From: Deltaproteobacteria bacterium
GTDB taxonomy: Bacteria > Myxococcota_A > Polyangia > JAAYKL01
Direction of reading: 5' to 3'
Assembly: GCA_016936575.1 (NCBI GenBank)
Contig: JAFGXQ010000045.1
Coordinates: 70,664-134,663, forward strand
Length of the DNA: 64,000 nucleotides
The position numbers were made by a program, and so were the translations under genes. Of the stretch, positions 1-64,000 are shown piece by piece (positions within the stretch are counted from its first letter, which is position 1; the number at the start of each line of letters is the position of its first letter). Below the pieces are notes generated by a model. The model did no database searches. It was not told the DNA's origin and was given only the letters and a program-made list of their open reading frames with translations.

Positions 1-1835
1 GATTTTATGGTTTCTTCATCGGCGGGGTGTTCTTCTTTGTACATCTTAAGCGGCATTTTTCCGGTAATCCAGGCCGGATTCATCGGGTATGCCGAAGGTC
101 GGAATACCGCGGAATACAAATGCCACACCACTATGGCCAGTAACGCCAACCAGGCTTCGTAATAATGGATGATTAGCAATACATCGAGCAATCCCTTCGG
201 GAACATGCTCGCGGCGACATTATCTAACATCAGAAAGAAACCGGTCATCGACATAATCGCCGTGCCCCATACCAGGGCCCAGTACTCCGCCTTTTCCACA
301 TAGCTGAAGCGCCCGAACCGCGGATGTTCGCCTTTGCCGGTCACATTGTATTTGACCATCTGCAGCGCCTGAGTGACATCCATCCAGCGAGGCAGCATCC
401 CCTTCATGAAGGAACGGCCTTCCGCCGTGAACAAATAGCCCACATGAACAATGACAGTGAACACAAACACCATCGCCGAACCCCGATGAATCAATCCGCG
501 CATGGGCGCGCCGCCTTCCCATCCGAACAGAATATCCTCCCACCAGCTTCCCGAAAAGCGCAGCGCGAATCCGGTAACGCACAGCACGGTAAACGACAAC
601 ATCAGCAGAGAATGTTGCAGCACTGCCCAGCGGCTCATACGAACCACCTGATGTTTGGCATTGAAATGGTCTGCCAGCAGTTTTCGCAAATCGATGACGA
701 TATACACAATCATCGAACCGATCACCGCGAATATCAATGCGAAGTATATATTTTTCACCAGGTTGGCAATGGGTGTCCGTCCCTCACCGGGAGCCCCGTG
801 CACCGTGGTTTGCGCCATGGCTTCGTGAATATTATTATGACATTTTGAACATGTCTTTTTCAGATTGCTCGGATGAATAGAACTTTCCGGATCACTTTGA
901 GGTAAAATATCGTGATAGCCGTGGCACGACGCGCAATTGGCCACGGTAAGATCCCCCGCCTTGCTTTTCAACCCATGATAGGTGTCCACAAAACTTCTGA
1001 GCCGACCGGTGGGAATATTGAATTTTTCATTCAGCCGCGCGGATTCATGACACGGAGAACAGGTGGCTTCCGCCAATCGGGCGGCGTTCACAGGAGAGCG
1101 GTTGTCGTCGGGCGACAGAATTCCGTGCTCCCCATGACAATCGGTGCAAATCGGCGTATCGGTTTCTCCCCGTGCGGTCAGTTTGCCGTGAATTCCTTTC
1201 CAGTAGGCTTTTGCTTCCTTTTTATGGCATTTTCCGCAGGTATCGGGAATATTGAAGTGATTGATTGACGATGCCGAATCGCCGGGCGACAAAATTCGAT
1301 GTGCGGAATTTCCGGCGGAGTGGCAATCGTTGCATGCGGCAGCCTCGGGTTTCTTACCGTCTTTGGTGGCATGCCCGTGAACACTTTTCAGATATGTTTC
1401 CACCGCATCTGAAAACCAGAGATTATGCTTCTTAATCAACTTCGAATTCTGATGGCATTTCCCGCAGGTGACTGTCATATTCTTGGGGTGAACCTTCGAT
1501 TCGGGATCTGTATGCGGCAAAATTCCGTGTGTGCCGTGGCAATCTTTACACTTGGGTACATCGGCGTCGCCCACTTTACCACGCCCGTGCTCGGTATATG
1601 TCTCGACAGCGTCGTCATGGCAATCTCCGCACGCTACCGCCGCCATCTTCTCGGGATGTTCTCCCTCTTCAAGCACCGCTTCCGTATGACAATCGGTACA
1701 ATCCATGTCCTTATGGATGGAATGGGAATGCGCCTGTTCAATGGACTTCCCGTTGTCGTGGCATTTCAAACATGTCTCATCTGCCGCCGCGTTAAAAGAG
1801 TATAACAACAAAGCGAAAAAGAGATACTTTCTCAT
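1..1835 (-). CDS. Multiheme cytochrome c (11 CxxCH motifs) fused to a C-terminal di-heme cytochrome b membrane domain; CbcL-like. Partial: the C-terminus runs off the window start.
   Basis: Manual minus-strand translation from ATG at 1835: MRKYLFFALLLYSFNAAADETCLKCH... gives a signal peptide then 11 CxxCH (CLKCH, CTDCH, CGDCH, CKDCH, CGKCH, CNDCH, CGKCH, CTDCH, CSPCH, CASCH, CSKCH). About four TM helices with conserved His follow (HSLLMLSF, HRGSAMVFVFTVIVHVGY, IIHYYEAWL..WHLY), typical of the FdnI/HydC b-type fold. Absent from the ORF track only because there is no in-window stop. Confidence 0.85.
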   Translation of the reverse strand, partial: MRKYLFFALLLYSFNAAADETCLKCHDNGKSIEQAHSHSIHKDMDCTDCHTEAVLEEGEHPEKMAAVACGDCHDDAVETYTEHGRGKVGDADVPKCKDCHGTHGILPHTDPESKVHPKNMTVTCGKCHQNSKLIKKHNLWFSDAVETYLKSVHGHATKDGKKPEAAACNDCHSAGNSAHRILSPGDSASSINHFNIPDTCGKCHKKEAKAYWKGIHGKLTARGETDTPICTDCHGEHGILSPDDNRSPVNAARLAEATCSPCHESARLNEKFNIPTGRLRSFVDTYHGLKSKAGDLTVANCASCHGYHDILPQSDPESSIHPSNLKKTCSKCHNNIHEAMAQTTVHGAPGEGRTPIANLVKNIYFALIFAVIGSMIVYIVIDLRKLLADHFNAKHQVVRMSRWAVLQHSLLMLSFTVLCVTGFALRFSGSWWEDILFGWEGGAPMRGLIHRGSAMVFVFTVIVHVGYLFTAEGRSFMKGMLPRWMDVTQALQMVKYNVTGKGEHPRFGRFSYVEKAEYWALVWGTAIMSMTGFFLMLDNVAASMFPKGLLDVLLIIHYYEAWLALLAIVVWHLYSAVFRPSAYPMNPAWITGKMPLKMYKEEHPADEETIK

Positions 1836-1944
1836 TATGCCTAATTCCTTTAGCTGTATTTTTGTACAAGACCGCTGCCGATTATTGTACGGCAAAAACT
1901 GATTTATGCAAACGGGATATGGAATACCAACTTCGACGAAGACA

Positions 1945-1974
1945 GCGCCAGGTTGCGTAAATGTTATCTGGCGC
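1945..1974. terminator. GC-rich hairpin GCGCCAG-N16-CTGGCGC followed by TTTTCA; possible bidirectional terminator overlapping the stop of the 1964..3193 gene
   Basis: Perfect 7-bp inverted repeat read directly from the sequence. The T-tract follows on the plus strand; the minus-strand side is weakly U-rich. Confidence 0.2.
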
Positions 1975-3193
1975 TTTTCAATTTGGAAAGAACGGGATTG
2001 GCGTAAATATCCAGCAACAGTTCACGCTGTTCTTCAGCTACCTGCGACAACCGACGCTCCATCTCGGATTTCGTTTCGACATGCCTATCCAGGACGAACA
2101 CCTCTTCATCTTTTCCTACCGGAACATCAGGAACCGTTCCGTATCGCATCTCGTACGCTACCAGATTACTCGGATGAAGCACATAATTTCGCCATATCTG
2201 CTGGTCAACGGCGTCTGCCACCTGCTCCGGGGTTTCGAACTCCCCTGCTACTACTTCACCAAAATGCACATGGACCGCCCCCTTCCTGCCGGTAATCCCC
2301 TGGCCGATACTCTTCAAGTCCTCGTGCTCTTCTTTCTCGTACACGCCGCCGTCCGCTTTGTGACTCAACTCAATCACTTTGGCAACGTCGCAGGGGTCCC
2401 ATTCATAAGAAATCGAAATCGGCACCAACTGAAGCGAGGAAATGAACCCGGACAGCGTTTCAGTTTTGCGGTCCCGACTCATCGACAACATTTTCATGAT
2501 AGCGGGTTCTGTTTTATCGAGACTGTCTTTCGCTCTGCCTTCCCGCTGGGCTATCCAGATAGACTCTCTTTCCTCCAGCAGTGAAAACCGAATATACTCG
2601 GATAGCTTTTTATACGCAGCCAACATCTGACGCCCGATGGCTGACCGATTCACAATGAAGCTCTTATTCAGACGCATCAAATCCGATGCGAACGGCTTCG
2701 AAAGCAGGTTGTCTCCGATGGCAATCCGAACAGTCTCGTGATCATTGTGATACAACGCATAGCTGACAAACGCCGGGTCCAAAGCAATATCCCGATGATT
2801 ACTCATAAACAGATATGCATTCCCCTGCTTCAGGTCATCGATTCCGCCGACCGAAAAATCACTGGTCGTCGACTCTATCATGCGGTCCATATATTTCTTA
2901 ACAATCTGCTGAAAGGACTTTACATCCGCAACGTTGCACAGTTCCTGCCTCAACGCCGCCTTCACAACCGTACGCGCCAGCGGCGGAATAATGGGTTGCA
3001 TCCTGGGCAGCTTCATTTTGGCCACAGTATCGAGCAGCTCTTTATCTGCGATTAGTCGCGCAAGAACGCCATTTACTTCAGTGTCCGCATATGGCCGAAT
3101 ATCATCATAATTTTCCAACATTCGCTCCTTCGTTTTCGCCGAACCCAAACGAAGGCGAGACCATACCGAAATGATCCCTACGTGTCGCCACAA
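1964..3193 (-). CDS. Acyltransferase of the lysophospholipid/glycerol-phosphate acyltransferase superfamily (HX4D motif)
   Basis: 409 aa. The motif FMSNHRDIALDPAF matches the catalytic HX4D box of PlsC/LPLAT-type acyltransferases. No signal peptide. Confidence 0.55.
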   Translation of the reverse strand: MWRHVGIISVWSRLRLGSAKTKERMLENYDDIRPYADTEVNGVLARLIADKELLDTVAKMKLPRMQPIIPPLARTVVKAALRQELCNVADVKSFQQIVKKYMDRMIESTTSDFSVGGIDDLKQGNAYLFMSNHRDIALDPAFVSYALYHNDHETVRIAIGDNLLSKPFASDLMRLNKSFIVNRSAIGRQMLAAYKKLSEYIRFSLLEERESIWIAQREGRAKDSLDKTEPAIMKMLSMSRDRKTETLSGFISSLQLVPISISYEWDPCDVAKVIELSHKADGGVYEKEEHEDLKSIGQGITGRKGAVHVHFGEVVAGEFETPEQVADAVDQQIWRNYVLHPSNLVAYEMRYGTVPDVPVGKDEEVFVLDRHVETKSEMERRLSQVAEEQRELLLDIYANPVLSKLKSAR

Positions 3194-3319
3194 AAACGCA
3201 CGTCATATTAAAAAACGCGCCTTTTCGAATCATTCACGTCGTGATTTCACCACTTGCGAGCAAACCACATTCTCATGTACGTTACCCACGTATCACGGCG
3301 CAGTCGCAGCGGTTGTGCG

Positions 3320-4834
3320 TTAAATGGATTCTACAACGATTTTATCTTTTTCCGGATCATATACGAAGGTACATCGACTAAGTGCTTGTTTCACTAAAAA
3401 TTTGCGTCCCATAATTGAAATCTGAGTTCCGGGATACACTATTTTGTGTACAACCACCCTGAACTCACAGCACACGAGTCGCTCTCTGGTCTTGGTGGCC
3501 AGCAGCGAGGACAATTCAGTGCGTTTTTTTTGCAATTCTTTCAGTGTGGCCAACACCTTCTCAATGGCGGCCACTTCATTTTCTGATTTTCCGGTGATAT
3601 CGGGCACGCCGTCTTCACATCCCAAAAATCGATTAATCTCCTGAATCGCCTCATTTACCGAAGCGCGCTCAGAGATAATCGCATTTTCGTCTTCTGTACG
3701 CTTTCCCAACTCGATTAGTGTATCCACCTCTTTAGGGCTGCCGATCTCCTTGGCCTCGACCCATTTTGAACACACAATATGCCCGCCTCGGATAATCCCT
3801 TTTCCGGAGGTAACTTTCACATTGTCGCCGGCCAGCACATCGCAGTTGTGCAAATTGTTCGCCACCACTACATCTCCATCGGCTTTCAGCTTCGCGTTTT
3901 GCGCGAACCGGGTGTAAATGGCACCCTTGGCGGTAAAAGACGACTCAATCCCCCCCTGTTTCAGTTCAATATCTCCCCCACTGTAAATAGTCACCTCTTT
4001 CACGGTTTTTCCCACAATTACATTGCCGGACGCACTCACCTCAAACCCGGGCGCCACAGTACCTCGTATTCGAATGGAGCCCGATTCCATGTGAATGTTT
4101 CCTGTATGAAAATCAACGTCTCCCGAATGTTCGAACACTTCGGTGATGCTGAGTACGCTGTGGGCGAATTGGATCATTCCACCGGCAACAGCACGAATTT
4201 CACCGAATTCCGAAATCGACACATTGTCACCAGCCTCGAACACCACATTCTTGCCGGAGCGCGCGGCTACCGCATTCCCAAATACATCGCACCCCGGACG
4301 TCCTTCCGTCGGGAAAGTCATCTTGCCCAGCAACTCACCCTTTTTCACAGTCGCAACAAACCCGCGCTCATGATAATCCACCCGATGATGTTCATCTTCC
4401 TCCCCCACCTGAATATCTGTCTGTATCAGCAGCTTCAGTTCCCCATCCCAACCGTCAATGGGCACAGTGCCTTCAGCCAGCACCAATCGCTCCGACTCGT
4501 CCGCCGATAACACCTTCTGTCGAATCCGGTCAAGCGCGTCTTCCGCAGGCGGAACAACAACAGACGCCGCCTGAAACGCCTGCTCGAGAAGGGGCTGGCT
4601 CAATGGAACACCATCTCCACGCGCATCATACGCCTGTTTCAGGAGAACCTGCATATTGTCATCAGAAACCGTCACCTCGATATGCGCATCCAGGTTTTTC
4701 ACCGCCGCCATGAAAACCCCATGCCCCGCATCCACCAACTCCATATTCTCCGCTGAAACGCCCAACACCGAAGTAGCCTGTTGTAGCGCCGCATCCCTGG
4801 TTTCGGCTTCCACTGTTGCGGTAAACTTATCCAT
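3320..4834 (-). CDS. FapA-like protein (DUF342, flagellar-assembly-protein-A family)
   Basis: 504 aa. N-terminal domain, then a central beta-helix with repeated G[ND][VI]x[VI] turns (SGNVIVGKTV, GGDIELKQG, DGDVVVANNL, GDNVKVTSGKG), then a C-terminal coiled coil and a Cys pair. Architecture typical of DUF342. Confidence 0.55.
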   Translation of the reverse strand: MDKFTATVEAETRDAALQQATSVLGVSAENMELVDAGHGVFMAAVKNLDAHIEVTVSDDNMQVLLKQAYDARGDGVPLSQPLLEQAFQAASVVVPPAEDALDRIRQKVLSADESERLVLAEGTVPIDGWDGELKLLIQTDIQVGEEDEHHRVDYHERGFVATVKKGELLGKMTFPTEGRPGCDVFGNAVAARSGKNVVFEAGDNVSISEFGEIRAVAGGMIQFAHSVLSITEVFEHSGDVDFHTGNIHMESGSIRIRGTVAPGFEVSASGNVIVGKTVKEVTIYSGGDIELKQGGIESSFTAKGAIYTRFAQNAKLKADGDVVVANNLHNCDVLAGDNVKVTSGKGIIRGGHIVCSKWVEAKEIGSPKEVDTLIELGKRTEDENAIISERASVNEAIQEINRFLGCEDGVPDITGKSENEVAAIEKVLATLKELQKKRTELSSLLATKTRERLVCCEFRVVVHKIVYPGTQISIMGRKFLVKQALSRCTFVYDPEKDKIVVESI

Positions 4835-5089
4835 CCTCCGTCTCCTTTTTCAATGCGCCCCCTCTCCTTCATATATAATATCGGCAACTTCCGAGAGAAC
4901 TTGAGTCATCCCCCACCCTGCGGTCTGATTTGGACAACGGCGAAACACCCGTTGCGCCAAAATACCTCACAACAATTATCGTAACTCCACCGCTAAAGTC
5001 GCTGGAAATAATCGCAGAAAAAAAAAACAGATTTGCTGGTATTCTGGTATTGTAGACAGCAATCATCGCCCTGATTATTCAACGAATTT

Positions 5090-5827
5090 GTGTTGTTTAC
5101 AGGAGACATGAACTTACTTGGAGTACCACTGATGATTCATAGAATGAATGTACAGGAGGCGGCCGATATCCTTCGAATGCTCCGGCTGAGTATGTGCACA
5201 GCAGTAACGTTCCTTACATTTTCGCTCTCGGCATCCGCGCAGACCACGCAGGCTGAAGCGGCCGTTCCCTCTCCTCCCCTACTTCCCATGCCTGTTCAGA
5301 AACCGACGGCTCAGCACCAAGTGGAAGCTGTGATGGGACGAAATATGGACCGGGAATACCAGCGATATGCCGCAGTTGCGCAATACGCACCGGAACTCGA
5401 TGCCGGGTTCGCTGATTTTCTGTATGACGAGTACACCGCAAAACGCAACTCCGGTATTGTATTGGCCGGAGTCGCCACGCCGCTTGTATTAAGTTTTACC
5501 GCATTGGGTGTAGTTGGACTATATCGTGCCGGTGCACGGGATGAAGGCGGATTCTGCAACCACGAGTACTACGATGAATTCACAGAACAATACGAAACCG
5601 ACTGCAAAGGCGACTATGGAGAAGTGACCGGCATTATCCTCATCTCCACAGTGGGCGGTCTCACAGCAGCCGCGCTGTTCCTGCCGGGGCTGATCAAAAT
5701 CCTAAAATACAATAAACGAATCCGGCGACTGGAACCGCTGGTCGCCGCTCCGACAGCCGCACAGCAGCCGTCCCGATTCACTTTTGGAATGGGCCCTCGT
5801 TCACTCTCTCTGAGCATGCAATTCTAA
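5090..5827 (+). CDS. Hypothetical secreted/membrane protein. The likely true start is the internal Met near 5177, giving signal peptide MLRLSMCTAVTFLTFSLSASAQT.
   Basis: Signal peptide followed by one internal hydrophobic segment (GIILISTVGGLTAAALFLPGLI). No recognisable domain. Confidence 0.4.
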   Translation: MLFTGDMNLLGVPLMIHRMNVQEAADILRMLRLSMCTAVTFLTFSLSASAQTTQAEAAVPSPPLLPMPVQKPTAQHQVEAVMGRNMDREYQRYAAVAQYAPELDAGFADFLYDEYTAKRNSGIVLAGVATPLVLSFTALGVVGLYRAGARDEGGFCNHEYYDEFTEQYETDCKGDYGEVTGIILISTVGGLTAAALFLPGLIKILKYNKRIRRLEPLVAAPTAAQQPSRFTFGMGPRSLSLSMQF

Positions 5828-5937
5828 TTTTCGATACCGCTTGTGCACAACAATTGGCACAGCAATCGGCACGGCAACGGGTTGCGTGACTGTGTGACAC
5901 ATAGTACACTTGGTGGCTACATCACCAGGAGTGCTTT

Positions 5938-6939
5938 ATGAAACCAGGGGTTCCGATATCAATTTTCTGTCTATTGCTTTGCACACAGCCGACACTGGCT
6001 GATGAACCGGACGATGAGGCATCTGCGGCATTCCAGGAGGGCATTCGGTTGTACGAAGCGGGGGAATACCCTCAATCTGCAACCGCGTTTCGCCGTGCCC
6101 ATTCGCTGAAGGCGAACTGGCGCCTTCTGTACAATATCGGTCAAGCGGAAGCCGCATCGAAGCGACCGGGAATTGCGCTGCAATCGTTTGAAGAATATCT
6201 GACAACGGGCGGCGACGATATACCCGAACAACGACGCGCCGAGGTAATGGAAGAAATTCGACGTTTGCGTGAGCTGGTAGGCGCACTTGAAATTGAAGCG
6301 CCCGAAAGCGCCGTAGTGTATATCGATGATGTCGAACGAGGCACAACGCCGTTGCCCGGATCTATCATGATTTCTGCCGGTGCAACGCACCGGGTTCGCG
6401 TTGTGCATAGCAATAAAGCAATTCTGGATAGGACTGTTCGGCTAAGTGGACGACAAACAAAAACATTACATGTGTCAGAAGATGGGCCAGAAGACGACGC
6501 CGCATCTTCGACAGAAGCCCCCTCCCCTTCTTCTGATACAGAAGCCACAGTGAATGAAGCTGCCGAACCAACCCCTGCGAATCCGTTGCCGAAATCAAAG
6601 CTGAAACCTATCGGAATCGCCATTCTGTCCACCGGCAGCGTGGTGCTTGCAGCGGGTATTGTCACTGGAGGGATAGCGCTTTCGAAGGAAAAGGAACTGA
6701 ACAGCATGTGCAACGGTTCTATCTGCTACGACACAAAGGCTGCCGACACGCTCAATAGCCGCGACAGGTTGGCAGTCGCGACCGATATTCTGATTCCCGT
6801 CGGCGCCGTGCTCGCTACGATAGGAGGTATTTTACTCATTGCGAACGCGAAAAAACAGTCTGAACGGGCTGTGCGAATTCAACCTGCGACCGGTAGCCAT
6901 TTCGCCGGTGTGGCACTGCACGGAGAGTTTTCGCTATGA
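5938..6939 (+). CDS. Secreted TPR-like plus PEGA-domain protein with a C-terminal transmembrane anchor
   Basis: Signal peptide MKPGVPISIFCLLLCTQPTLA and a TPR-like helix pair (AFQEGIRLYEAGEYPQSATAFRRA). The PEGA-like segment is AVVYIDDVERGTTPLPGSIMISAGATHRVRVV. An acidic/Pro linker and a TM helix (IAILSTGSVVLAAGIVTGGIAL) follow. Confidence 0.5.
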   Translation: MKPGVPISIFCLLLCTQPTLADEPDDEASAAFQEGIRLYEAGEYPQSATAFRRAHSLKANWRLLYNIGQAEAASKRPGIALQSFEEYLTTGGDDIPEQRRAEVMEEIRRLRELVGALEIEAPESAVVYIDDVERGTTPLPGSIMISAGATHRVRVVHSNKAILDRTVRLSGRQTKTLHVSEDGPEDDAASSTEAPSPSSDTEATVNEAAEPTPANPLPKSKLKPIGIAILSTGSVVLAAGIVTGGIALSKEKELNSMCNGSICYDTKAADTLNSRDRLAVATDILIPVGAVLATIGGILLIANAKKQSERAVRIQPATGSHFAGVALHGEFSL

Positions 6940-7673
6940 TGTTTTCCAAAACAAAAATTGTCTGCCTGATTGTCACCGGATTGCTGTGCGCGTGTCAGGC
7001 AATTCTTGAAAAAGAATACCATATCGTAACCGACTCGGATTCCATTTCGGACACATCGAACGATTCTGACTCCGGGACAGATTCCGAATCAGATCCCGAT
7101 GAGCACGACACCACATCTGACTCTATGGTGGACACGGAAACCGGAAGCGACTCGCTGAGTGCTCCCGGCGAAATAATACTATATGCAACCGACAATGTTC
7201 CCAACTCGCTGGAGGGAAGTCGCAGCGCCGCACGAAGTGTTTGCAGAGATGCTGCCAATGCATTCTTTGGAGAAAATCATACGTATCATATTGAAATGTT
7301 CATTTCCATGTCGGCGGAAGATACAATCGCACTGATGCCGCAAACCTTCGGATTCTCTCATGAGAGTCGAGTAGTGGGACCGAATACGGTAGAGATCGCG
7401 TCTTCGTGGACGGATCTGTTTTCTGGAGATCTGTCAGCCACACTCATGGAGGCGAATGTTACGGGCGGCGAAACCGACACTTATCCGTACTGGTGGAGCG
7501 GCAGCAATTCATCCGGCGGCCTGGCTTCCGCCTGCAGCGGCTGGACCATCACCGACGACACGCAAAATGCCACACTTGGCGCATTGGATTCATATGGCCC
7601 TTCGTGGCTGACGTCAGACACTACCAGTTGCGACGGCTGGTGGCGATTCCTTTGCATCGCCTTTGAGGAATAA
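6936..7673 (+). CDS. Lipoprotein with acidic D/S/T tether and a Cys/Trp-containing C-terminal domain
   Basis: Lipobox LLCAC. Low-complexity SDSISDTSNDSDSGTDSESDPDE; conserved-looking C-terminus GWTITDD...SCDGWWRFLCIAFEE. Confidence 0.5.
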   Translation: MMFSKTKIVCLIVTGLLCACQAILEKEYHIVTDSDSISDTSNDSDSGTDSESDPDEHDTTSDSMVDTETGSDSLSAPGEIILYATDNVPNSLEGSRSAARSVCRDAANAFFGENHTYHIEMFISMSAEDTIALMPQTFGFSHESRVVGPNTVEIASSWTDLFSGDLSATLMEANVTGGETDTYPYWWSGSNSSGGLASACSGWTITDDTQNATLGALDSYGPSWLTSDTTSCDGWWRFLCIAFEE

Positions 7674-7826
7674 CACACCGAAAACACCGGACACCACAGG
7701 TACAGTAGATTATTGCACAATGATCAGAATACCTGATGTTCGGTGACATCAAAACCACAGAGTGATACACTACCCCCTTCAGAATAATTTCCTGTCTCGG
7801 CGTTGCCGGGCAACCGAACGGAATAG

Positions 7827-9023
7827 ATGATGAGGAACAATTTTCTATTACTTATTTTGGCAACAATTTTACTGTGCGGTACCGGATGTGACGACGGAGG
7901 CTCCGATGTGCGCCCCGGAACCGATGGTGACACAGATTCAGATACCGATGGCGATACGGATTCAGATGCGGATTCGGATACGGATGCTGACACGGATAGC
8001 GACACCGACAGTGATACTGACAGTGATGCAGATACCGATGGTGATACCGATGGTGATACCGATAGTGACAGCGATAGTGACAGTGATACCGACGCCGATA
8101 CCGACAGCAACGCCGACCCTGCTTCACTGATCACACCCATTGAACGAAACGGCGCATACGTACTGGAGTTTGAGTACAATGGAAACACATGGCACCTCGA
8201 AGCCCGACCGGACAACGCCGGCCGAATCGTTTCGTTTCAGCTCAATGACGCCGAAATCATCGCCGACAATACCATCGGCGCGTTGTACGGTTCTGACTTT
8301 CTGATCAGCCCTCAATCCAGCTTTGAAAACAGCAACTGGCCGCCGCCGAGCGATATGTACGCCACGCCGTACACCGCAAGTGCCGACGAAGAGAACGGCA
8401 GCATCACGATGCAAAGCGGCAACATCTCGTATGTGGGGGTAGTTTGGTCCATCACCAAAACCTATTCCGTGGACCTCGACGAAAAAGCGATTGTTCTGGA
8501 ATACACCTTTACCAATGAAGGTTCTGCCCCCCAGAGCGGCGCACCGTGGGAAATCACCCGAGTGCGGAGCGGTGGCTTATCGTTCTTCCCCATGGGGAGC
8601 GGTGCCATTACCTCCGGTCCCAGCTGGTTTACCGAATATCCGAACGAAGAATTGAACGGCACGGTTTGGTGCGATCATAGCGAAATTCAATCCTCCGGCG
8701 ACTATAAACTGTTCACCGACGGGTCGGACGGCTGGCTCGCGCACACCGACGGGACGCTGGTATTTGTAAAAACGTTTGACGACATTCCCGACGGATCTGA
8801 AGCACCAGACGAAGGCGAGATTGAACTGTACGGCAACCCCAACTACGAGGAAGTAGAACAGCAGGGCGCGTATGAATCAGTTCCCGCTGGCGAATCCGCT
8901 ACCTGGACAGTGAAATGGTACCTTCGTGACTTGCCGGTCGATGCCTCTGCCTCCGCAGGCGATACCCCCCTGCTCAATTTCGTTGAAGCCATCGCCCTGG
9001 GTGACGGCGGAAACACGTTCTAA
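7827..9023 (+). CDS. Lipoprotein with a ~75-aa (D-T/S-D-G) acidic repeat tether and a ~290-aa globular domain of unknown function
   Basis: Lipobox LLCGTGC. Repeat [29 protein letters not shown]... encoded by DNA tandem repeats at 7905..8127. Confidence 0.55.
7905..8127 (+). repeat. Coding tandem repeat (period 6/12 nt, gatacc/gatagc/gacagt units) encoding the poly(D-T/S/G) tether
   Basis: Direct reading: gataccgatggcgatacggattcagatgcggattcggatacggatgctgac... It generates shadow ORFs in other frames (7852..8127 minus, 7888..8130 plus). Confidence 0.8.
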
Positions 9024-9038
9024 GCACACAGCATCCGG

Positions 9039-11987
9039 CTACTGCGAAATGCGTTCCATGGAGCCTACGGGGCCAAGTCCGTCGTTGCCGCCCACAATGT
9101 AGATATGCGAGTTCACGCGAACCGTTCCGTAATAGGATCGAGGAACCACAAAGCCGCCATTAGAGGACATGTAGTTGGTCAGAAATTCGGTACTCGCATC
9201 CGTAATCGGCTCTTCGGTCACGATCTCAAATCGTGTACTGAGAGAACCGAGGGGAGACGGTTCCATATCGACTCCGTCCCCATCAACGCCTTCCTGCTCT
9301 GAATCCACTCCTGGGAACGCGTACAAATACTGATCCACCACGACAGAGCCGCCGGCATAGGTAGTGCGACCATTCGACAAATCCGTATCCTGAACGGTCC
9401 ATTCCCCCAAAGCCGACATATTTACATCGAGAATCGCGGCTTCGATAGTCATCAACCCGCTATTGGGCGCAGGTGACGTGAATGATTCGTCTCCCGCCAC
9501 TGCGAATAGCAGTATCTGGGTGTCTGCCGCCGCCGGCAACGGATCGGGGTTCAGCGGACTGGTTCCCTGAGGCTGCGAAGACGATAGTCCCAAAAACGCC
9601 CGCGGCGTTTGCATTTCTTCAGTGATTGCAGTCGCGTCGCCGAGCGCGCCGTCCGCAAGAACCGAAATGAACTCCACACTGCCGAGATAGTTGTCTGTGC
9701 CGCCGTCTCCCCTCCCCCCTGCAATAATCATATAGCTGCCGGCGTCAGTGACCACAACGGTTCCCGCCGCGCCCTCTCGTGGGGTGGTCAGCGTTGCATC
9801 AAGTGTTTGCCAACGTGACAATGAACCAATTGGCAATGCAGCAACGCCATCGAGGGGAAAGCTCAGTTCATCAACTGCCAACGACCCATCGTCGGTCCAA
9901 CCGGTGTCGGCAACCCCCTCAGCGATCAGGAAGGTGTCTTCCGTCCCGACAATCGCTTCCGCTACCACATTGGTCCGATACACATTATACGTGGCTCCCG
10001 GCACCGGATCCCAAGTAAGCACCACGGTTCCCTGGGTTGCGTCAGTGGTCACCGACGTGCGATATCCAGCGATGGACTCCACTCCATTCACCACACTGGC
10101 GATACGGTACACCCAGATTCCGGCAGCCAGAGTGCCGCCATCAAAGACACTGGCGGAAACGAATCCGGGGGACGGAGCCGTTTCACCGGCATCCTGGTAG
10201 CAAATGAGATCGTCGGAGCCGCTCTCGACAGATGCAATCCAACGCGTGGTTCCCGGCCGCCCGTCTCCGGCGATAGAACGATATACATTGTAACTTGTCG
10301 CTTCCGGCAACCCGTCAAAACAAATTTCCACCGTTCCAGAGGTATTCAAAATCTGTACTTCATTGGAAGCCAACCCTTCTCCGAACGCACCAACGGCAGA
10401 AATCCTATAGTACCAGGTGCCATAAGGTAAATCTCCATCGCTTACCCGCGTCGGAGCAGAAACATCAACCATCGTATCGGATCCCAAAATCGTCGCTGTT
10501 TCAATGCTGTCCAATGCAACGTTATCGGCATCGAGGACGATGCTGGTATCCGTCGCGTTTCCCCCAAACGCATACAATCGATCTTTCAAACGCAGCAATA
10601 CGTGGCCGCTTCGAGGAGTATTCAATGCATTCTCCACTCGCGGTGTATCGGAATCCTGCCATTGCAGCAATGTTCGCCATTCCCCTACTTCGCCGTAAAT
10701 ATTCACCGCGGCGACTTCTGCGTTGCCAAGCACCTCATTGTCTGCATTGAGTCCACCGACAACATACATATGGGTACCGCTCCGCATGTCAAAACCGAAT
10801 GCGGTCCCGTGTCGCTCCCGTGCAGTCGCCAGCGTAGAATCCGGGGCATCGAAATTGCCTGTGAAATGACCGTCTGTGGGGCTCTTTGCTTCAAACGCAT
10901 AAAACGTATCGGATTGCCCATCGGGGTTCACCACTTTCACTGGATACAGCCCCAGCTCCACCGTGTCGGCGGGTATTGAAGTTACCAGCTCGGTGTCTGT
11001 GGCAGTGGTCACCTCCAGGGCGATTTCACCATCCGCGGTCAATAGAGAAACCGTCGCATCCACACTGAAGTACTGCCCCAATACCGTAAACGGTGTACAA
11101 TCTTCATTAAAAGGATGCTGCACAGGATCGATCGCTGAAATCTGGGGTGGAGATACATCCGTCACTTCAAATATGCCGGGTTCTTCGGTATCGGACACCA
11201 ACCATTGCCCGGCCAGCTCATCAGGATTACTTACCCACACATAATAAGCGCCGACCGAAATCTGCGCCGACTCGGATGGAATCGATGCAATGAGGGTGTT
11301 TTCATCGATGAAATTCACTTCAGACGCCAAATACGACACATCGGGGTTCTCCACACTGACCAACGTCACCCACGGGGTATTGACAAAATGTTCGCCGCTG
11401 ATCTGAATCGTTTTATCCGATAAGACATCATCATCCGTTGTGCCCACCCAGGCCAGTGCAGGCTCCACATTGGTTACTATCGGCGGCGGCAGTATTGAAA
11501 TGGAAAGCACCCCATCAAGCGTCGCAAAGGTACCGTCCGCCAACGTAACGGTCACATCATACAGTCCTTGAACTGCGGTCACTTCGGAACCGAAAAGTAC
11601 TGTTGCGGCTTCGCCCGTCTCTATCGATGCCGCACCCAGCGCCACAATCTGATCTCCGAGAGATATCGAAACGGTCATTCCCTCTTCAAATCCCGTACCC
11701 TGTATTGTTAACAACTGCTCCGTCCCCACGCTGATCGCACCCGGAAGAACACTGACCACCGTCAGTAACGCACTGGTATCGCCATTGATACTGTCTGAAT
11801 CCGTATCATCACTGCTATCGGTGCCTTCTGATTCCGTCGCCACTGAGGTGTCATTGATACTGGTATCGGGAGTGGTATCAGAACCGGTATCCCCATCATC
11901 TGATGATTTTTTATCATCTTCGGAGCATCCGAAAACCCACATCATCGAAACAATCAAGACCGCGATTTGTACACCTGATTTTATCAT
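9039..11987 (-). CDS. Large surface lipoprotein with IPT/TIG-like, Kelch-like and fibronectin-III-like beta domains
   Basis: ORF track 9039..12095. Preferred start is ATG at 11987 (MIKSGVQIAVLIVSMMWVFGCSEDD), which has a GGAGG spaced 8 nt upstream and a lipobox. Fn3-like GTVVLTWDPVPGATYNVYRT; Kelch-like GTHMYVVGGLNADNEVLGNAEVAAVNIYGEVGEWRTL; several Ig-like VTxV segments. Confidence 0.6.
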   Translation of the reverse strand: MIKSGVQIAVLIVSMMWVFGCSEDDKKSSDDGDTGSDTTPDTSINDTSVATESEGTDSSDDTDSDSINGDTSALLTVVSVLPGAISVGTEQLLTIQGTGFEEGMTVSISLGDQIVALGAASIETGEAATVLFGSEVTAVQGLYDVTVTLADGTFATLDGVLSISILPPPIVTNVEPALAWVGTTDDDVLSDKTIQISGEHFVNTPWVTLVSVENPDVSYLASEVNFIDENTLIASIPSESAQISVGAYYVWVSNPDELAGQWLVSDTEEPGIFEVTDVSPPQISAIDPVQHPFNEDCTPFTVLGQYFSVDATVSLLTADGEIALEVTTATDTELVTSIPADTVELGLYPVKVVNPDGQSDTFYAFEAKSPTDGHFTGNFDAPDSTLATARERHGTAFGFDMRSGTHMYVVGGLNADNEVLGNAEVAAVNIYGEVGEWRTLLQWQDSDTPRVENALNTPRSGHVLLRLKDRLYAFGGNATDTSIVLDADNVALDSIETATILGSDTMVDVSAPTRVSDGDLPYGTWYYRISAVGAFGEGLASNEVQILNTSGTVEICFDGLPEATSYNVYRSIAGDGRPGTTRWIASVESGSDDLICYQDAGETAPSPGFVSASVFDGGTLAAGIWVYRIASVVNGVESIAGYRTSVTTDATQGTVVLTWDPVPGATYNVYRTNVVAEAIVGTEDTFLIAEGVADTGWTDDGSLAVDELSFPLDGVAALPIGSLSRWQTLDATLTTPREGAAGTVVVTDAGSYMIIAGGRGDGGTDNYLGSVEFISVLADGALGDATAITEEMQTPRAFLGLSSSQPQGTSPLNPDPLPAAADTQILLFAVAGDESFTSPAPNSGLMTIEAAILDVNMSALGEWTVQDTDLSNGRTTYAGGSVVVDQYLYAFPGVDSEQEGVDGDGVDMEPSPLGSLSTRFEIVTEEPITDASTEFLTNYMSSNGGFVVPRSYYGTVRVNSHIYIVGGNDGLGPVGSMERISQ

Positions 11988-12174
11988 GAAAGTCACCTCC
12001 ATTGCATCTGTGCTGCACACTTGCAGCAACACCGTCAATACAGCCAGAACCGTGCCACTGACGCGGAGATGCGATATGCTCGATAGAATCATCATTTATT
12101 TTATTGAGACTGAATTTTTTCGACACAATTGTCGAGCCGCTCGATATTTTGGTCGAGCATCGGAATGATTGAAA

Positions 12175-13188
12175 CTATTCTGCGACAGTTACCGGCTGGC
12201 AGCAACCGCTCACGCAATAAAAGCCGGCATCACATGGAGATACATCTGAAACAGTGCACGGTTCAATTCCCGTCGGACATTGATCATCCGGCGTACCATC
12301 GGAATCGTCGCCGTCACCGTAACAGTCCGCAGGCAATTCCGGCTTACCAATGCATATTTCGCAATAGCCGCACTCGTTCAGGCAATTCGCTACGGGCGTG
12401 CATCTCGGGCATTTGCTTTCATCCAAAATATCGGCAAACGTGCACGTTCCAATATTGTCGGCGTCTTTCGCGCCAATCCAAACATAGGCATCGTCACCGT
12501 CGGTCCCCAACCCTTCGAGTTCCGGGAAGGTGCAACACCCGAAGCAGTCACAACCGTTCGGCGTGAACGGTACACAGACATCGGTGCACAATTGGGTTTG
12601 TTCATCCGGGCAAAACTGGGGATTTCCAATTAACGTTTCATTATATTCGCAAACAGCGCCTTCCGGCTCCAGGGGATCACATTCGTGACTCCACCAACAA
12701 TCATCGCTGCCGGTGCCCATGCCGTTTCCATAGTCAAAATAGCAGTCCACATGGCACGTTGATCCGGTTACGCCGCCCACATCCGAGATCAATGCAGGCC
12801 CTTCAGTATTGTCGCACGGCCCCAGGCATTCCGGATCGCGCCAATCGGTCATCCCGTCACTGTCATTATCTTTGCAATCGCCACATTCCAGCAGCCGTCC
12901 GTCACATTGGGTTTCGTAGCACACAAACTGCTTGCCATCGCCGTCCACCAGCAGCTCTCCCCCCTCACCCACCACTACCGTTGAATCCGTACCGTCCTGC
13001 CATCCTTCATCCGTCCCCTGAACCGACGTGTCGTCCTCATCCATACCTGTTCCGGTGGCAGAATCCTGGCGGTGGGTGGTGTCGGTGTCGAGCACTGCAT
13101 TCGCCGAACTGACGTCATCACCGCACCCTAAATTGCTTACAGCCCATACCCCGCACAAAAACAAGCACACTCGTCGTACAGTGAACAT
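12175..13188 (-). CDS. Cysteine-rich secreted lipoprotein (~40 Cys, repeated CxxC / C-x-D-x-D-x-D-G modules)
   Basis: Signal and lipobox VSNLGCGDD. Cys-rich throughout: CGDCKDNDSDGMTDWRDPECLGPCD, CDCFGCCTFPE, CPRCTPVANCLNECGYCEIC. Upstream GAGGAGG RBS. Confidence 0.55.
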   Translation of the reverse strand: MFTVRRVCLFLCGVWAVSNLGCGDDVSSANAVLDTDTTHRQDSATGTGMDEDDTSVQGTDEGWQDGTDSTVVVGEGGELLVDGDGKQFVCYETQCDGRLLECGDCKDNDSDGMTDWRDPECLGPCDNTEGPALISDVGGVTGSTCHVDCYFDYGNGMGTGSDDCWWSHECDPLEPEGAVCEYNETLIGNPQFCPDEQTQLCTDVCVPFTPNGCDCFGCCTFPELEGLGTDGDDAYVWIGAKDADNIGTCTFADILDESKCPRCTPVANCLNECGYCEICIGKPELPADCYGDGDDSDGTPDDQCPTGIEPCTVSDVSPCDAGFYCVSGCCQPVTVAE

Positions 13189-13415
13189 ACTGACCTCCTC
13201 TGTTTAATTTTGAACTCATTGACAAATTTGCAGCAAATCCGATGCCACAACGGTTTGCATAAAATTTTGAGTGCACGACAGCTGATTCGTCCAGACAGCA
13301 TCATACAATTCTTAATTACAAAAAAACACGGCACCGGTGAAAGGTCGACAAAAACGTCGAATTTCCATTGTGCTCTTCGACCATTTGGACGACAATTACA
13401 CTTGTTTTGCCGGTG

Positions 13416-13904
13416 TCAATGAGCATCTCCCAGATAGATATCATCGAACGTTTCGAATGCGCAAACCGCTTCGACGCTCCCATGCACAAATGTGACCTTG
13501 TCGGCAAATTTTGAGAAACTGGGCTCCACCAGTTCCAAAACATCGTAGTCAGGCTCCACCACCGTAATATGAACCACCCCGGGCTTGCGAAGCAAACGGT
13601 ACAAGAAGCCGCCCAGACCCACATTCGTCACCAGCACGTGGCCGCGAGCGCGTCGAATAAACGGCAAATGAAGGCGCAGTGTCACCGGGTCATTCGTGTC
13701 AATCTGCCGGCCGCCGCGATACAATGCCTGGTAAACATAGTCGCGGTCGTATCTGTCGCGCACCTCGCAAACGCCGCTCACCTCTTCGGGAATAACCACA
13801 ATACCGTGCGCATAGTCGCCGAAATGGGCACCGAACCTAGGGGCATCGGCGATAAATGGAACGGCTTCTTTTCCGATGATATTATTTTCCTGAGCATTGA
13901 ACAT
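13416..13904 (-). CDS. Short cytoplasmic protein with a class-I SAM-MTase / spermidine-synthase-like motif (truncated fold)
   Basis: GHVLVTNVGLGGFLYRLLRKPGVVHITVVEPDYDVLELVEPSF resembles the aminopropyltransferase pattern VLxIGGGDGGxxRExxKxxxVxxVxxVEIDxxV. At 162 aa it lacks the distal half of the fold. Confidence 0.3.
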   Translation of the reverse strand: MFNAQENNIIGKEAVPFIADAPRFGAHFGDYAHGIVVIPEEVSGVCEVRDRYDRDYVYQALYRGGRQIDTNDPVTLRLHLPFIRRARGHVLVTNVGLGGFLYRLLRKPGVVHITVVEPDYDVLELVEPSFSKFADKVTFVHGSVEAVCAFETFDDIYLGDAH

Positions 13905-14057
13905 GGGTCACCTCTCTGTTGTTTCCTGTTGTTTCCATCCCATTATCCCCCCTTGATAAGACATTTTTTGTCGCATACTACGCTACGACTCTTTTTTTCA
14001 GTTGAGCCGTTATCGGGTCTATGCGCCACATATCTAAAAAGACACACTTGTTCTGTT

Positions 14058-14103
14058 TTGCGACAACCTGCGCATCGGTCGAATATTGCGACACTTGTGC
14101 GCA
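14058..14103 (+). promoter_or_regulatory. Direct repeat TTGCGACAACCTGCGC ... TTGCGACACTTGTGCGC (29 bp centre to centre) in the divergent intergenic region 20-70 bp upstream of the 14126 gene
   Basis: Read directly from sequence. Sits between divergently transcribed genes (13904 minus start, 14126 plus start). Confidence 0.25.
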
Positions 14104-14125
14104 TTGAGAGAGGTACGGTACAAAG

Positions 14126-15478
14126 ATGAACTTACGATTTTTTCTTTCAATACATTGGCTGGGAGTCCTTCTTGTTGTCTGCGGTTGTTCCTCCGACAAC
14201 AACACCGATGACACCGGAGACACCACGCCCGACACCGCCGACTCGGAAACCGAATCCGATACAGAGCGGAGTACTGAAACCGCAGAACCAACCAGCGATG
14301 ATTCCACCGACACCGACACAACAATCACCGAAATCACGGTCCGCCGTATTGCCGAAGAAAATGAAACCGAAGAGGACGTGACCGCAGACTCCATTGTATG
14401 GTTCGCGGTAATGGACAACGATGAAACCCGCGCGATTCCCTGGACCCCAGACAGCGAATTGGCAATGCGCGTGTCAGTCCAAGGTGACCGGTACGGCATA
14501 GCCTATCAATGCGCCAACAACGCAGGACTGACCGCAATATACACAACCGTTCAGGAACTCACCCAGATCGATATGATTTGTCCGGTTTCTCGTGCAATGG
14601 CGGGATGCGATGCAGATGTAGAAATCGTATGGGACGGATTTGAAGGGAATGGTGCGCTGATCACCACGTGGGGACACGAATACATTGAACACCCTGAGAC
14701 ATCGGGCTATCTGGCCCCCAACAGCGACCGAAGTGAATTCTTCGTAGCCGATACCCAGGACGGCATCCCTATGCATCTGTACTCCAGACCGAGCAATGAC
14801 TTCAGTTGCTCCGATACTGTTGTGATTGACCTTGCGGCAGATGCGAACCTGTACACATCGCACCCGCTCTCTTACGGCGCGCTTTCCCATAATACCGAAC
14901 TGATACCTGATGAAACCCGACATGTTTACTGCACTTCAACCATGCCGGACGGCGCCTACGCGTACACGTGCAAGGTTCCCTCAAACAGCACTCAGTTTTC
15001 GGCAGCATCAGGAGCTGCAATAAATCAAATTGCTATCAGCGGCTGGTGGGATGACGGACACCGACGCTCATATATACAATTGGAAAATCCTCCACCCGCT
15101 GCGGTGGAATTGTTCCTGCTGACCCCCATCGAATTTACAGAAATACAACACGCCGGCAGGACACCGAGTACAGGCATCATCATTTCACAGGACCCTTACG
15201 CACTCGCGTATATCTATACATTGAGATATGAAGACGATGCAGAAATTCACATCATCGCGACGCGAAGCTGGGTCGATGACCAACTGCCGCTTCTCACCCC
15301 CGACTTGACCGGAACATCCGTATCACTCTCAACACTGGGTCAGCTCGAAGCTTCGCAACTCGTCGCCACTTGGAGCAACCTGGGAACCATGCGTGCCATC
15401 AATAAAGTCGCGGGGCATTTCCCCACTGAAAGCAATGGGGAATCTGCAGCAGAAATCACGGCAATTGAGTTTTATTAA
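14126..15478 (+). CDS. Lipoprotein with acidic Thr/Asp/Glu-rich tether; unknown C-terminal domain
   Basis: Lipobox LLVVCGCSSD, then NNTDDTGDTTPDTADSETESDTERSTETAEPTSDDSTDTDTT, then a 350-aa domain with no recognisable motif. Confidence 0.55.
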   Translation: MNLRFFLSIHWLGVLLVVCGCSSDNNTDDTGDTTPDTADSETESDTERSTETAEPTSDDSTDTDTTITEITVRRIAEENETEEDVTADSIVWFAVMDNDETRAIPWTPDSELAMRVSVQGDRYGIAYQCANNAGLTAIYTTVQELTQIDMICPVSRAMAGCDADVEIVWDGFEGNGALITTWGHEYIEHPETSGYLAPNSDRSEFFVADTQDGIPMHLYSRPSNDFSCSDTVVIDLAADANLYTSHPLSYGALSHNTELIPDETRHVYCTSTMPDGAYAYTCKVPSNSTQFSAASGAAINQIAISGWWDDGHRRSYIQLENPPPAAVELFLLTPIEFTEIQHAGRTPSTGIIISQDPYALAYIYTLRYEDDAEIHIIATRSWVDDQLPLLTPDLTGTSVSLSTLGQLEASQLVATWSNLGTMRAINKVAGHFPTESNGESAAEITAIEFY

Positions 15479-15511
15479 GATGCTACTTGCTATACAGAAC
15501 CCGGCTATGTT

Positions 15512-16108
15512 CTATGACGGGTCTTTGCATTGTTCAAGAATGTCTGACTTCAAACCGGGGCAACAGGTATTCGGACCGAAGTAGGAACGCCAGATTAAAT
15601 CAGCGAAGCCTTTGCCCTTGGTGATTTGTCCCATTCGCGCGCCGTTCTGCTTCAGAAGTGTTCCCTGACCGGGAATGTAAATAATCTCCACATAACTGCC
15701 CTTATTTAAATCCTTGGTGAAATACGACAAGAATACGTTAATTTTTTTCTGCAGCTCAGTGGTGTCTTTACCCTGCGGTAAATTTTTCGTGAACGTGTCT
15801 TTCAAGTTGTCAATCAACCGCTTTTTGGGAATGGTTCGCTTCATTGACAGGATCAACGCCTTTACCTCTGACTTGTAGATCACCGACCGCATGCTGCACT
15901 CGCCGCTCTCAGAGTAGGCGCTGAGGCTGTAAATATCCACGAATAGAAATTCGCGGATCGCCGTACCCAGCAATTTGAGAGATTTTCCGGCGACGGCTTT
16001 ATTTTTCGATACTGCTCCCACCGCTGGAGACGGCGGAAACACAGTAACCATAACCAACACTGCCAGCGCGACAATGTACCCTTTTCTTGTGCACCATATT
16101 GCTTTCAT
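15512..16108 (-). CDS. Chalcone-isomerase-fold (CHI-like) secreted protein
   Basis: ORF track gives 15512..16132; start preferred at MKAIW. Signal peptide. LKLLGTAIREFLFVDIYSLSAY matches the CHI-fold core strand motif (L.L.G.G.R...V.Y...Y). C-terminal GFADLIWRSYFG. Confidence 0.45.
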   Translation of the reverse strand: MKAIWCTRKGYIVALAVLVMVTVFPPSPAVGAVSKNKAVAGKSLKLLGTAIREFLFVDIYSLSAYSESGECSMRSVIYKSEVKALILSMKRTIPKKRLIDNLKDTFTKNLPQGKDTTELQKKINVFLSYFTKDLNKGSYVEIIYIPGQGTLLKQNGARMGQITKGKGFADLIWRSYFGPNTCCPGLKSDILEQCKDPS

Positions 16109-16141
16109 GCGGGTTCCTTTATCGTTCAGCAAATCCGCGAC

Positions 16142-17308
16142 CTAATCTTCGCAGATTTTCAGTTGAGAAATAAACCACGGCGCGGGGATAGAACAGTCAC
16201 CGCACATCAATGCCACAATCCAAATCCCTTCGTCGGTAATACCGGTGAACGCGTTGCCGTTGTCATCTGTTAATTCAGAAAGGGTCGCATAGGTACCCGC
16301 ATCGATGGTTTTTCGCCAGATTTCATCTGCCATGTTTTCGAGATTCAGAAAATCGGATTCCAGTGCCGAAATCGTCGTATCGGTGTAGTGTGCAACCATA
16401 ATCCCGGCAATCATCGTGGGTGCGAACTCGCGCCCCATCGCGTTGTTCGTCATGCTGCCGGTCCAATCCAAATACACATCGGCGGTGCCGGGCGGCAAAA
16501 TAATCGGCTCCAGGGAACTGAGATCAGCTTCATAATCCAGTTGCACCGAATCATTGTGAATGGTTACCGTTGAATTGTTCGCATCTTCGCGCACATTGAA
16601 CAACGCGAGCATACGCGCATTTTGACCGAGAATGATGCCCGAAGAAAGCATCACCGAATACGAAAAATCTTCAGGTGGAACATTGACAGGATCCAGCAGA
16701 CTCAGCATGGAGGCTTCATCGAGCGCGGATCCCCCGGGAGAAACCAAATCCAGATAATTGAATGTCGTTGTGCTCTGTTCAGTAAAATACACAGCCGGCG
16801 GATTCGCCAAATCCTGCATTGTCCAATCATCACTATTCAACTTTTCAACCAACTCCTCTTCGTTTGCGGACCAAATGGTCACCAGTGCCATCTGTATATC
16901 GCCCTCGCCATCAAGCGGCTGCCCCAGCATGTCCTGAGTCAGATCATCCCATTGGAACGTAATATCGGTGGAGGGAGTTACCGACGTGGCTTCAATTGTC
17001 ATTTCATTGGTGAACGTGTAATTCTGTGCATCCACCAGTGCATACGACACCACGCCATCTGTGACAGGCACAACATCGCACGAAGGTGGCGGTTCGTCTG
17101 CGTCTGTATCGCTGTCGCTGTCACTGTCTCCGTCGCTATCGACATCCGAGTCGCTGTCAGTATCACCGTCACCATCGGTATCTGTATCGCTGTCACTGTC
17201 ACCATCTGTGCCGCTCTGCTCAGTGTCTGAATTACCGCCGCACGACAACATCGCACCAACGCAGAATATCAACACAAAAACAAACAACCATATTACTGTT
17301 TTCGACAT
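16142..17308 (-). CDS. Lipoprotein with a poly(D-S/T/G) tether and a ~300-aa globular domain of unknown function
   Basis: Lipobox AMLSCGG. Tether [41 protein letters not shown] encoded by a DNA repeat at 17092..17227. Confidence 0.55.
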   Translation of the reverse strand: MSKTVIWLFVFVLIFCVGAMLSCGGNSDTEQSGTDGDSDSDTDTDGDGDTDSDSDVDSDGDSDSDSDTDADEPPPSCDVVPVTDGVVSYALVDAQNYTFTNEMTIEATSVTPSTDITFQWDDLTQDMLGQPLDGEGDIQMALVTIWSANEEELVEKLNSDDWTMQDLANPPAVYFTEQSTTTFNYLDLVSPGGSALDEASMLSLLDPVNVPPEDFSYSVMLSSGIILGQNARMLALFNVREDANNSTVTIHNDSVQLDYEADLSSLEPIILPPGTADVYLDWTGSMTNNAMGREFAPTMIAGIMVAHYTDTTISALESDFLNLENMADEIWRKTIDAGTYATLSELTDDNGNAFTGITDEGIWIVALMCGDCSIPAPWFISQLKICED

Positions 17309-17347
17309 TTTCGTCTCCTTTATCGAAGCGCGCAGAGCGCTGCTTGA

Positions 17348-18766
17348 CTACTGCTCCAGATCCACTGGATGGCCATATAATGTAGGCCGCCAAACCACAT
17401 ATCCGAACGCGGCTTGGCCCAAATCAATTGAACGCACAAGCTGTTCGTCAGCAGCCACCTCGTGCATCAATGCTTTATTACTATACGAAACAAGTGTGTT
17501 GCCATTCGGCAAACGCTGCACATCCCCCAAGGTAGGCGTTCCGAGACCTTCCACACGATACCGCCATATCTCCCGCAACCCGCCGGTATCGCTTGAAAAC
17601 TCGTATTCCAGTGCCTCACTGGTCAGTGTCACATCTGAAAATGAACCACCATTATTGAAAATGAGAATACTGTTGTTGAGCAAATGGTGACCATGCTGAT
17701 ATTTCCACAACCCGTCATTCTGCGTCACCCACGCAACGTCTCCACTTTTATCGAATGCGACAATTTCGCCGTGCTCGTAGTCAGATACCGTAAATAACTG
17801 TTCGGCCATGGAGTAGCGTAACGCATTGCCGTGACACCCGGTTCCCCACGTATCGGCGGTATCGTATATCAAACCGATGTTGCCGTTGGTATCCAACGAC
17901 ATCACACGCGCGCAAACCGCTGAGTTTCCAAATCCGCCTTCCGGAGTGTATTCCAACCAGGCGAACGTGTTGTCATCTACAGGGGTCAAGTCATGCGCGG
18001 CACCCGTCAGCGACGTGAACTGTTTTACTTCCTGGCCATCCATTGACACCAGTTCCACAGCACCGGCGTTTCCCTGATTATTACTCGATACTACCGCCAT
18101 CCATTTGCCGTCGTAGCTCATTCGAGCCCTGGTGCTGTCGCTAAGCGCTGTTGCAGCGTACCACCAAACGATATCGCCGTCGTTGTCTATAATGAATGCC
18201 ATAGGGTTCTGCGAAAAAGAGGCCGCAGTATACGACGCCAAAACGAAAAATCCGGGGGCGACCGACGCTGATTGCGCTACAATGATATCGGCTCGCTGAA
18301 TCACGTTCGTTACCGGTTCAGTCGTGATCACCACATCATGACTGCGATACGTTGTTCCATCAATTACCGCATTCACGCGAACATGGTAGTCAGAAGACCC
18401 CTTCATACCCAGAAGCAATGTTCTGAAATATTCCGCGGTTAACTCCACTGGTGCGGTCATTCCATACTCGCTATCCAACCCGAAGTCGATGGTCGCCGCA
18501 TCGATTTCGTTATCAACATTCGTTGACCATTCCACAATGCCCACTGTTCCGATGGCGTCACTGAGGTTCACAGACACCTCAAACGTGATGTCTCTATCTC
18601 CCGCATCAGTATTGGCATCCGTATTGTCAACTTCAGTTCCGCGGTCGCTATCGTCGGAATCGTCCGAGCGCATACCATCGCCGGCAGCTCTTTCACTGGA
18701 GCAGCTCATCCAGAATACTGCTCCACAAAGTATCGCTAGAAATGTTATGGTTATAGACGCGCGCAT
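17348..18766 (-). CDS. Beta-propeller lipoprotein, arylsulfotransferase-like (tentative), with an N-terminal Ig-like beta-sandwich; paralog of 18788..20560
   Basis: Lipobox WMSCSS. Ig/Fn3-like [72 protein letters not shown]. Propeller blades end in His-rich QHGHHLLNNSILIFNNGG. About 60% identical by eye to the neighbouring gene. Confidence 0.45.
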   Translation of the reverse strand: MRASITITFLAILCGAVFWMSCSSERAAGDGMRSDDSDDSDRGTEVDNTDANTDAGDRDITFEVSVNLSDAIGTVGIVEWSTNVDNEIDAATIDFGLDSEYGMTAPVELTAEYFRTLLLGMKGSSDYHVRVNAVIDGTTYRSHDVVITTEPVTNVIQRADIIVAQSASVAPGFFVLASYTAASFSQNPMAFIIDNDGDIVWWYAATALSDSTRARMSYDGKWMAVVSSNNQGNAGAVELVSMDGQEVKQFTSLTGAAHDLTPVDDNTFAWLEYTPEGGFGNSAVCARVMSLDTNGNIGLIYDTADTWGTGCHGNALRYSMAEQLFTVSDYEHGEIVAFDKSGDVAWVTQNDGLWKYQHGHHLLNNSILIFNNGGSFSDVTLTSEALEYEFSSDTGGLREIWRYRVEGLGTPTLGDVQRLPNGNTLVSYSNKALMHEVAADEQLVRSIDLGQAAFGYVVWRPTLYGHPVDLEQ

Positions 18767-18787
18767 TTAAAATTCGTTTTGCCTCTA

Positions 18788-20560
18788 CTACATGATAACG
18801 TCAGTCGGAGGCCCGTACAGGGTTGGACGCCACACCACATACCCGAACGCGGTCTGCCCGAAGTTGTATTCCCGCACCATCGTTTGAGAGGAATCCACCT
18901 CATGAATAATGGCCTGGTTGCTATAGGCAACAATTGTGTTGTTATTCGGCAATCGCTGAATATCACCCAGGGTGGGAGTTCCCATATTCGGTACACTGTA
19001 ACTCCATACAAGGCTCATATTTCCTCCGCCACTCATGCTGAACTCCATGCCAACACTGGTCAGATTCACATCGGTAAAAGTACCGGCATTATTGAAGATC
19101 AATAGATTGCCGTTATTCAGCAGCTGGTGCCCGTGCTGCGGTCCCCATGAACCATCATTTTGCGTCAGCCACGAGACATTACCGTTTTTGTCAAATGCAA
19201 CAATCTGATGATGTTCATAGTCGGATACGGTAAATAACCCTTCCGCCTCTGAATACCGCAAGGAATTGCCGTGACAGTTGGCCCCCCAGGTATTTGCGGT
19301 GTCATAAATCAAACTGGTGTTGCCGTTTACATCCAGCGACATCACTCTTGCACATGCGGTCGACATAATGCCGCCGGTGCTTGGTACGTACTCCAGATAT
19401 GCAAAATTGTTGTCGTCAGTCACTGTCAAATCATGCGCGGCGCCTGTCAGAGAGGTAAACTGTTTTACCTCCAACCCGTCCATCGAAATCAGTTCCACCG
19501 ACCCTGCGGTTCCATTGTTGTTGCTCGAAACTACCGCCATCCATTTGCCATCGTAGCTCATACGCGCACGAGTGCTGTCTGCCAGTGATGTGGCGGTGTG
19601 CCACCATACAATGTCGCCGTCCGTATCGGCAATAAATGCCATCGGATTCTGCATCCATGAATTTGCCGAATATGATGCGAGGACCATGAATCCTTCACCG
19701 GGTGTGGTCCCGGCATGACTATCGGTAACCGTTGCGGCCTGTATGGCATTGGTCACCGGCCCGGTCGTGACGTTGTAATCTGGGCTGGTATATGTATTAC
19801 CGTCAATCTCAATTACCACGCGCAAATGGTAGGTGCGTGAGCCTTTCATTCCGAGAAGCAGGGTTCTGAAATCTTGTGCGTGCAAGTCTACCGGCGCTTC
19901 CATTCCGTATGCGGTATCCAGACCGAATTCGATATAGGCGCTGTCGATTTGGTCATCGACATTCGTCGACCATGTGACAATCCCAACGGTGCCGATGGCG
20001 CTGCTGGTAGATGGGTTCACCGTAAATGTAACATCCGTGTCGCTGTCACTGTCAGCATCACTGTCGCTATCTGTATCGCTGTCGCTGTCGGCATCACTGT
20101 CAGTATCACTGTCACTGTCGGTATCGCTGTCGCTGTCAGTATCGCTGTCGGTATCACTGTCACTGTCGGTATCGCTGTCACTATCACTATCGCTATCGGT
20201 ATCGCTGTCGCTGTCGCTATCAGTATCACTATCGCTATCGGTATCACTATCGCTATCGGTATCACTATCGCTATCGGTATCACTATCGCTATCGGTATCA
20301 CTATCGCTATCGCCATCGCTATCAGAATCTCCGTCGCTGTCGGCATCGCCATCGCCATCGCCGTCGGAGTCACTGTCGCTATCGCCGTCAGAGTCGCCAT
20401 CACCGTCAGAATCACTATCCCCATCCGAATCACCATCCGAATCACCATCCGAATCACCATCCACATATACCACGTTACCTTCATCTGTCGTACAGCCCGC
20501 CAGTTGGATTGCCGCCAGTACCGCGCTGAGCCAAAGCACAACGAAAATTGAATATTTCAT
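18788..20560 (-). CDS. Beta-propeller lipoprotein, arylsulfotransferase-like (tentative), carrying a ~150-aa poly(D-S/G/T) tether; paralog of 17348..18766
   Basis: Lipobox LAGCTT. 150 aa of [11 protein letters not shown]...TDSDSD, then [72 protein letters not shown], then a propeller with [19 protein letters not shown]. Confidence 0.45.
20005..20458 (-). repeat. Extended coding tandem repeat (6-nt and 18-nt periodicities: gtatcactatcgctatcg, gtcgctgtcact) encoding (D-S-D-x)n
   Basis: Near-perfect reiteration visible at 20220..20320 (atcggtatcactatcgct x5). It produces overlapping spurious ORFs in all six frames (19874..20551, 19974..20621, 20017..20541). Confidence 0.85.
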
Positions 20561-20653
20561 TCGTCTATTCCTTTCTACGTTCCTCCAAGCCTTCCAGATT
20601 TCGGTTGGAGAAATGCGATAGTTTCTTATTAATTGTATGACACGTTTTCGAAT

Positions 20654-21484
20654 TCAGGGACGCTCCAGATATTCAGTTGTAAAATATAAATCTTTTGTAT
20701 TGGGTATATTTTCTATCTTTTCGATTTTAAAAATTGATTTTCTGCCGTTTTGTTTGTTCGTCATTTCCATATACTTTGATCGATATCTTTTTTTCAACTC
20801 GTCAAGGCATTCAATATTTTTGCTTTTCAGCTCTTTCAGCAGCTCCCCTTCCAAATCAAAATACAGCGCTTTTCGAATGGTATATTCTTCTTTCGCGATC
20901 CAGATTTTCTTTTTTGAATACCCTTCGTCCTCAGCAACGTCTTCATTTTTAGGTTTAACTTCAATCAGCCAACACGAAACACCATCCACCGCTTCTTCCT
21001 TCAGTGTTCTAAACGTGTAGTCTGTCAGCGTCGGTGTGTTCATATCGGCGTATGAAAACTCGCTTCCCATAAATGCCTTGGAACGTTCTGATGTGACAAT
21101 CCGCCGGGTTTTTCTGAGTGCAGGCAGATAAATCCACATATCATCCCCTTTATTTTCATAATCGAACGCAAGCACACCTGTTCCTTTGACGTCCGCCGGC
21201 GATAAGAACCGATATACCCGTTTTTCAGTCTTACCGTTGTCGAATAGTTTGGTAACCATCGCTATCTTGCGCTCTCGCTTTTCGCCTTTTCCGTTCTGAA
21301 TAATCAGCTTCATCACCGCCTCAGAACCATCCAGTTTGCGCGACAATGCAGCGTTTTCCATAATTTCTTTTGCCGTGAGCGTCGCCCCTGCATCTGCATT
21401 CATACCAGCGGAAATCACCAATCCAACAATAACCCCCAACACAAGCATGTTCGAAAACAAATATCGTCCTACTCTCATATCCAT
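20654..21484 (-). CDS. LolA-like outer-membrane lipoprotein-sorting/carrier protein (MMPL-associated family)
   Basis: 276 aa. Signal peptide, then an unclosed beta-barrel-type sequence (VLAFDYENKGDDMWIYLPALRKTRRI, SEFSYADM) typical of the LolA_like family encoded next to MMPL exporters. Basic K/E-rich C-terminus. Confidence 0.55.
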   Translation of the reverse strand: MDMRVGRYLFSNMLVLGVIVGLVISAGMNADAGATLTAKEIMENAALSRKLDGSEAVMKLIIQNGKGEKRERKIAMVTKLFDNGKTEKRVYRFLSPADVKGTGVLAFDYENKGDDMWIYLPALRKTRRIVTSERSKAFMGSEFSYADMNTPTLTDYTFRTLKEEAVDGVSCWLIEVKPKNEDVAEDEGYSKKKIWIAKEEYTIRKALYFDLEGELLKELKSKNIECLDELKKRYRSKYMEMTNKQNGRKSIFKIEKIENIPNTKDLYFTTEYLERP

Positions 21485-21519
21485 TCTCCTTTTTATAAAA
21501 GCACTTTAAAACAAGTGGT

Positions 21520-23841
21520 CTACGCCGCGCCGGGTAATTCCTCGGTCGAATTTCCACTCTCTGTAGGCTCCAGAAATTTTGGTTTAAATACAATCACCAC
21601 TGCCGGCAGCACCACCAGCGCACCGATAAGACACGAGACAATAGAAACCACCACCAGTAACCCGAAAAACTGTACAGGAAAAAACTGCGACAGAAGCAAC
21701 ACCACAAACCCAACCACCACCGAAAAACCATTGAACAGGATTCCCCGTCCCGCCGAACGCAATGTTATTTTCACCGCATCCATCGGTTCCGCCAGCCTGC
21801 GTTCCTCGCGATAACGCCACAGAAAATGAATGGTGTAATCAATGCCAACACCAATCATAATCGATGAAAGCATCGCGGTAATCAAATTCAATTCAATGCC
21901 CCAATACCCCATCAACCCGAACAATATTGAAACAGCAATTCCCAAAGGAATCATCGAAATCAGCCCCGCAACAACCGATCGCATTACAGCGCCTACCAAC
22001 ACACCACACAGGAGAATAGACAAAAACAAACTCAACAACTGCCCCCGTACGATGTAATCCACCATGTTGGTAATCACATCCAATAAACCGCCCACAATCG
22101 TGAACGGTGCCTGAGGATGGGCATCAATGTACGCCTGTGTGTAATGGACCACATCGGTTGCCGCCCGGGTTCCACTGTCTCGTACCTGCGCAAGGATTTG
22201 CGCATTGCGATAATTGAAGTCTACGAGTTTATTGAAATCCTCAATATCGCCGCTAAGCGAGTACAGCAGAAAGTACTGCGCAATCAAATCTCGTTTGTCC
22301 GGAACTTTATCCGCAGATGCGGCGTTGTCGTTCATTACTCTGTTCATTCCGCGCACCATTGCGGCGATTGATGATGTGGTACCCACCAGTGGATGCTTTT
22401 TCAGATGCCTTTCCAGTTTATCGATTTCCTTCATCACCGCAGGGTCTTTGATGTCGCCCTTGGCAACGATCGACACATTCGCCCACCCTCCGAAATGTTC
22501 ATTCAACATATGGGTGGCGCGCCAAACCGGATCGTTTTTTTTGTAAAAACTCATCGGATTGCTGTCTACAACAATAAATGCCGCACCTGTTGCAAATGCC
22601 ACGAGCAGAACCCCGCTGATGATTAAAATTCCTCTGGATTTTTTTGACGCGACATCCCCTATGAAATTCAACAAGCGACTCATCAATGTCGCCACATCCT
22701 GAATCTTTTTTTCTTTTTTCTTCTTCGATTTCGATTTCGGCAATACTGCCAATACCGCGGGAATAAACACCAAGCTGCCCACCATTGCAAAGGCAACACC
22801 GGCAGCAGCCAGAATTCCCAGCTGCTCTGCCGGAATGATGATATGCGAGAGCAGACAAAGAAGCCCCACCATCGTGGTGATTCCGCTTGCCAGAATGGGT
22901 TGATTTAAATGCTGAACAGTCGCATGGGCAAGCTGCTTCGAATCGAGTTCCTTGTTTTCAGCACGTTCTTCCTGATATCTCGCCATAATGTGAATTCCGT
23001 AATCATTTGCCACAGCAAGAAGGATTACGGGAAGCAACACGGTGACAGTATGAATTTTCCATCCGAGGAACGCGAGCAGACCAAGCGCAAACACGATTGC
23101 CATCACTGTCATAATAAACGGCATCAACACGCCGCGTGCTTCCCGGAAACATAACAGCAAGAAAATAAACATCAGCACCAAACCGACCGGAAGAAAACGA
23201 GACATGTCCTTTCGAATATCTTTCGAAAGCTTCACGCGGGTAACCGGCATCCCACCAATTAACGCATCTCCGGGCCCTTTCGTCTGTTTAATCAGTTGCT
23301 CCAGCTGACCAACCACTTTTTCATCTGAAGCGTCCGTCGCCAGAAAACCGATAAGCACCGTGTGTTTGAAATCCTTCGATACGATGTTCCCGTACACCAA
23401 CTCATTTTCTTTTAAATCATGACGTAGCGTTTCCTTCTGCTTCTCGCTTTTCGGTATACGGCGAATCGCCTGTTCCACCACCAGCTCTCCGCATTCGGCA
23501 CTGATATGTTTGGCGGTGAAAAGAGTGATTACCCGATCGAACTCTTTGATATGTTCAAACTTTTTCGACATTTCCTTCAACCGGTGAATCACGTCGATAT
23601 CGAGAATATCATCGGCAGAAAGCACAATCATGATCATATCGGTTCCACCGAACAGCTTTTCAATTTGGGTCAGATTTTTTCGAGTGGGCAAATCCACAGG
23701 CAGTTGATTCTTCATCTCCGTATCCAACTCAATGTGCCGAAGTTGAAAAGCAGCGGCAACCGTAACTGCAACAAAAATAACGATAATCGGCCAGGGGTGT
23801 GAGGTGACAAAATTTGCAAAACTGTTCTTCCGCTGTTTCAT
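21520..23841 (-). CDS. MMPL/RND-superfamily lipid exporter (HpnN/MmpL-like, 12 TM with two periplasmic loops)
   Basis: 773 aa. The N-terminal TM segment is followed by a periplasmic domain, a six-TM block (LMFIFLLLCF...GLLAFLGWKIHTVTVLLPVILLAVANDYGIHI), and then a second periplasmic domain and a second TM block (GIAVSILFGLMGYWGIELNLITAMLSSIMIGVGIDYTIHFLWRYREE). This is the classic duplicated RND/MMPL topology. Confidence 0.8.
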   Translation of the reverse strand: MKQRKNSFANFVTSHPWPIIVIFVAVTVAAAFQLRHIELDTEMKNQLPVDLPTRKNLTQIEKLFGGTDMIMIVLSADDILDIDVIHRLKEMSKKFEHIKEFDRVITLFTAKHISAECGELVVEQAIRRIPKSEKQKETLRHDLKENELVYGNIVSKDFKHTVLIGFLATDASDEKVVGQLEQLIKQTKGPGDALIGGMPVTRVKLSKDIRKDMSRFLPVGLVLMFIFLLLCFREARGVLMPFIMTVMAIVFALGLLAFLGWKIHTVTVLLPVILLAVANDYGIHIMARYQEERAENKELDSKQLAHATVQHLNQPILASGITTMVGLLCLLSHIIIPAEQLGILAAAGVAFAMVGSLVFIPAVLAVLPKSKSKKKKEKKIQDVATLMSRLLNFIGDVASKKSRGILIISGVLLVAFATGAAFIVVDSNPMSFYKKNDPVWRATHMLNEHFGGWANVSIVAKGDIKDPAVMKEIDKLERHLKKHPLVGTTSSIAAMVRGMNRVMNDNAASADKVPDKRDLIAQYFLLYSLSGDIEDFNKLVDFNYRNAQILAQVRDSGTRAATDVVHYTQAYIDAHPQAPFTIVGGLLDVITNMVDYIVRGQLLSLFLSILLCGVLVGAVMRSVVAGLISMIPLGIAVSILFGLMGYWGIELNLITAMLSSIMIGVGIDYTIHFLWRYREERRLAEPMDAVKITLRSAGRGILFNGFSVVVGFVVLLLSQFFPVQFFGLLVVVSIVSCLIGALVVLPAVVIVFKPKFLEPTESGNSTEELPGAA

Positions 23842-23854
23842 TTTATTCTCTTCC

Positions 23855-25402
23855 CTAGAACGATAATTTCATTTCCGCGTATCCGGCGCTCTGCAACTGA
23901 TCGATCATTCCGAACAATGTATCATCAGGCCCCATGTACAATTCCGCACCTACGCTGACCGTCATATCGTCGACCAACTTGTACGCAATTTTCGGGTACA
24001 CCAACCACTCTCCGGTTGAAAAGTTCGCCATACCGAACGCCACGAGAGAAAGTGTGTCGTGCAGCGTTGTCCAGGTGATACGCAACGACGCACCGTGCTG
24101 AATCTTTTCTGTATGGCCGTGAATCAGCTGATTTTTTACCGCCAATTCCCGGTACGCCATATAACTTCGCGTTTCCTCCGGAATGAATCCATAATTCTGA
24201 ATCACGGTATCCAGATGATCCAGGTCCAAATCCATGGCCAGAGAATTGATAAATTCCTCAATGGTGCTGTCACCGTCCGGTACGGTTTCCCAATCAAGTA
24301 CATATCGCCCGATATATTGACCGATAAGCAACACATTACCGATTTCCTTGTCCGCTCCAAGTACATAGTACACATCAGGCTTCGGAACATGAATACGCTG
24401 GTCACGAATGCTCGGTTTCTCGGTGGGGTACCGAAACGCAGCCTCTCCTCGCAGTCCGAATAGAGAAGCAATCGTGGTAGAAAAATCGGCCCCCACCACG
24501 TGATGTTTGTATGCACGACGCGAAACCGTCACCGATGCCGGAACGTCTGTAAGCTGGTACGACTCGAGCGACAGACCCGGCGTTAAAGAAAAGCCGTACA
24601 AATACGAAAGCGACATCTCGAACGATGAGAAAATCAGATGCGTCTTTCCGGCAATCAATCCGTTCAACACATCAAAGTCAGGATACACCGGGTCGCTAAA
24701 AACAATAGCATCTGACAACGCCACTTTCGGCATTACCGACGGAACATATATGGGCATCCACACGACTTCCAAGCGCAATGGGTTCAAGTTCAACCGCGCA
24801 CGCAATCCGATGTTGGCCAAACGCCGGTCGTCTTCTTCAGGCGAGCGAACCCGAATATCGACAGGTGTGATACTATTTGTTGGATTGATGCCATCGGCGC
24901 GTCCCCAAACAACAATCTGTTGACCCAGCCTCAGTTCCAAGCGACTGAGGTATAGATTGACATACGCTTCACGAAGCATAATTGATGTGTCAAACTCGCC
25001 TATCGACTCTCCTCCGCCCGATCGTTCTGTAGGTTGTCCCAGATATGTTTCATCATTCAAGTACCCTCCTTTCAATCGAAGCTCGGCGAAACCGTCCGTC
25101 ATCCGTTCTTTCACCGCCCGTAACTTCAACGCCAGTTCCCCATACCCTGTTTTCAGCTCAGCCCTGGGCTGTCGCGGCATTTTTCCGACAAACACGTCGC
25201 CGCGGATGTAGCCGTTCAAATCGAATGTCAAAGGATTCTGTACGACCGTTTCGGTTGATTCCCCATTGGAATCCACAGGCGATGCAGGGGCGGTATCTGT
25301 TTCATTCCCCGAAACCGCGTCGTCGAACAATCCGGCCGAAGCGATACCGGGTATGTGCGCAAGAATAAGAAATCCAATCAGTGCCTTAATACCATGTTTC
25401 AT
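23855..25402 (-). CDS. Secreted outer-membrane beta-barrel protein (possibly DUF1302-like, a family often co-encoded with LolA-like/MMPL genes)
   Basis: Signal peptide MKHGIKALIGFLILAHIPGIASA. Alternating hydrophobic beta-strand pattern; the C-terminus ends in an aromatic (..EMKLSF). It sits 13 bp upstream of the MMPL gene. Confidence 0.45.
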   Translation of the reverse strand: MKHGIKALIGFLILAHIPGIASAGLFDDAVSGNETDTAPASPVDSNGESTETVVQNPLTFDLNGYIRGDVFVGKMPRQPRAELKTGYGELALKLRAVKERMTDGFAELRLKGGYLNDETYLGQPTERSGGGESIGEFDTSIMLREAYVNLYLSRLELRLGQQIVVWGRADGINPTNSITPVDIRVRSPEEDDRRLANIGLRARLNLNPLRLEVVWMPIYVPSVMPKVALSDAIVFSDPVYPDFDVLNGLIAGKTHLIFSSFEMSLSYLYGFSLTPGLSLESYQLTDVPASVTVSRRAYKHHVVGADFSTTIASLFGLRGEAAFRYPTEKPSIRDQRIHVPKPDVYYVLGADKEIGNVLLIGQYIGRYVLDWETVPDGDSTIEEFINSLAMDLDLDHLDTVIQNYGFIPEETRSYMAYRELAVKNQLIHGHTEKIQHGASLRITWTTLHDTLSLVAFGMANFSTGEWLVYPKIAYKLVDDMTVSVGAELYMGPDDTLFGMIDQLQSAGYAEMKLSF

Positions 25403-25403
25403 G

Positions 25404-26873
25404 TCAGAACCTGTACGATAATGCGAGCGATGAAAAGTGATAACTGCTCACATATACTCCGCTATTCGCTGTGGCTGAGGGCTGTTCAGGATAGTGGGCA
25501 TCGCAATTGTTGTTATCGGTATACGGCGCCTCACAAAAGCTTCCCGGAACTTGTTGATAAATCTGTCCGTTACTTTCGCTCATTGAAAATGGAATTTCAT
25601 ATACATAGGTGTATGACAGGGACACATCAAATCTTCCCAATATCAATGTTGTGCCCGCGCTCGCACCGAGTCGATGGGTGGCGGGAAAATCCACATAGGC
25701 AAAATTCTTTCTACTCGCTGCTGTTTCATAGAATGTACCTGCACGTATAATAAGACGATTGTCTATCACGTTCATGTCACCCCCAAACCGCACACTGAAC
25801 GTGTTTTTCCAGTGTTTCGGTATGACAATCTCTCCGACTTCAACACTGACCCCCATGACATCAGCGTACAGTCCCTTGCCGTCGATGATGTATTCATCCA
25901 TCTGGGACCAGAACTCATAGCGAACATCAAGTTCCAAGTCGTACAGATCTCTCTTTCCGCGCAAATGAATGTATCTCGCACCTGCCCGCAGCTCCATCGG
26001 AAGGGTCATTGCAAACGTCACGTTGTTATCAGGATTGTCGTTTCTGCTGAGCTCCGGCGCTTCTTCAAGAGAAAGAAACACTGGTGTGAGCGAAAGCTCG
26101 CTGTCCGCGTGTAGATAAGTAGGAATCAGCCGTCCGGAAAACGCCAGTTGAAAAGAAGGCATTGGATGCACCCAGAATCCGAGAATTGCCGAAATCCCGG
26201 TATGGTCTGCGCCTTTCACAGTAGCCGCCATATCAAACAGGCTGGAAACCGGGCTGACCTGCCCGGGAGTCGTATCTCCGTTCACAATTAATTGCAATTC
26301 CAACTGTGCCAAATCCACCCACTGCAGACTGACCCCCACACCGAACACATCCTTGTACCGCCATGCCGCACTGAGGCTGTAATACAGAATTTTTGTATCC
26401 CGCCGTGTCAACATATAGCGCTGACCACCGTCTTGCGAAAATTCCTGCGTGGAAATACCGGCCGGTGCGTAGGTTCCCAACGCAAACGCCCAGCTCTGAA
26501 GGCCGAAATCCGTCGATACGACAATCATCGGCCCGAGCAACTGCCAAGTGTGCTCGTTATTCACAGTGTCAAATGTTACGTAGTCGGGAATACCCTCGCC
26601 GGCCTCGCTCCAGTCCAGTAAAGGCGCACGCCTGAATTGTTCATGCGCGTAACCGAACCGATTACTCAGATATAGTTGCGTGCCGTGTAGAGATGTCAAT
26701 CCCGCGGGGTTATATTCAATGGCGGTGGCATCATCAGCTTTAGCAACAAAGGCACCACCTCGACCAGCGGCCACCGCGCCCTGATCTCCCACCGATATTC
26801 CAGCAGACAACACATCATTCGAAAACATGACGATGATTCCCCCCAACGCGCATAGAACAATAAAAAAAGCCAT
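25404..26873 (-). CDS. FadL/OmpP1/TodX-family outer-membrane hydrophobic-compound transporter
   Basis: ORF track gives 25404..27020, but that extension overlaps the upstream gene. Start preferred at MAFFIVLCALGG (signal peptide). The N-terminal hatch motif GAVAAGRGGAFVAKADDATAIEYNPAGLT matches the FadL consensus (G.GRAGA..AEDAS...YNPAG). The C-terminus ends in ...LSYRF. Confidence 0.6.
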   Translation of the reverse strand: MAFFIVLCALGGIIVMFSNDVLSAGISVGDQGAVAAGRGGAFVAKADDATAIEYNPAGLTSLHGTQLYLSNRFGYAHEQFRRAPLLDWSEAGEGIPDYVTFDTVNNEHTWQLLGPMIVVSTDFGLQSWAFALGTYAPAGISTQEFSQDGGQRYMLTRRDTKILYYSLSAAWRYKDVFGVGVSLQWVDLAQLELQLIVNGDTTPGQVSPVSSLFDMAATVKGADHTGISAILGFWVHPMPSFQLAFSGRLIPTYLHADSELSLTPVFLSLEEAPELSRNDNPDNNVTFAMTLPMELRAGARYIHLRGKRDLYDLELDVRYEFWSQMDEYIIDGKGLYADVMGVSVEVGEIVIPKHWKNTFSVRFGGDMNVIDNRLIIRAGTFYETAASRKNFAYVDFPATHRLGASAGTTLILGRFDVSLSYTYVYEIPFSMSESNGQIYQQVPGSFCEAPYTDNNNCDAHYPEQPSATANSGVYVSSYHFSSLALSYRF

Positions 26874-26922
26874 CTGAAACTGTCGATGCGGCCGATAGAA
26901 CACAGTCACCCCTTTGCCTCTC

Positions 26923-27918
26923 CTATACCCCTGTACAATCCGCTGACATGGTGTTTCTGAACAACGAAGTAACATCTTCAGCTTCAAAGAAAGCCGATAG
27001 TCGATAACCGATTCGCCCATCCGCTGTCACACAGCTGGGTACGATTTCAGCTGCATCCATAATTCCGCGAAAGGTCGCCCAGTTTCCATTTTGCCCACAG
27101 GCGCTGGCGCAATAGCCCGAAATCGCTTCCACTGAAAACGATTCAAACGGATCTTCCGGCGGTGTCGGAAAACCGGTTTCCGGTAAAGCGCCGTCTTTAC
27201 TGCACAATCCGGCCTTGATACACATACAAATTTGATTGACCGACTCCTGCGGCAGGCACCCTTCAAGATGCCCCGACGAAATCTGACTACAGTTTTCATT
27301 AAAACCGAACGTAACATGCAGATCATGAATCGGCGTGCTGTTCGCGGGAGACAACAACGGCGCACACATCAGAGGATCAGTCTGCGGCCCCAAATGAAAA
27401 TATAACGTCTGTGCCTCGGTGTTTCTGAATCTGCACTGATAACCGTTTGACGGAATGACATCAACGCCGATATTCAACGATTCATCCATAAAACAATACG
27501 ACTCAATCGTCGAAAAATCATCGTTTGAATATCCGGTAGAAGGCGTGCGCCAGGCCGGGCCCACACTCAATTGCAGCCTGGAGAAGGCCGCGAGTTCGTC
27601 GTCATCGGCTTCTGCAATGTCAACCACGAACAGCACATTCAGCAGGTAATTCGAAATCTCGTATTCCCACATGCTGTCGAGTGTCACGTTCAGCCTGGCC
27701 GGTTGGTCAACGGTTAAACGGGTAAATCGATAGGCCCGGCCTGTCACGTCCTCGGGCGTGCAGTTGCACTGAGTATTCTCCCCTGTCGCATCGCCTTGGA
27801 TAAAGACATCCGGAGCCGGCGGCTCAATAATGTCCACACAAGCAACAACGGTCATCATCGCAACGGCCAATGTAGTTGTCAGCCTATACGCCTGCGACGT
27901 TCTCACCGCTCTCTTCAT
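26923..27918 (-). CDS. Cysteine-containing secreted lipoprotein of unknown function
   Basis: Start preferred at MKRAVRT. Signal peptide with VVACVD lipobox-like site, about 20 Cys, no recognisable domain. Confidence 0.4.
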   Translation of the reverse strand: MKRAVRTSQAYRLTTTLAVAMMTVVACVDIIEPPAPDVFIQGDATGENTQCNCTPEDVTGRAYRFTRLTVDQPARLNVTLDSMWEYEISNYLLNVLFVVDIAEADDDELAAFSRLQLSVGPAWRTPSTGYSNDDFSTIESYCFMDESLNIGVDVIPSNGYQCRFRNTEAQTLYFHLGPQTDPLMCAPLLSPANSTPIHDLHVTFGFNENCSQISSGHLEGCLPQESVNQICMCIKAGLCSKDGALPETGFPTPPEDPFESFSVEAISGYCASACGQNGNWATFRGIMDAAEIVPSCVTADGRIGYRLSAFFEAEDVTSLFRNTMSADCTGV

Positions 27919-27955
27919 GTGAAATACATGCTTACAGATTCGCACAAGGGTCATC

Positions 27956-28756
27956 CTATTCTGCGCACTCCGCACTTGCTGCTACGACTTCTGTCAACTG
28001 AAGACCTGAAACGACCTGACCAGTTACATTACTTGCGGTAAGATGCATGCAGAACAACTCGCCGTCATGTTCGCATTCTTCACATGCAAATCCCATCGTC
28101 GGCGCAGTGTTGCAAATCTTTTCAGGCGTGGGGTCTGTAAACATGATTGTAAACAGTTCGTAAATATCTCTGAAATCAACTGTGGCTTTGAGGGTACCAT
28201 CGATAAATGCATCTCCTCCGTTCACCAGAGACCCTGAAATACTCAAATCATGAATGGTTGCTACTTCGAAGGCACCATTTCCTTCAATAACGGTTTCCAG
28301 ATTTGTCGGACCAATCAGAAAATCGGGATTGTCCGCAATCGTGCCGCTGCACGAGGCCGTGGCACTACACATATCCTGCACACCGTCATTCATCGTTCCC
28401 ATCGAAGTCGTCAGCGCGGATTGAGCGATTTCTACAACGGTAAAGGCAAATATCGGAACATATCCGCCCAACTCCGCCCCCACACCGGACGGTGTCCAGT
28501 TTGCAGCCGGAATTTCATCCAGGGCATAGGTATTCGCCAAAATAACACTAACGTCTTCCAGGGGCGTTGCATCTAAAGTTTCGCTGGGGGTATCTGATTC
28601 CGAATCCACATCGGTTCCGCTGTCAGATGCAGTGTCACTATCGTTCGTGTCGATATTATCAGAATCATCGGCCTCATCCCCGGTTTTGTCGCCACAACTC
28701 AGCAGTAGCAGACAAAACAACCCTACCAATCCGGACAATTTCAATTGCGTTTCCAT
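27956..28756 (-). CDS. Lipoprotein with acidic D/S/T tether; unknown globular domain
   Basis: Lipobox LLLSCGD. Tether KTGDEADDSDNIDTNDSDTASDSGTDVDSESDTPSETLD. Confidence 0.5.
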   Translation of the reverse strand: METQLKLSGLVGLFCLLLLSCGDKTGDEADDSDNIDTNDSDTASDSGTDVDSESDTPSETLDATPLEDVSVILANTYALDEIPAANWTPSGVGAELGGYVPIFAFTVVEIAQSALTTSMGTMNDGVQDMCSATASCSGTIADNPDFLIGPTNLETVIEGNGAFEVATIHDLSISGSLVNGGDAFIDGTLKATVDFRDIYELFTIMFTDPTPEKICNTAPTMGFACEECEHDGELFCMHLTASNVTGQVVSGLQLTEVVAASAECAE

Positions 28757-28789
28757 GTTACTTTTTCCTCCATTTGTTCTTCGCCGGTT

Positions 28790-29812
28790 CTATACCCAGA
28801 TGCCTGCCACTGTGGCCATTGTGAACCCCGACGCGGCACTTCCCAGCATGAGTTTTTCATCCTTTTGCGGTTCTCTTTGAGAAAGCAGATAATCAAACAC
28901 CACACCAATCGTGGCGCTGGCGTTATTTCCGTACAAGTGATGCGTGTATACTCCCCTATCCAATTCTGCACCGATTTTCGACAGAACCTTCCGCGTCATG
29001 AATTCGCTGGGTTGATGAAATAAGTAATGCGCAACCTCGTTGGGATCCCATCCCAATTTCTTCAACACCTCCATCAGACGAGGTGCAATATACTTATGAA
29101 GTTTCATCAGTTCCGTCGATGATGAACTGAATGTGCCGTGAATCGGCACCTGGCAGAGAGACCAGTGGTTAGGCAGAGAATGCGTGTCGGTACTGACAAC
29201 CCGAACACATCCGTTTGACCAGGGATTTTTGCTCACCAGAAAACAAGCTGCTGCGTTTCCGATGGTCAAACCGGCGGCTTTGTACTGCAAATCGGTAAGT
29301 GTTTGAATATCGAACGACAAAAACTCCCGCGAGAGTTCAGCTGTACAAACCAACGCAGTCTCGTAGTCATCGTGCATATTCAGGTACGCACAGGCGACCT
29401 GCACAGCTTCCAAATGTCCCACGCACGCACTGGTTACGTCAAAAGCATGCGTCTGTGTGATGCCAAGATTCGCACACACTTCCATTGCCGTAGCAGGCTC
29501 AAAGTACTCTCTTGCCACCCCACCGAAAATCACCAAATCCACATCGTCCAAAGCAGTGCTGTTTCTCTCGAGGCAGTTAGCAGCTGCCTTTGCCGCATAC
29601 GCCGCGACCCTTGACTCAGGATTGAAATCCAGGTAGCGCACCTGAGTATTACATTTGCTCAAAATCTTTTTGGTTGCCGCTTCAATGGCTGTCCACGCAA
29701 GCTTATTTCCCTTGTAGTTTTGTTTGACCAAATCGATAATCGCAGCATTGTCATATCGTGTATCAGGTACATGAATTCCCGGCTTAGATAAATATAGTTC
29801 TGGCATCGTCAT
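28790..29812 (-). CDS. FabH-like beta-ketoacyl-ACP synthase III / condensing enzyme (KAS III family, DarB/OleA-type candidate)
   Basis: Start preferred at ATGACGATG (MTMPELYL), with AGGAAC 6 nt upstream. Catalytic triad context: Cys in DVTSACVGHLEAV, His in YLFHQPSEFMTRKVL, Asn in LYGNNASATIGVV. The C-terminus is GSAASGFTMATVAGIWV. Confidence 0.75.
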   Translation of the reverse strand: MTMPELYLSKPGIHVPDTRYDNAAIIDLVKQNYKGNKLAWTAIEAATKKILSKCNTQVRYLDFNPESRVAAYAAKAAANCLERNSTALDDVDLVIFGGVAREYFEPATAMEVCANLGITQTHAFDVTSACVGHLEAVQVACAYLNMHDDYETALVCTAELSREFLSFDIQTLTDLQYKAAGLTIGNAAACFLVSKNPWSNGCVRVVSTDTHSLPNHWSLCQVPIHGTFSSSSTELMKLHKYIAPRLMEVLKKLGWDPNEVAHYLFHQPSEFMTRKVLSKIGAELDRGVYTHHLYGNNASATIGVVFDYLLSQREPQKDEKLMLGSAASGFTMATVAGIWV

Positions 29813-30023
29813 TGAATTGTTCCTGTATGTGTTTCCAGAAATCGTCCATGCAAGACAGCTCAGCATGTAAAGCCGTCTTAATCGAAGATTTAAACAATGG
29901 TGCGAACGAAGCGAGGAAAGGGGTTGATATAAATGAACCTTTTTTACTTATTCTTTTTACAGAGGAAAATGATTGCAGCTTATTTGAAAAATTTCGTTCA
30001 TCTCAAATCATTTCAACATTCTG

Positions 30024-31103
30024 TCACAAAAAAGTCTGATAAAATTCGGCGTAGTCACATCGAATCTGCTCTTCTGTTAAGCCAAACTTTTCCAGATTGT
30101 ATGCATGTTTGCTTTCGAATGCGCGTTGTTTCTGAGCGGTGTTATCAATCACCGTTCGCAATTCAGCAGATATTTCTCCACCTACAAACGGAATGATTTC
30201 GTCCATCAGTCCGTCGAAATCCTTCATCAAACGATCAAACGTCACAACCTTGACATTGGAACGATTAATTCTTCCGCTTTCCCAATCCCGCTGAAAACGC
30301 AAACTGAGTTCGAGTAACGCGGCATACAGCCGCTTGATAAAATGCGTTCGTTTTTCCTCGGGTAAACTCCAGAACCCGAATGCGCCGTCCAAAACGCCGG
30401 TAACCAGACTGAGACCGGACGGCACAGTCGAGAGCGGATCTCTTGCCATGTATAAAATTTTCGCATCCGGAAACCGATTCAAGAAGGAAGGCAGACGAAT
30501 GCCAAGTGAAAACAGCTTCCCTACAATGCGTTCTTTCTTTTCACTCACCAACACGCGGCGCCAACATTTCTCAATCCATTTAAAGTCGCGTTTGGCCGTA
30601 TCCCGCAGGTCCGGATCAAACATATCTCTCAAGTCCTTTTTCGACCAAGATAAGAAGAATCCGTAAATGAAAAAGCCGTCAAAGTAGCGAAACATCAGCG
30701 CCGGATCATCGGTTTCCACAGATGTCAGATTCGTCTTGTGCGCAGCATGGGCGTGATGTTTTGCAGGACTGAACTTCTCCATAATCGGAAGAAACGGCTT
30801 CAGCAAAGTCTGCAGCGTTAAAGAGGGATAGATCATCTTCCACAGTCTGGAACCCGTCCCGAACCCGTTATCAGTTAAAAACCGCTGCAGGAACGTTGTT
30901 CCGCTTCGAGGATTTCCCACTATCACAATCGGACTCGCAACTCGTTTTTTACGAAGCGACGGAAAAAACAAATGGTCGAGCACCATAAATACCGATACTG
31001 TCGCATGCAGCAGAAAAATGCCTGAAAATATAAAAACAGGAGAGATTACCTTACGAAATGCGCGTATCAATGCTTTGTGCACCAGAAACATTCTTGAAAT
31101 CAT
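30024..31103 (-). CDS. PAPS-dependent sulfotransferase, membrane-anchored (N-terminal TM helix)
   Basis: 5'-PSB motif IVGNPRSGTTFLQRFL, 3'-PB motif ILYMARDPLSTVPS. N-terminal hydrophobic helix ISPVFIFSGIFLLHATVSVFMVL. Confidence 0.7.
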   Translation of the reverse strand: MISRMFLVHKALIRAFRKVISPVFIFSGIFLLHATVSVFMVLDHLFFPSLRKKRVASPIVIVGNPRSGTTFLQRFLTDNGFGTGSRLWKMIYPSLTLQTLLKPFLPIMEKFSPAKHHAHAAHKTNLTSVETDDPALMFRYFDGFFIYGFFLSWSKKDLRDMFDPDLRDTAKRDFKWIEKCWRRVLVSEKKERIVGKLFSLGIRLPSFLNRFPDAKILYMARDPLSTVPSGLSLVTGVLDGAFGFWSLPEEKRTHFIKRLYAALLELSLRFQRDWESGRINRSNVKVVTFDRLMKDFDGLMDEIIPFVGGEISAELRTVIDNTAQKQRAFESKHAYNLEKFGLTEEQIRCDYAEFYQTFL

Positions 31104-31515
31104 TGTTCGGTTTTTCCTTTTTTAGTTCATCCAACAGAAACAAAATTATCACATCTCTTTAGTGCACTGTTCCGCCGCAACAGGGTTGGCTTTTATTTTG
31201 TAAAATCCGAAAAATATCTTCAGAAGGAGAATATTCGCGTCACCCTCGGTGCGATAGATTCGCAATTCTCGATACAGCGCCTTATTCGACGAACCTGACT
31301 TCATAAAAAAAATAAACACCGTTACCAATTCAGGTTACTCGTCTTGATTCGAATCTATGAGGGCCTGTGCCGAAATGCTGTAGTCGTGTGGGACTAAACT
31401 CGCGTCATTCGCAGGAAGCGCTGCAGCCGACTTGCGTAAAATCAGCGATGACAAAACTCAGGATAGCGAAGAACGTTAAAACCCGAGCTATGGAGACTTG
31501 ATTTCGACGGGCGTT

Positions 31516-33165
31516 CTAAGGTGCCAGAGTGAGTTGGCCTTCATCGAGTGAAATCTGGTAGTAGCCGTGGTCGTCCCAGGCCAGTTTCTGACCATTTTGA
31601 GTAAGTGTTCCGCCATCCACGGTAACACGCAGACATTTTCCGGACGGAAAATTATCGGGCAGGTTCCACGACCAACTATGGCCGTCACCGCTGCTCGACG
31701 GACTCACAGACGAAAATGTTTTTTGTCCAATCCAATATGCCCCCACATTCACCACGCTGTCTATCCATACATCTCCGTATGATTTCATTTCGTTGACACC
31801 CGATACCATAGAACTGATTGGAATCGCGTTATACGCACCGTCTCCATATCCAGTGAACCCGTGCACGCAGTAAACTGCCCATCCGCCTTGATTACGCGCG
31901 TTGTTTGCCGGCACGCCGAACGTATACGCGTCCGCCCCCGCCGCTGGAATATATGACGGCAGATTAAAGGGATTTGAGTTGTCATTCGGCATAATAATAG
32001 CGCCGGCCACACCGCGGTTGATGATATACCGCGTACTTGCGGGAGAAGAACAAACCGTGCTCCCCTCTGGCGCCGCCATCGTATAGATTTCGATGTCCAG
32101 CGCGCTCTCCAGCAACTGCTCCGCGGTGTCAATCGACGAAGTATTACATGTGTGATCAGTGGTGTGATTTCCGATTTCGTGCCCACCGGCAACCGCATCG
32201 TGCCAAATCGATGCATTCTCGTCGTTCCAATTGGTCACAAGGTAGAATGTGTAGTGAACCCCCAGGCCTGAGAGCGTCCCCCATTCCTGAATGGTTGATT
32301 GGGTTCCATCATCGAGAGAATAGCTCACCGCCGCAGAATATCCCGCCCAATTCAACACCTGCAAATTGCCGGCCGCTCCAGAGGGCTTCGCCTGTCCACT
32401 GCTTCCCACATCCGGAAGTCCGCAATCATACACAACCCCCGGGTCTGAATCTGAATCGGAATCAGCATCGGAATCGGCGTCTGTATCGCTATCGCTGTCT
32501 GTATCGCTATCGCTGTCTGTATCGCTATCGCTGTCTGTGTCAGTGTCACTGTCAGTATCGGTATCGCCGTCTGTTGTACCGCCGGCATTGCAGCAAATGG
32601 CGGCCCAACCGTTTTCCGGACTGGGCACACATGGCGTTGCGCCGACAATTTCGCCTCCCAAACCGCCCCAGGTCGGATCACCGGTACACGCCCATTCGCT
32701 CGATACACATTCATACGCGCAGTCAGCATCTGAGTCGGTATCGCCATCGGAATCCGTGTCACTATCTGAATCCGTGTCACTATCCGAATCCGAATCGGCG
32801 TCGGAGTCGGTATCAGTGTCTGTATCTGCATCACTATCTGAATCCGTGTCACTATCCGAGTCTGTATCAGTGTCTGAATCCGTATCGCTGTCCGAGTCGC
32901 TGTCAGCGTCTGAATCTGTATCGCTGTCGGAATCCGTATCGCTATCCGAGTCGCTGTCAGCGTCTGAATCTCCGTCACCATCGGCATCGGCATCACTGTC
33001 TGAATCAGAGTCACCGTCGGAATCCCCGTCGGAATCCCCGTCTCCGTCGGAATCACTGTCGGAGTCCGCATCCGCGTCAGTCAAATCGACCGAAGCATCC
33101 TCTTGTCCGCATGCCATCAAAAACAATTGCGCCCCGAAAATAATAATATACAAATACTTGCTCAT
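31516..33165 (-). CDS. Lipoprotein with a ~210-aa poly-Asp repeat tether fused to a polysaccharide-deacetylase (CE4/NodB) domain
   Basis: ORF track gives 31516..33183; start preferred at [21 protein letters not shown] (lipobox LMAC, ACGGAG RBS). CE4 motifs: [11 protein letters not shown] (TFDDG-like) and [11 protein letters not shown] (H-S/T-x-x-H). Two acidic repeat blocks. Confidence 0.65.
32397..33087 (-). repeat. Two blocks of coding tandem repeats (gtatcgctatcgctgtct-type 18-mers and cgaatccgtgtcactatc units) encoding poly(D-S/T/A/G)
   Basis: Near-identical 18-nt units visible at 32470..32530 and 32750..32800. Produces long shadow ORFs (32037..33143 plus, 32366..33304 plus, 32352..33071 minus). 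Confidence 0.85.
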
Positions 33166-33448
33166 ATCGCTCCGTATCCCCATTCAGATTCAAAGGATTA
33201 GTCCGTTCAAAACATACTTTTCGTGCCAACCCATAGGCAACCATCCAAACAGTACCGCCACCATCTACAACGGCTCAAAGGGATTGCGCGCACGCACAAA
33301 ATGACCAGATTTGGACATTGAAGAGAAAAACTGTACACAACACGAAGGCGTGAATTCTCACATTTAAAAGAAGTGAAACTGAGGCCCAACGACAACAGTT
33401 CTGATTTCATTGACCCATGAATACTGACGTTATTATTTGGCATGAAAG

Positions 33449-34414
33449 TTGAGTAGAAACATCCAAAACTCAAACGCAGGAGCATTTCCTATGAGAAACC
33501 GGTCAGCAAAAGTATTTTGCTTTTATTTCATATTTTTACTGGGAGGCTGTGACATCGCCCCACATCAATCCTCATTTTCTGATTGCAGACATGTCAGCGC
33601 TGGGTACACGCATTCCTGCTGTGTGCACAGCACCGGCAAGATCACCTGTTGGGGTTCCAACACCTATGGAGAATCGTCGCCGCCGCGGTTTACAGATTAC
33701 GTACAGGTACAAGCCGACGAATACTATACCTGCGCTTTACGCGAAACTGGTGAAATTTTATGTTTCGGCGATAATATATTAAGAATTAACGGCGAAGAAC
33801 AATTCACTCTACACAATCTGGATGCACCGACGCAGGGCGGATTCGTTCAAATAGATATTAACGCATTCAATGGCTGTGCACTTCACGAAACCAGCACCAT
33901 TTCGTGCTGGGGAGATACAAACAGCGGCACGCCGGTCTCATCGCCTGAGGGAAACAACTTCACTCAGGTTTCTGTTGGCGGCAATCAAAGCTGCGCCCTG
34001 CACGGCGACTCTACGGTACAATGCTGGCCCGACCAAATCGACCGCGATGACGTGCCGCCATCCTCCCATTTCTATTCACAGATTTCGATGGGCAGCACCC
34101 ACGGTTGCGCACTGACCAGTGACGCATTTACAATTTGCTGGGGAAACGATTTCGACGGACAAGGGGATTCCCCCGGACACTGGCTCGGTCACCCGGTTAC
34201 ACAAGTTGCGGCAGGCGGCTTCCATTCGTGCGAACTGTATGCCGAAGGACTGGTGGAGTGCTGGGGAAATAACGATTGGGAACAATGTGATGTTCCGGGG
34301 GTTGACGATTTTGTCCAAATCAGCGCCGGTAGTTTTCATACCTGCGGAATCCGCAAGTCCGGACGTGTATTGTGTTGGGGAGAAAATGACAAAGGTCAGT
34401 CATCACCTCCGTGA
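33449..34414 (+). CDS. Secreted RCC1-repeat (beta-propeller) protein
   Basis: Signal peptide. Six to seven repeats of the RCC1 signature (H.C.L...G.V.CWG.N..GQ): HSCCVHSTGKITCWGSNTYGES, YYTCALRETGEILCFGDN, NGCALHETSTISCWGDTNSGT, QSCALHGDSTVQCW, HGCALTSDAFTICWGNDFDGQG, HSCELYAEGLVECWGNNDWEQC, HTCGIRKSGRVLCWGENDKGQ. Confidence 0.7.
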   Translation: MSRNIQNSNAGAFPMRNRSAKVFCFYFIFLLGGCDIAPHQSSFSDCRHVSAGYTHSCCVHSTGKITCWGSNTYGESSPPRFTDYVQVQADEYYTCALRETGEILCFGDNILRINGEEQFTLHNLDAPTQGGFVQIDINAFNGCALHETSTISCWGDTNSGTPVSSPEGNNFTQVSVGGNQSCALHGDSTVQCWPDQIDRDDVPPSSHFYSQISMGSTHGCALTSDAFTICWGNDFDGQGDSPGHWLGHPVTQVAAGGFHSCELYAEGLVECWGNNDWEQCDVPGVDDFVQISAGSFHTCGIRKSGRVLCWGENDKGQSSPP

Positions 34415-34422
34415 ATGCGGAA

Positions 34423-34959
34423 TCAGCGTCTCTTTCGACCGAGGGTGATGATCAGCACTTCGCCGCTTTCGTCCACTTCCACCTTTTCAATGCGGGAAGC
34501 CGCGTAACGCTCCTTGCGTTTGGAGTCGTCAAGCGTGTATACGACCAGACCGTTAATGCGCTTTGCCACCAGCCGACTCACCAGATCTTTCATCTGACCT
34601 AAATCGGAAAGCTTTACTTTCCCCGTGTCGACATCCACGATGTAGATTTCATCCACATAAAACCGCTTTTTCTCAGGGTCGTATGCGATAACCCCGCGCA
34701 CATCGACCTTTCCTTTCACTTTGCGATTTAAAAACGAGGCGCGAAACTTAAGTCGTATCCCAACCTCACTACCTTCAAAATATACTTTCGGTTTGTAGAA
34801 TTTGGCTTTGGCCACTACGACACTTTTTTCAACCGGAAATTTTTTTTCCACCTTCTGCTGTACTTTGGCCAGCGGCACCTCAACATGGTGAACACAACCG
34901 CTCGCGACAAGCACCAGCAGCACCCCGATAATTTTAATACAGTGCTTCAATTCAGTCAT
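34423..34959 (-). CDS. Small basic lipoprotein, possibly DUF1439/YceB-like
   Basis: Lipobox LVASGC. Lys-rich, 178 aa. The family assignment is tentative. Confidence 0.3.
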   Translation of the reverse strand: MTELKHCIKIIGVLLVLVASGCVHHVEVPLAKVQQKVEKKFPVEKSVVVAKAKFYKPKVYFEGSEVGIRLKFRASFLNRKVKGKVDVRGVIAYDPEKKRFYVDEIYIVDVDTGKVKLSDLGQMKDLVSRLVAKRINGLVVYTLDDSKRKERYAASRIEKVEVDESGEVLIITLGRKRR

Positions 34960-35024
34960 AACCGTTCTCTTTGCAGATGTTTATTTTTCAATTGTTCCGC
35001 CTTTTTTTCAGGAGTACAAATATA

Positions 35025-35039
35025 CGACAATATTTGTCG
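35025..35039. promoter_or_regulatory. Inverted repeat CGACA-ATATT-TGTCG immediately upstream of the WYL-regulator gene; candidate auto-operator
   Basis: Perfect 5-bp arms with a 5-bp AT centre, read directly. It lies in the 82-bp divergent spacer between the 34959 (minus) and 35042 (plus) starts. Confidence 0.3.
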
Positions 35040-35041
35040 CA

Positions 35042-36055
35042 ATGGAAGTGGATGCAATGGCAGATAAAACCAAGTATAGACGGCTGTTCGATTTACACAA
35101 ACGCTTTATGTTCCATGGGCGGATAACCATCAAAACAATGATGGACGACTACGGCATCAACCGCCGCACCGCTAATAGAGATATCAACGACCTTATCAGC
35201 CTGGGGGTACAGCTGGAAAACGAGGTGCTTGAAAACGGCCTGAAAGTATGGTTTCTACCCGCATCGCAACGAAAAATCACCATTCCGTTCAACCTCACCG
35301 ATGTGGCGGCGCTGTTTCTGGGGCGAGGCCTGTTTGACTTTTCGAGAGGCACCCTTCTCGGCGACTCACTAGATAAAATATATGAGACAATAGAGACGCA
35401 AATCACCCGAGAAAAGGACCTCATTCGTCTGGGAAATCTGAAAAAGAAGGTTTACAGCGTCAATGACGGCCCCAAAGAGCTGTCCGATACCAACATCGAA
35501 GAACTCGATGAGGTTCTCACCGGACTGCTGGATGAAAAACTCATTCAGTTTGAATACACTTCTTCCACCGGACGAAAAAGTGTTCTTCGGGCCATTCCCT
35601 ACACACTGGTCACGTATAAAATGGGGCTGTACCTGCTGGCCAGACCCACTGAATCCGATTCGGACGCGATTCGAATCTACGCCATCGAACGCATGAACAA
35701 TACAGAGGCCATTCGGGGTACCAGTTACCGCCTTCCAACCAATTACGCGCCGGAGCAATATTTCCGCGACGCTTTATTTATTCAGCGGGGCAGTCCCGAG
35801 AAAATCGAATTGATTTTCGATGCGGGTTCCGCGCCGTTTGTCGCGATTCGCCGGTTTCACCATTCGCAAGAAGTGAACCGTTTGCCCGACGGGCGCACTC
35901 AGATGACACTGCATGTGCCGGCGGGAACAACGGACTTTGAAATTGTAAACTGGATCATTTCATTTCACGAGCATGTTACGGTGATTTCTCCACCCCACCT
36001 GAAAGAAGCCGTACGAAACAAGCTTGCAGCCGCGTTGAAGCAATACGATAATTAA
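35042..36055 (+). CDS. WYL-domain transcriptional regulator (N-terminal HTH, central WYL, C-terminal WCX-like domain)
   Basis: N-terminus KYRRLFDLHKRFMFHGRITIKTMMDDYGINRRTANRDINDLISLGVQLE is the YafY-type HTH. The central part (RAIPYTLVTYKMGLYLLARP..IRIYAIERMNN) carries the WYL-domain signature. The alternative start is MADKTKY at 35057. Confidence 0.6.
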   Translation: MEVDAMADKTKYRRLFDLHKRFMFHGRITIKTMMDDYGINRRTANRDINDLISLGVQLENEVLENGLKVWFLPASQRKITIPFNLTDVAALFLGRGLFDFSRGTLLGDSLDKIYETIETQITREKDLIRLGNLKKKVYSVNDGPKELSDTNIEELDEVLTGLLDEKLIQFEYTSSTGRKSVLRAIPYTLVTYKMGLYLLARPTESDSDAIRIYAIERMNNTEAIRGTSYRLPTNYAPEQYFRDALFIQRGSPEKIELIFDAGSAPFVAIRRFHHSQEVNRLPDGRTQMTLHVPAGTTDFEIVNWIISFHEHVTVISPPHLKEAVRNKLAAALKQYDN

Positions 36056-36109
36056 CTTTCATTCCCGAATGCTAAACCCGAAGGCATTTCGTCCGATATT
36101 TCATGTAGA

Positions 36110-36661
36110 ATGCGTGCGAACATTTACATTGGAGCATCTTTTTTATGCGGTATCATAGCTCTCGGGTGCGAAACCGGCGGCTGCTACTACACCTGCTGCC
36201 GGGCCGAAGATGATTGCAGCGCTTCATGCACCCAGAATGTGAACAGTGCCGAGGAATGTACCGTTCATGCGCAACGGGAGTGCAGCGAAGAGCAGGATGG
36301 CTATATCATTCGCGTGGAATGGGCGACGGTCAGCGAAGTGTTCTGTGAAAGCTGCAGCAGCTCCGCATGTGCGCCGAACTGGTGGACTGCCGACAAAAAT
36401 ATCGAAGCTGGGGAACAGACGACAGATCTGCAGGACACCGAAACAACAAGTGACATCGAGGAAGAATCATCGGATAACGTAAATATCCCCGAAGCAAGTG
36501 CCGCTGAAACATCGTCTGAAGACGCAACGGGCACATCAACCGAGAATACAAAGGAGCAAGAGACTCTCTCCTCTGACAGCGACCCATCTGTCGACCCAAC
36601 CACAAATGCGGCCACCGAAACGTCGAACGACAGTATTCAAAACATCGAATCCGATAACTAA
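36110..36661 (+). CDS. Small acidic Cys-containing lipoprotein, unknown function
   Basis: Lipobox IALGCE, an N-terminal Cys cluster (CYYTCCRAEDDCSASC), then an acidic T/S/E-rich tail. Confidence 0.4.
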   Translation: MRANIYIGASFLCGIIALGCETGGCYYTCCRAEDDCSASCTQNVNSAEECTVHAQRECSEEQDGYIIRVEWATVSEVFCESCSSSACAPNWWTADKNIEAGEQTTDLQDTETTSDIEEESSDNVNIPEASAAETSSEDATGTSTENTKEQETLSSDSDPSVDPTTNAATETSNDSIQNIESDN

Positions 36662-36858
36662 GTCCCTAAAAAAATTCGTTTTTCGGGAATACTCCCCCAT
36701 GTTGCGGTGTTTCGCTCCAAACGCCGGTCGCGGCATGTGGGAACGCAGTCCGATTTTCATTAAATGAACGGTTGACCTTAAATGCGCTTCAGAATAGGTT
36801 AGCGGGCGATGTCAATTTTAACCCGATAAATTTCGGTACTCGTAGGGAGTTTGCGTTA

Positions 36859-37356
36859 ATGAAAATTCAGAGTGAAGCATTTGTGGCCATCGATTACACG
36901 CTGAAAGATGACCAGGGCAATGTGGTTGATAAATCCGAAGAAAACAGTCCATTGGGGTTCATATTCGGGCGCGGTCAGATTATTCCGGGCCTGGAAAAAG
37001 CATTGGAGGGAATGTCAAAAGATGAAACCGCCCAGGTCGTTGTGGCTCCCGAAGACGGGTACGGCCCGGTGAACGAAGAATTGTTCCAGGAAATCCCCAA
37101 AGCCAACTTCCCCAATACAGAGAATCTTGAACCTGGACAGCAGTTTCAGGCCAACACCCCTCATGGTCCAATGCGATTTGTAGTTCATGAAATTAAAGAA
37201 GAAGACATAGTCGTAAATTTAAATCATCCGTTAGCTGGCCAAAGTTTGCATTTTGATGTAAAAGTCGCCGAAGTTCGAGAAGCGACCGAAGAAGAATTGG
37301 CCCCACCGGTCCACAGTCACTGTGGAGATGGTAGCCACGGCTGCTGCGGTTGTTGA
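36859..37356 (+). CDS. slyD: FKBP-type peptidyl-prolyl cis-trans isomerase SlyD with a His/Cys-rich metal-binding tail
   Basis: MKIQSEAFVAIDYTLKDDQGNVVDKS...GFIFGRGQIIPGLEKALEGM...VVNLNHPLAGQSLHFDVKVAEVREATEEELA aligns along its whole length with E. coli SlyD (FKBP domain with inserted IF domain). Tail HSHCGDGSHGCCGC. The ORF track starts at 36772; the internal ATG at 36859 matches the SlyD N-terminus. Confidence 0.8.
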   Translation: MKIQSEAFVAIDYTLKDDQGNVVDKSEENSPLGFIFGRGQIIPGLEKALEGMSKDETAQVVVAPEDGYGPVNEELFQEIPKANFPNTENLEPGQQFQANTPHGPMRFVVHEIKEEDIVVNLNHPLAGQSLHFDVKVAEVREATEEELAPPVHSHCGDGSHGCCGC

Positions 37357-37440
37357 TAAAACAGTTCATTTGGCGAGTCGCGGATAGCGGTCTCGCTGCT
37401 TGAGTTTCAAGTATTTAGGAAGGAAAGAGTAGGAAACGAG

Positions 37441-39036
37441 ATGAAAAAAATACTAGCATTTGTATTTGTTGCGGCTTCTGTAGCCATGTTCGCCGTGGGT
37501 TGCGGCCCGAAAAAAAATGGTGGAGATTCGAAACCGGCAGAAGTAAAAGAAGAAGTGACCATCGACCTCTTCGTGATGTCTCAATGCCCCTATGGTGTTC
37601 AAGCAGTTGACGGATTTTATCCGTTACTGGAGAAGTTCGGCGGTCAGGTCGGCCTTAATGTAAATTATATCGGACAGAAAAAACCCGATGGTTCTCTCTC
37701 CAGTATGCACGGAGAAAAAGAAGTTCAGGGTGATATCAGTCAACTCTGCGCCAAAGAGATCGCGCCTTCAAAAAAAGAATACTGGGCATACATGACCTGC
37801 GTGAACGAAAAATGGCGGGAAATCCCCCAACACGATGCAGAATGCGCCACAACCGCCAAACTCGATGCCGCCAAATTCAAAGCATGCACAGAAGGCGAAC
37901 AAGGCAAAAAACTGCTTTCTGCCAGCTTTGACTTGGCCAAAACCAAAGGCGCCACCGGCAGCCCCTCAATCTTCATCGGTGAAGAGCGCTACAGCGGAAA
38001 TCGTTCCGACAAAGCGTTGGAGCAGTACATCTGCAATAAATTCGGCAAAGAAAAAGGTCTGAATTACTGCAATAACATGGAGCCTCCGGCAGAAGTGAAA
38101 CTGATTGCCATCACCGACAAGCGCTGCGGCGCGCCCTGCGACACCAGCAAAATGATCCAGAGCCTCAACGGTATCTTCATGGGCCTCAAACCCACCGTTA
38201 TGGATTGGTCCGACGCAGAAGCACAGAAAATCGCAAAAGCCGCCAATGTTACCAAACTTCCCGCCCTGCTGTTCGACGGCAGTGTTGAAAAAGACGATGG
38301 TGGATTCAAACACATGCAGCGCTGGCTCACCAAAACCGGCGACTACTATTTGGTTAAAGTAAAAGCCGATTTCGACCCCAATGCTGAAATCTGTGACAAC
38401 AAAAAAGATGACACCGGCAACGGTCTGGTCGATTGCGATGACGAGAGCTGCAAAAACACCCTCACCTGCCGTCCCCAGACTGAGAAAACCCTCGAAGTGT
38501 TCGTAATGAGCCAATGCCCCTTCGGCGCCATGGCCGTAAATGCGATGGGCGAGGTTCTCGAGGCATTCGGCAGCGACATGGACTTCCAGCTCCATTTCAT
38601 CGGCAACATGGCCGGGGACAAAATCTCCTCCATGCACGGTCAATCGGAAGTGGATGAAAATATTCGTTGGGCATGTGCGAAAAAACTGTATCCCAACAAC
38701 AACGATTACCTGAAATACGTATGGTGTCGTGCGGAAGACTACAAAAACCCCGATTGGAAAAAATGTGCGACCGGCCCCATCAAGGCCGCCGCCATCGAGA
38801 AATGCTTTAACGAAGAAGGCACTGAGCTGCTGAAAGAAGATATCGCGATTGCCAACGGTCTGGGCATCGGCGCCAGCCCCACCTGGATTGTAAACGGCAC
38901 CACCAAATTCAGCGGTGTAACCCCCAAAGCGATTCAGGACAACTTCTGCAAAGCCAATGCCGGCCTCAAAGGCTGTGATAAACCGCTTTCCAATGATCGC
39001 GCCAGCAAGGCACCGGCCGGTTCCTGTGGCGGTTGA
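37441..39036 (+). CDS. Lipoprotein with two tandem GILT-like thiol-reductase (thioredoxin-fold) domains
   Basis: Lipobox FAVGCG. An internal duplication reiterates FVMSQCPYG.../FVMSQCPFG... and SSMHGEKEVQGDISQLCA / SSMHGQSEVDENIRWACA, resembling the GILT signature (C)QHGxxEC.xN....AC. The active site is CPxG (single Cys) rather than CxxC. The overlapping 37966..39186 minus ORF is a shadow. Confidence 0.45.
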   Translation: MKKILAFVFVAASVAMFAVGCGPKKNGGDSKPAEVKEEVTIDLFVMSQCPYGVQAVDGFYPLLEKFGGQVGLNVNYIGQKKPDGSLSSMHGEKEVQGDISQLCAKEIAPSKKEYWAYMTCVNEKWREIPQHDAECATTAKLDAAKFKACTEGEQGKKLLSASFDLAKTKGATGSPSIFIGEERYSGNRSDKALEQYICNKFGKEKGLNYCNNMEPPAEVKLIAITDKRCGAPCDTSKMIQSLNGIFMGLKPTVMDWSDAEAQKIAKAANVTKLPALLFDGSVEKDDGGFKHMQRWLTKTGDYYLVKVKADFDPNAEICDNKKDDTGNGLVDCDDESCKNTLTCRPQTEKTLEVFVMSQCPFGAMAVNAMGEVLEAFGSDMDFQLHFIGNMAGDKISSMHGQSEVDENIRWACAKKLYPNNNDYLKYVWCRAEDYKNPDWKKCATGPIKAAAIEKCFNEEGTELLKEDIAIANGLGIGASPTWIVNGTTKFSGVTPKAIQDNFCKANAGLKGCDKPLSNDRASKAPAGSCGG

Positions 39037-39200
39037 TATTGACCGTCCGATAGCTTCGCGGCGATTCCCTCGCCTCCCGCTCTCCACAGCAACTTGATAT
39101 CCGCCGATTAAACCTGTCGTTTTTAACTGATATTTGCACTGGTTTATGTTTAAACCAACATGAATCCTTTGTAACAGCATATGCATGAACTGGAGACGTT

Positions 39201-39959
39201 ATGACCAACCGAAACGACATCGTATCATTTTTAGACGACTATCTGGCAATCAACCAAATCAGCGATAAATCAATGAACGGCCTACAAGTGGAAGGTGCGA
39301 CCGAAATTACCAAAGTGGCCCTGGCAACAGACGCGGCTCTGGCCACCTATGAGAAAGCATCCGCTCAACACGCGGAGATGCTTATTGTTCATCACGGTTT
39401 TATATGGGGCGGAATCAGATACATTACCGGCCGCAATTTTGAGCACATCAAGTATCTAATAAACAACGATTTAAATCTTTACGCGGCGCATCTGCCGTTG
39501 GACATGCATCCGGAAGTCGGAAACAACGCGCTGCTGGCAAACATGGTCGGATTGAAACGAATCAAACCGTTTGGCGAATATATGGGTACGAGTGTGGGGT
39601 TTGCGGGATTGCTGCCGGAGCCCATGTCACTTGCCCAATTAGAAACGCTGTACTCCACCAAACTGAATACCACCGCGCAGACCATTGCATTCGGACCTGA
39701 CCAGATTTCATCGGTGGCAATCGTTTCAGGCGGTGGTGCTTCCACGTTGGGCGAGGCGATAGCGAAGGGTTTTGACTGTTTGATAACGGGCGAAGGTTCG
39801 CACGACAAATATCACGAAGCCCGAGAAGGAAACATTCACCTGATGTATTTGGGGCACTACAAAACAGAAACCTGCGGTGTCATCGCCCTGGGTGATAAAT
39901 TGAAAGAAGAGTTTCCAAAGCTGGAAACCGTATTTATTGACGAGCCGACCGGATATTAA
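39201..39959 (+). CDS. Nif3-family dinuclear metal-centre protein (YqfO/YbgI-like)
   Basis: Conserved N-terminal LDDYLAINQISDKSMNGLQVEG, the metal-binding HHGFIWGG, and the C-terminal YLGHYKTETCGVIALGDKLKEEF. 252 aa. Confidence 0.75.
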   Translation: MTNRNDIVSFLDDYLAINQISDKSMNGLQVEGATEITKVALATDAALATYEKASAQHAEMLIVHHGFIWGGIRYITGRNFEHIKYLINNDLNLYAAHLPLDMHPEVGNNALLANMVGLKRIKPFGEYMGTSVGFAGLLPEPMSLAQLETLYSTKLNTTAQTIAFGPDQISSVAIVSGGGASTLGEAIAKGFDCLITGEGSHDKYHEAREGNIHLMYLGHYKTETCGVIALGDKLKEEFPKLETVFIDEPTGY

Positions 39960-40099
39960 CAGGCTCCCCCCTGCCCTCGCATACAATTCACCGTTTATTA
40001 ATGAATTTCGCCCAATAGACATCCCGCGCTGCAAACCGTCAATCGCCCGATTCCCTGAACAATTTCACCATTCCACTTGTGCAGCCGCGGCTGAAGCGT

Positions 40100-40127
40100 A
40101 AAAAAAAACGTCGCGACCCATGCGACC
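40100..40127 (-). terminator. Rho-independent terminator on the minus strand: hairpin GGUCGC-AUGGGUC-GCGAC followed by U9
   Basis: Plus-strand a(9) at 40100..40108, then cgtcgcgacccatgcgacc. On the minus strand this reads as a 5-6-bp GC stem then UUUUUUUUU. It lies about 240 nt downstream of the meaB stop. Confidence 0.5.
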
Positions 40128-40150
40128 TACACTGTCATCTTGCCCGGAAA

Positions 40151-40272
40151 CCGTAGCGACACACGTGACCTCATCGTGATCTCCAAAAATATCCGTGGTG
40201 ACACACGTGACCCCATCGTTATTTTTCACTAAAATTATCGTGGCACATGTACCCCCTCCATTCATTCCACAG
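40151..40272. repeat. Three degenerate ~45-bp tandem repeats with core CGTGGTGACACACGTGACCCCATCGT (contains the CACGTG palindrome) in the meaB/Nif3 convergent spacer
   Basis: Unit 1 ccgtagcgacacacgtgacctcatcgtgatctccaaaaatat; unit 2 ccgtggtgacacacgtgaccccatcgttatttttcactaaaattat; unit 3 cgtggcacatgtaccccctccattcattccacag. The small ORF 40065..40265 (minus) is just these repeats translated (GVTCVTT/EVTCVAT). Confidence 0.6.
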
Positions 40273-40364
40273 AAAAATGGTAGGACAAGCGGTAAAACAC
40301 CGTTATTTTCATATTAAAAGTCAAACGCTGAGAATGACATTGAAGGGCGAAGGATATTTCGTCT

Positions 40365-41369
40365 TTACTCGGTTTTCCATGCCGCGAGAATTGTTTGAAT
40401 AGCCTCGACGAGGGTTGTTTTGCCGGAAAGAAAAGCATCTTCTGTAGCGGAAAGGGCTTGCTTGACATTGTCATCGGCAAAAAAACGGGCCTGCAGTTGC
40501 GAGGCCAGACGCAACCGCAGCCATTGGCGTTGCTGTTTTTGACGGCGGTCAGTGAATGTGCCGCGGGATGTAGTGGCTTCAACGAACTGCTGCACAACTG
40601 CCCATGCGGTTTCCATACCGCTATGTTCAAGCGCTGAGCACACATCCACCGACGTTTTCCAACCCGACGTCGCAGCGCGCATAAACTCAATGGATTGCTG
40701 ATATTCGTTACGTGCGGCATCGGCTGACATGCGGTTTTCGCCGTCGGCTTTGTTGATTAGAATGTGATCAGCCAATTCCATAATTCCGCGCTTCATTCCC
40801 TGCAGATTGTCTCCCGCATTCGGTAACATAAGCAGTAAAAAGAAATCCACCAAATCCCGCACGGTCACTTCGTTCTGCCCAACCCCTACCGTCTCTACCA
40901 GAACCACATCAAACCCCGCAGCCTCACACAATAAAATGGTCTCTGTGGTGTTGGCCGCCACTCCCCCCAATGCACCCTTTGATGGAACCGGGCGAATAAA
41001 ACAATCCCGATTCCGCACCAGTGTTTCCATACGCGTCTTATCACCGAGAATTGAACCGCCCGAAATCGAGCTGCTTGGGTCTACCGCAATCACGGCTACT
41101 TTTTTTCCAATCGACAAGAGGTAACTACCGAATGCTTCGATAAACGTGCTCTTTCCCACTCCAGGTACACCGGTGATTCCAATGCGCACAGTGTTTCGCG
41201 GCACAGACACAAATCGACCCAACAATTCACCCGCCAGCTCCATGTGGTCCAGATGACTGCTTTCCACCAATGTGATGGCGCGCCCCAGCGCTGTGCGATC
41301 GCCTTCAAGAACGCCTTGCACCAGCTGTTCAATAGATAACGACGGTCGCTTCGCAGAGGGGAAGGTCAT
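40365..41369 (-). CDS. meaB: Methylmalonyl-CoA mutase-associated GTPase MeaB/ArgK (G3E family)
   Basis: P-loop GITGVPGVGKSTFIEA, ILINKADGEN (NKxD), and strong whole-length resemblance to MeaB. Start preferred at MTFPSAKRP, 4 nt after the mutB stop. Confidence 0.85.
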   Translation of the reverse strand: MTFPSAKRPSLSIEQLVQGVLEGDRTALGRAITLVESSHLDHMELAGELLGRFVSVPRNTVRIGITGVPGVGKSTFIEAFGSYLLSIGKKVAVIAVDPSSSISGGSILGDKTRMETLVRNRDCFIRPVPSKGALGGVAANTTETILLCEAAGFDVVLVETVGVGQNEVTVRDLVDFFLLLMLPNAGDNLQGMKRGIMELADHILINKADGENRMSADAARNEYQQSIEFMRAATSGWKTSVDVCSALEHSGMETAWAVVQQFVEATTSRGTFTDRRQKQQRQWLRLRLASQLQARFFADDNVKQALSATEDAFLSGKTTLVEAIQTILAAWKTE

Positions 41370-41373
41370 CGGC

Positions 41374-43539
41374 TCACTCGTGCCCGAGGCGTTGTGACAG
41401 ACTGGCAAGAATTTTCAATGCGGCATTAGGGATCACGGTTCCCGGGCCGAACACTTCAGCAGCGCCGTTGTCTTTCAAGAACGCCACATCGGCAGGCGGA
41501 ATCACGCCGCCGGCAATGATCATGATGTCTTCGCGTTGGTACCGCTTCAGTTCCTCCACCAGAGCAGTCAGTAAGGTCTTGTGTCCTCCAGCCAAAGAGC
41601 TCATCCCAATCACATGCACATCGTTTTCAACTGCCTGCTGTGCGGTTTCTGCCGGTGTCTGAAACAGAATACCCACGTCCACATCAAATCCGAAATCCGC
41701 GAAGGCTGTTGCGATTACTTTGGCACCGCGATCATGTCCGTCCTGCCCCATCTTTGCCACCAGCAACCTCGGACGACGCCCCTCCTGTACTTCAAATGCT
41801 TCGACGCTACTGCGGATACGATCAATCACTTCTTTTTCCATAAACTCTCCTCCATACACCCCTTTTACTGCCTGTACCTGCGCCTGATGACGTCCAAACA
41901 CTTTCTCCATCGCACCGGTAATCTCGCCCAGCGTCGCCCGCGCCCGGGCTGCAGCAACACTTAATTCAAGTAAATTTCCATCACTCGACTCCGCACAACG
42001 GGTAATGGCCGAAAGCGCATCTTCCACGGCCTGTGCATCACGTTGTGCACGCAGCTGCTTCAATCGCGCCACCTGAGCGTCCCGCACTTCGGTGTTGTCG
42101 ACCTCCAGGCTTTCAATTTCTTCTTCCTCTTCAAGCGAATATAGATTCACGCCAACGATGGGTTCCACTCCGCTGTCGATGCGTGCCTGCCGCCGTGCCG
42201 CCGCCTCTTCGATGCGCATTTTGGGCACGCCGGTCTCAATCGCCTTGGCCATGCCGCCCAGCTTCTCGATTTCAACAATGTGCCGCCACGCCTGTTTCAT
42301 AATTTGATCGGTCAGGTATTCCACATAGTACGAACCGCCGAAGGGATCTACCGTGTTGCAGATACCGGTCTCTTCCTGCAGGTACAACTGTGTGTTTCGC
42401 GCGATACGCGCAGATCGTTCTGTCGGTAGCGAAAGCGCTTCATCGAGTGAATTGGTATGCAGTGACTGCGTTCCGCCGAATGCCGCCGCCATGGCCTCCA
42501 CACAGGTCCTCGCGATATTGTTGTATGGGTCCTGAGCAGTCAAACTCCAGCCCGATGTTTGAGTATGGGTGCGCAATGCCATCGATTTCGGATTTCGTGC
42601 CCCCAAAGACTTCACCAATTTTGCCCACAGTACCCGTGCGGCGCGCATTTTGGCAATCTCCAGAAAAAAATCTTTTCCCGTGGCCCAGAAAAACGAAATA
42701 CGCGGTGCAAACACATCAATATCAACCCCGGCTTGAATGCCGGTGCGCAGATATTCCAGCCCGTCGGCCAAGGTGTACGCCATTTCTAAATCGGGCGTGG
42801 CACCCGCTTCCTGCATATGATACCCGGATACCGAAATATTGTTGAATTTAGGCATGTATGCCGACGTGTACTTAAAAATGTCGGCGATAATTCTCATGGA
42901 CGGCGCGGGAGGATAAATATACGTATTTCGTACCATGTACTCTTTTAAGATATCGTTCTGAATTGTGCCGGTCAGCTGTTCGAGCGCCACCCCCTGCTCC
43001 ATGGCTGCCACAATATAAAACGCCATAATGGGCAGAACCGCCCCGTTCATGGTCATCGACACACTCATGCGATCGAGTGGAATCTGATCGAACAAAATAT
43101 TCATGTCCAAAATTGAATCGACCGCCACCCCGGCTTTTCCCACATCGCTGATCACCCGCTCATGCTCGGAATCGTAGCCGCGGTGCGTGGCCAAATCGAA
43201 TGCAATGGACAGCCCCATCTGCCCGGCGGCGAGATTCTTTTTGTAAAATTCGTTACTTTTTTCGGCGGTTGAAAAACCGGCATATTGCCGCACTGTCCAA
43301 GGCCGAGTGACGTACATCGAGGCATACGGTCCCCTTAAATACGGAGGAATTCCCGCAGTGAACCCCAGGTGAGAAATACCGGTGATATCATTCTGAGAAA
43401 ATATTTTTCGCTCATTCTCCCCTTCCTCCGTCGAAGTGGAAAATCCGACGACTGTTTCTTTCGTGACCGTTTGCATCGCTTTTTTTAATGACGCATACGA
43501 AATACCGGAAAGCGCTGTGCGCGAAGTTGACCTACTCAT
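41374..43539 (-). CDS. mutB: Methylmalonyl-CoA mutase large (alpha, catalytic) subunit with C-terminal B12-binding domain
   Basis: Whole-length colinearity with Propionibacterium MutB: [86 protein letters not shown], and the B12 motif [24 protein letters not shown] (DxHxxG). Start preferred at MSRSTS, with GGAGG 7 nt upstream. Confidence 0.9.
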
Positions 43540-45646
43540 GGACGCCTCCATTCTCGTCAGCGGCCCCTTCTCCGCAAATCCTGTGTACCAGTTGCGACAA
43601 CAGTTCATAATGATCCGACCCCAAATAAATGAAGTGCTTCATTCCCGCGTCGCGTAACGCCGACTCCAACGCCCCGGGGCGGCCGGCCAACACCAACTCC
43701 GCGTTGCTTTTCTTTTTCAACTCGGTGGCCAGCAAAACAGCCGATTCGGCATAGGCTTCGTCAGTCGAACATAATACAAACACATGCGCCGTCATCGATA
43801 CGGCGGCATCCACCAGAGCAGATACCTCGTCGCAAGCGGCCGATTCAATTATCCTGAACCCGGCGGCATTGAAAAACGACCTCGAAAAATCCGTCCGCGG
43901 CTTGCTCTGCCGCAGTGTTCCCAGGCGCAACAATCCGACAGTGCAAGGCTCCAGCGATGTCTCCGCAAAGATTCGAACCCGACGGCGAAGCTGTTCATAG
44001 GCATACGTCAGTCTCCGCTTCGGAATCGGAGACACCTTTACCGGTTCCCCTTGCTTCACCGCGTGGTTTACTTCACTAAAAATTGCCCCGGATTGAAGCG
44101 CATTAACCGCAACCGCAATTACATTGTCATCATCGAGGGACAATCCAATCGAATGGCTCTGCCGAACAGAACCATCAACCTTCGCCCGCGCTGCATCTCG
44201 GGCAGGGACCTTCTCATATGCATTATCCGCCGCATCAAACGCCACAAAATCATTTACACCGATCATTTTTCGCTTTCGACGATTCAACGCTGACTGCTGA
44301 GTATTCCATGTCTCAGCGATTGCTGCCTGAACATATTCATTTTTCAGCGCGGCAACGATGCCGCCTTCTTTATCAATTTGCCCCACGCGGCGCCATGCGG
44401 CTTCCGCGATGGCATCTGTCAGGTACTCCACATAATAACTTCCACCACATGGGTCTGCCACATCGCCGAGCTTGCACTCCTGCTGCAGTACTACCTGAGT
44501 ATTTCGCGCAATCCGCTGCGCGAAAGCCCCACCGCCGAACCAGGATTCATCAAACGGTGCGGTATGCACACTTCTCGCGCCGCCCAACGCACCGCTCATG
44601 GTTGCGGTTATGCCCCTCAACGTATTTATCAACGGTTCATCCACCGAAGCATAAAAACGCGATGTACGCGCACGAATAACAATGTCATCCGGAACCTCTC
44701 CCCCCAACGATTTCACCAGCCCGGCGAATAACAGCCTCAATGCCCGTTGTTTGGCAATGTCTTCAAAGAAATCGCCTCCCACCGACAACTGAAACACCAT
44801 CTGGCCAGCAGCAGCATTCAATGAAATTCCACGCTCCGACAACGCTGCCAGATAGGCCGCGGCTTCACTAAGGCAGCATGCCAGTTCCATAGAAGCGCTG
44901 CTTCCACCTGCCTGATATACGGTGCCGTCGATTAGAATCACGCGGAGCCGTGGTGTCACTTCTTCTGCCCAGCGAATCAATACCGCGGTCTCATCGAACA
45001 GCGCGGTTTCGTCACACGGCACAGTTCCCGTCGCAGCCAATTGACTCAAGGGCGAAAACCCGAGTCCACCAGCCAGTTCGCCTGGTTCGCGCTGATGCAT
45101 AAGACAAACCGCGTGCAACAGAGAGGCGGCAGCGATTCCCGCACTTTGACAATACAACCGAATCGGCAAATTAAATAATTCTGCCGGCAGCGCTTCAGCC
45201 ATATCGCTGACAGTTTGAATGGAAACACCGACATCAGCAGTCTGGTCGGACACATCAACTCCGGCTGCCGACGATTGCTCCAACACCAATTGAATTTCAG
45301 TCAATCCAACAGCCAAATCTTTTTTTACCTGAGCCGCAAACGACGCGGGCGAGGCACATTGGTAGACCTGACCGATGTGCCAGTGCTCATGCTCAGCCTG
45401 ACCGTGTCTTCGTCCCGTACGCACAACAGAAGGGGCCGTCTGTTCAACCGCCTGATTTTCTTCAGTAAATATTGAATCCAGCGTTATTCCATCGAGATTG
45501 GTCCGTACAAGTAATTTATCGTATGGAGCCCCTTTCAGACCCTTTGTTACGGCGTCTTTCCATTCTGAGAAAGTCGACCTGGCAAAAGAGGTTATATTTG
45601 GTTCGGTTTCATTTTCTGCAATTGGTTTTAAATGTTTCAGTGTCAT
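43532..45646 (-). CDS. mutA: Methylmalonyl-CoA mutase small (beta) subunit
   Basis: Mutase fold with [44 protein letters not shown], but no DxHxxG in the C-terminal Rossmann-like domain. Immediately upstream of mutB. Confidence 0.75.
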
Positions 45647-45820
45647 CGTTCTTTCTTCTATCGAAAAACAGAAAAATTGGAACTCACATAACACCTATTC
45701 CGCGCTGTGTTGTCAATTCTACAATGATGTGCTATTCGAGTTTTTATGAAGTTTTTTAATTTGACTGCACATAAAAAACGCCTACGTTAATGGGTAAATG
45801 ACTTTCAATGGAGCGAGAAT

Positions 45821-46735
45821 TTGAGTTTCGAACACCTAACTCCAACCGAAGTACCTGAAGCGATCGAATCTATTGCATCTTCTCGCATCATCCGTGCCGG
45901 AGCCGACAGATTACAGGGACAAATCCTGAACGGCAAGTATCGTCTCACATCCATTCTCTCCAAGGGCGGTGCGGGATCGGTGTACCTCGCCAGAAACGTG
46001 GAATCCGGTTCACTCGTTGCCATTAAAATACTTCGTTCCGATCTCAATCTGGTTCCCCGGGTTCGAGAACGGTTCCTGACGGAATCCAGAGCCGCTGCCC
46101 GTATTCGACACCCTGCAGTGGTACACGCCATCGAGTTGGGAGAAACCGCGGAAGGGGCACTCTTTTTCGTAATGGATTACGTTCCCGGCCCCCCACTTCG
46201 CAAGCTGCTGAATAGTCATACACTGACCATACAACAATCTGTTTTGATTGCTGCGGCAACCGCAGAAGGATTGAAAGCAGCTCATACTCAGGATGTTGTA
46301 CACCGCGACTTGAAACCGGAAAACATTTTAATTCCCCGAAACAAAAACGCCGGAAGCGTGGTAAAAATCGTCGATTTCGGCATTGCCAGGCTTCTGAATA
46401 CCCCGCGTATCACCACCACAGAACACATTCTGGGAACACCCAGCTATCTGTCGCCCGAACAGGCCGAAGGCCTAAGCATCGATCGTCGAACAGACATCTA
46501 TTCGCTGGGCATCATCATGTACGAAATGCTGACCGGTAGCGTACCATTTCAGGGCGATACCACCGAAGAACTGCTTGATGCACAGATACGGCGAATTCCC
46601 ACCCCCATACACAATCGAGTATTGAAACCCCTTCCTCACCCCCTTGAACAGCTCGTCATGGGATGTCTGCAGAAAAATCCGGACCACCGCCCCAACAGCA
46701 TGGACGAAGTATTGGCCATTCTTTCGATTGTGTAA
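45821..46735 (+). CDS. Hanks-type Ser/Thr protein kinase (kinase domain only)
   Basis: GGAGSVYLA...VAIKIL (Gly loop plus Lys), HRDLKPENILI, DFGIAR, GTPSYLSPEQ, DIYSLGIIMYEMLTG. Confidence 0.85.
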   Translation: MSFEHLTPTEVPEAIESIASSRIIRAGADRLQGQILNGKYRLTSILSKGGAGSVYLARNVESGSLVAIKILRSDLNLVPRVRERFLTESRAAARIRHPAVVHAIELGETAEGALFFVMDYVPGPPLRKLLNSHTLTIQQSVLIAAATAEGLKAAHTQDVVHRDLKPENILIPRNKNAGSVVKIVDFGIARLLNTPRITTTEHILGTPSYLSPEQAEGLSIDRRTDIYSLGIIMYEMLTGSVPFQGDTTEELLDAQIRRIPTPIHNRVLKPLPHPLEQLVMGCLQKNPDHRPNSMDEVLAILSIV

Positions 46736-46749
46736 TGTTCAAAGCGAAC

Positions 46750-47139
46750 TCATTCGGCGGACTTGTTTAGGATTTGTTCAATTTTTTCTACGTAGGTATT
46801 CAATTCGAAGACCGGCTTTTTCAATACATTGGTGTCCTGGATACCCAATTTTTGCAATGGGGCACTCACTCGATAATCCAATGTTCCGGTTTGGATAAGA
46901 AATTTCATGTGACCGCATATTTCATGTGCAGCCAGCATGAAATCCTCACCATTCATCTCGGGCATACGAATATCGACGACAGCAATATCAAAGCACGCAC
47001 CCGATTTCAGCAATTGCAGTGCGGAAATCGCACTTTCAGCGGTCTGTACTTCAAAGTCGCAGTCTTCTAAATACTGTTCAAGGCTGTCTCGGACAACCGC
47101 TTCGTCGTCCACTACAAGTATGCGTTTTTCTTCTGTCAT
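46750..47139 (-). CDS. Single-domain response regulator (CheY-like receiver)
   Basis: ILVVDDEAVVRDSL...DIAVVDIRMPEMNGEDF...LKKP. 129 aa, no output domain. Confidence 0.8.
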   Translation of the reverse strand: MTEEKRILVVDDEAVVRDSLEQYLEDCDFEVQTAESAISALQLLKSGACFDIAVVDIRMPEMNGEDFMLAAHEICGHMKFLIQTGTLDYRVSAPLQKLGIQDTNVLKKPVFELNTYVEKIEQILNKSAE

Positions 47140-47201
47140 ATTTTCTCATCCCCCGGATTCGCAATAATCCATTGATTGCGTTTATTTCACATAAATAATC
47201 C

Positions 47202-49667
47202 CTATTTGATACCCAGTCGAATCTCCTGTATCGCACTTTTCAACATGGCCCGCTCCTGTGACGTGGCCGCAGTCATCAGCGCATGTTCCAACACCGGCAA
47301 CGAGGCTGTCGAATCTCGTTGAACCAGTCCGGAAATCGCTAAAAACCGCACATGCATATTTCTATCATTAATAATTCGTGTCTCCAGCGCAACACGCGCG
47401 CGATCGTCCATAATCGGAATCAATTCCTTCACCGCCTTATATCGGACCGTCGCACTTTTCGAATTTGTATAAAAAACCAAATCCTCGACGGTGGTTTTCG
47501 CAACCGACATCGGCACAGTGTATGTGCTTTCCTCTGCGCCCGCGACGCCCGGTTGTGCCTCCGCGCCCGCATGTTGCGACTGTTTCACCGTGGACTTTTC
47601 ACTTATGCGTTCAGCCTGTGTAGCTGCCAATCGTTCCTGCTCAGCAGCGGCACGTTCCTCCCGCTCTCGGCGTTTGGCTTCTTGGGCTTCTTCTCGGGCG
47701 AGGCGCTTGGCCTCCTCAGCCTCTTCACGTGCGATTCGCTTGGCTTCTATCTCTTCTTCCTTTTTCAGCCGCGCCAACTCTTTCTCTCTCTCCCGCTCCT
47801 GACGCGCCAGTTCCTGCTCCGCTTTCTTACGTTCTTTTTCTGCACGGCGCTCTTCCTCTTCGGCTTTCCGTTTCTCTATGGCCGCACGCTTTTGTTCCTC
47901 GCGTTCAAGCCGCTTCTGCTCCGCGAGCGCTTTTTTCTCTTCAGCTTTTCTTCTGGCGTCTTCAGCCTTCTGACGTTTTTCCTCTTCCCGCTGTGCTTTC
48001 AATTCCGCCAGGCGTTGTTTTTCTGCTTCCTTCTTCGCCAGTGCCGCCAGCCGCTGTTCTTCTTTCAGTCGTTCCCTCGCCTCTTGGGCCTTCTGTCTCT
48101 CTGCGGCAGCAACCGCTCGCTCCTCTTCAGCCTTTTTATGTGCGTCTTCGGCAGCGATGCGTTGTTCCTCTTCCAGTCGCTCTTTTTCAGCCAGTTTTTT
48201 GGCTTTGTCCGCCCTTCGCGCGGCTTCCGTCTCTTTCCTTCTGGCTTCTTCCTCTTGTCGCTGCATTTCTTTTTCGCGCGCCGCCGCTTCCGTTGCCAAT
48301 CGGCGCTCTTCAGCTTTCTGTTTTAACTCTTCTTCGCGTTTCGCGTTCGCCTCATCTCGTTTTCGCTTTTCTTCTTCACGCTTCGCTGCGAGCGCCGCTT
48401 TGCGTTCTTCGTCTTCACGCCGCTTTTCTTCAAGCGCGGCCTGTCTTTGTGCGTCCTGTTCCTTTTTTAATGCAAGCTTACGTTCCTTCGCCTCCTCGAC
48501 TTTCCGCATTGCCTCTTCCTGAGCAAAACGTTTCTTTTCAGCACGTTCCTTCTTGGCGGCTTCCAACGCAGCACGCTTTTCTGCAAGTTCCTGTTTTCGT
48601 TTTTCCGCAGCGGCTTCACGCGCCGCAGCGCGCTCTTGACGTTCCGCCTCCCTAGCGAGTTTTCGCTCTTCAGCTTCCTTCTCGCGCTGCTCTTTTTCCA
48701 ACCGTCGTTTTTCAGCTGCCTCGAACGCCGCCTGTTCTTTTTCAGCCTTTTTCTTTTCGGCCTCGGTCATCTCCACCGCAACAGGCTCTTCGATTTGCCC
48801 CGTGTCCGCTTCTGCAACTTTTTGTCCCTCATCCGTCTCGTTCTCCGACGTCCCGTTTTGTTTCGCTTCCTGCTCCTCCTTCATCGAAGGAGGTAGTTCA
48901 TCGGCTTCCTCTTCTCCCCTTCGCTCCGCAAAAATTTCGTCGGCAAGACTCTTATCGGTAACAACATCTTCACCTTTTAAAATAGATTTAATCCGATCTG
49001 TCTCCGCAACGATTCGATACGCCATATCACGGGTGATCTCAGTACCGCCGACGGCCATATATTCCTTGTATTTTTTATACGCCCAATCCCACTGTTTCGC
49101 CTTTGACGCACAAAGCGCCGACTCCAATAACAACGTATAATCCTGATTGTACTGATAGGCTGTATCGTAACTCTTGTACGCGGTTACATAGTCTTCTATT
49201 TCAATGGCTTCTTCCGCTTCAATCACCGCCACCGTTGAGCGAAGCCACTGGCCCGCCACGCTTGCGCCGACGACATCTCCGTCAGCGGCATCAATTCGTT
49301 CGATTTCCCCGCGCAGCGATTCAGTCTGCGTCTTGTCCAGCTTCTTGGAATCCACCAATGCCTGGTACCGCTTTCTGGCTTCTTTGTAGTCTTTGGCTAA
49401 AAACGCAAAATGAGCCAATGCGATTTCATACTTGATGAGAGGCTCTTTCTGACTGGCCGCGGTTACTTCAGCGACCGCACCGTCAAAGTCACGCGCCTGC
49501 GCCTTCTCGAGCCCCAAACGCCAATGGGCAGTTGCGGACATTGTGGAGTCCACCGATTGAACCGGAACATTCTGTTTGGAGCATCCCCATACGAAGAAAC
49601 ATACACACACAACAAATATCAACCGTACATTTGATTTCTCGCGCAATCCCATTTTGGACTCCTTCAC
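47202..49667 (-). CDS. Secreted TPR protein with a ~400-aa E/K/R/A-rich charged coiled-coil (TolA-domain-II-like) and C-terminal HEAT/PBS-lyase-like repeats
   Basis: Signal peptide plus lipobox-like VWGCSK and N-terminal TPR-like helices. A long run of AEKRRLEKEQREKEAEERKLAREAERQ... follows. The C-terminus is VRFLAISGLVQRDSTASLPVLEHAL. The repetitive coding generates many shadow ORFs (47352..48326, 47729..48655, etc.). Confidence 0.55.
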   Translation of the reverse strand: MKESKMGLREKSNVRLIFVVCVCFFVWGCSKQNVPVQSVDSTMSATAHWRLGLEKAQARDFDGAVAEVTAASQKEPLIKYEIALAHFAFLAKDYKEARKRYQALVDSKKLDKTQTESLRGEIERIDAADGDVVGASVAGQWLRSTVAVIEAEEAIEIEDYVTAYKSYDTAYQYNQDYTLLLESALCASKAKQWDWAYKKYKEYMAVGGTEITRDMAYRIVAETDRIKSILKGEDVVTDKSLADEIFAERRGEEEADELPPSMKEEQEAKQNGTSENETDEGQKVAEADTGQIEEPVAVEMTEAEKKKAEKEQAAFEAAEKRRLEKEQREKEAEERKLAREAERQERAAAREAAAEKRKQELAEKRAALEAAKKERAEKKRFAQEEAMRKVEEAKERKLALKKEQDAQRQAALEEKRREDEERKAALAAKREEEKRKRDEANAKREEELKQKAEERRLATEAAAREKEMQRQEEEARRKETEAARRADKAKKLAEKERLEEEQRIAAEDAHKKAEEERAVAAAERQKAQEARERLKEEQRLAALAKKEAEKQRLAELKAQREEEKRQKAEDARRKAEEKKALAEQKRLEREEQKRAAIEKRKAEEEERRAEKERKKAEQELARQEREREKELARLKKEEEIEAKRIAREEAEEAKRLAREEAQEAKRREREERAAAEQERLAATQAERISEKSTVKQSQHAGAEAQPGVAGAEESTYTVPMSVAKTTVEDLVFYTNSKSATVRYKAVKELIPIMDDRARVALETRIINDRNMHVRFLAISGLVQRDSTASLPVLEHALMTAATSQERAMLKSAIQEIRLGIK

Positions 49668-49757
49668 ATACTAAAAACGATTTAATGAATCTTAGTATAG
49701 CACAACACCCAGCGCACCCCAACGCGGGAGAACGCAAAGCACGACACTTTTTTCATT

Positions 49758-50111
49758 CTACTTTGAAAGGTAATCCTGAAGGGCCCGGAACTGCGCTTCC
49801 AGCTCTCCCACCAGCTCAGACACAATACCCAATTCGCCATTCTTTCCAGCCTTTTCAATTTCGTAGGCAATTTGACGCATTCGCAACGCGGACACGTTGC
49901 TAGACGCCCCTTTGATAGTGTGCCCCTGGCGCACAATCTGGTCCTGATCACCACTGGACTGCGCATGTTTCAATGTTTCAATCTGATGAGGTGTATCCTC
50001 GAGATATACACTGACCACTTCGCTCACCAATTCCTCGTCATCACACAACCGCGAAAGAAGCGCTTCCTTGTCAAAAATTTTTGTATCGGTAATATTTGTC
50101 ATTTCTATCAT
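49758..50111 (-). CDS. Histidine phosphotransfer (Hpt) single-domain protein
   Basis: HTIKGASSNVSALRMRQIAYEIE matches the Hpt signature (H.KG.......L). Start preferred at MIEMTNI, with a G-rich SD. Confidence 0.6.
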   Translation of the reverse strand: MIEMTNITDTKIFDKEALLSRLCDDEELVSEVVSVYLEDTPHQIETLKHAQSSGDQDQIVRQGHTIKGASSNVSALRMRQIAYEIEKAGKNGELGIVSELVGELEAQFRALQDYLSK

Positions 50112-50252
50112 TTTTCCCCCCAAGTGAACGACGAATGTACAAATTTTCAACACCGGTTCACCGTATAAAGATACTATCGCCCTGCTGTAATGCAAGCCCT
50201 GAACCCACAGGGGAATCGGTCAAAACAGCTGATATCGATACAATCTCAATAG

Positions 50253-52109
50253 TTACTGCATGTTAGCGTGTACCGTCGAATCCATGACCGGTTCTAATTG
50301 ATAGTCGAACAACACCGGTTTTCTTCCGTCGCTCTTGATGGTTTCGCTGACTGTCGCCAAAATCGCCTGGTGCGACTCTGTTGCTTTCCCCGAGTCAATC
50401 AGTGCCGCAACCTCAGATACCCGAGCACCGTAAATGGATGTCAACAGCACCTGCAGATAGGATTGTACCGAATTGAAAAACGGTACCGGATAAAACGCCA
50501 GTTGTTTGGCTTGGGCATTATAAACCATCCCGTGTCCGGCGAAACCGATTTCGAGTAACTTCTTGCATACCTGCTGTTCCTCCTTATTCGATGAAGCTGT
50601 GCCGCTTAGCCACCGCGCTGCCAATGCAATCCCCCGTTCTGAGACTCCCGCATCATCAATTCGTCCCATCTCCCGCTCCATAGACACAATCCATGCCGTC
50701 GTCACCTGCACAAGAATCGAAATCAACTGCGACCATTGCTTTCGATACAACTGTTTCAAACCAATCTGCTTGCCATTCTCTGTGTCAATCACTGTCCACT
50801 CCGCAGGCAACAGTGATGATGCCAGCTCTTGCGACACTCGATTCAACAGCGCCGAATCCACACTCAGCACCACTAGGGGCATCACCGTATTCAGGGAACG
50901 GGCATCCTCCTCCAACTGTGCACTAAAACGGTTCAAATCAACAATGACCTTTTCAGCAGGCAGATGCCCCACAGAGTGAATATGCCGAACAGCCGACAAG
51001 TCGCTGAAGCGAGCATGCCCCGCCGCAATCCAAGTATCTCGAACTTCAATCGACGGAATCATCGGTTTTCCCTTGTTCAGTGGCATATTTTCCGAATGCA
51101 TCGCAGTCAGCGAATCGTACAGCTCCTCGTAATGTGCCGTAAACCAATCGGTGAATTCATTCGCGGGAAGATACGGTCTGGCCAGTTGAAACTCAAACGC
51201 TTGCTTCACACCGTAGACATCAAGATCCGTCTCGAACGCACCGAAAAGAATCCGCCACGGACCGGCCTTCCCGTCCAACACCCGCTGGTCAATACCGAAC
51301 GTGTCGATATTTCCCTCCCCGGTAATTTGAGAAAGAACCGACAGAAGTTCTCGATCCGTTCGCGCAACCATAGACGCCGCATCTGAAAAAAGCCGTGACA
51401 ACGCTGCGAAGAATTCCTTGAATCTAGGATGTGCAACGTATGAAGAAACCGTCAGTCTGCCGTTGTCTCGTTCAACCAATCCGAACGGGCTGAGCAGCTC
51501 CTTTGAATTGATCAGAGTAGACAGGTTTTCAAATTCCCGCGACGTGAAGTCCATGGGCCAAAATATCGTCCCGGTATTTCGGGGTGGAATCGAGGCGACA
51601 GCATTGCATTGAAGCGCTTTAGAGAACCGACACCATGGCCCGGCATATCGATCAAATATCGCCCGCTCTACCGGTTCACCGGATTTCCGCAGTTGTTCTT
51701 CCCATATCAGATTGGAACTGTTTACCTGAAGTTTATAGATGTCGTCCACTACCTTTGCCGCCTGCTGCATGACCTGCAACAGCGGTTGCGCGGACGCAAC
51801 TGTCTCGAGAGAATGTGTGATGGTGCGAACATCCGCCGATTCAAGTTCGTGCTGCAGCATTTGAAAGCGCTCCCGGGACTGCTCAGTATCCAGGGCTATA
51901 TTCTCTCGCGCAGAATCAATATTTTTTTTTGTTGAAGGCGACGCTTGAAACAAAGTGTCATCCTCAACCAAACGACGCGGTTCCGTTTTTCCCGGCACCG
52001 CATCGGGAATTCTCTCCTCTGCGAAAAAATTGCAGCTGCTCAACGCAACAACAATAAGCAATGAAAAAAACAAGAGCGCGTTCGATTTCAATCGGCCTGG
52101 ATACATCAT
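50253..52109 (-). CDS. Large lipoprotein of unknown function (~620 aa)
   Basis: ORF track gives 50253..52208; start preferred at MMYPGRLKSNALLFFSLLIVVALSSCNF (lipobox LSSC). No recognisable catalytic motif. Confidence 0.4.
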   Translation of the reverse strand: MMYPGRLKSNALLFFSLLIVVALSSCNFFAEERIPDAVPGKTEPRRLVEDDTLFQASPSTKKNIDSARENIALDTEQSRERFQMLQHELESADVRTITHSLETVASAQPLLQVMQQAAKVVDDIYKLQVNSSNLIWEEQLRKSGEPVERAIFDRYAGPWCRFSKALQCNAVASIPPRNTGTIFWPMDFTSREFENLSTLINSKELLSPFGLVERDNGRLTVSSYVAHPRFKEFFAALSRLFSDAASMVARTDRELLSVLSQITGEGNIDTFGIDQRVLDGKAGPWRILFGAFETDLDVYGVKQAFEFQLARPYLPANEFTDWFTAHYEELYDSLTAMHSENMPLNKGKPMIPSIEVRDTWIAAGHARFSDLSAVRHIHSVGHLPAEKVIVDLNRFSAQLEEDARSLNTVMPLVVLSVDSALLNRVSQELASSLLPAEWTVIDTENGKQIGLKQLYRKQWSQLISILVQVTTAWIVSMEREMGRIDDAGVSERGIALAARWLSGTASSNKEEQQVCKKLLEIGFAGHGMVYNAQAKQLAFYPVPFFNSVQSYLQVLLTSIYGARVSEVAALIDSGKATESHQAILATVSETIKSDGRKPVLFDYQLEPVMDSTVHANMQ

Positions 52110-52394
52110 CTTGGACAGCATGACAAACTTGAGAATAAAAAACAAAAAAAGGGAGTGCGAATCACCAACGCAAACCAAAGTGAACCGCACTCCCGGAACT
52201 GGGCACATCGCGTAGGATAAAGGAGGAGACCACGCGATACATAAAATATAGCACCCCCGATTTCACTTGCCAGCGGCTCCCTGGCGTTTTGTATTCGCTC
52301 CCGCTTTTTCATCGTGTAGGTAACGAAAATGTCAACATAATTCAGAAAACAGAAAATAATCCAGGCGTAATACACGACCGCCTGCAGGTATGCG

Positions 52395-53150
52395 CTAAAG
52401 CAAAAACGGTATGACCGCTTTGCGTTCAGCGGGGTATTCGGGGAATGTATTTTTGTACCACTTATGATTGGAGATTGCGCGAGGGATCAGGTTCGCTGCG
52501 GTGAACACGGCGAATGCCGCACCCGCCGGGCTCCAGGTAAGAATGGCGAAGCCGCACCATTCCACCAACTCTCCGAAATACGCAGGCATCGAAACGAATC
52601 GAAACAATCCGCCGTAAGGTATTTTGTAGCCGGACTCTCCCGGCGCACGTAGCCGAATCAGAATATTGTCGCTCTGACGATTGATGAACATCCCAACAAA
52701 AAAAATTGCCGTGCCGACTATAAACGGAATACTGTACAGCCAACTGATGTCACGTACCGGCCCCACAAAAAAAAGCCACGCACCGTTCAGAAATCCATTC
52801 CATACATTAAAAAACATGGCCATCGCCACGACGGAAACCGGCATCTTTCGGTTGTTTCCTTTTCGCTTAAACGGAAACACGTAGGTGCGATACATATAAT
52901 GCGTTTGCCAAATCAGCAAACAAACCACCACCGTCACATTGTTGAGCCTATCGCTGAACAGATACATCAGCGTGATGGTCAGCACCGCCGGCGACTCCAT
53001 GACCACCCACCCCACCGTGCTTGAAATCAGCGGTCCCCACCCGTTTCTCGAAAACCTCCCATACGGTGCGGTGACAAACCGCAGCATGATTGCCACCAAT
53101 GCCGCAATACCCAGCAGCGACCACAACAAGACCGTGAACAGCTGTTCCAT
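52395..53150 (-). CDS. Steroid 5-alpha-reductase family membrane oxidoreductase (3-oxo-5-alpha-steroid 4-dehydrogenase C-terminal-domain family)
   Basis: The C-terminus IPYGGLFRFVSMPAYFGELVEWCGFAI...NHKWYKNTFPEYPAERKAVIPFLL parallels human SRD5A (IPRGGLFEYVSGANFLGEIIEWIGYAL...YPKSRKALIPFIF). Multi-TM. Start preferred at MEQLFTV. A hairpin plus T-run overlaps the stop. Confidence 0.8.
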   Translation of the reverse strand: MEQLFTVLLWSLLGIAALVAIMLRFVTAPYGRFSRNGWGPLISSTVGWVVMESPAVLTITLMYLFSDRLNNVTVVVCLLIWQTHYMYRTYVFPFKRKGNNRKMPVSVVAMAMFFNVWNGFLNGAWLFFVGPVRDISWLYSIPFIVGTAIFFVGMFINRQSDNILIRLRAPGESGYKIPYGGLFRFVSMPAYFGELVEWCGFAILTWSPAGAAFAVFTAANLIPRAISNHKWYKNTFPEYPAERKAVIPFLL

Positions 53151-53154
53151 CAAG

Positions 53155-54135
53155 TTATCCTTTCTGCGACCGATGCCACGCCACCGTATCGGCAATCGTC
53201 TCTTCAAACGCCCTCGGCGTGATTCCTAACATCGTTTTCATTTTGTCGCTAGACAGGTTACCGTGCGTATGCAATGCGCGAACGGACTCCCGGGTAAAAA
53301 CCGGCGTTCTGCCCATCAGATTCGCAAAACCTTCATAAACCGGCGCAGTGAGGCGTGCCAGCCACAATGGACACACAAACCACGGCACCGGCACTTGGGA
53401 AACGGCGCAAACCGCAGCGGCAAATTGCGACACACTGCGATAATGCCCTCCGACAATAAATACACTTCCGGTTTCAGCCACATCGACCGCACGAAGCATT
53501 ACCCGCGCAACGTCGCGGACATCCACCCAGTTGGAACCGCCTGCAACCAACGCTCCCATACGACGTGACATCAACTGCCGGACCACACCTCCGAGCGACG
53601 ATGGCTTGTGATCTGACGGCCCCACAACTCCGGTCGGACACACCACCACTGCATGCGTCCCCTCTGATGCGGCCTGCAGGATGATTTTCTGAGCCGCCGC
53701 TTTGCTGCGATCGTACATGGGAGCACGGGAATCTGAGACGAGCGGAGACAACTCATTCAACACCTCATCCTGAGTGTCTGCGAACGCGTGAATCGTGCTG
53801 CAATAAACCAGCTTCAGCTGTTTATGCGATCGGCACGCATCCACCACGGTCCGGGTTCCCTCCACATTCACCCGCCACATCCGCGCTGTGTCATTTTCCT
53901 GTAGAGGTAACACGCCCGCCAAATGAAACACGGCGTCGGAACCGGAAAATGCCTCGATTAGAAAATCAACGTCCAGAATGTCTCCATATTTCACCTGAAT
54001 GGGCAATGCAGATACATACGGTGTTTCTTTGCGCAACAGGGCGACGACTTCCCAATTGTTATCGAGTAAATGCCGAATCAGATTGATTCCGATATGGCCG
54101 GCCGCACCGGTGACTACCGCTTTCATGCCTGCCAT
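53155..54135 (-). CDS. NAD(P)-dependent epimerase/dehydratase-family SDR (3beta-hydroxysteroid dehydrogenase / dihydroflavonol-reductase-like)
   Basis: Rossmann GxxGxxG (VVTGAAGHIGINLIRHLL) and catalytic YDRSK (YxxxK). 326 aa. 4 nt from the 5-alpha-reductase gene. Confidence 0.75.
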   Translation of the reverse strand: MAGMKAVVTGAAGHIGINLIRHLLDNNWEVVALLRKETPYVSALPIQVKYGDILDVDFLIEAFSGSDAVFHLAGVLPLQENDTARMWRVNVEGTRTVVDACRSHKQLKLVYCSTIHAFADTQDEVLNELSPLVSDSRAPMYDRSKAAAQKIILQAASEGTHAVVVCPTGVVGPSDHKPSSLGGVVRQLMSRRMGALVAGGSNWVDVRDVARVMLRAVDVAETGSVFIVGGHYRSVSQFAAAVCAVSQVPVPWFVCPLWLARLTAPVYEGFANLMGRTPVFTRESVRALHTHGNLSSDKMKTMLGITPRAFEETIADTVAWHRSQKG

Positions 54136-54369
54136 TGTAGAGGGAAACCCGATAAGAGGGCAAAAAAAAATCCTCCAAAGTGCCGTAGGTTAAGCGGTGA
54201 CCCGCTGACGCTGCAAGTGGGTTCCATATCGCTGCTTAAGGCTTCCAATCGAATGGCTTGCACACCGCAACGAGAGCTGAATCCCTATTTTCTGGTACAG
54301 CTGGGTCACATATCGCAGCGTTACGTACACTTCAGAGGACTCACACTATAAATTTGGCCACAGAATCGG

Positions 54370-54387
54370 TTTTGCGCAAGCGCAAAA
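54370..54387. promoter_or_regulatory. Near-perfect palindrome TTTTGCGC-AA-GCGCAAAA (8-2-8) about 45-85 bp upstream of the 54431/54470 gene; candidate dimeric-regulator operator
   Basis: Read directly. Followed by aagactcatttttttt. Confidence 0.25.
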
Positions 54388-54469
54388 AAGACTCATTTTT
54401 TTTCGGTGCCAAGTAGTATCGGAACCTTGAATGCTGTACATATTTGAATGTTTTGATAAAAGGCGGATC

Positions 54470-54922
54470 ATGGAACGAAAACAGCACATTCATTTAGAAC
54501 GAAATTATTTAATCGCCAGCGCCGCAGCCATCTTCACGGCATTCTTATGTATCAATCTTTATCCGGACTATCACGGCGGCCCGCAAATCGGCCGGTCCGG
54601 ATTGCTGGCACTTTCGGCTGCGATGATTGCAATGATGATCTATATTGTACACAAAGCATTAACCGATAAAAAAAATAGCGAAGAACAGAAAAACGAGGAA
54701 CCGGTCAGCGATCCGGCGCGACTTAAAAAGATGTTCTTCCTTTGGTCGGGGTTCACTGTCTTGCTCAGTGCTTCCCTAGTACGTTATCCTATATATTTTT
54801 ATATTAAAGAGAACCAACCATTCGATACCCAAGGCATCGTCAGCCTTGTGCTCGGCGTCGTGCTGACTATCGGAACCGTGCTCCACGTTGCTATTCGTGT
54901 GAAACAGTACCGAAAACTTTGA
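54470..54922 (+). CDS. Small integral membrane protein (4 TM), unknown function
   Basis: Hydrophobic helices ASAAAIFTAFLCINLY, LLALSAAMIAMMIYIV, FFLWSGFTVLLSASLV, VSLVLGVVLTIGTVLHV. Start preferred at MERKQH. Confidence 0.4.
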   Translation: MERKQHIHLERNYLIASAAAIFTAFLCINLYPDYHGGPQIGRSGLLALSAAMIAMMIYIVHKALTDKKNSEEQKNEEPVSDPARLKKMFFLWSGFTVLLSASLVRYPIYFYIKENQPFDTQGIVSLVLGVVLTIGTVLHVAIRVKQYRKL

Positions 54923-54966
54923 CCCCGCTGCAAAATCACCTTACCAGCGGTATCCGTTGACACCCG

Positions 54967-55479
54967 GTGAAGAATCACTACCATTGCCCCATGTCAAGCG
55001 ACTCATCACCATCTCCTGAGCAGGCCATTTTACCAGATATCAGATTGTCTATTTGCCACACGGCGCTGGCCGGCGGTTTTCTGCTGCTGAATATTCAAAA
55101 CCCCTACAAACTGGAAAACATCATGTACCTCATCATCATGAGCGCCATGCCCATCGTGGCGGTCATCAGTTGGTACTTTTTCGTCAAACGGCTTCAAGTG
55201 TGGAAAAAAATTCCACCGGAGATACGAAACCGGATTACCCGTACGCCGGCGGCACTGAAAAACCGGGCGTTCTCTCACATGCTCATGTCTCTGCTGGCCG
55301 CATCGCTGACAGCGCTCGGGTACATCGGTCACCTCATCAGTCCCCTGCAGGAACAGTACAACAAAGTTATCGAAATCATTGTGCTGTCTCTCGATGGGCT
55401 CATCGGTGTGGTTGCGATTGCCGTGCTTGCGCGAACGGTGCGCGATTTGTTCACCTTCTTCGCTGCCCAACGTTCATAA
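54967..55479 (+). CDS. Small integral membrane protein (4 TM), unknown function; similar size and topology to the preceding gene
   Basis: Hydrophobic helices LAGGFLLLNI, LIIMSAMPIVAVISWYFFV, MLMSLLAASLTALGYIGHLI, IIVLSLDGLIGVVAIAVLA. Confidence 0.4.
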   Translation: MKNHYHCPMSSDSSPSPEQAILPDIRLSICHTALAGGFLLLNIQNPYKLENIMYLIIMSAMPIVAVISWYFFVKRLQVWKKIPPEIRNRITRTPAALKNRAFSHMLMSLLAASLTALGYIGHLISPLQEQYNKVIEIIVLSLDGLIGVVAIAVLARTVRDLFTFFAAQRS

Positions 55480-55604
55480 CCCCATTTTTCCATTTTTTTT
55501 GTTTTCACCTCCGAATCTTCTACTCTCTGCTGTAGAGGCAAACATTCGAAATCGACTACAGAGGCAAAAAGCAGACGATTTCAATTAGTCCCGGGAGGAA
55601 AACA

Positions 55605-57104
55605 ATGGCACTGCATACATATGGATTGCCGGAACGATGGTTCTGCGCATTGATTTTTATTGGATTCGGCTGTTCTACGGTGGTAGGCCCCGAAAACGCC
55701 GAGGAAGAACCCACCCCATCAGTGGATACATATTCGATGGATATGCCCACAGGTGTTCAACAAACCACATCAATTGACGAATCCGATGCGGCCACGCGAA
55801 CAGCCGATTCACAATCTGACGCCGACAAAGATAAACCTGATGCAAGTGCCGATCCGAACATCGACAACGAAATATCGATCCTGGACAGCTGTTCCTCAGA
55901 TTTGCCAAACGTGATTTATGTGGATGCCCATAACATTCAAAGTCAGGACGGCTTGAGTTGGCAGACAGCGTATTCAAAAATTCAACCGGCAATCGACACG
56001 GCGAACGCTATTGCCGCGAAGTGTGGCCGACACGTTGCGGTCTGGGTGAAGGCAGGTCACTACTATCTGTACGAAGCCGATGCGCCATACGGCGTTCTGG
56101 TTCGTGAAAAAGTTCATCTGTATGGCGGATTCACCGGGAATGAATCAACGGCAAATGACCGGGAAATCAAAACTTCTCCAACCATTCTGGACGCGCGAGC
56201 GAATGAAACGGCCGACCTGCGCCTGCCCCATGTAGCGGTTCTGGAGGATGCTTCGGTTCTGGACGGTGTTGTACTGACCGGCGGCTATGCGGGCGGTACC
56301 GGATTGGCGGGAATGGGCGGTGCACTGATGATTTCAAATGCATCGGTGCAACTGAGAAATGTGAACTTCATCGGGAATGTCAGTGCCTTGTCGGGAGGGG
56401 CGGTAGTTATAAAAGACAGCGACGTCTCAATAGAAAACTGTCATTTTGAATCAAACTTCACCGATGGTGACGGCGGGGCGGTACACGCAGAAAACGCAAC
56501 GATTGCCTGCACTCAGAGTACGTTCCTCGACAACCGAGCTGCCGGATACGGCGGGGCAGTTGTTGCACAGAACACCACGATGACCTTCGAAAAAAATATT
56601 TTCACCGGCAACAACGCGACCGGGGGGGGTGCCGTATCCGCCGGGGAAAGCACTTTCACTGCGACCAACTCGCTGTTTGCCGACAATACCGGATTCTTCG
56701 GCGGCGCGGTATATCTGCTCAATTACCAGATCCTATCAGTGCTCAACTGCACGTTCGCCGACAATTACGCCCAGGACAGCGGAGCTTCCCTGCTACTGGA
56801 AATCGGCAATGAAACGGTTTCGAGCGCTATTGTGAATAGCATCTTCGCAGGCGGGTACCCGAATGAACTGGCGTTGAACGATTATGCGGACGGCGATTCA
56901 GAAATATCGATTCTATGGAACGCGATTGAGGGTGGATACGCCGGAGAAGGCAATATCGATGCAGCCCCGATTTTTGAGGCAGACTCTTACATGCTTACCG
57001 AAGGTTCCCCCTGTGTGAACGCAGCGCTTGACGAAATGGCTCCCCATGATGATATTAACGGCAAACCAAGAACCAGCGCAGACATGGGCGCATATGAACT
57101 GTAG
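55605..57104 (+). CDS. Lipoprotein with right-handed parallel beta-helix (PMP/pectate-lyase-like) repeats
   Basis: Lipobox GFGCST. Repeated GGA(V/I) turns: DGDGGAVHAENATIACTQSTFLDNRAAGYGGAVVAQNTTMTFEKNIFTGNNATGGGAVSAGESTFTATNSLFADNTGFFGGAVYL. Confidence 0.6.
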   Translation: MALHTYGLPERWFCALIFIGFGCSTVVGPENAEEEPTPSVDTYSMDMPTGVQQTTSIDESDAATRTADSQSDADKDKPDASADPNIDNEISILDSCSSDLPNVIYVDAHNIQSQDGLSWQTAYSKIQPAIDTANAIAAKCGRHVAVWVKAGHYYLYEADAPYGVLVREKVHLYGGFTGNESTANDREIKTSPTILDARANETADLRLPHVAVLEDASVLDGVVLTGGYAGGTGLAGMGGALMISNASVQLRNVNFIGNVSALSGGAVVIKDSDVSIENCHFESNFTDGDGGAVHAENATIACTQSTFLDNRAAGYGGAVVAQNTTMTFEKNIFTGNNATGGGAVSAGESTFTATNSLFADNTGFFGGAVYLLNYQILSVLNCTFADNYAQDSGASLLLEIGNETVSSAIVNSIFAGGYPNELALNDYADGDSEISILWNAIEGGYAGEGNIDAAPIFEADSYMLTEGSPCVNAALDEMAPHDDINGKPRTSADMGAYEL

Positions 57105-57115
57105 AGGATGACAAT

Positions 57116-57706
57116 ATGAACGTGAAATCAGCAATGATAGTTGGATTGGCGGTGGCTGGACTCAGCGGATGTAACGCGAAAAAAAATGATATTGAAGACC
57201 TGGGGCGCGCCAACGCGCCGGCTCAGTCAACTCAGACCCCAGCGCCGACCGGCCAGATGCCTTCGGGAATGGTGGAGACCGCAAGCACAGGAAAAGTTCA
57301 TAGCGGCACCATTCTGGAAACCATTGACGTATCCAACTACACCTACATTCGATTCAAGGACAATCAGAATCTAGAACATTGGGCTGCAGTGCTGAAGGGC
57401 AAGTTCGAAAAAGGACAGCCGGTATCAATTGTGGAATCCATCGTGCAAAAGAACTTCAACAGCCCTTCACTGAATCGAACATTTGAAACCATTATTTTCG
57501 GAAACGTGAAAGGCGCCGGAGCACCTACCGCCGATATGGCGCCGCAGGGAGCGCTGCCCGCCGGGCATCCCCCCATCGATGGTTCGAAAGCCGCTCCCGA
57601 AGCCGCTCTGCCGGAAGGTCACCCCCCGGTGGAAGGCAATGCCCCCAAAACCTCTCTCCCCGAAGGCCACCCACCCATCAGCAACATCGCCGACACTGCC
57701 GAATAA
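57116..57706 (+). CDS. Lipoprotein with a triple C-terminal LP(A/E)GHPP(I/V) motif (candidate metal-binding repeats)
   Basis: Lipobox LSGCN. ALPAGHPPIDG, ALPEGHPPVEG, SLPEGHPPISN. Confidence 0.5.
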   Translation: MNVKSAMIVGLAVAGLSGCNAKKNDIEDLGRANAPAQSTQTPAPTGQMPSGMVETASTGKVHSGTILETIDVSNYTYIRFKDNQNLEHWAAVLKGKFEKGQPVSIVESIVQKNFNSPSLNRTFETIIFGNVKGAGAPTADMAPQGALPAGHPPIDGSKAAPEAALPEGHPPVEGNAPKTSLPEGHPPISNIADTAE

Positions 57707-57795
57707 AGAAGCCGATCTCTTAGCGCAATCTATTTTCAAGCGAAACAGATAAAGATGAAGAACGTTTTCACATCTTTTAACAAGAGGAAACCTCA

Positions 57796-58146
57796 ATGAA
57801 CCCGGTAATCATCACTATTTGTATGCTGGTCTGCAGTAATATTTTCATGACATTCGCATGGTACGGCCATTTGAAAGAGCTAAACAACAAAACGTGGATC
57901 GTGGCTGCGTTAATCAGTTGGGGAATTGCGCTGTTTGAATATCTTCTGCAGGTACCTGCGAATCGAATTGGCTACAAGGTGCTGACAGTCGGTGAGCTGA
58001 AAATTATTCAGGAAGTAATTACACTGAGTATTTTCGTACCGTTCTCATATTTCTATTTAAAGGAACCCCTGAAAATCGATTATTTGTGGGCGGGTATCTG
58101 CCTGGTCGGCGCTGTATACTTCATGTTCAGAAGTCGGTTCGCATAA
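57796..58146 (+). CDS. DMT-superfamily small membrane protein (DUF486-like, 4 TM)
   Basis: 116 aa, four hydrophobic helices, with a conserved-looking WYGHLK. Confidence 0.55.
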   Translation: MNPVIITICMLVCSNIFMTFAWYGHLKELNNKTWIVAALISWGIALFEYLLQVPANRIGYKVLTVGELKIIQEVITLSIFVPFSYFYLKEPLKIDYLWAGICLVGAVYFMFRSRFA

Positions 58147-58195
58147 AATACACACCCACATCTTGCGCACCGCACGCATATAGCCTCTGAAACGG

Positions 58196-58924
58196 TCAGA
58201 TACCTGAACCGTCGGTGAAATTCATGCCGCAATAGGCAGGGCCGGTTCGTTCTCCCTCGCGTAGATGACGCCAACGCCCCGCGCGAGCATCTTCTCCGGG
58301 CAACACCGGGGTGGTGCAGCAGCCGCATCCGATACTCGGATACCCCAGCGCGTGCAGGGAATGTACAGGTACATGGTGTTTGAGCAGATAGGCATCGATG
58401 TCTTCCTGGCTCCAATCTACAAGAGGGTAAACCGAATACCCTGAAAAGCGCGGATCCTCAGCAACAACCTCGATGCTCCCCCTTGCCTGCCCTTCCGCCC
58501 TGCGAAGTCCCCCCACAACAGCCGTTTTCTTCTGTTGTTTCATGTATCGCAGAAACGGTTTGCCTTTGCGCAAATCGCAGCACACGGGCTGACCCTCACT
58601 GGTCTTGAATAATTTGCAGCGATACTGTTCTTCCTGCTGCTCCGGGGTAAGCGTCGGGTACAATGTGACAATCGGCAGCGCGTAACTTTCAATAAATTGA
58701 TCGCGCAGTAGCAGCGTTTCATGAAAATGATACCCTGTATCTACAAACAGAATTTTATTCTTCAACCCCAATGTATGAAACATATGCATTAAAACCGAAG
58801 CGGTTTTTTGCATACTGGAAAGGAGCACCAGCCCGTCACCGAACTGTTCCACCGCGAACGAAATCCGTCCCGCAGCATCTCGCTCTTCCATCGATGTATT
58901 CATTTGTTTCAGATTCAGCGTCAT
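58196..58924 (-). CDS. cysH: Adenylyl-sulfate (APS/PAPS) reductase, thioredoxin-dependent, with Fe-S Cys motifs
   Basis: N-terminal PAPS-reductase fold (FGDGLVLLSSMQKTASVLMHMFH...FVDTGYHFHETL). A CC pair (PVCCDLRKGKP) plus SIGCGCCT match the CC...CxxC [4Fe-4S] signature of APS reductases. Start preferred at MTLNLKQ. Confidence 0.8.
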   Translation of the reverse strand: MTLNLKQMNTSMEERDAAGRISFAVEQFGDGLVLLSSMQKTASVLMHMFHTLGLKNKILFVDTGYHFHETLLLRDQFIESYALPIVTLYPTLTPEQQEEQYRCKLFKTSEGQPVCCDLRKGKPFLRYMKQQKKTAVVGGLRRAEGQARGSIEVVAEDPRFSGYSVYPLVDWSQEDIDAYLLKHHVPVHSLHALGYPSIGCGCCTTPVLPGEDARAGRWRHLREGERTGPAYCGMNFTDGSGI

Positions 58925-58945
58925 CTGCGTTGTCCAACCATCCAA

Positions 58946-60724
58946 TTACGAATCGAGTTTCACACACCCGATTCGAGAAAGTCGCTTCATGGAAATCGCC
59001 TGTGTCGGGCACACACGGAGACATTTTCCACAGCGAATGCAATCCTGATTATCAATATATATAAAGGTGGTATCTTTTGACAGCTCCGCTTCAAACACTT
59101 TGGTGGGAAACCCGTCGTCATCGCAATAAATCTGTGCCGCCTTTTTGATACACTCCCTTGGCGCCGCCTGGATACACCAATCGCAATGGATACATAAATC
59201 CTGATCGATTTCAAACTTGTACTGACACAGATAACATCTGGTCGCGGCCACTTGCGCAATCTCAGGGGTAAACCCAGTCTCCACCTCTGCCTGGTTTTCA
59301 AATCGCCCCACTACATCAAGCATCGGCATCGGAAGCGCCCACTGGATGTCGTGGTCCCGAAATCGTCCGGTTTCTCCATCACAATCAGTGGTTTCCACCC
59401 GCACCCCCTCCACGTAGCGCGTTTGTCCCATCAGATGCGTGTCCACCACTTGCGCGGTCTTCTTCCCGGATGCCACCGCGGTAATCACGTCGGCACTGGT
59501 TCCCTCAAAATCTCCTGTGGCGAACAAATTCTCCTTCGAAGTACGAATTCCATCGAGTTCAATACCGTTTGGCAAAATGCGTGGATCGGACCGCTGCCCA
59601 ATAGCCAGAATCAACACGTCACAAGGAATCTCAACTTCGCTTTCATTCAGAGTTTCGATTGCCGGCTTGCGACGAGTATCGCCCGCCTTCACCACGTTGC
59701 GCTCACAAACGAGTATTCCTCGGGAACCGTCTGTTTTCCATCGTTTGGGAGACAGCAGCGTACGCACAGCCACGTCTTCTTCGCGCATGGCTTTGAATTC
59801 ATTTTTGTCAGCCGCCATGGAAGCTTCTGTCCGCCGATACACAATGGATACCGCGGAATCCGCAGAAACCAAACGCCGTGCGGCGCGGGCACAATCCACT
59901 GCAGTGAACCCGCCGCCGACAACTACCACATTGCCCGACAGCGCGGGCAGTTCCCCCCGATTGTAGCGTTTCATGAAGTCAAGACCGGTAAATCGTTGTG
60001 TCTCATCATCACCCACGCCGTCAATGGTTGTCTGATTACTTAGGGTTGTACCGGTGGCAACAATTACCGCATCGTTCTCTTCAATCAGGATGCTCATTTC
60101 AGACGCGCCGACCGCGCATCCGGTCTGAATGGTCACTCCTCCGTCCTGAATGAGCGCGATTTCCGCAGCTACAATGTCTCGGGGCAATCGAAACGCGGGA
60201 ATCCCGTCCACCAGCATACCCCCGGGAAGGGGTTCCTTCTCCAGTACGGTCACTTGATGTCCCAACCGATTCAACTCCCGCGCCGCAGTGAGTCCGGCGG
60301 GCCCAGCCCCCACGATGGTCACCTTCTTGCCGGAGGGTCCAAAATGGGGCGCCAACGGCGTCTGAGTGTTTGCGATGTGATCCGCCGCATACCGCTTGAG
60401 ATGACAAATCTGAACCGGTCCTTCCACATTCGTCCAATTGTGGCGACACTCGTCTTCACACACCCGTGTACAGATTCGTCCAAGAACACCGGGAAACACG
60501 TTGTCTTCCAGATTGATGCGATACGCCGCGTCATGTTCCCCTCTGGCAATGTGTTCAATGTACCCGGGCACATTGGTTTTGGCCGGGCACGCTTCCTGAC
60601 ACGGTATCGCTTTGCCAATCGTTTTCAAATCAAGCGGGGATGTCCCCACACCGGTCTGCACCGAATTCTCTTTGGGCTTTTGCGCTTTTTGATATTCAAA
60701 TCTCACCGTACACCGCCTTTTCAA
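58946..60724 (-). CDS. GltD-like NAD(P)H-dependent FAD oxidoreductase with extra 2x[4Fe-4S] ferredoxin domain; probable electron-donor subunit for the adjacent sulfite reductase
   Basis: N-terminal Fe-S (CQEACPAKTNVP...GRICTRVCEDEC) as in glutamate synthase small subunit. Two dinucleotide sites (VTIVGAGPAGLTAA, VVVVGGGFTAVDCA). C-terminal CYLCQYKF..CIHCDWC and CIRCGKCLRVCP. It overlaps the sulfite reductase gene by 29 nt. Confidence 0.7.
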   Translation of the reverse strand: MKRRCTVRFEYQKAQKPKENSVQTGVGTSPLDLKTIGKAIPCQEACPAKTNVPGYIEHIARGEHDAAYRINLEDNVFPGVLGRICTRVCEDECRHNWTNVEGPVQICHLKRYAADHIANTQTPLAPHFGPSGKKVTIVGAGPAGLTAARELNRLGHQVTVLEKEPLPGGMLVDGIPAFRLPRDIVAAEIALIQDGGVTIQTGCAVGASEMSILIEENDAVIVATGTTLSNQTTIDGVGDDETQRFTGLDFMKRYNRGELPALSGNVVVVGGGFTAVDCARAARRLVSADSAVSIVYRRTEASMAADKNEFKAMREEDVAVRTLLSPKRWKTDGSRGILVCERNVVKAGDTRRKPAIETLNESEVEIPCDVLILAIGQRSDPRILPNGIELDGIRTSKENLFATGDFEGTSADVITAVASGKKTAQVVDTHLMGQTRYVEGVRVETTDCDGETGRFRDHDIQWALPMPMLDVVGRFENQAEVETGFTPEIAQVAATRCYLCQYKFEIDQDLCIHCDWCIQAAPRECIKKAAQIYCDDDGFPTKVFEAELSKDTTFIYIDNQDCIRCGKCLRVCPTQAISMKRLSRIGCVKLDS

Positions 60725-62276
60725 AATAACCGAGCCCCACCCGATTCACACAGTCGGTCAAAAATTCATCAGATATGCGTACCGCGACAAACGCATTCAG
60801 CACCAATCGCAGCATCTCCTCGCAATCACTCAATTTAAATTCTCCCAACTTCTGTCCAAAGGCAGTCTGCGAACCGCCGAGCAGAACTTCGTACCCTTCC
60901 ACAGAACCGGACTCTTCCCGAATGCGCATGCCCCGAAAGCCGATATCGGCAATACGGTAAGGTGAACACGAGTTGGGGCAACCGGTGATATTGATGACAC
61001 CGCTTTGCGCAATCGATTCATATCGAGGCTCTCCGACCACGCGCTGCACAATATCAAACAATGCCCGCGTCTGAGTGACCGCCTTGGGGCAATACGTGGT
61101 CCCCACACAACTGACAATATCACTGAGAGTGAAGCTGCCGGACGTTTGATACCCCAATGCACGGATTTCGCTCTCCAACGCTTTCACATCGCTCGGCGCA
61201 ACCCCCTGAAACTGCAGATTCTGCCGATTAGATGTGTATACCCGCTGATTGGCATATCGCTCCGACAACTCGGCCATCCGGTAAAATGTCGAAAAAGAAA
61301 GCTCCCCTTTGGGAACAATCACCCGCACCGTGTGCTGTCCATCTGTCCCTTGTGGGGAATCGTCGAGAAGCGGCCGCAGTGAGAACGGAACGCCTTCATC
61401 TGTGACTGGTTCAACGATGATATCATCCGAGGACACATTTTCTGTATGCAGATTACTTATTACTTCCGTTCGGCAGAAATCGATGCCCTTGCGATGCACC
61501 ACAAATTTCAGACGCGACTTGGCGCGATTGAACCGATCTCCATGCTCTCGAAACAGTATCGCCACCGCACGACACACCTGTTTTACTTTGTTGTGCGGCA
61601 CGAAACCGAACAGTGATTCGGCCACGAACGGCTTCCACCCCATACCGCCGCCGATAACCACCTTATACCCCGGAACACCGTTGTGAATGACACCGGAAAG
61701 CCCCACACAGTTGATATGGGGTTGGGCGCAATCGGCACCACACCCCGAAAAATTTATTTTAAACTTTCGAGGCAGATCATCCAGGTCGCGGCACATACCC
61801 AAAAACTCAGCCATCTCAACCGCCGCAGCGCGGGCATCCAATCGTCGGTACGCGCAAGTTTCCGCCAATGGGCACGCGGTCACGTTGCGAGTCACATCGC
61901 CGCAACCGTGTTTGGTCGAGTTCCCGTATTCACCCAGCTCCCGAAGCATGTCTGCCAGGTTTCCCACCTTCAGCCAATGAAACTGCAGCGCCTGCCGTGT
62001 GGTCACATTCACAATACCCTGCCCGTATTTCTCGGCAATTCCGGCGATATTCTTGGCCTGGGCACTGGTAATCACGCCTCCGGGAATCACAATTCGCGCC
62101 ATATGATTTCCCGGCTGTCTGCTTTTGTAAATACCGTACCACTTTGCAATACTGCTGTCGTCCGCCTGCATGGCCCCTTTTTTGGCCATCTCATCAAAAT
62201 CCAGGAAGAGGCCGGCGGCCTTGATATCTTCGTCTTCACTACGACGAGTGAACGTCAGTTTTTTAGGCATTGCCAC
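60696..62276 (-). CDS. Sulfite (or nitrite) reductase hemoprotein, siroheme/[4Fe-4S] (NirA/CysI family)
   Basis: Duplicated NIR/SIR modules with cluster Cys in TKHGCGDVTRNVTACP and ...GCPNSCSPYRIADIGF. 526 aa. In an operon with cysH, cysK and cobA. Confidence 0.8.
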   Translation of the reverse strand: MAMPKKLTFTRRSEDEDIKAAGLFLDFDEMAKKGAMQADDSSIAKWYGIYKSRQPGNHMARIVIPGGVITSAQAKNIAGIAEKYGQGIVNVTTRQALQFHWLKVGNLADMLRELGEYGNSTKHGCGDVTRNVTACPLAETCAYRRLDARAAAVEMAEFLGMCRDLDDLPRKFKINFSGCGADCAQPHINCVGLSGVIHNGVPGYKVVIGGGMGWKPFVAESLFGFVPHNKVKQVCRAVAILFREHGDRFNRAKSRLKFVVHRKGIDFCRTEVISNLHTENVSSDDIIVEPVTDEGVPFSLRPLLDDSPQGTDGQHTVRVIVPKGELSFSTFYRMAELSERYANQRVYTSNRQNLQFQGVAPSDVKALESEIRALGYQTSGSFTLSDIVSCVGTTYCPKAVTQTRALFDIVQRVVGEPRYESIAQSGVINITGCPNSCSPYRIADIGFRGMRIREESGSVEGYEVLLGGSQTAFGQKLGEFKLSDCEEMLRLVLNAFVAVRISDEFLTDCVNRVGLGYFEKAVYGEI

Positions 62277-62282
62277 TCCTCT

Positions 62283-63203
62283 CTAATCCTCATAAAACAA
62301 CAACGTGGACGTATACCGTTCAGCGGTATCAGGAAGAACCACCGCAATTTGTCTGCCTCGGTTCTCCGGACGCGCGGCAATACGATACGCCGCCGCCATC
62401 GCCGCGCCGGAAGAGATGCCCACAAGCAGGCATTCATCGCGCGCCAGCTGCTTGGCGGTTTCTATCGCATCGGCACTGGAAACCGGAATCACTACATCAA
62501 TCACAGCGGTGTCCAACGTTTTGGGAATAAAGCCGGCGCCGATTCCCTGAATCATATGCGGGCCTGCGGGCTCTCCGGACAATACGGCAGATTCGGCGGG
62601 CTCAACCGCCACCACATGAACATCGGCGTTTTTTTCCTTCAGATACTTTCCCGCTCCTGATATGGTTCCACCGGTTCCCACGCCGGCGACAAAAATGTCC
62701 ACCTGACCGCTCAATGCGTCCCATATTTCGGGGCCGGTGTTCCGATAATGCACATCGGGATTGGCGGGGTTCTCGAACTGTCGCGGCATGAAAGCCCCCA
62801 GTTCGCTGCAAAGCGATTCCGCCTCTGAAATGGCTCCCCGCATTCCGTCCCGACCTTCGGTCAGCACCAATTTCGCTCCCAGTGCACGCAGCAGCTTTCT
62901 GCGCTCAATACTCATCGATTCAGGCATCACCAAAACCACCGGATATCCCCGTTGTCTTCCTACTACAGCCAATCCAATACCGGTATTTCCCGATGTGGGT
63001 TCCACAATCGTCATTCCGGCGGCCAATGATCCGTCCTGTTCGGCCGCATCAATCATCGACAGCGCAATACGATCTTTTACCGATGAGCCGGGATTGCTGC
63101 ATTCCAACTTTCCAAAAATCGCGCACGGTGACGCATTCCGGGAAATCGGTACCAGCGGTGTGTTTCCGATCAGAGATAATATCGGGCGAGGTGCGCGTTC
63201 CAT
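62283..63203 (-). CDS. cysK: Cysteine synthase (O-acetylserine sulfhydrylase, PLP-dependent)
   Basis: IGNTPLV, PLP-lysine context SNPGSSVKDRIA, glycine loop VAGVGTGGTISG, SSGAA. Start preferred at MERAPRP. Confidence 0.85.
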   Translation of the reverse strand: MERAPRPILSLIGNTPLVPISRNASPCAIFGKLECSNPGSSVKDRIALSMIDAAEQDGSLAAGMTIVEPTSGNTGIGLAVVGRQRGYPVVLVMPESMSIERRKLLRALGAKLVLTEGRDGMRGAISEAESLCSELGAFMPRQFENPANPDVHYRNTGPEIWDALSGQVDIFVAGVGTGGTISGAGKYLKEKNADVHVVAVEPAESAVLSGEPAGPHMIQGIGAGFIPKTLDTAVIDVVIPVSSADAIETAKQLARDECLLVGISSGAAMAAAYRIAARPENRGRQIAVVLPDTAERYTSTLLFYED

Positions 63204-63327
63204 CTTTTCTCCTGTCTTTATATATACCGACAGCTGTGGAACTGACGGCATCGAACAGTGGAATACTGGTACTCATATACTTTAATAAAACAGAATGCAA
63301 TTGAATGTTTTTTTTTTCAGGGTCTGC

Positions 63328-64000
63328 CTAAAGACCGGGCGCTTCGGGAAACCACTGAAGCTCACGACGCAGAGAAACCACATCCCCGACCACGATGAGC
63401 ACCGGCCTCGGAAACTCGGAATATGCCGACGATTCGCAATTCGCTGCTTCCGCCACCGTCGTCTCGTACACGGTCTGCTCGGGAAGTGTGCCTCTTGATA
63501 TCAGCGCCACCGGGCAATGCCCTGGTTTGCCGTGCTGAATCAGCTTCTGTGCTATTTCAGACAGGCGATGCGCCCCCATCAGAAAAACCACCGTTCCAGC
63601 GCTGTCGGCAATCCCCGCCCAATTGATTCGGCTTTCGGTCTTGGACGGCGCTTCATGGCCGGTCACCACTTGAAAAAACGAAGCGCAATGTCTGTCTGTC
63701 ACCGGAATCCCGGCGTATGCCAACGCGGCGACCGCAGAAGTGACTCCAGAGATTATTTCATACGGAACCTGCGCCTCCCGCAGGGCGCGCATTTCCTCTG
63801 TTACCCGACCGAACACACATGGGTCGCCCCCTTTCAGCCGGCACACTATCTTTCCCTCCAGTGCCAACTGAACCATCAGCGCGTTAATATCTTCCTGGCG
63901 ATGCAGCCGGCAGCCCGCGCGCTTCGAGGTATCGAACAGCTCTTTTTCCCGAGCATCGACATTTGACAGCATCGCAGGATTCACCAACCCGTCGTGCAGA
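63328..64000 (-). CDS. cobA: Uroporphyrinogen-III C-methyltransferase (siroheme synthesis), partial; the N-terminus lies beyond the window end
   Basis: LKGGDPCVFGRVTEE (GGDPxxFGRGxEE), VPYEIISGVTSAVAALAYAGIPVTDR, VVFLMG. The frame is open to the window edge. Confidence 0.75.
   Translation of the reverse strand, partial: LHDGLVNPAMLSNVDAREKELFDTSKRAGCRLHRQEDINALMVQLALEGKIVCRLKGGDPCVFGRVTEEMRALREAQVPYEIISGVTSAVAALAYAGIPVTDRHCASFFQVVTGHEAPSKTESRINWAGIADSAGTVVFLMGAHRLSEIAQKLIQHGKPGHCPVALISRGTLPEQTVYETTVAEAANCESSAYSEFPRPVLIVVGDVVSLRRELQWFPEAPGL

What the first reader, a model, noticed from the sequence alone, without database searches (positions are those of the whole stretch)
28790..31103. FabH-like condensing enzyme next to a transmembrane-anchored PAPS sulfotransferase
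The KAS III has the Cys/His/Asn triad (ACVG, HQPSE, GNNASA) but sits outside any fab operon. Together with the sulfotransferase (motifs PRSGTTFL and RDP..S plus an N-terminal TM helix), this is the likely biosynthetic core of the locus. A membrane-tethered sulfotransferase suggests a membrane-embedded acceptor.
Basis: inference. Interest (0 to 1): 0.6.

Follow-up and report, generated by a model that had tools for sequence, protein, structure and literature searches.

The report
Sulfate-carrier lipid system feeding surface sulfotransferases
The two genes are real, but they are the cytoplasmic end of a 12-gene operon, conserved across many bacterial phyla, that most likely builds a sulfated fatty carrier molecule, exports it through the cell envelope and hands its sulfate to surface aryl-sulfotransferases, enzymes whose natural sulfate donor has never been identified.

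Summary
Both ORFs and all quoted motifs are present on the minus strand: a PAPS-type sulfotransferase (ST, 30024-31103) and a KAS III-like condensing enzyme (28790-29812/29866).

The KAS III is not housekeeping FabH. It scores far below the NCBIfam FabH cut-offs, and its nearest solved relative is OleA. It keeps the extra catalytic Glu of the OleA/PpyS class of head-to-head condensing enzymes.

The pair heads a tight operon. Downstream lie a FadL-like barrel, a DUF1302-like barrel, an MMPL/HAE3 transporter, a LolA-like protein, two ASST-type (PAPS-independent) aryl-sulfotransferase lipoproteins and conserved unknown lipoproteins.

Of 80 ST-anchored loci from at least 8 phyla, 65 carry ASST genes and 39 carry a KAS III-like gene on the same strand. 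That gene usually belongs to a second subfamily, closest to the pyrone-forming ketosynthases MxnB and CorB. Loci anchored on the window's KAS subfamily carry the same barrels, transporter, ASSTs, ST and PAPS-synthesis genes.

Best reading: a Gram-negative, envelope-spanning version of the caprazamycin two-step sulfation (Cpz6 pyrone, Cpz8 ST, Cpz4 ASST). KAS and ST make a sulfated lipid enol or pyrone, which is exported as the sulfate donor for the ASSTs. The product, the transport direction and the acceptors are inferred. The membrane anchor of the ST is plausible but unproven. I found no description of this system in the searched literature.

The parts
30024..31103 (-). PAPS-dependent sulfotransferase (Stf-like, PF13469/PF00685) with a conserved hydrophobic N-terminal helix
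   Evidence: Pfam hits. The PSB loop GNPRSGTT and the RDP..S motif are invariant in the family. The AF2 model has pLDDT 91.6. Best fold matches are Stf1 2ZQ5 and Stf9 2Z6V, TM 0.68. Hydropathy analysis.
28790..29866 (-). KAS III-like condensing enzyme of the OleA/PpyS-like 'KAS_A' subfamily; the real start is probably 29812 (340 aa)
   Evidence: Pfam and NCBIfam scores lie far below the FabH cut-offs. OleA is the best PDB match. Cys130, His266, Asn296 and Glu105 are invariant.
27956..28756 (-). Unknown lipoprotein (lipobox LLSC, acidic linker)
   Evidence: No Pfam or NCBIfam hit. Homologues occupy the same position in L001, L005, L085 and L153.
26923..27975 (-). Unknown Cys-rich lipoprotein next to the FadL-like barrel
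   Evidence: No family hit. Homologue in sister locus L001.
25404..27020 (-). FadL/TodX-type outer-membrane channel for hydrophobic compounds (likely start near 26873)
   Evidence: PF03349, 1.4e-17. Present in 79% of KAS_A-anchored loci of at least 8 kb.
23855..25402 (-). DUF1302-like outer-membrane beta-barrel
   Evidence: PF06980, 2e-7. Lies next downstream of KAS_A in 41 of 48 loci. Its family occurs in 92 related loci, including 42 ST-anchored ones.
21520..23841 (-). MMPL / HAE3-family RND lipid transporter
   Evidence: PF03176, 1.9e-45; TIGR00921 HAE3, 3.9e-95; weaker matches to HpnN, BstA and MmpL3.
20654..21484 (-). LolA-like periplasmic lipid carrier (PF17131, related to DUF1329)
   Evidence: PF17131, 8.9e-55. 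Present in 82% of KAS_A-anchored loci of at least 8 kb.
18788..20560 (-). ASST-type aryl-sulfotransferase lipoprotein 1, with a long Asp/Ser/Thr linker
   Evidence: PF05935 and PF14269. Paralogue of 17348-18766.
17348..18766 (-). ASST-type aryl-sulfotransferase lipoprotein 2
   Evidence: The AF2 model has pLDDT 86.8. Best folds are E. coli ASST (2e-16) and Cpz4 (7.5e-11). The family profile hits Cpz4 at 2e-12. Invariant His258, His312 and His358 align with E. coli His252, His356 and His436.
16142..17308 (-). Conserved unknown lipoprotein ('unk388' family)
   Evidence: No Pfam or PDB match. The family is present in 51 related loci, often as two paralogues.
15512..16132 (-). Chalcone-isomerase-like (PF16036) protein at the operon end; membership of the system is uncertain
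   Evidence: PF16036, 1.4e-21. A homologue was found only in L005.

Best explanation
The finding is the cytoplasmic 'loading' end of an envelope-spanning two-step sulfation system.

1. The KAS III-like enzyme has a Cys-His-Asn triad plus the extra Glu of the OleA/PpyS class. It joins two fatty-acyl thioesters head-to-head into a lipid with an acidic enol hydroxyl, most plausibly a dialkyl-4-hydroxy-2-pyrone or a related beta-keto compound.
2. The Stf-like sulfotransferase, sitting at the inner membrane, sulfates that hydroxyl with PAPS. This produces an activated, aryl-sulfate-like ester.
3. The MMPL/HAE3 pump, the LolA-like carrier and the DUF1302-like barrel carry the sulfated lipid outward. 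The FadL-like barrel may return the spent carrier.
4. The two ASST lipoproteins take the sulfate through a sulfo-histidine intermediate and pass it to acceptors outside the cytoplasm, which are still unknown.

Shown here: the enzyme families, the catalytic residues, the operon structure and the cross-phylum gene linkage. Inferred: the chemical product, the direction of transport, the carrier's use as ASST donor and the acceptors.
For: Operon structure:
- Genes from 29866 down to 15512 are separated by no more than about 95 bp or overlap.

Gene linkage:
- In 80 ST-anchored loci from at least 8 phyla, 65 carry ASST genes (median gap to the ST 146 bp).
- 39 carry a same-strand KAS III-like gene, 26 of them within 300 bp.
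- APS kinase/CysNC, MMPL, LolA-like and DUF1302-like genes recur.
- Among 28 independently anchored KAS_A loci of at least 8 kb: DUF1302 89%, LolA-like 82%, FadL 79%, ASST 75%, MMPL 57%, ST 54%, PAPS genes 32%.
- The ST in those loci is 54% identical to the window ST. It is followed by a DHHA1 protein, CysNC and CysD.

The two KAS subfamilies:
- Two unrelated KAS III subfamilies are recruited. KAS_A is closest to OleA, with Glu invariant in 40 of 40 sequences. KAS_B is closest to MxnB (8.6e-52) and CorB (1.4e-50), with Ile or Leu at that position.
- These are the two known classes of head-to-head ketosynthases that form alpha-pyrones (PMC4578411; PMC5724707).

The ASSTs:
- They have the ASST/Cpz4 fold and the catalytic His trio.
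- They are lipoproteins here. In other phyla they carry T9SS or dockerin tails. The donor must therefore leave the cytoplasm.

Precedent:
- In caprazamycin biosynthesis, a triketide pyrone made by a type III PKS (Tang et al. 2013) is sulfated by the PAPS-dependent Cpz8. It then donates sulfate to the ASST Cpz4 (PMC4257720; PMC6731281).
Against: - No chemistry was observed. The product of either KAS subfamily is unknown, and KAS_A resembles OleA only at the family level (110 bits by profile against 92 for the best FabH).
- In the closest relatives the ST is unlinked from the KAS/transport/ASST operon (L007, L008, L019 and L076).
- No APS kinase or CysDN lies in this window.
- The transport direction is an assumption.
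- 15 of the 80 ST loci show no ASST within the DNA held. About half of these are short contigs, but 7 are 15 kb or longer.
Confidence: 0.5

Rival explanations
1. The sulfated lipid is itself the end product, essentially the first reader's view. KAS and ST make a sulfolipid that MMPL, the LolA-like carrier and the outer-membrane barrels install in the outer membrane, as MmpL8 does for mycobacterial sulfolipid-1. The ASSTs only remodel it or act on unrelated substrates.
For: The ST is closest to the mycobacterial Stf enzymes. A full lipid-export route is encoded. DUF1302/DUF1329/RND sets have been proposed to export an envelope component (bioRxiv 2020.07.04.188060).
Against: It does not explain why ASSTs are the most constant neighbours of the ST (81% of loci, often 2-6 copies). 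It also does not explain why they are surface-exposed or secreted, nor why two different pyrone-type ketosynthase classes were recruited.
Confidence: 0.25
2. The cluster makes a diffusible sulfated pyrone or resorcinol-like signal or antibiotic. Photopyrones and dialkylresorcinols are signals, and sulfated adipostatins are natural products. The ASSTs would be tailoring or resistance enzymes.
For: PpyS-type pyrones are signalling molecules (PMC4578411). Type III PKS, ST and a PAPS cassette make sulfated adipostatins (PMC12135136).
Against: The system is conserved at 55-80% identity across at least 8 phyla, including abundant marine Marinimicrobia. It comes with a dedicated envelope lipid-trafficking apparatus. 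This looks like core envelope physiology rather than a strain-specific natural product. No receptor or regulator gene is conserved in the loci.
Confidence: 0.1
3. The system works inward. Surface ASSTs and the FadL-like channel capture or detoxify environmental phenols and aryl sulfates. KAS and ST serve a separate lipid modification.
For: FadL/TodX channels import hydrophobic aromatics. ASSTs accept many phenols in vitro (PMC13426309).
Against: PAPS-synthesis genes and a probable pAp phosphatase are embedded in related clusters. KAS and ST are translationally close to each other in 26 loci. RND/MMPL pumps normally export.
Confidence: 0.08
4. The adjacency is a chance one: an ordinary extra FabH next to an unrelated glycan sulfotransferase.
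For: The KAS carries the generic Cys/His/Asn triad and is annotated as FabH by some pipelines.
Against: FabH model scores are 83-99 bits against cut-offs of 249-292. There are no fab or glycan genes nearby. Co-occurrence is reciprocal in two independently anchored locus sets.
Confidence: 0.02

Closest known systems
Caprazamycin/liposidomycin two-step sulfation (Cpz6 type III PKS, Cpz8 PAPS-ST, Cpz4 ASST; Streptomyces)
   Same: The logic and three enzyme roles are the same. A dedicated condensing enzyme makes a small carrier with an acidic hydroxyl, a PAPS-dependent ST loads it, and an ASST uses it as donor. The window's ASST family is closer in sequence to Cpz4 than to E. coli AssT.
   Different: The carrier synthase is KAS III-like (OleA/PpyS-like here, MxnB/CorB-like elsewhere), not a type III PKS. 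The organisms are diderm and the ASSTs are lipoproteins or secreted. An MMPL, LolA-like and outer-membrane-barrel route is part of the cluster. No antibiotic pathway is attached. The system is spread over many phyla.
OleA and PpyS/PyrS head-to-head ketosynthases
   Same: Thiolase fold, Cys-His-Asn triad and the additional catalytic Glu (OleA E117, PpyS E105), conserved as Glu105 in an invariant YFEP motif. OleA is the best solved relative.
   Different: Similarity is only at family level. No oleBCD genes are present. The context is sulfation and transport, not olefin, beta-lactone or quorum sensing. I could not compare directly with PpyS/PyrS.
MxnB/CorB pyrone-forming ketosynthases
   Same: They are the best solved relatives (about 1e-50) of the KAS III that accompanies this ST family in most other phyla. 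An aliphatic residue replaces the Glu, as in MxnB and CorB (PMC4578411).
   Different: That subfamily is absent from this window. The standalone gene is not attached to a PKS assembly line.
Mycobacterial Stf sulfotransferases with MmpL lipid exporters (sulfolipid-1, S881)
   Same: The ST fold is closest to Stf1 and Stf9. JGI labels some homologues as the menaquinone sulfotransferase Stf3. A lipid acceptor and an MMPL transporter are encoded together.
   Different: Identity is about 17-19%. The envelope architecture differs. ASSTs and a KAS III are not part of the mycobacterial systems (from established knowledge).
Enterobacterial periplasmic ASST (AssT with DsbL/DsbI)
   Same: Beta-propeller fold, catalytic His trio and a location outside the cytoplasm.
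   Different: About 12% identity. Here the enzymes are lipoproteins with acidic linkers. No adjacent dsb genes are present; a DsbA/GILT-like gene lies 6 kb away. They are encoded with a candidate donor-synthesis pathway, which the enterobacterial loci lack.
DUF1302/DUF1329/BNR/RND (HAE3) gene sets of Pseudomonas
   Same: The transport trio is the same: an outer-membrane barrel, a LolA-like protein and an HAE3/MMPL pump. It has been proposed to export an envelope component.
   Different: There is no BNR protein here. The set is coupled to KAS, ST and ASSTs. The cargo is unknown in both cases.

Membership tests
Housekeeping FabH (KAS III of fatty-acid synthesis) | Cys-His-Asn catalytic triad | tested here: met
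   C130, H266 and N296 are invariant. This feature is shared by the whole KAS III superfamily, so it does not discriminate.
Housekeeping FabH (KAS III of fatty-acid synthesis) | Score above the curated FabH model cut-offs | tested here: not met
   TIGR00747: 82.8 bits against a cut-off of 292.1. PRK09352: 99 against 249. The best model, PRK09258, scores 117.8 against 285.
Housekeeping FabH (KAS III of fatty-acid synthesis) | Location in a fab/plsX-acpP gene cluster | tested here: not met
   The neighbours are the ST, lipoproteins, outer-membrane barrels, MMPL and ASSTs. No fab genes were found in the scanned window ORFs.
OleA (olefin / beta-lactone head-to-head thiolase) | Extra catalytic Glu (E117 equivalent) preceding Pro in the loop after beta-strand 4 | tested here: met
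   YFEP aligns with OleA YLEP. Glu is invariant in 24 of 24 and in 40 of 40 sequences.
OleA (olefin / beta-lactone head-to-head thiolase) | Closer to OleA than to other KAS III families | tested here: inconclusive
   OleA is the top PDB match (profile 110.5 bits, 7e-31). The best FabH is not far behind (91.8 bits). No tree with reference sequences was built.
OleA (olefin / beta-lactone head-to-head thiolase) | Genomic association with oleB/oleC/oleD | tested here: not met
   None were found in the window or among the recurrent gene families of the 83 KAS_A loci.
PpyS/PyrS dialkyl-pyrone synthases | Catalytic Glu plus the triad; product is a 3,6-dialkyl-4-hydroxy-2-pyrone | not testable with these tools
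   Glu and the triad are present. No PpyS or PyrS sequence was available for comparison, and the product needs chemistry.
PAPS-dependent sulfotransferase (PF13469/PF00685) | 5'-phosphosulfate-binding loop (PxxGTT) and 3'-phosphate motif (RDP..S) | tested here: met
   GNPRSGTT and RDPxxxVPS are invariant in 52 sequences. Pfam E-value 6.4e-14.
PAPS-dependent sulfotransferase (PF13469/PF00685) | Sulfotransferase fold | tested here: met
   Model pLDDT 91.6. Stf1 and Stf9 at TM 0.68; TPST and the CurM ST domain also match.
Membrane-anchored (bitopic) sulfotransferase | A single membrane-spanning helix with the catalytic domain in the cytoplasm | tested here: inconclusive
   The hydrophobic helix 21-46 has KD 2.23 and is conserved. 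Basic residues lie on both sides, and the soluble Stf relatives also have N-terminal helices. No topology predictor or coordinates were available.
ASST (PAPS-independent aryl-sulfate sulfotransferase) | Beta-propeller fold of AssT/Cpz4 | tested here: met
   Foldseek: E. coli ASST 2.4e-16, Cpz4 7.5e-11, probability 1.0.
ASST (PAPS-independent aryl-sulfate sulfotransferase) | Catalytic histidines, including the sulfo-His (E. coli His436) | tested here: met
   Invariant His258, His312 and His358 align with E. coli His252, His356 and His436 and with the Cpz4 equivalents.
Cpz-type two-step sulfation system | PAPS-ST, ASST and a dedicated carrier-forming condensing enzyme encoded together | tested here: met
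   All three are present in the window operon. The triad occurs in 48% of ST-anchored loci of at least 12 kb and in 46% of KAS_A-anchored loci of at least 8 kb.
Cpz-type two-step sulfation system | The carrier synthase is a type III PKS (Cpz6) | tested here: not met
   The condensing enzymes are KAS III-like (PF08545/PF08541), with no chalcone-synthase family hit.
Cpz-type two-step sulfation system | The sulfated carrier is the physiological donor of the ASST | not testable with these tools
   Requires biochemistry.

The most novel reading that the evidence does not exclude
Diderm bacteria from many phyla (Myxococcota, Bacteroidota, Ignavibacteriota, KSB1, Fibrobacterota, Marinimicrobia, Alpha- and Gammaproteobacteria) share a previously unrecognised extracytoplasmic sulfation pathway. 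A lipid pyrone (or enol) sulfate is made by a KAS III-like enzyme and a PAPS sulfotransferase. It acts as a membrane-borne sulfate shuttle, is trafficked by an MMPL, LolA-like and outer-membrane-barrel route, and is the long-sought natural donor of ASST enzymes acting at the cell surface.
Probability: 0.45. Interest if true: 0.88.

Novelty: new variant of a known kind. Interest (0 to 1): 0.74.

Why it matters
ASST enzymes are widely used as biocatalysts, but a 2026 review states that their natural substrates and physiological roles remain unidentified (PMC13426309). The only understood case is Cpz4 in one Streptomyces antibiotic pathway.

PAPS cannot leave the cytoplasm. How bacteria sulfate anything outside it is therefore an open problem.

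A conserved gene set that couples PAPS use, a carrier-forming condensing enzyme, an envelope lipid route and surface ASSTs would give a concrete, testable answer. It would also assign a cargo to the enigmatic DUF1302/LolA-like/HAE3 transport sets. Finally, it points to unknown sulfated products in abundant marine and soil bacteria.

Tried and rejected
- The promoter and terminator consensus scan of 15-34 kb found nothing above the shuffled expectation.
- A PDB search with the single ASST sequence found nothing. It needed the family profile and a structure model instead.
- tblastn for the MxnB/CorB-like KAS_B, APS kinase or FAAL-ACP in the window was negative.
- The 'unk388', 'unk266' and 'unk350' lipoproteins have no Pfam, NCBIfam or PDB match, even with a family profile.
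- Literature searches for KAS III/FabH with ASST and sulfotransferase, for ASST in Marinimicrobia, and for DUF1302/DUF1329 with sulfotransferase found no description of this system.
- Housekeeping FabH was rejected on curated cut-offs and context.
- The Ole olefin pathway was rejected because there are no oleBCD genes.
- Capsule or LPS glycan sulfation was rejected because there is no glycan context around ST orthologues.
Ranking against curated models and all PDB chains was used instead.
- Many long ORFs on other frames of the Asp/Ser repeat regions, and antisense ORFs in GC-rich related loci, are artefacts and were ignored.
Full report
**Observation**

The window carries two minus-strand ORFs at 28790-29866 and 30024-31103.

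The first ORF matches the two KAS III Pfam domains. The second matches Sulfotransfer_3 and Sulfotransfer_1.

The KAS gene probably starts at Met19 (29812). This agrees with the deposited 340-aa protein of a 'Deltaproteobacteria bacterium' MAG, which is 100% identical, and with the start of the family consensus. No fab genes are nearby.

**What the two proteins are**

The KAS III ('KAS_A') fails all curated FabH models. It scores 83-118 bits against cut-offs of 249-292.

Against all PDB chains its best relatives are the Xanthomonas OleA structures. The single sequence gives 3e-15, and the family profile gives 7e-31 at 110 bits. The best FabH scores 92 bits and E. coli FabH 67 bits.

In the alignment to OleA, the motif YFEP matches OleA's YLEP. 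The Glu is invariant in the family. It corresponds to OleA Glu117 and PpyS Glu105, the base that defines the non-decarboxylative head-to-head condensing enzymes. PpyS and PyrS use it to make dialkyl-4-hydroxy-2-pyrones (PMC4578411).

The ST family is strikingly conserved, at 55-80% identity across phyla. Its model (pLDDT 91.6) is closest to mycobacterial Stf1 and Stf9.

Its N-terminus forms a basic amphipathic helix (residues 2-16) and a very hydrophobic helix (residues 21-46; KD 2.23; conserved). Membrane association is plausible. Basic residues flank the hydrophobic helix on both sides, and soluble Stf enzymes also have N-terminal helices. A true transmembrane topology is therefore unproven.

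**Surroundings**

From 29866 to 15512 the minus strand is one tight gene string, in this order:

1. KAS_A
2. two unknown lipoproteins
3. a FadL/TodX-like barrel
4. a DUF1302-like barrel
5. an MMPL/HAE3 RND transporter
6. a LolA-like (PF17131/DUF1329-related) protein
7. two ASST-family proteins with lipoprotein signals and long Asp/Ser/Thr linkers
8. a conserved unknown lipoprotein
9. a chalcone-isomerase-like protein

The ST lies 211 bp upstream of the KAS start.

The ASST assignment was weak by Pfam and absent by single-sequence PDB search, so I modelled one of them (pLDDT 86.8). Its best fold matches are E. coli ASST (2e-16) and the recently solved Cpz4 (7.5e-11).

The family profile hits Cpz4 best (2e-12). 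The invariant His258, His312 and His358 align with E. coli His252, His356 and His436, the last being the sulfo-histidine.

**Related loci**

I collected 80 loci anchored on the ST family from species-representative genomes. They come from:

- Myxococcota/Polyangia
- KSB1
- Fibrobacterota
- Bacteroidota
- Ignavibacteriota
- Alpha- and Gammaproteobacteria, including Ketobacter
- many Marinimicrobia

I also collected 80 metagenomic loci anchored on KAS_A, plus three long contigs. I compared their six-frame ORFs with the window proteins.

*ST-anchored set:*

- 65 of 80 loci contain ASST genes, up to six per locus, with a median gap to the ST of 146 bp.
- 39 contain a KAS III-like gene on the same strand. 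In 26 the gap is under 300 bp, and in 12 the gene lies about 2 kb downstream.
- APS kinase/CysNC, MMPL, LolA-like and DUF1302-like genes recur.

The KAS in these loci is a different subfamily ('KAS_B'), only 18-20% identical to KAS_A. Its best solved relatives are MxnB (8.6e-52) and CorB (1.4e-50), the pyrone-forming ketosynthases of myxopyronin and corallopyronin, ahead of any FabH. It has Ile or Leu where KAS_A has Glu, as MxnB and CorB have Val (PMC4578411).

*KAS_A-anchored set (28 loci of at least 8 kb):*

| Neighbour | Share of loci |
|---|---|
| DUF1302-like barrel | 89% |
| LolA-like protein | 82% |
| FadL-like barrel | 79% |
| ASST | 75% |
| MMPL | 57% |
| ST of the same family | 54% |
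| PAPS-synthesis genes | 32% |

The ST in these loci is 54% identical to the window's. It is often followed by a DHHA1-domain protein, CysNC and CysD. By established knowledge, the DHHA1 protein probably belongs to the NrnA class, which includes pAp phosphatases.

An unbiased all-against-all clustering of the loci recovered the same core. It added the unknown lipoprotein family of 16142-17308, present in 51 loci, and a START/SRPBCC-like protein in Marinimicrobia.

In Bacteroidota and Marinimicrobia the ASSTs carry T9SS or dockerin tails, which marks them as surface or secreted proteins.

**Mechanism**

The only understood physiological ASST system is caprazamycin biosynthesis. There, a triketide pyrone made by a type III PKS (Tang et al. 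2013) is sulfated by the PAPS-dependent Cpz8. The resulting ester is the donor for the ASST Cpz4 (PMC4257720; PMC6731281).

The present system has the same three roles, but the carrier synthase is KAS III-like. The two subfamilies recruited are the two known, phylogenetically separate classes of head-to-head ketosynthases that form alpha-pyrones. This convergence is the main reason to propose a lipid 4-hydroxy-pyrone, or a similar acidic enol, as the sulfate carrier.

PAPS is cytoplasmic and the ASSTs are outside the cytoplasm. A lipidic donor therefore needs exactly the kind of route that is encoded: an MMPL pump, a LolA-like carrier and outer-membrane barrels. The FadL-like barrel could return the spent carrier, but this is speculation.

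Enzyme identities, catalytic residues and gene linkage are shown here. The product, the transport direction, the donor role and the acceptors are inferred. I put about 0.5 on this model.

**Rivals**

- The cluster makes a diffusible sulfated signal or antibiotic (0.1).
- The system works inward on environmental phenols (0.08).
- The adjacency is a chance one involving an ordinary FabH (0.02).

**Caveats**

- In the closest relatives the ST is unlinked from the KAS/transport/ASST operon. The adjacency seen in this window is not itself conserved; the association holds at the level of families and genomes.
- No APS kinase or CysDN is in this window. CysH and sulfite reductase lie at 58-62 kb.
- KAS_A's similarity to OleA is only modestly better than to FabH.
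- I could not compare with PpyS, PyrS or Cpz8, or build the reference tree.

**Comparison and novelty**

The system works like the Cpz two-step sulfation, but it is not a member in the strict sense. It has no type III PKS and no antibiotic pathway. It also adds an envelope-trafficking module.

Literature searches found no description of it. A 2026 review states that the natural substrates and roles of ASSTs are unknown.

I rate it a new variant of a known kind, with high interest. It makes the question of the natural ASST donor, and of how bacteria sulfate targets outside the cytoplasm, directly testable with two or three genes.

Noticed in passing
window 18788-20560, 31516-33183, 16142-17308, 17348-18766, 27956-28756: Many lipoproteins carry long Asp/Ser/Thr (DSDSDTDSD...) acidic linkers right after the lipobox Cys. 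These repeats create long spurious ORFs on other frames and on the other strand (for example 19874-20551+, 19974-20621+, 32037-33143+, 32366-33304+). They also produce false MSCRAMM/Sdr hits in NCBIfam.
   Followed up: partly
window 16142-17308; related loci such as L085:2956-4080 and L086:8713-9813: A conserved lipoprotein family with no Pfam, NCBIfam or PDB match occurs in 51 related loci. It is often present as two paralogues, one beside the ASST and one beside the FadL-like barrel. It has an invariant C-terminal CxxC..P.P motif.
   Followed up: partly
L085:13551-14531, L086:14805-15767 (and 8 more loci): A DHHA1-domain protein sits between the ST and CysNC/CysD in KAS_A-type clusters. It is probably an NrnA-like pAp phosphatase, which would complete a self-contained PAPS 'sulfation cassette'. 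It is absent from this window.
   Followed up: partly
L057:5521-18086 and about 40 other Marinimicrobia loci: The Marinimicrobia version has the operon ST, a START/SRPBCC-like 200-aa protein, an outer-membrane barrel and KAS_B. It is flanked by tandem ASSTs carrying dockerin or T9SS sorting domains, and by LRR/cytochrome-c proteins with dockerins.
   Followed up: partly
window 37441-39036: A 531-aa GILT/DsbA-like thiol-disulfide oxidoreductase lies 6 kb from the operon. Enterobacterial ASST needs dedicated DsbL/DsbI, and the ASST family here has invariant Cys285 and Cys311.
   Followed up: no
window 15512-16132: A chalcone-isomerase-like (PF16036) protein is the last gene of the operon. A homologue was seen only in the Myxococcales locus L005. 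It may be a lipid-binding protein.
   Followed up: partly
window 31516-33183: A polysaccharide-deacetylase (CE4) lipoprotein with two acidic repeat blocks lies directly upstream of the ST on the same strand. A weak homologue sits near the ST in L006. Glycans are a possible hint about acceptors.
   Followed up: no
window 52395-54135: Adjacent steroid-5-alpha-reductase-like (PF02544) and 3-beta-HSD/epimerase-like genes suggest a possible sterol or polyprenoid modification pair in a myxobacterium-like genome.
   Followed up: no
window 58196-63987: An assimilatory sulfate-reduction block: a PAPS/APS reductase, a GltD-like flavoprotein with Fe-S domains, sulfite reductase, a PLP enzyme (cysteine-synthase-like) and a siroheme-type methylase. 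No APS kinase or CysDN was seen in the window.
   Followed up: partly
window 47202-49667 and 50253-52208: Two large ORFs (821 and 651 aa) have no Pfam match. The 48-50 kb region has an unusually strong negative AT skew (-0.30) and GC skew (-0.25).
   Followed up: no
window 40365-45694: MeaB plus two methylmalonyl-CoA mutase subunit genes. They are unrelated to the finding, but they could be a source of branched or odd-chain acyl-CoA.
   Followed up: no
window 33449-34414 and 35042-36055: A secreted RCC1-repeat protein and a WYL/WCX-domain HTH regulator lie just upstream of the cluster on the opposite strand.
   Followed up: no

What the first reader, a model, noticed from the sequence alone, without database searches (positions are those of the whole stretch)
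52395..54135. Steroid 5-alpha-reductase homologue co-transcribed with a 3beta-HSD-like SDR in a bacterium
The C-terminus of the 270-aa membrane protein is strikingly similar to eukaryotic SRD5A (…YP..RKA(V/L)IPF…). The start lies 4 nt after the stop of a 3beta-hydroxysteroid-dehydrogenase/epimerase-family SDR. Such pairs point to reduction or isomerisation of a sterol, hopanoid or polyprenol-like lipid, which fits the lipid-modifying theme of the window.
Basis: partly seen in the sequence, partly recalled or inferred. Interest (0 to 1): 0.55.

Follow-up and report, generated by a model that had tools for sequence, protein, structure and literature searches.

The report
Conserved steroid 5α-reductase plus SDR cassette
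This uncultured bacterium carries a true homologue of the animal steroid 5α-reductase, translationally coupled to a dedicated partner dehydrogenase. The same two-gene cassette recurs across many bacterial and archaeal phyla, so it is a good candidate for how microbes saturate sterol-like lipids.

Summary
The membrane protein is 251 aa (ATG at 53150; the 270-aa form is a TTG-extended ORF). It begins 4 nt after the stop of a 326-aa extended SDR.

- **SRD5A-like protein:** It is an SRD5A1/2-type enzyme, not a methyltransferase. It scores PF02544 at 2e-53 and is 45% identical to the crystallised progesterone 5α-reductase PbSRD5A. Its model superposes on 7C83 at TM 0.94. The catalytic Glu and Tyr and most NADPH contacts are kept.
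- **SDR partner:** It is nearest to SdmB/HpnA and to DFR/CCR-type NADPH reductases, but below every curated cut-off.
- **Conserved cassette:** The pair recurs in 41 of 80 species-level loci that hold an SRD5A homologue, across about ten phyla including archaea. Six of six close SDR homologues checked have the reductase immediately downstream. No third gene recurs.
- **Window context:** No triterpenoid or polyprenol genes lie in the window, so the "lipid theme" link is unsupported.

Most likely function: NADPH-dependent saturation of a 3-oxo-Δ4 steroid-type enone, followed by or combined with C3 keto/hydroxyl conversion, probably on scavenged sterols. The closest known system is the gut Bacteroidota 5AR–5BR–3β-HSDH cluster, which has a different SDR partner and an extra gene. 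I rate this a new variant of a known kind, of moderate interest. A 6S RNA gene lies directly upstream.

The parts
52395..53150 (-). SRD5A1/2-type membrane reductase (3-oxo-5alpha-steroid 4-dehydrogenase family), 251 aa, seven predicted TM helices
   Evidence: PF02544 scores 180.9 bits, E 2e-53. It is 45% identical to PbSRD5A over 245 aa, with 7c83 at E 2.8e-68 and 7bw1 at 2.9e-36. The AF2 model has pLDDT 88.9, and Foldseek gives TM 0.94 to 7c83 and 0.88 to 7bw1. Catalytic E52 and Y85 are invariant in the family.
53151..53164 (-). Gene junction: GAAAGGA Shine-Dalgarno-like motif at the 3' end of the SDR gene, TAA stop, 4-nt spacer before the reductase ATG (translational coupling)
   Evidence: Read directly from the sequence. 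Relatives have 4-nt overlaps or gaps under 10 nt at the same junction.
53155..54135 (-). Extended SDR (NAD(P)-dependent epimerase/dehydratase / 3beta-HSD fold), 326 aa (possibly 323 from the Met at residue 4), dedicated partner of the reductase
   Evidence: PF01370 2.2e-32 and PF01073 2.7e-25. NCBIfam HpnA 202.7 bits and SdmB 165.5 bits, both below cut-off. It has the TGxxGxxG motif, S113/Y141/K145, and basic residues at the end of beta2. AF2 pLDDT is 92.8, and the best PDB fold is 3wj7 at TM 0.85.
54168..54341 (-). 6S (SsrS) RNA gene directly upstream on the same strand. A T9 run follows it, and only 32 nt separate its 3' end from the SDR ATG. It may be the start of the transcription unit (inferred, not shown).
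   Evidence: Rfam RF00013 at 84.4 bits, E 3.4e-15, full-length model; sequence. The syntenic relative L003 has 6S directly upstream of its reductase gene.

Best explanation
This is a self-contained two-gene cassette that saturates and re-functionalises the A-ring of a 3-oxo-delta4 steroid-type lipid without oxygen.

Step 1 (inferred from a 45%-identical enzyme of proven activity): the 7-TM SRD5A-like protein binds NADPH on its cytoplasmic side. E52 and Y85 polarise the substrate's C3 carbonyl. A hydride then goes to C5 and a proton to C4, giving the 5alpha-saturated 3-ketone.

Step 2 (inferred): the soluble extended SDR, probably NADPH-preferring, converts the 3-ketone to a 3-hydroxyl. It may also run the opposite reaction on a 3beta-hydroxy-delta5 sterol to create the enone, as DHRSX does around SRD5A3. 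The net result would be stenone or stenol to 5alpha-stanol.

The cassette occurs in many lineages that are not known to make sterols, and its flanks are never conserved. The substrate is therefore most likely a scavenged, eukaryote-derived sterol, steroid or bile-acid-like compound rather than a product of the host.

Shown here: gene identity, coupling, conservation of the catalytic residues, and conservation of the pair. Inferred: substrate class, direction of the SDR reaction, and physiological role.
For: **Family and fold**
- PF02544 scores E 2e-53.
- The protein matches PbSRD5A over its full length (E 2.8e-68) and human SRD5A2 (2.9e-36), but TECR only at 3.5e-10.
- The model superposes on 7c83 at TM 0.94, rmsd 1.8 A.

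**Chemistry**
- E57 and Y91 equivalents are invariant in 203 close homologues.
- NADPH contacts N160, D164, R171, E197, R227 and Y235 are kept.
- PbSRD5A reduces progesterone with NADPH, and E57/Y91 mutants are dead (PMC7815742).

**Partner**
- Full-length SDR homologues lie within 300 nt in 41 of 80 species-level loci; 38 of these are immediately upstream on the same strand.
- Six of six close SDR homologues on long contigs have a PF02544 gene immediately downstream, three with a 4-nt overlap.
- Pairwise distances of the two proteins correlate (Mantel r 0.66, 0 of 2000 permutations reach it).
- No other neighbour recurs.

**SDR type**
- All 39 partner SDRs hit SdmB and HpnA best. The profile also hits NSDHL (5e-28) and the NADPH-dependent CCR, DFR and kavalactone reductases.
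- The residue at the end of beta2 is H or R, not acidic.

**Precedents**
- Gut Bacteroidota 5AR reduces 3-oxo-delta4-LCA, and an adjacent 3beta-HSDH then reduces the 3-ketone (bioRxiv 10.1101/2021.01.08.425963).
- SRD5A-family enzymes need a conjugated carbonyl that an SDR makes and removes (PMC11250103).
Against: - No activity was measured, and no steroid-related gene lies nearby.
- The Gln of the published Q-E-Y motif is Met here (M51). Q56A/L kills human SRD5A2. However, Met is the majority state in the prokaryotic family (198 of 203 close homologues; 113 M against 26 Q in 150 representatives, interspersed).
- The NADPH-contact Asn (N193 in the human enzyme) is Ala here, a rare state (5 of 203).
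- The SDR falls below the cut-offs of every curated family, and its nearest structure, 3wj7, has no known function.
- About half of the homologues lack the SDR next door, including the syntenic sister MAG.
- An SRD5A3-like role was not excluded by phylogeny.
Confidence: 0.6

Rival explanations
1. Polyprenal or isoprenoid-enal reductase system, a prokaryotic analogue of DHRSX-SRD5A3. The SDR would oxidise a polyprenol or other allylic alcohol to the enal, the membrane enzyme would saturate the alpha double bond, and the SDR would reduce the aldehyde. The product would be dolichol-like or otherwise alpha-saturated isoprenoid lipids.
For: The same two-enzyme logic is proven in eukaryotes (PMC11250103). 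The cassette occurs in archaea (Thermoplasmatota, Thalassarchaeaceae) and in many phyla that all make polyprenols but not sterols. The Met replacing Gln at the carbonyl pocket could reflect a different carbonyl substrate.
Against: The protein is full-length SRD5A1/2-like: 40% identical to human SRD5A2 and 45% to PbSRD5A, which reduces progesterone. The partner is an extended SDR nearest to sterol- and triterpenoid-associated SdmB, HpnA and NSDHL. That is inferred to differ from DHRSX, which by my recollection (not checked) is a classical SDR. The cassette is patchy, present in about half of carriers and absent from the sister MAG, which is unlike a housekeeping glycan-carrier pathway.
Confidence: 0.15
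2. A late step of an endogenous sterol or other triterpenoid biosynthetic pathway of the host, for example stanol formation or C-4 demethylation-type ketoreduction as with SdmB, or hopanoid modification as with HpnA.
For: The best NCBIfam hits of the SDR are HpnA and SdmB. Several carriers are Myxococcota, for example Minicystis rosea and Polyangium fumosum, a group known to include sterol producers (own knowledge).
Against: All scores are far below the curated cut-offs (202.7 vs 367.65; 165.5 vs 600). No cyclase, Rieske SdmA-like or hpn gene turned up among the 42 window ORFs scanned, and none recurs beside the cassette in 80 loci. Most carriers are not sterol-producing groups: Dehalococcoidales, Anaerolineales, Bacteroidales, Marinimicrobia and archaea. 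Hopanoids have no 3-oxo-delta4 system (established chemistry).
Confidence: 0.08
3. Reduction of some other non-isoprenoid alpha,beta-unsaturated carbonyl lipid, such as a long-chain enone, an olefin- or ketone-lipid intermediate as with OleD, or a polyketide. The SDR would act as ketoreductase.
For: The SDR also hits OleD-type 2-alkyl-3-oxoalkanoate reductases (E 1e-25 to 9e-32) and thioester-reductase domains. The family relative TECR reduces enoyl-CoA.
Against: TECR is the most distant of the solved relatives (3.5e-10 against 2.8e-68). No ole, PKS or fatty-acid genes recur next to the cassette. The OleD scores are much weaker than the SdmB and HpnA scores.
Confidence: 0.12
4. The adjacency is incidental, and the two genes are functionally unrelated neighbours downstream of the 6S RNA gene.
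For: The syntenic sister MAG has 6S followed by the reductase with no SDR. About half of all homologues lack an adjacent SDR.
Against: The 4-nt gap carries an internal SD-like motif. The same order and strand occur in 38 loci from about ten phyla. The reverse check gave 6 of 6. Distances of the two proteins are correlated.
Confidence: 0.03

Closest known systems
PbSRD5A (PDB 7C83), bacterial steroid 5alpha-reductase; human SRD5A2 (7BW1)
   Same: Same family, length and 7-TM fold (TM 0.94 and 0.88). Identity is 45% to PbSRD5A and 40% to SRD5A2. The catalytic Glu and Tyr and most NADPH-binding residues are the same. PbSRD5A is nested among the same prokaryotic homologues, at 54-60% identity to several loci, some of which have the SDR partner.
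   Different: The Q of the Q-E-Y motif is Met. The equivalent of N193 is Ala and that of H231 is Asn. The PbSRD5A paper does not discuss genomic context or a partner enzyme (PMC7815742). Substrate is untested here.
Gut Bacteroidota isoalloLCA cluster: 5alpha-reductase, 5beta-reductase and 3beta-HSDH (Bacdor_03091/90/89, Parmer_04016-18)
   Same: An SRD5A homologue is clustered with an SDR that handles the C3 keto/hydroxyl group. The proven sequence is enone to 5alpha-ketone to 3beta-alcohol (PMC10382948; PMC10942478).
   Different: That cluster has three genes, including a BaiCD-like flavoenzyme that is absent here. Its 3beta-HSDH was found by BLASTP with Rumgna_00694, which I take to be a classical SDR. 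Here the partner is a 326-aa extended SDR (adh_short only 16.5 bits). The host and habitat differ, and the cassette spans many phyla. No direct sequence comparison was possible.
DHRSX-SRD5A3 dolichol pathway (eukaryotes)
   Same: An SRD5A-family reductase acts only on a carbonyl-conjugated double bond, and an SDR creates and then removes the carbonyl (PMC11250103). This is the same logic as proposed for the cassette.
   Different: The substrate is polyprenal. The genes are unlinked in eukaryotes. The window protein resembles SRD5A1/2 rather than the longer SRD5A3 (own knowledge of SRD5A3 length; not tested).
IsmA-dependent cholesterol-to-coprostanol conversion (gut Clostridia)
   Same: Anaerobic microbial saturation of sterols through a 3-oxo-delta4 intermediate, with an SDR proposed for the first and last steps (PMC12362056).
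   Different: It yields the 5beta product. IsmA is a classical SDR and the reductase is not an SRD5A-family enzyme. It has been described only in vertebrate gut Clostridia.
SdmB (bacterial C-4 sterol demethylation) and HpnA (hopanoid-associated SDR)
   Same: These are the nearest curated families of the partner SDR, with full-length alignments.
   Different: Scores are well below the equivalog cut-offs. There is no SdmA or hpn context, and the clade is defined instead by linkage to an SRD5A gene.

Membership tests
SRD5A1/2-type steroid 5alpha-reductase (PF02544; PbSRD5A, HsSRD5A2) | Steroid_dh domain above Pfam gathering score | tested here: met
   180.9 bits against 22.6, E 2e-53, profile positions 2-150 of 150
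SRD5A1/2-type steroid 5alpha-reductase (PF02544; PbSRD5A, HsSRD5A2) | Full-length homology to solved SRD5As, closer than to TECR or methyltransferases | tested here: met
   7c83 at 2.8e-68, 7bw1 at 2.9e-36, TECR art-1 at 3.5e-10. PEMT scores 23 bits, below its 25-bit cut-off.
SRD5A1/2-type steroid 5alpha-reductase (PF02544; PbSRD5A, HsSRD5A2) | Seven-TM fold with two short beta hairpin strands | tested here: met
   The AF2 model (pLDDT 88.9) has 7 long helices plus strands at 41-43 and 102-104. Foldseek gives TM 0.94 to 7c83, 0.88 to 7bw1 and 0.33 to ICMT.
SRD5A1/2-type steroid 5alpha-reductase (PF02544; PbSRD5A, HsSRD5A2) | Catalytic Glu and Tyr (E57 and Y91 of HsSRD5A2) | tested here: met
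   E52 and Y85 are invariant in 203 of 203 close homologues and in 150 and 148 of 153 aligned sequences (150 representatives plus window, PbSRD5A and HsSRD5A2).
SRD5A1/2-type steroid 5alpha-reductase (PF02544; PbSRD5A, HsSRD5A2) | Gln of the Q-E-Y signature motif (Q56) | tested here: not met
   The window has M51. Met is found in 198 of 203 close homologues, and 113 M, 26 Q and 7 F are interspersed in 150 representatives. Q56A/L inactivates the human enzyme.
SRD5A1/2-type steroid 5alpha-reductase (PF02544; PbSRD5A, HsSRD5A2) | NADPH-binding residues N160, D164, R171, N193, E197, R227, H231, Y235 | tested here: inconclusive
   Six of eight are identical. N193 is Ala here (rare, 5 of 203). H231 is Asn (common variant, and H231A keeps activity in the human enzyme).
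SRD5A1/2-type steroid 5alpha-reductase (PF02544; PbSRD5A, HsSRD5A2) | NADPH-dependent reduction of a 3-oxo-delta4 steroid | not testable with these tools
   Needs an enzyme assay.
Gut Bacteroidota 5AR-5BR-3betaHSDH bile-acid cluster | Adjacent BaiCD-like flavin 5beta-reductase | tested here: not met
   Neighbours are a 6S RNA, small membrane ORFs, a lipoprotein of unknown function and an Hpt protein. No such family recurs in 80 loci.
Gut Bacteroidota 5AR-5BR-3betaHSDH bile-acid cluster | 3beta-HSDH homologous to Rumgna_00694 / Bacdor_03089 | tested here: inconclusive
   No reference sequence could be obtained. The partner here is an extended SDR with adh_short at 16.5 bits against a 26.6-bit cut-off, so orthology is unlikely.
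3beta-HSD / delta5-delta4 isomerase family (PF01073) | PF01073 above gathering score, with the SDR motifs | tested here: met
   89.4 bits against 22, but only profile positions 1-191 of 280, and weaker than PF01370. G10/G13/G16, S113, Y141 and K145 are conserved.
3beta-HSD / delta5-delta4 isomerase family (PF01073) | NAD+ preference (acidic residue at the end of beta2), as in oxidative 3beta-HSDs | tested here: not met
   Position 35 is R in the window and H or R in 33 of 42 partner SDRs, a DFR/CCR-like pattern. Interpreting this as NADPH preference is an inference.
HpnA (TIGR03466) / SdmB (NF052578) | Score above the curated cut-off | tested here: not met
   202.7 against 367.65 and 165.5 against 600. 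All 39 partner SDRs match both families below cut-off-scale E-values, the best being 1e-74.
HpnA (TIGR03466) / SdmB (NF052578) | Context of hopanoid (SHC, hpn) or SdmA Rieske genes | tested here: not met
   None among the 42 window ORFs scanned, and none recurs as a neighbour. The rest of the genome was not examined.
SRD5A3/DFG10 polyprenal reductase | Orthology to SRD5A3 rather than SRD5A1/2 | not tested
   No SRD5A3 sequence or structure was available in the libraries used. The only indirect evidence is the high full-length similarity to SRD5A2 and PbSRD5A.

The most novel reading that the evidence does not exclude
The extended-SDR and SRD5A cassette is the long-missing genetic basis for microbial hydrogenation of eukaryotic stenols and stenones to 5alpha-stanols in sediments, mats and water columns. 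It would be a portable, oxygen-independent two-enzyme module spread by horizontal transfer across bacteria and archaea. If so, its abundance would shape the stanol/stenol and 5beta/5alpha sterane ratios that geochemists read as biomarkers. It would also let some microbes tailor scavenged sterols for their own membranes.
Probability: 0.3. Interest if true: 0.7.

Novelty: new variant of a known kind. Interest (0 to 1): 0.48.

Why it matters
Bacterial SRD5A homologues are known from one crystal structure and from gut Bacteroidota bile-acid work. Their role outside the gut is unexplained. Here the reductase belongs to a compact operon with a dedicated partner SDR that recurs from Chloroflexota to marine archaea.

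Bacterial conversion of sterols to stanols in sediments has long been observed. The only gene the reviewed work attributes to it is ismA, for the 5beta route in vertebrate guts (PMC12362056). In the two full-text searches I ran for it, no paper linked SRD5A homologues to stanol formation.

The cassette is small and easy to express. That makes the hypothesis directly testable, and it offers a marker gene pair for metagenomic surveys of sterol diagenesis.

Tried and rejected
- **Gut Bacteroides reference sequences:** I could not obtain a 5AR or 3beta-HSDH sequence for direct comparison. A profile search with 13 Bacteroidales homologues returned only environmental MAG proteins in its top 120. The Sato et al. 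paper is not held.
- **Gene fusions:** I looked for SDR-SRD5A fusions among the best 150 representatives. The longer proteins carry unrelated or unannotated extensions (TPR, PCMD), not an SDR.
- **Promoter and terminator scan:** Counts were no higher than in shuffles, and the one promoter-like site near the SDR overlaps its start codon. This was uninformative.
- **Met vs Gln and the SDR partner:** I tested whether Met versus Gln at the Q56 position tracks presence of the SDR. It does not: 42 M-type loci have the SDR and 37 do not.
- **6S RNA linkage:** I checked whether the 6S link is general. It is absent from 9 other Myxococcota-type loci and from L005, so it is lineage-specific.
- **PbSRD5A context:** PbSRD5A is not among the proteins held. 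Its two nearest relatives were uninformative: one sits at a contig edge and the other has no SDR.
- **3WJ7 literature:** The search found nothing relevant.
- **SDR fold search:** It returned only generic extended SDRs and did not narrow the substrate.
- **Methyltransferase reading:** The JGI name "Ste14" for many homologues is rejected on Pfam and fold evidence.
Full report
**Source of the window.** The window is part of contig JAFGTB010000154.1 (277,734 nt) of assembly GCA_016934495.1, a MAG labelled "Deltaproteobacteria bacterium". The two genes of the finding are on the window's minus strand. Its accession block is shared with "Zod_Metabat" MAGs seen. It therefore probably comes from the same environmental project, but that is an inference only.

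**Observation.** ORF listing gives a 326-aa ORF at 53155..54135(-) and a 270-aa ORF at 52395..53207(-) that starts at a TTG inside the first gene.
- The sequence at the junction reads ...cagaaaggaTAActtgATGgaacag... The stop of the first gene is 53157-53155, then 4 nt, then an ATG at 53150. An AGGA lies 7 nt upstream of that ATG.
- Homologues are 251-256 aa and align from residue 1-5 of the ATG form. The public record also calls a 251-aa product.
- The C-terminus is YPAERKAVIPFLL.

**The membrane protein.**
- Pfam gives PF02544 Steroid_dh at 180.9 bits (E 2e-53), DUF1295 weakly, and PEMT below its cut-off.
- Against PDB sequences it matches PbSRD5A (7c83) at 2.8e-68 over residues 9-250. It matches human SRD5A2 (7bw1) at 2.9e-36 and a TECR at only 3.5e-10.
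- BLAST identity is 45% to PbSRD5A and 40% to SRD5A2.
- An AlphaFold model built on 26 homologues (pLDDT 88.9) has seven long helices and the two short strands described for PbSRD5A.
- The model superposes on 7c83 at TM 0.94 (rmsd 1.8 Å) and on 7bw1 at 0.88. The delta14-sterol reductase reaches 0.54 and ICMT 0.33.
The JGI name "Ste14" carried by many homologues is a mis-annotation.

**Catalytic residues.** Han et al. (PMC7815742) showed three relevant things.
- PbSRD5A reduces progesterone with NADPH.
- A Q-E-Y motif (Q56/E57/Y91 in SRD5A2) holds the C3 carbonyl.
- N160, D164, R171, N193, E197, R227, H231 and Y235 bind NADPH.

In the window protein, E52 and Y85 are present. They are invariant in 203 close homologues and nearly so in 150 representatives of 50%-identity clusters. 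Six of the eight NADPH residues are identical.

There are three differences from the published pattern.
- **Q56 is Met.** This is the rule in the prokaryotic family, not an exception (198 of 203). Among 150 representatives there are 113 M, 26 Q and 7 F, interspersed along the ranking. The published "QEY" motif is therefore really [M/Q]-E-Y in prokaryotes.
- **H231 is Asn.** This is a common variant, and the paper notes that H231A keeps activity.
- **N193 is Ala.** This is rare (5 of 203), at a residue that contacts NADPH partly through water.

None of these suggests a pseudogene. Whether they change specificity is unknown.

**The SDR.**
- It is an extended SDR: PF01370 at 2.2e-32 and PF01073 3Beta_HSD at 2.7e-25 over the N-terminal two-thirds.
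- Its best NCBIfam hits are HpnA (202.7 bits, cut-off 367.65) and the sterol demethylase SdmB (165.5 bits, cut-off 600), then OleD-type ketoreductases.
- A profile of 39 partner SDRs hits 3wj7, an uncharacterised Gluconobacter protein (3e-72). Next come cinnamoyl-CoA, kavalactone and dihydroflavonol reductases, and human NSDHL (5e-28). All 39 hit SdmB and HpnA best, none near the cut-offs.
- The family keeps TGxxGxxG, Ser113, Tyr141 and Lys145. It has His or Arg rather than an acidic residue at the end of strand beta2. That is the pattern of NADPH-dependent DFR/CCR-type reductases, which I know from the literature rather than from a test here.
- The model (pLDDT 92.8) finds only generic extended SDRs by fold.
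- I read it as an NADPH-preferring carbonyl reductase of a non-sugar substrate, related to but distinct from the triterpenoid-associated SDRs.

**Is the pair meaningful?**
- A scan of one genome per GTDB species found at least 595 loci with a relative of the reductase, and the best 80 were kept.
- tblastn with the window SDR finds a full-length homologue (29-56% identity) within 300 nt of the reductase in 41 of these 80 loci. In 38 it is immediately upstream on the same strand. Seventy-nine of the 80 have enough upstream sequence to judge.
- Carriers span Myxococcota, Bacteroidota, Chloroflexota, Actinomycetota, Spirochaetota, Marinimicrobia, Dadabacteria, Alphaproteobacteria and two archaeal lineages (Thermoplasmatota and Thalassarchaeaceae).
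- Clustering all flanking ORFs shows no other recurrent neighbour.
- In the reverse direction, six of six close SDR homologues (38-43% identity) on long contigs have a PF02544 gene immediately downstream. Three have a 4-nt overlap, and the flanks are unrelated each time.
- Pairwise distances of the two proteins across 42 cassettes correlate (Mantel r 0.66; 0 of 2000 permutations reach it). Shared species history contributes to that figure.
- The family is large: 6,635 50%-identity clusters at E ≤ 1e-3 and 1,067 at 1e-30.
- No fusions of the two genes were found.

The cassette is therefore a real, portable two-gene unit.

**Local context.**
- The 42 ORFs scanned, most of those of 150 aa or more, gave no cyclase, hpn, SdmA-like or polyprenyl gene.
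- The "lipid" genes lie more than 21 kb from the pair (15.5-31 kb).
- A sister MAG (GCA_016935665.1, locus L003) is syntenic on both sides. It shares the small membrane ORFs and the p196 homologue upstream, and the lipoprotein, Hpt, 800-aa protein, response regulator, kinase and methylmalonyl-CoA mutase downstream. It has the reductase (59% identity) but no SDR.
- Rfam finds a full-length 6S RNA at 54168..54341(-), only 32 nt upstream of the SDR start and followed by a T9 run. L003 has 6S directly upstream of its reductase.
- In this lineage the reductase therefore sits in the slot downstream of ssrS, and the SDR is an insertion or deletion between them.
- The 6S link is not general.
- Co-transcription of the SDR and the reductase is strongly suggested by the junction. 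Where transcription starts, and whether it is read-through from 6S, is unresolved. The pattern scan was uninformative.

**Mechanism.**
- SRD5A-family enzymes reduce a C=C only when it is conjugated to a carbonyl. In eukaryotic dolichol synthesis an SDR (DHRSX) first makes and later removes that carbonyl around SRD5A3 (PMC11250103).
- In gut Bacteroidota a 5alpha-reductase homologous to SRD5A1 converts 3-oxo-delta4-LCA to 3-oxoalloLCA. A clustered 3beta-HSDH then reduces the ketone. Both steps were shown by heterologous expression and by knockout (reviews).
- By analogy, and given 45% identity to a proven progesterone reductase, I propose the following. The window's reductase saturates the delta4 bond of a 3-oxo-delta4 steroid-type substrate with NADPH. 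The SDR then interconverts the C3 ketone and alcohol.
- The chemistry needs no oxygen, which fits anaerobic carriers.
- The patchy, cross-phylum distribution and non-conserved flanks point to an exogenous substrate.
- Rivals are a polyprenal-type substrate, an endogenous triterpenoid pathway and other enone lipids. They are listed with their evidence in the structured fields.

**Comparison with what is known.**
- The reductase is a new member of the bacterial SRD5A family.
- The cassette differs from the gut cluster in three ways. It lacks the flavin 5beta-reductase. It uses an extended rather than (apparently) a classical SDR. It is widespread outside Bacteroidota and the gut.
- In the full-text library I found no description of this operon. 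I also found no link between SRD5A homologues and environmental stanol formation.
- A 2025 review of the coprostane problem attributes coprostanol formation only to ismA, for the 5beta route. It also notes that sediment bacteria convert sterols to stanols.

I therefore rate it a new variant of a known kind, of moderate interest. The attraction is the testable idea that this cassette underlies microbial 5alpha-stanol formation.

Noticed in passing
window 54168..54341 (-): Full-length 6S/SsrS RNA (RF00013, 84.4 bits), directly upstream of and on the same strand as the SDR-reductase pair, followed by a T9 run. The syntenic sister MAG L003 has 6S (9735..9907) directly upstream of its reductase, with no SDR. 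This raises the question of whether the cassette is expressed by read-through from ssrS.
   Followed up: partly
window 15512..31103 (-): A run of minus-strand genes that looks like a lipid or sulfo-lipid export cluster. It holds a chalcone-isomerase-like protein, two arylsulfotransferase-like proteins, a LolA-like protein, an MMPL transporter with a sterol-sensing-domain hit, DUF1302, a FadL/TodX-type outer-membrane channel, a KAS III-like enzyme and a sulfotransferase. It lies more than 21 kb from the finding and is not linked to it in relatives.
   Followed up: no
window 50253..52208 (-): A protein of 618-651 aa with a lipoprotein-like N-terminus (…LSSC…) and no Pfam or NCBIfam hit, 285 nt downstream of the reductase. 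It is conserved at 34% identity in the same position in the sister MAG L003, but absent next to the cassette elsewhere.
   Followed up: partly
window 47202..49667 (-): An 821-aa protein with a very long Glu/Lys/Arg/Ala-rich, coiled-coil-like stretch. It coincides with the strongest AT skew (-0.30) in the window. A 52%-identical homologue lies in L003.
   Followed up: no
window 52395..53150 (-), residue A190: The NADPH-contact Asn (N193 of human SRD5A2, N192 of PbSRD5A) is Ala in this protein. This state occurs in only 5 of 203 close homologues and could mean lowered cofactor affinity.
   Followed up: partly
window 37441..39036 (+): A 531-aa protein with a GILT domain (gamma-interferon-inducible lysosomal thiol reductase, PF03227, 3e-22) plus DsbA/thioredoxin-like domains. 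GILT is mainly known from eukaryotes (own knowledge, not checked here).
   Followed up: no
window 40365..45694 (-) and 58196..63251 (-): Ordinary metabolism flanks the region. One side has methylmalonyl-CoA mutase large and small subunits with the MeaB GTPase. The other has an assimilatory sulfate-reduction set: PAPS reductase, a glutamate-synthase-like Fe-S flavoprotein, sulfite reductase and a PLP cysteine-synthase-like enzyme.
   Followed up: no
L017 539..760 (+): A group II intron domain (RF02005, 139.6 bits) lies about 1 kb upstream of the SDR-reductase cassette in a groundwater 'Deltaproteobacteria' MAG. This is a possible hint of mobility near the cassette.
   Followed up: no
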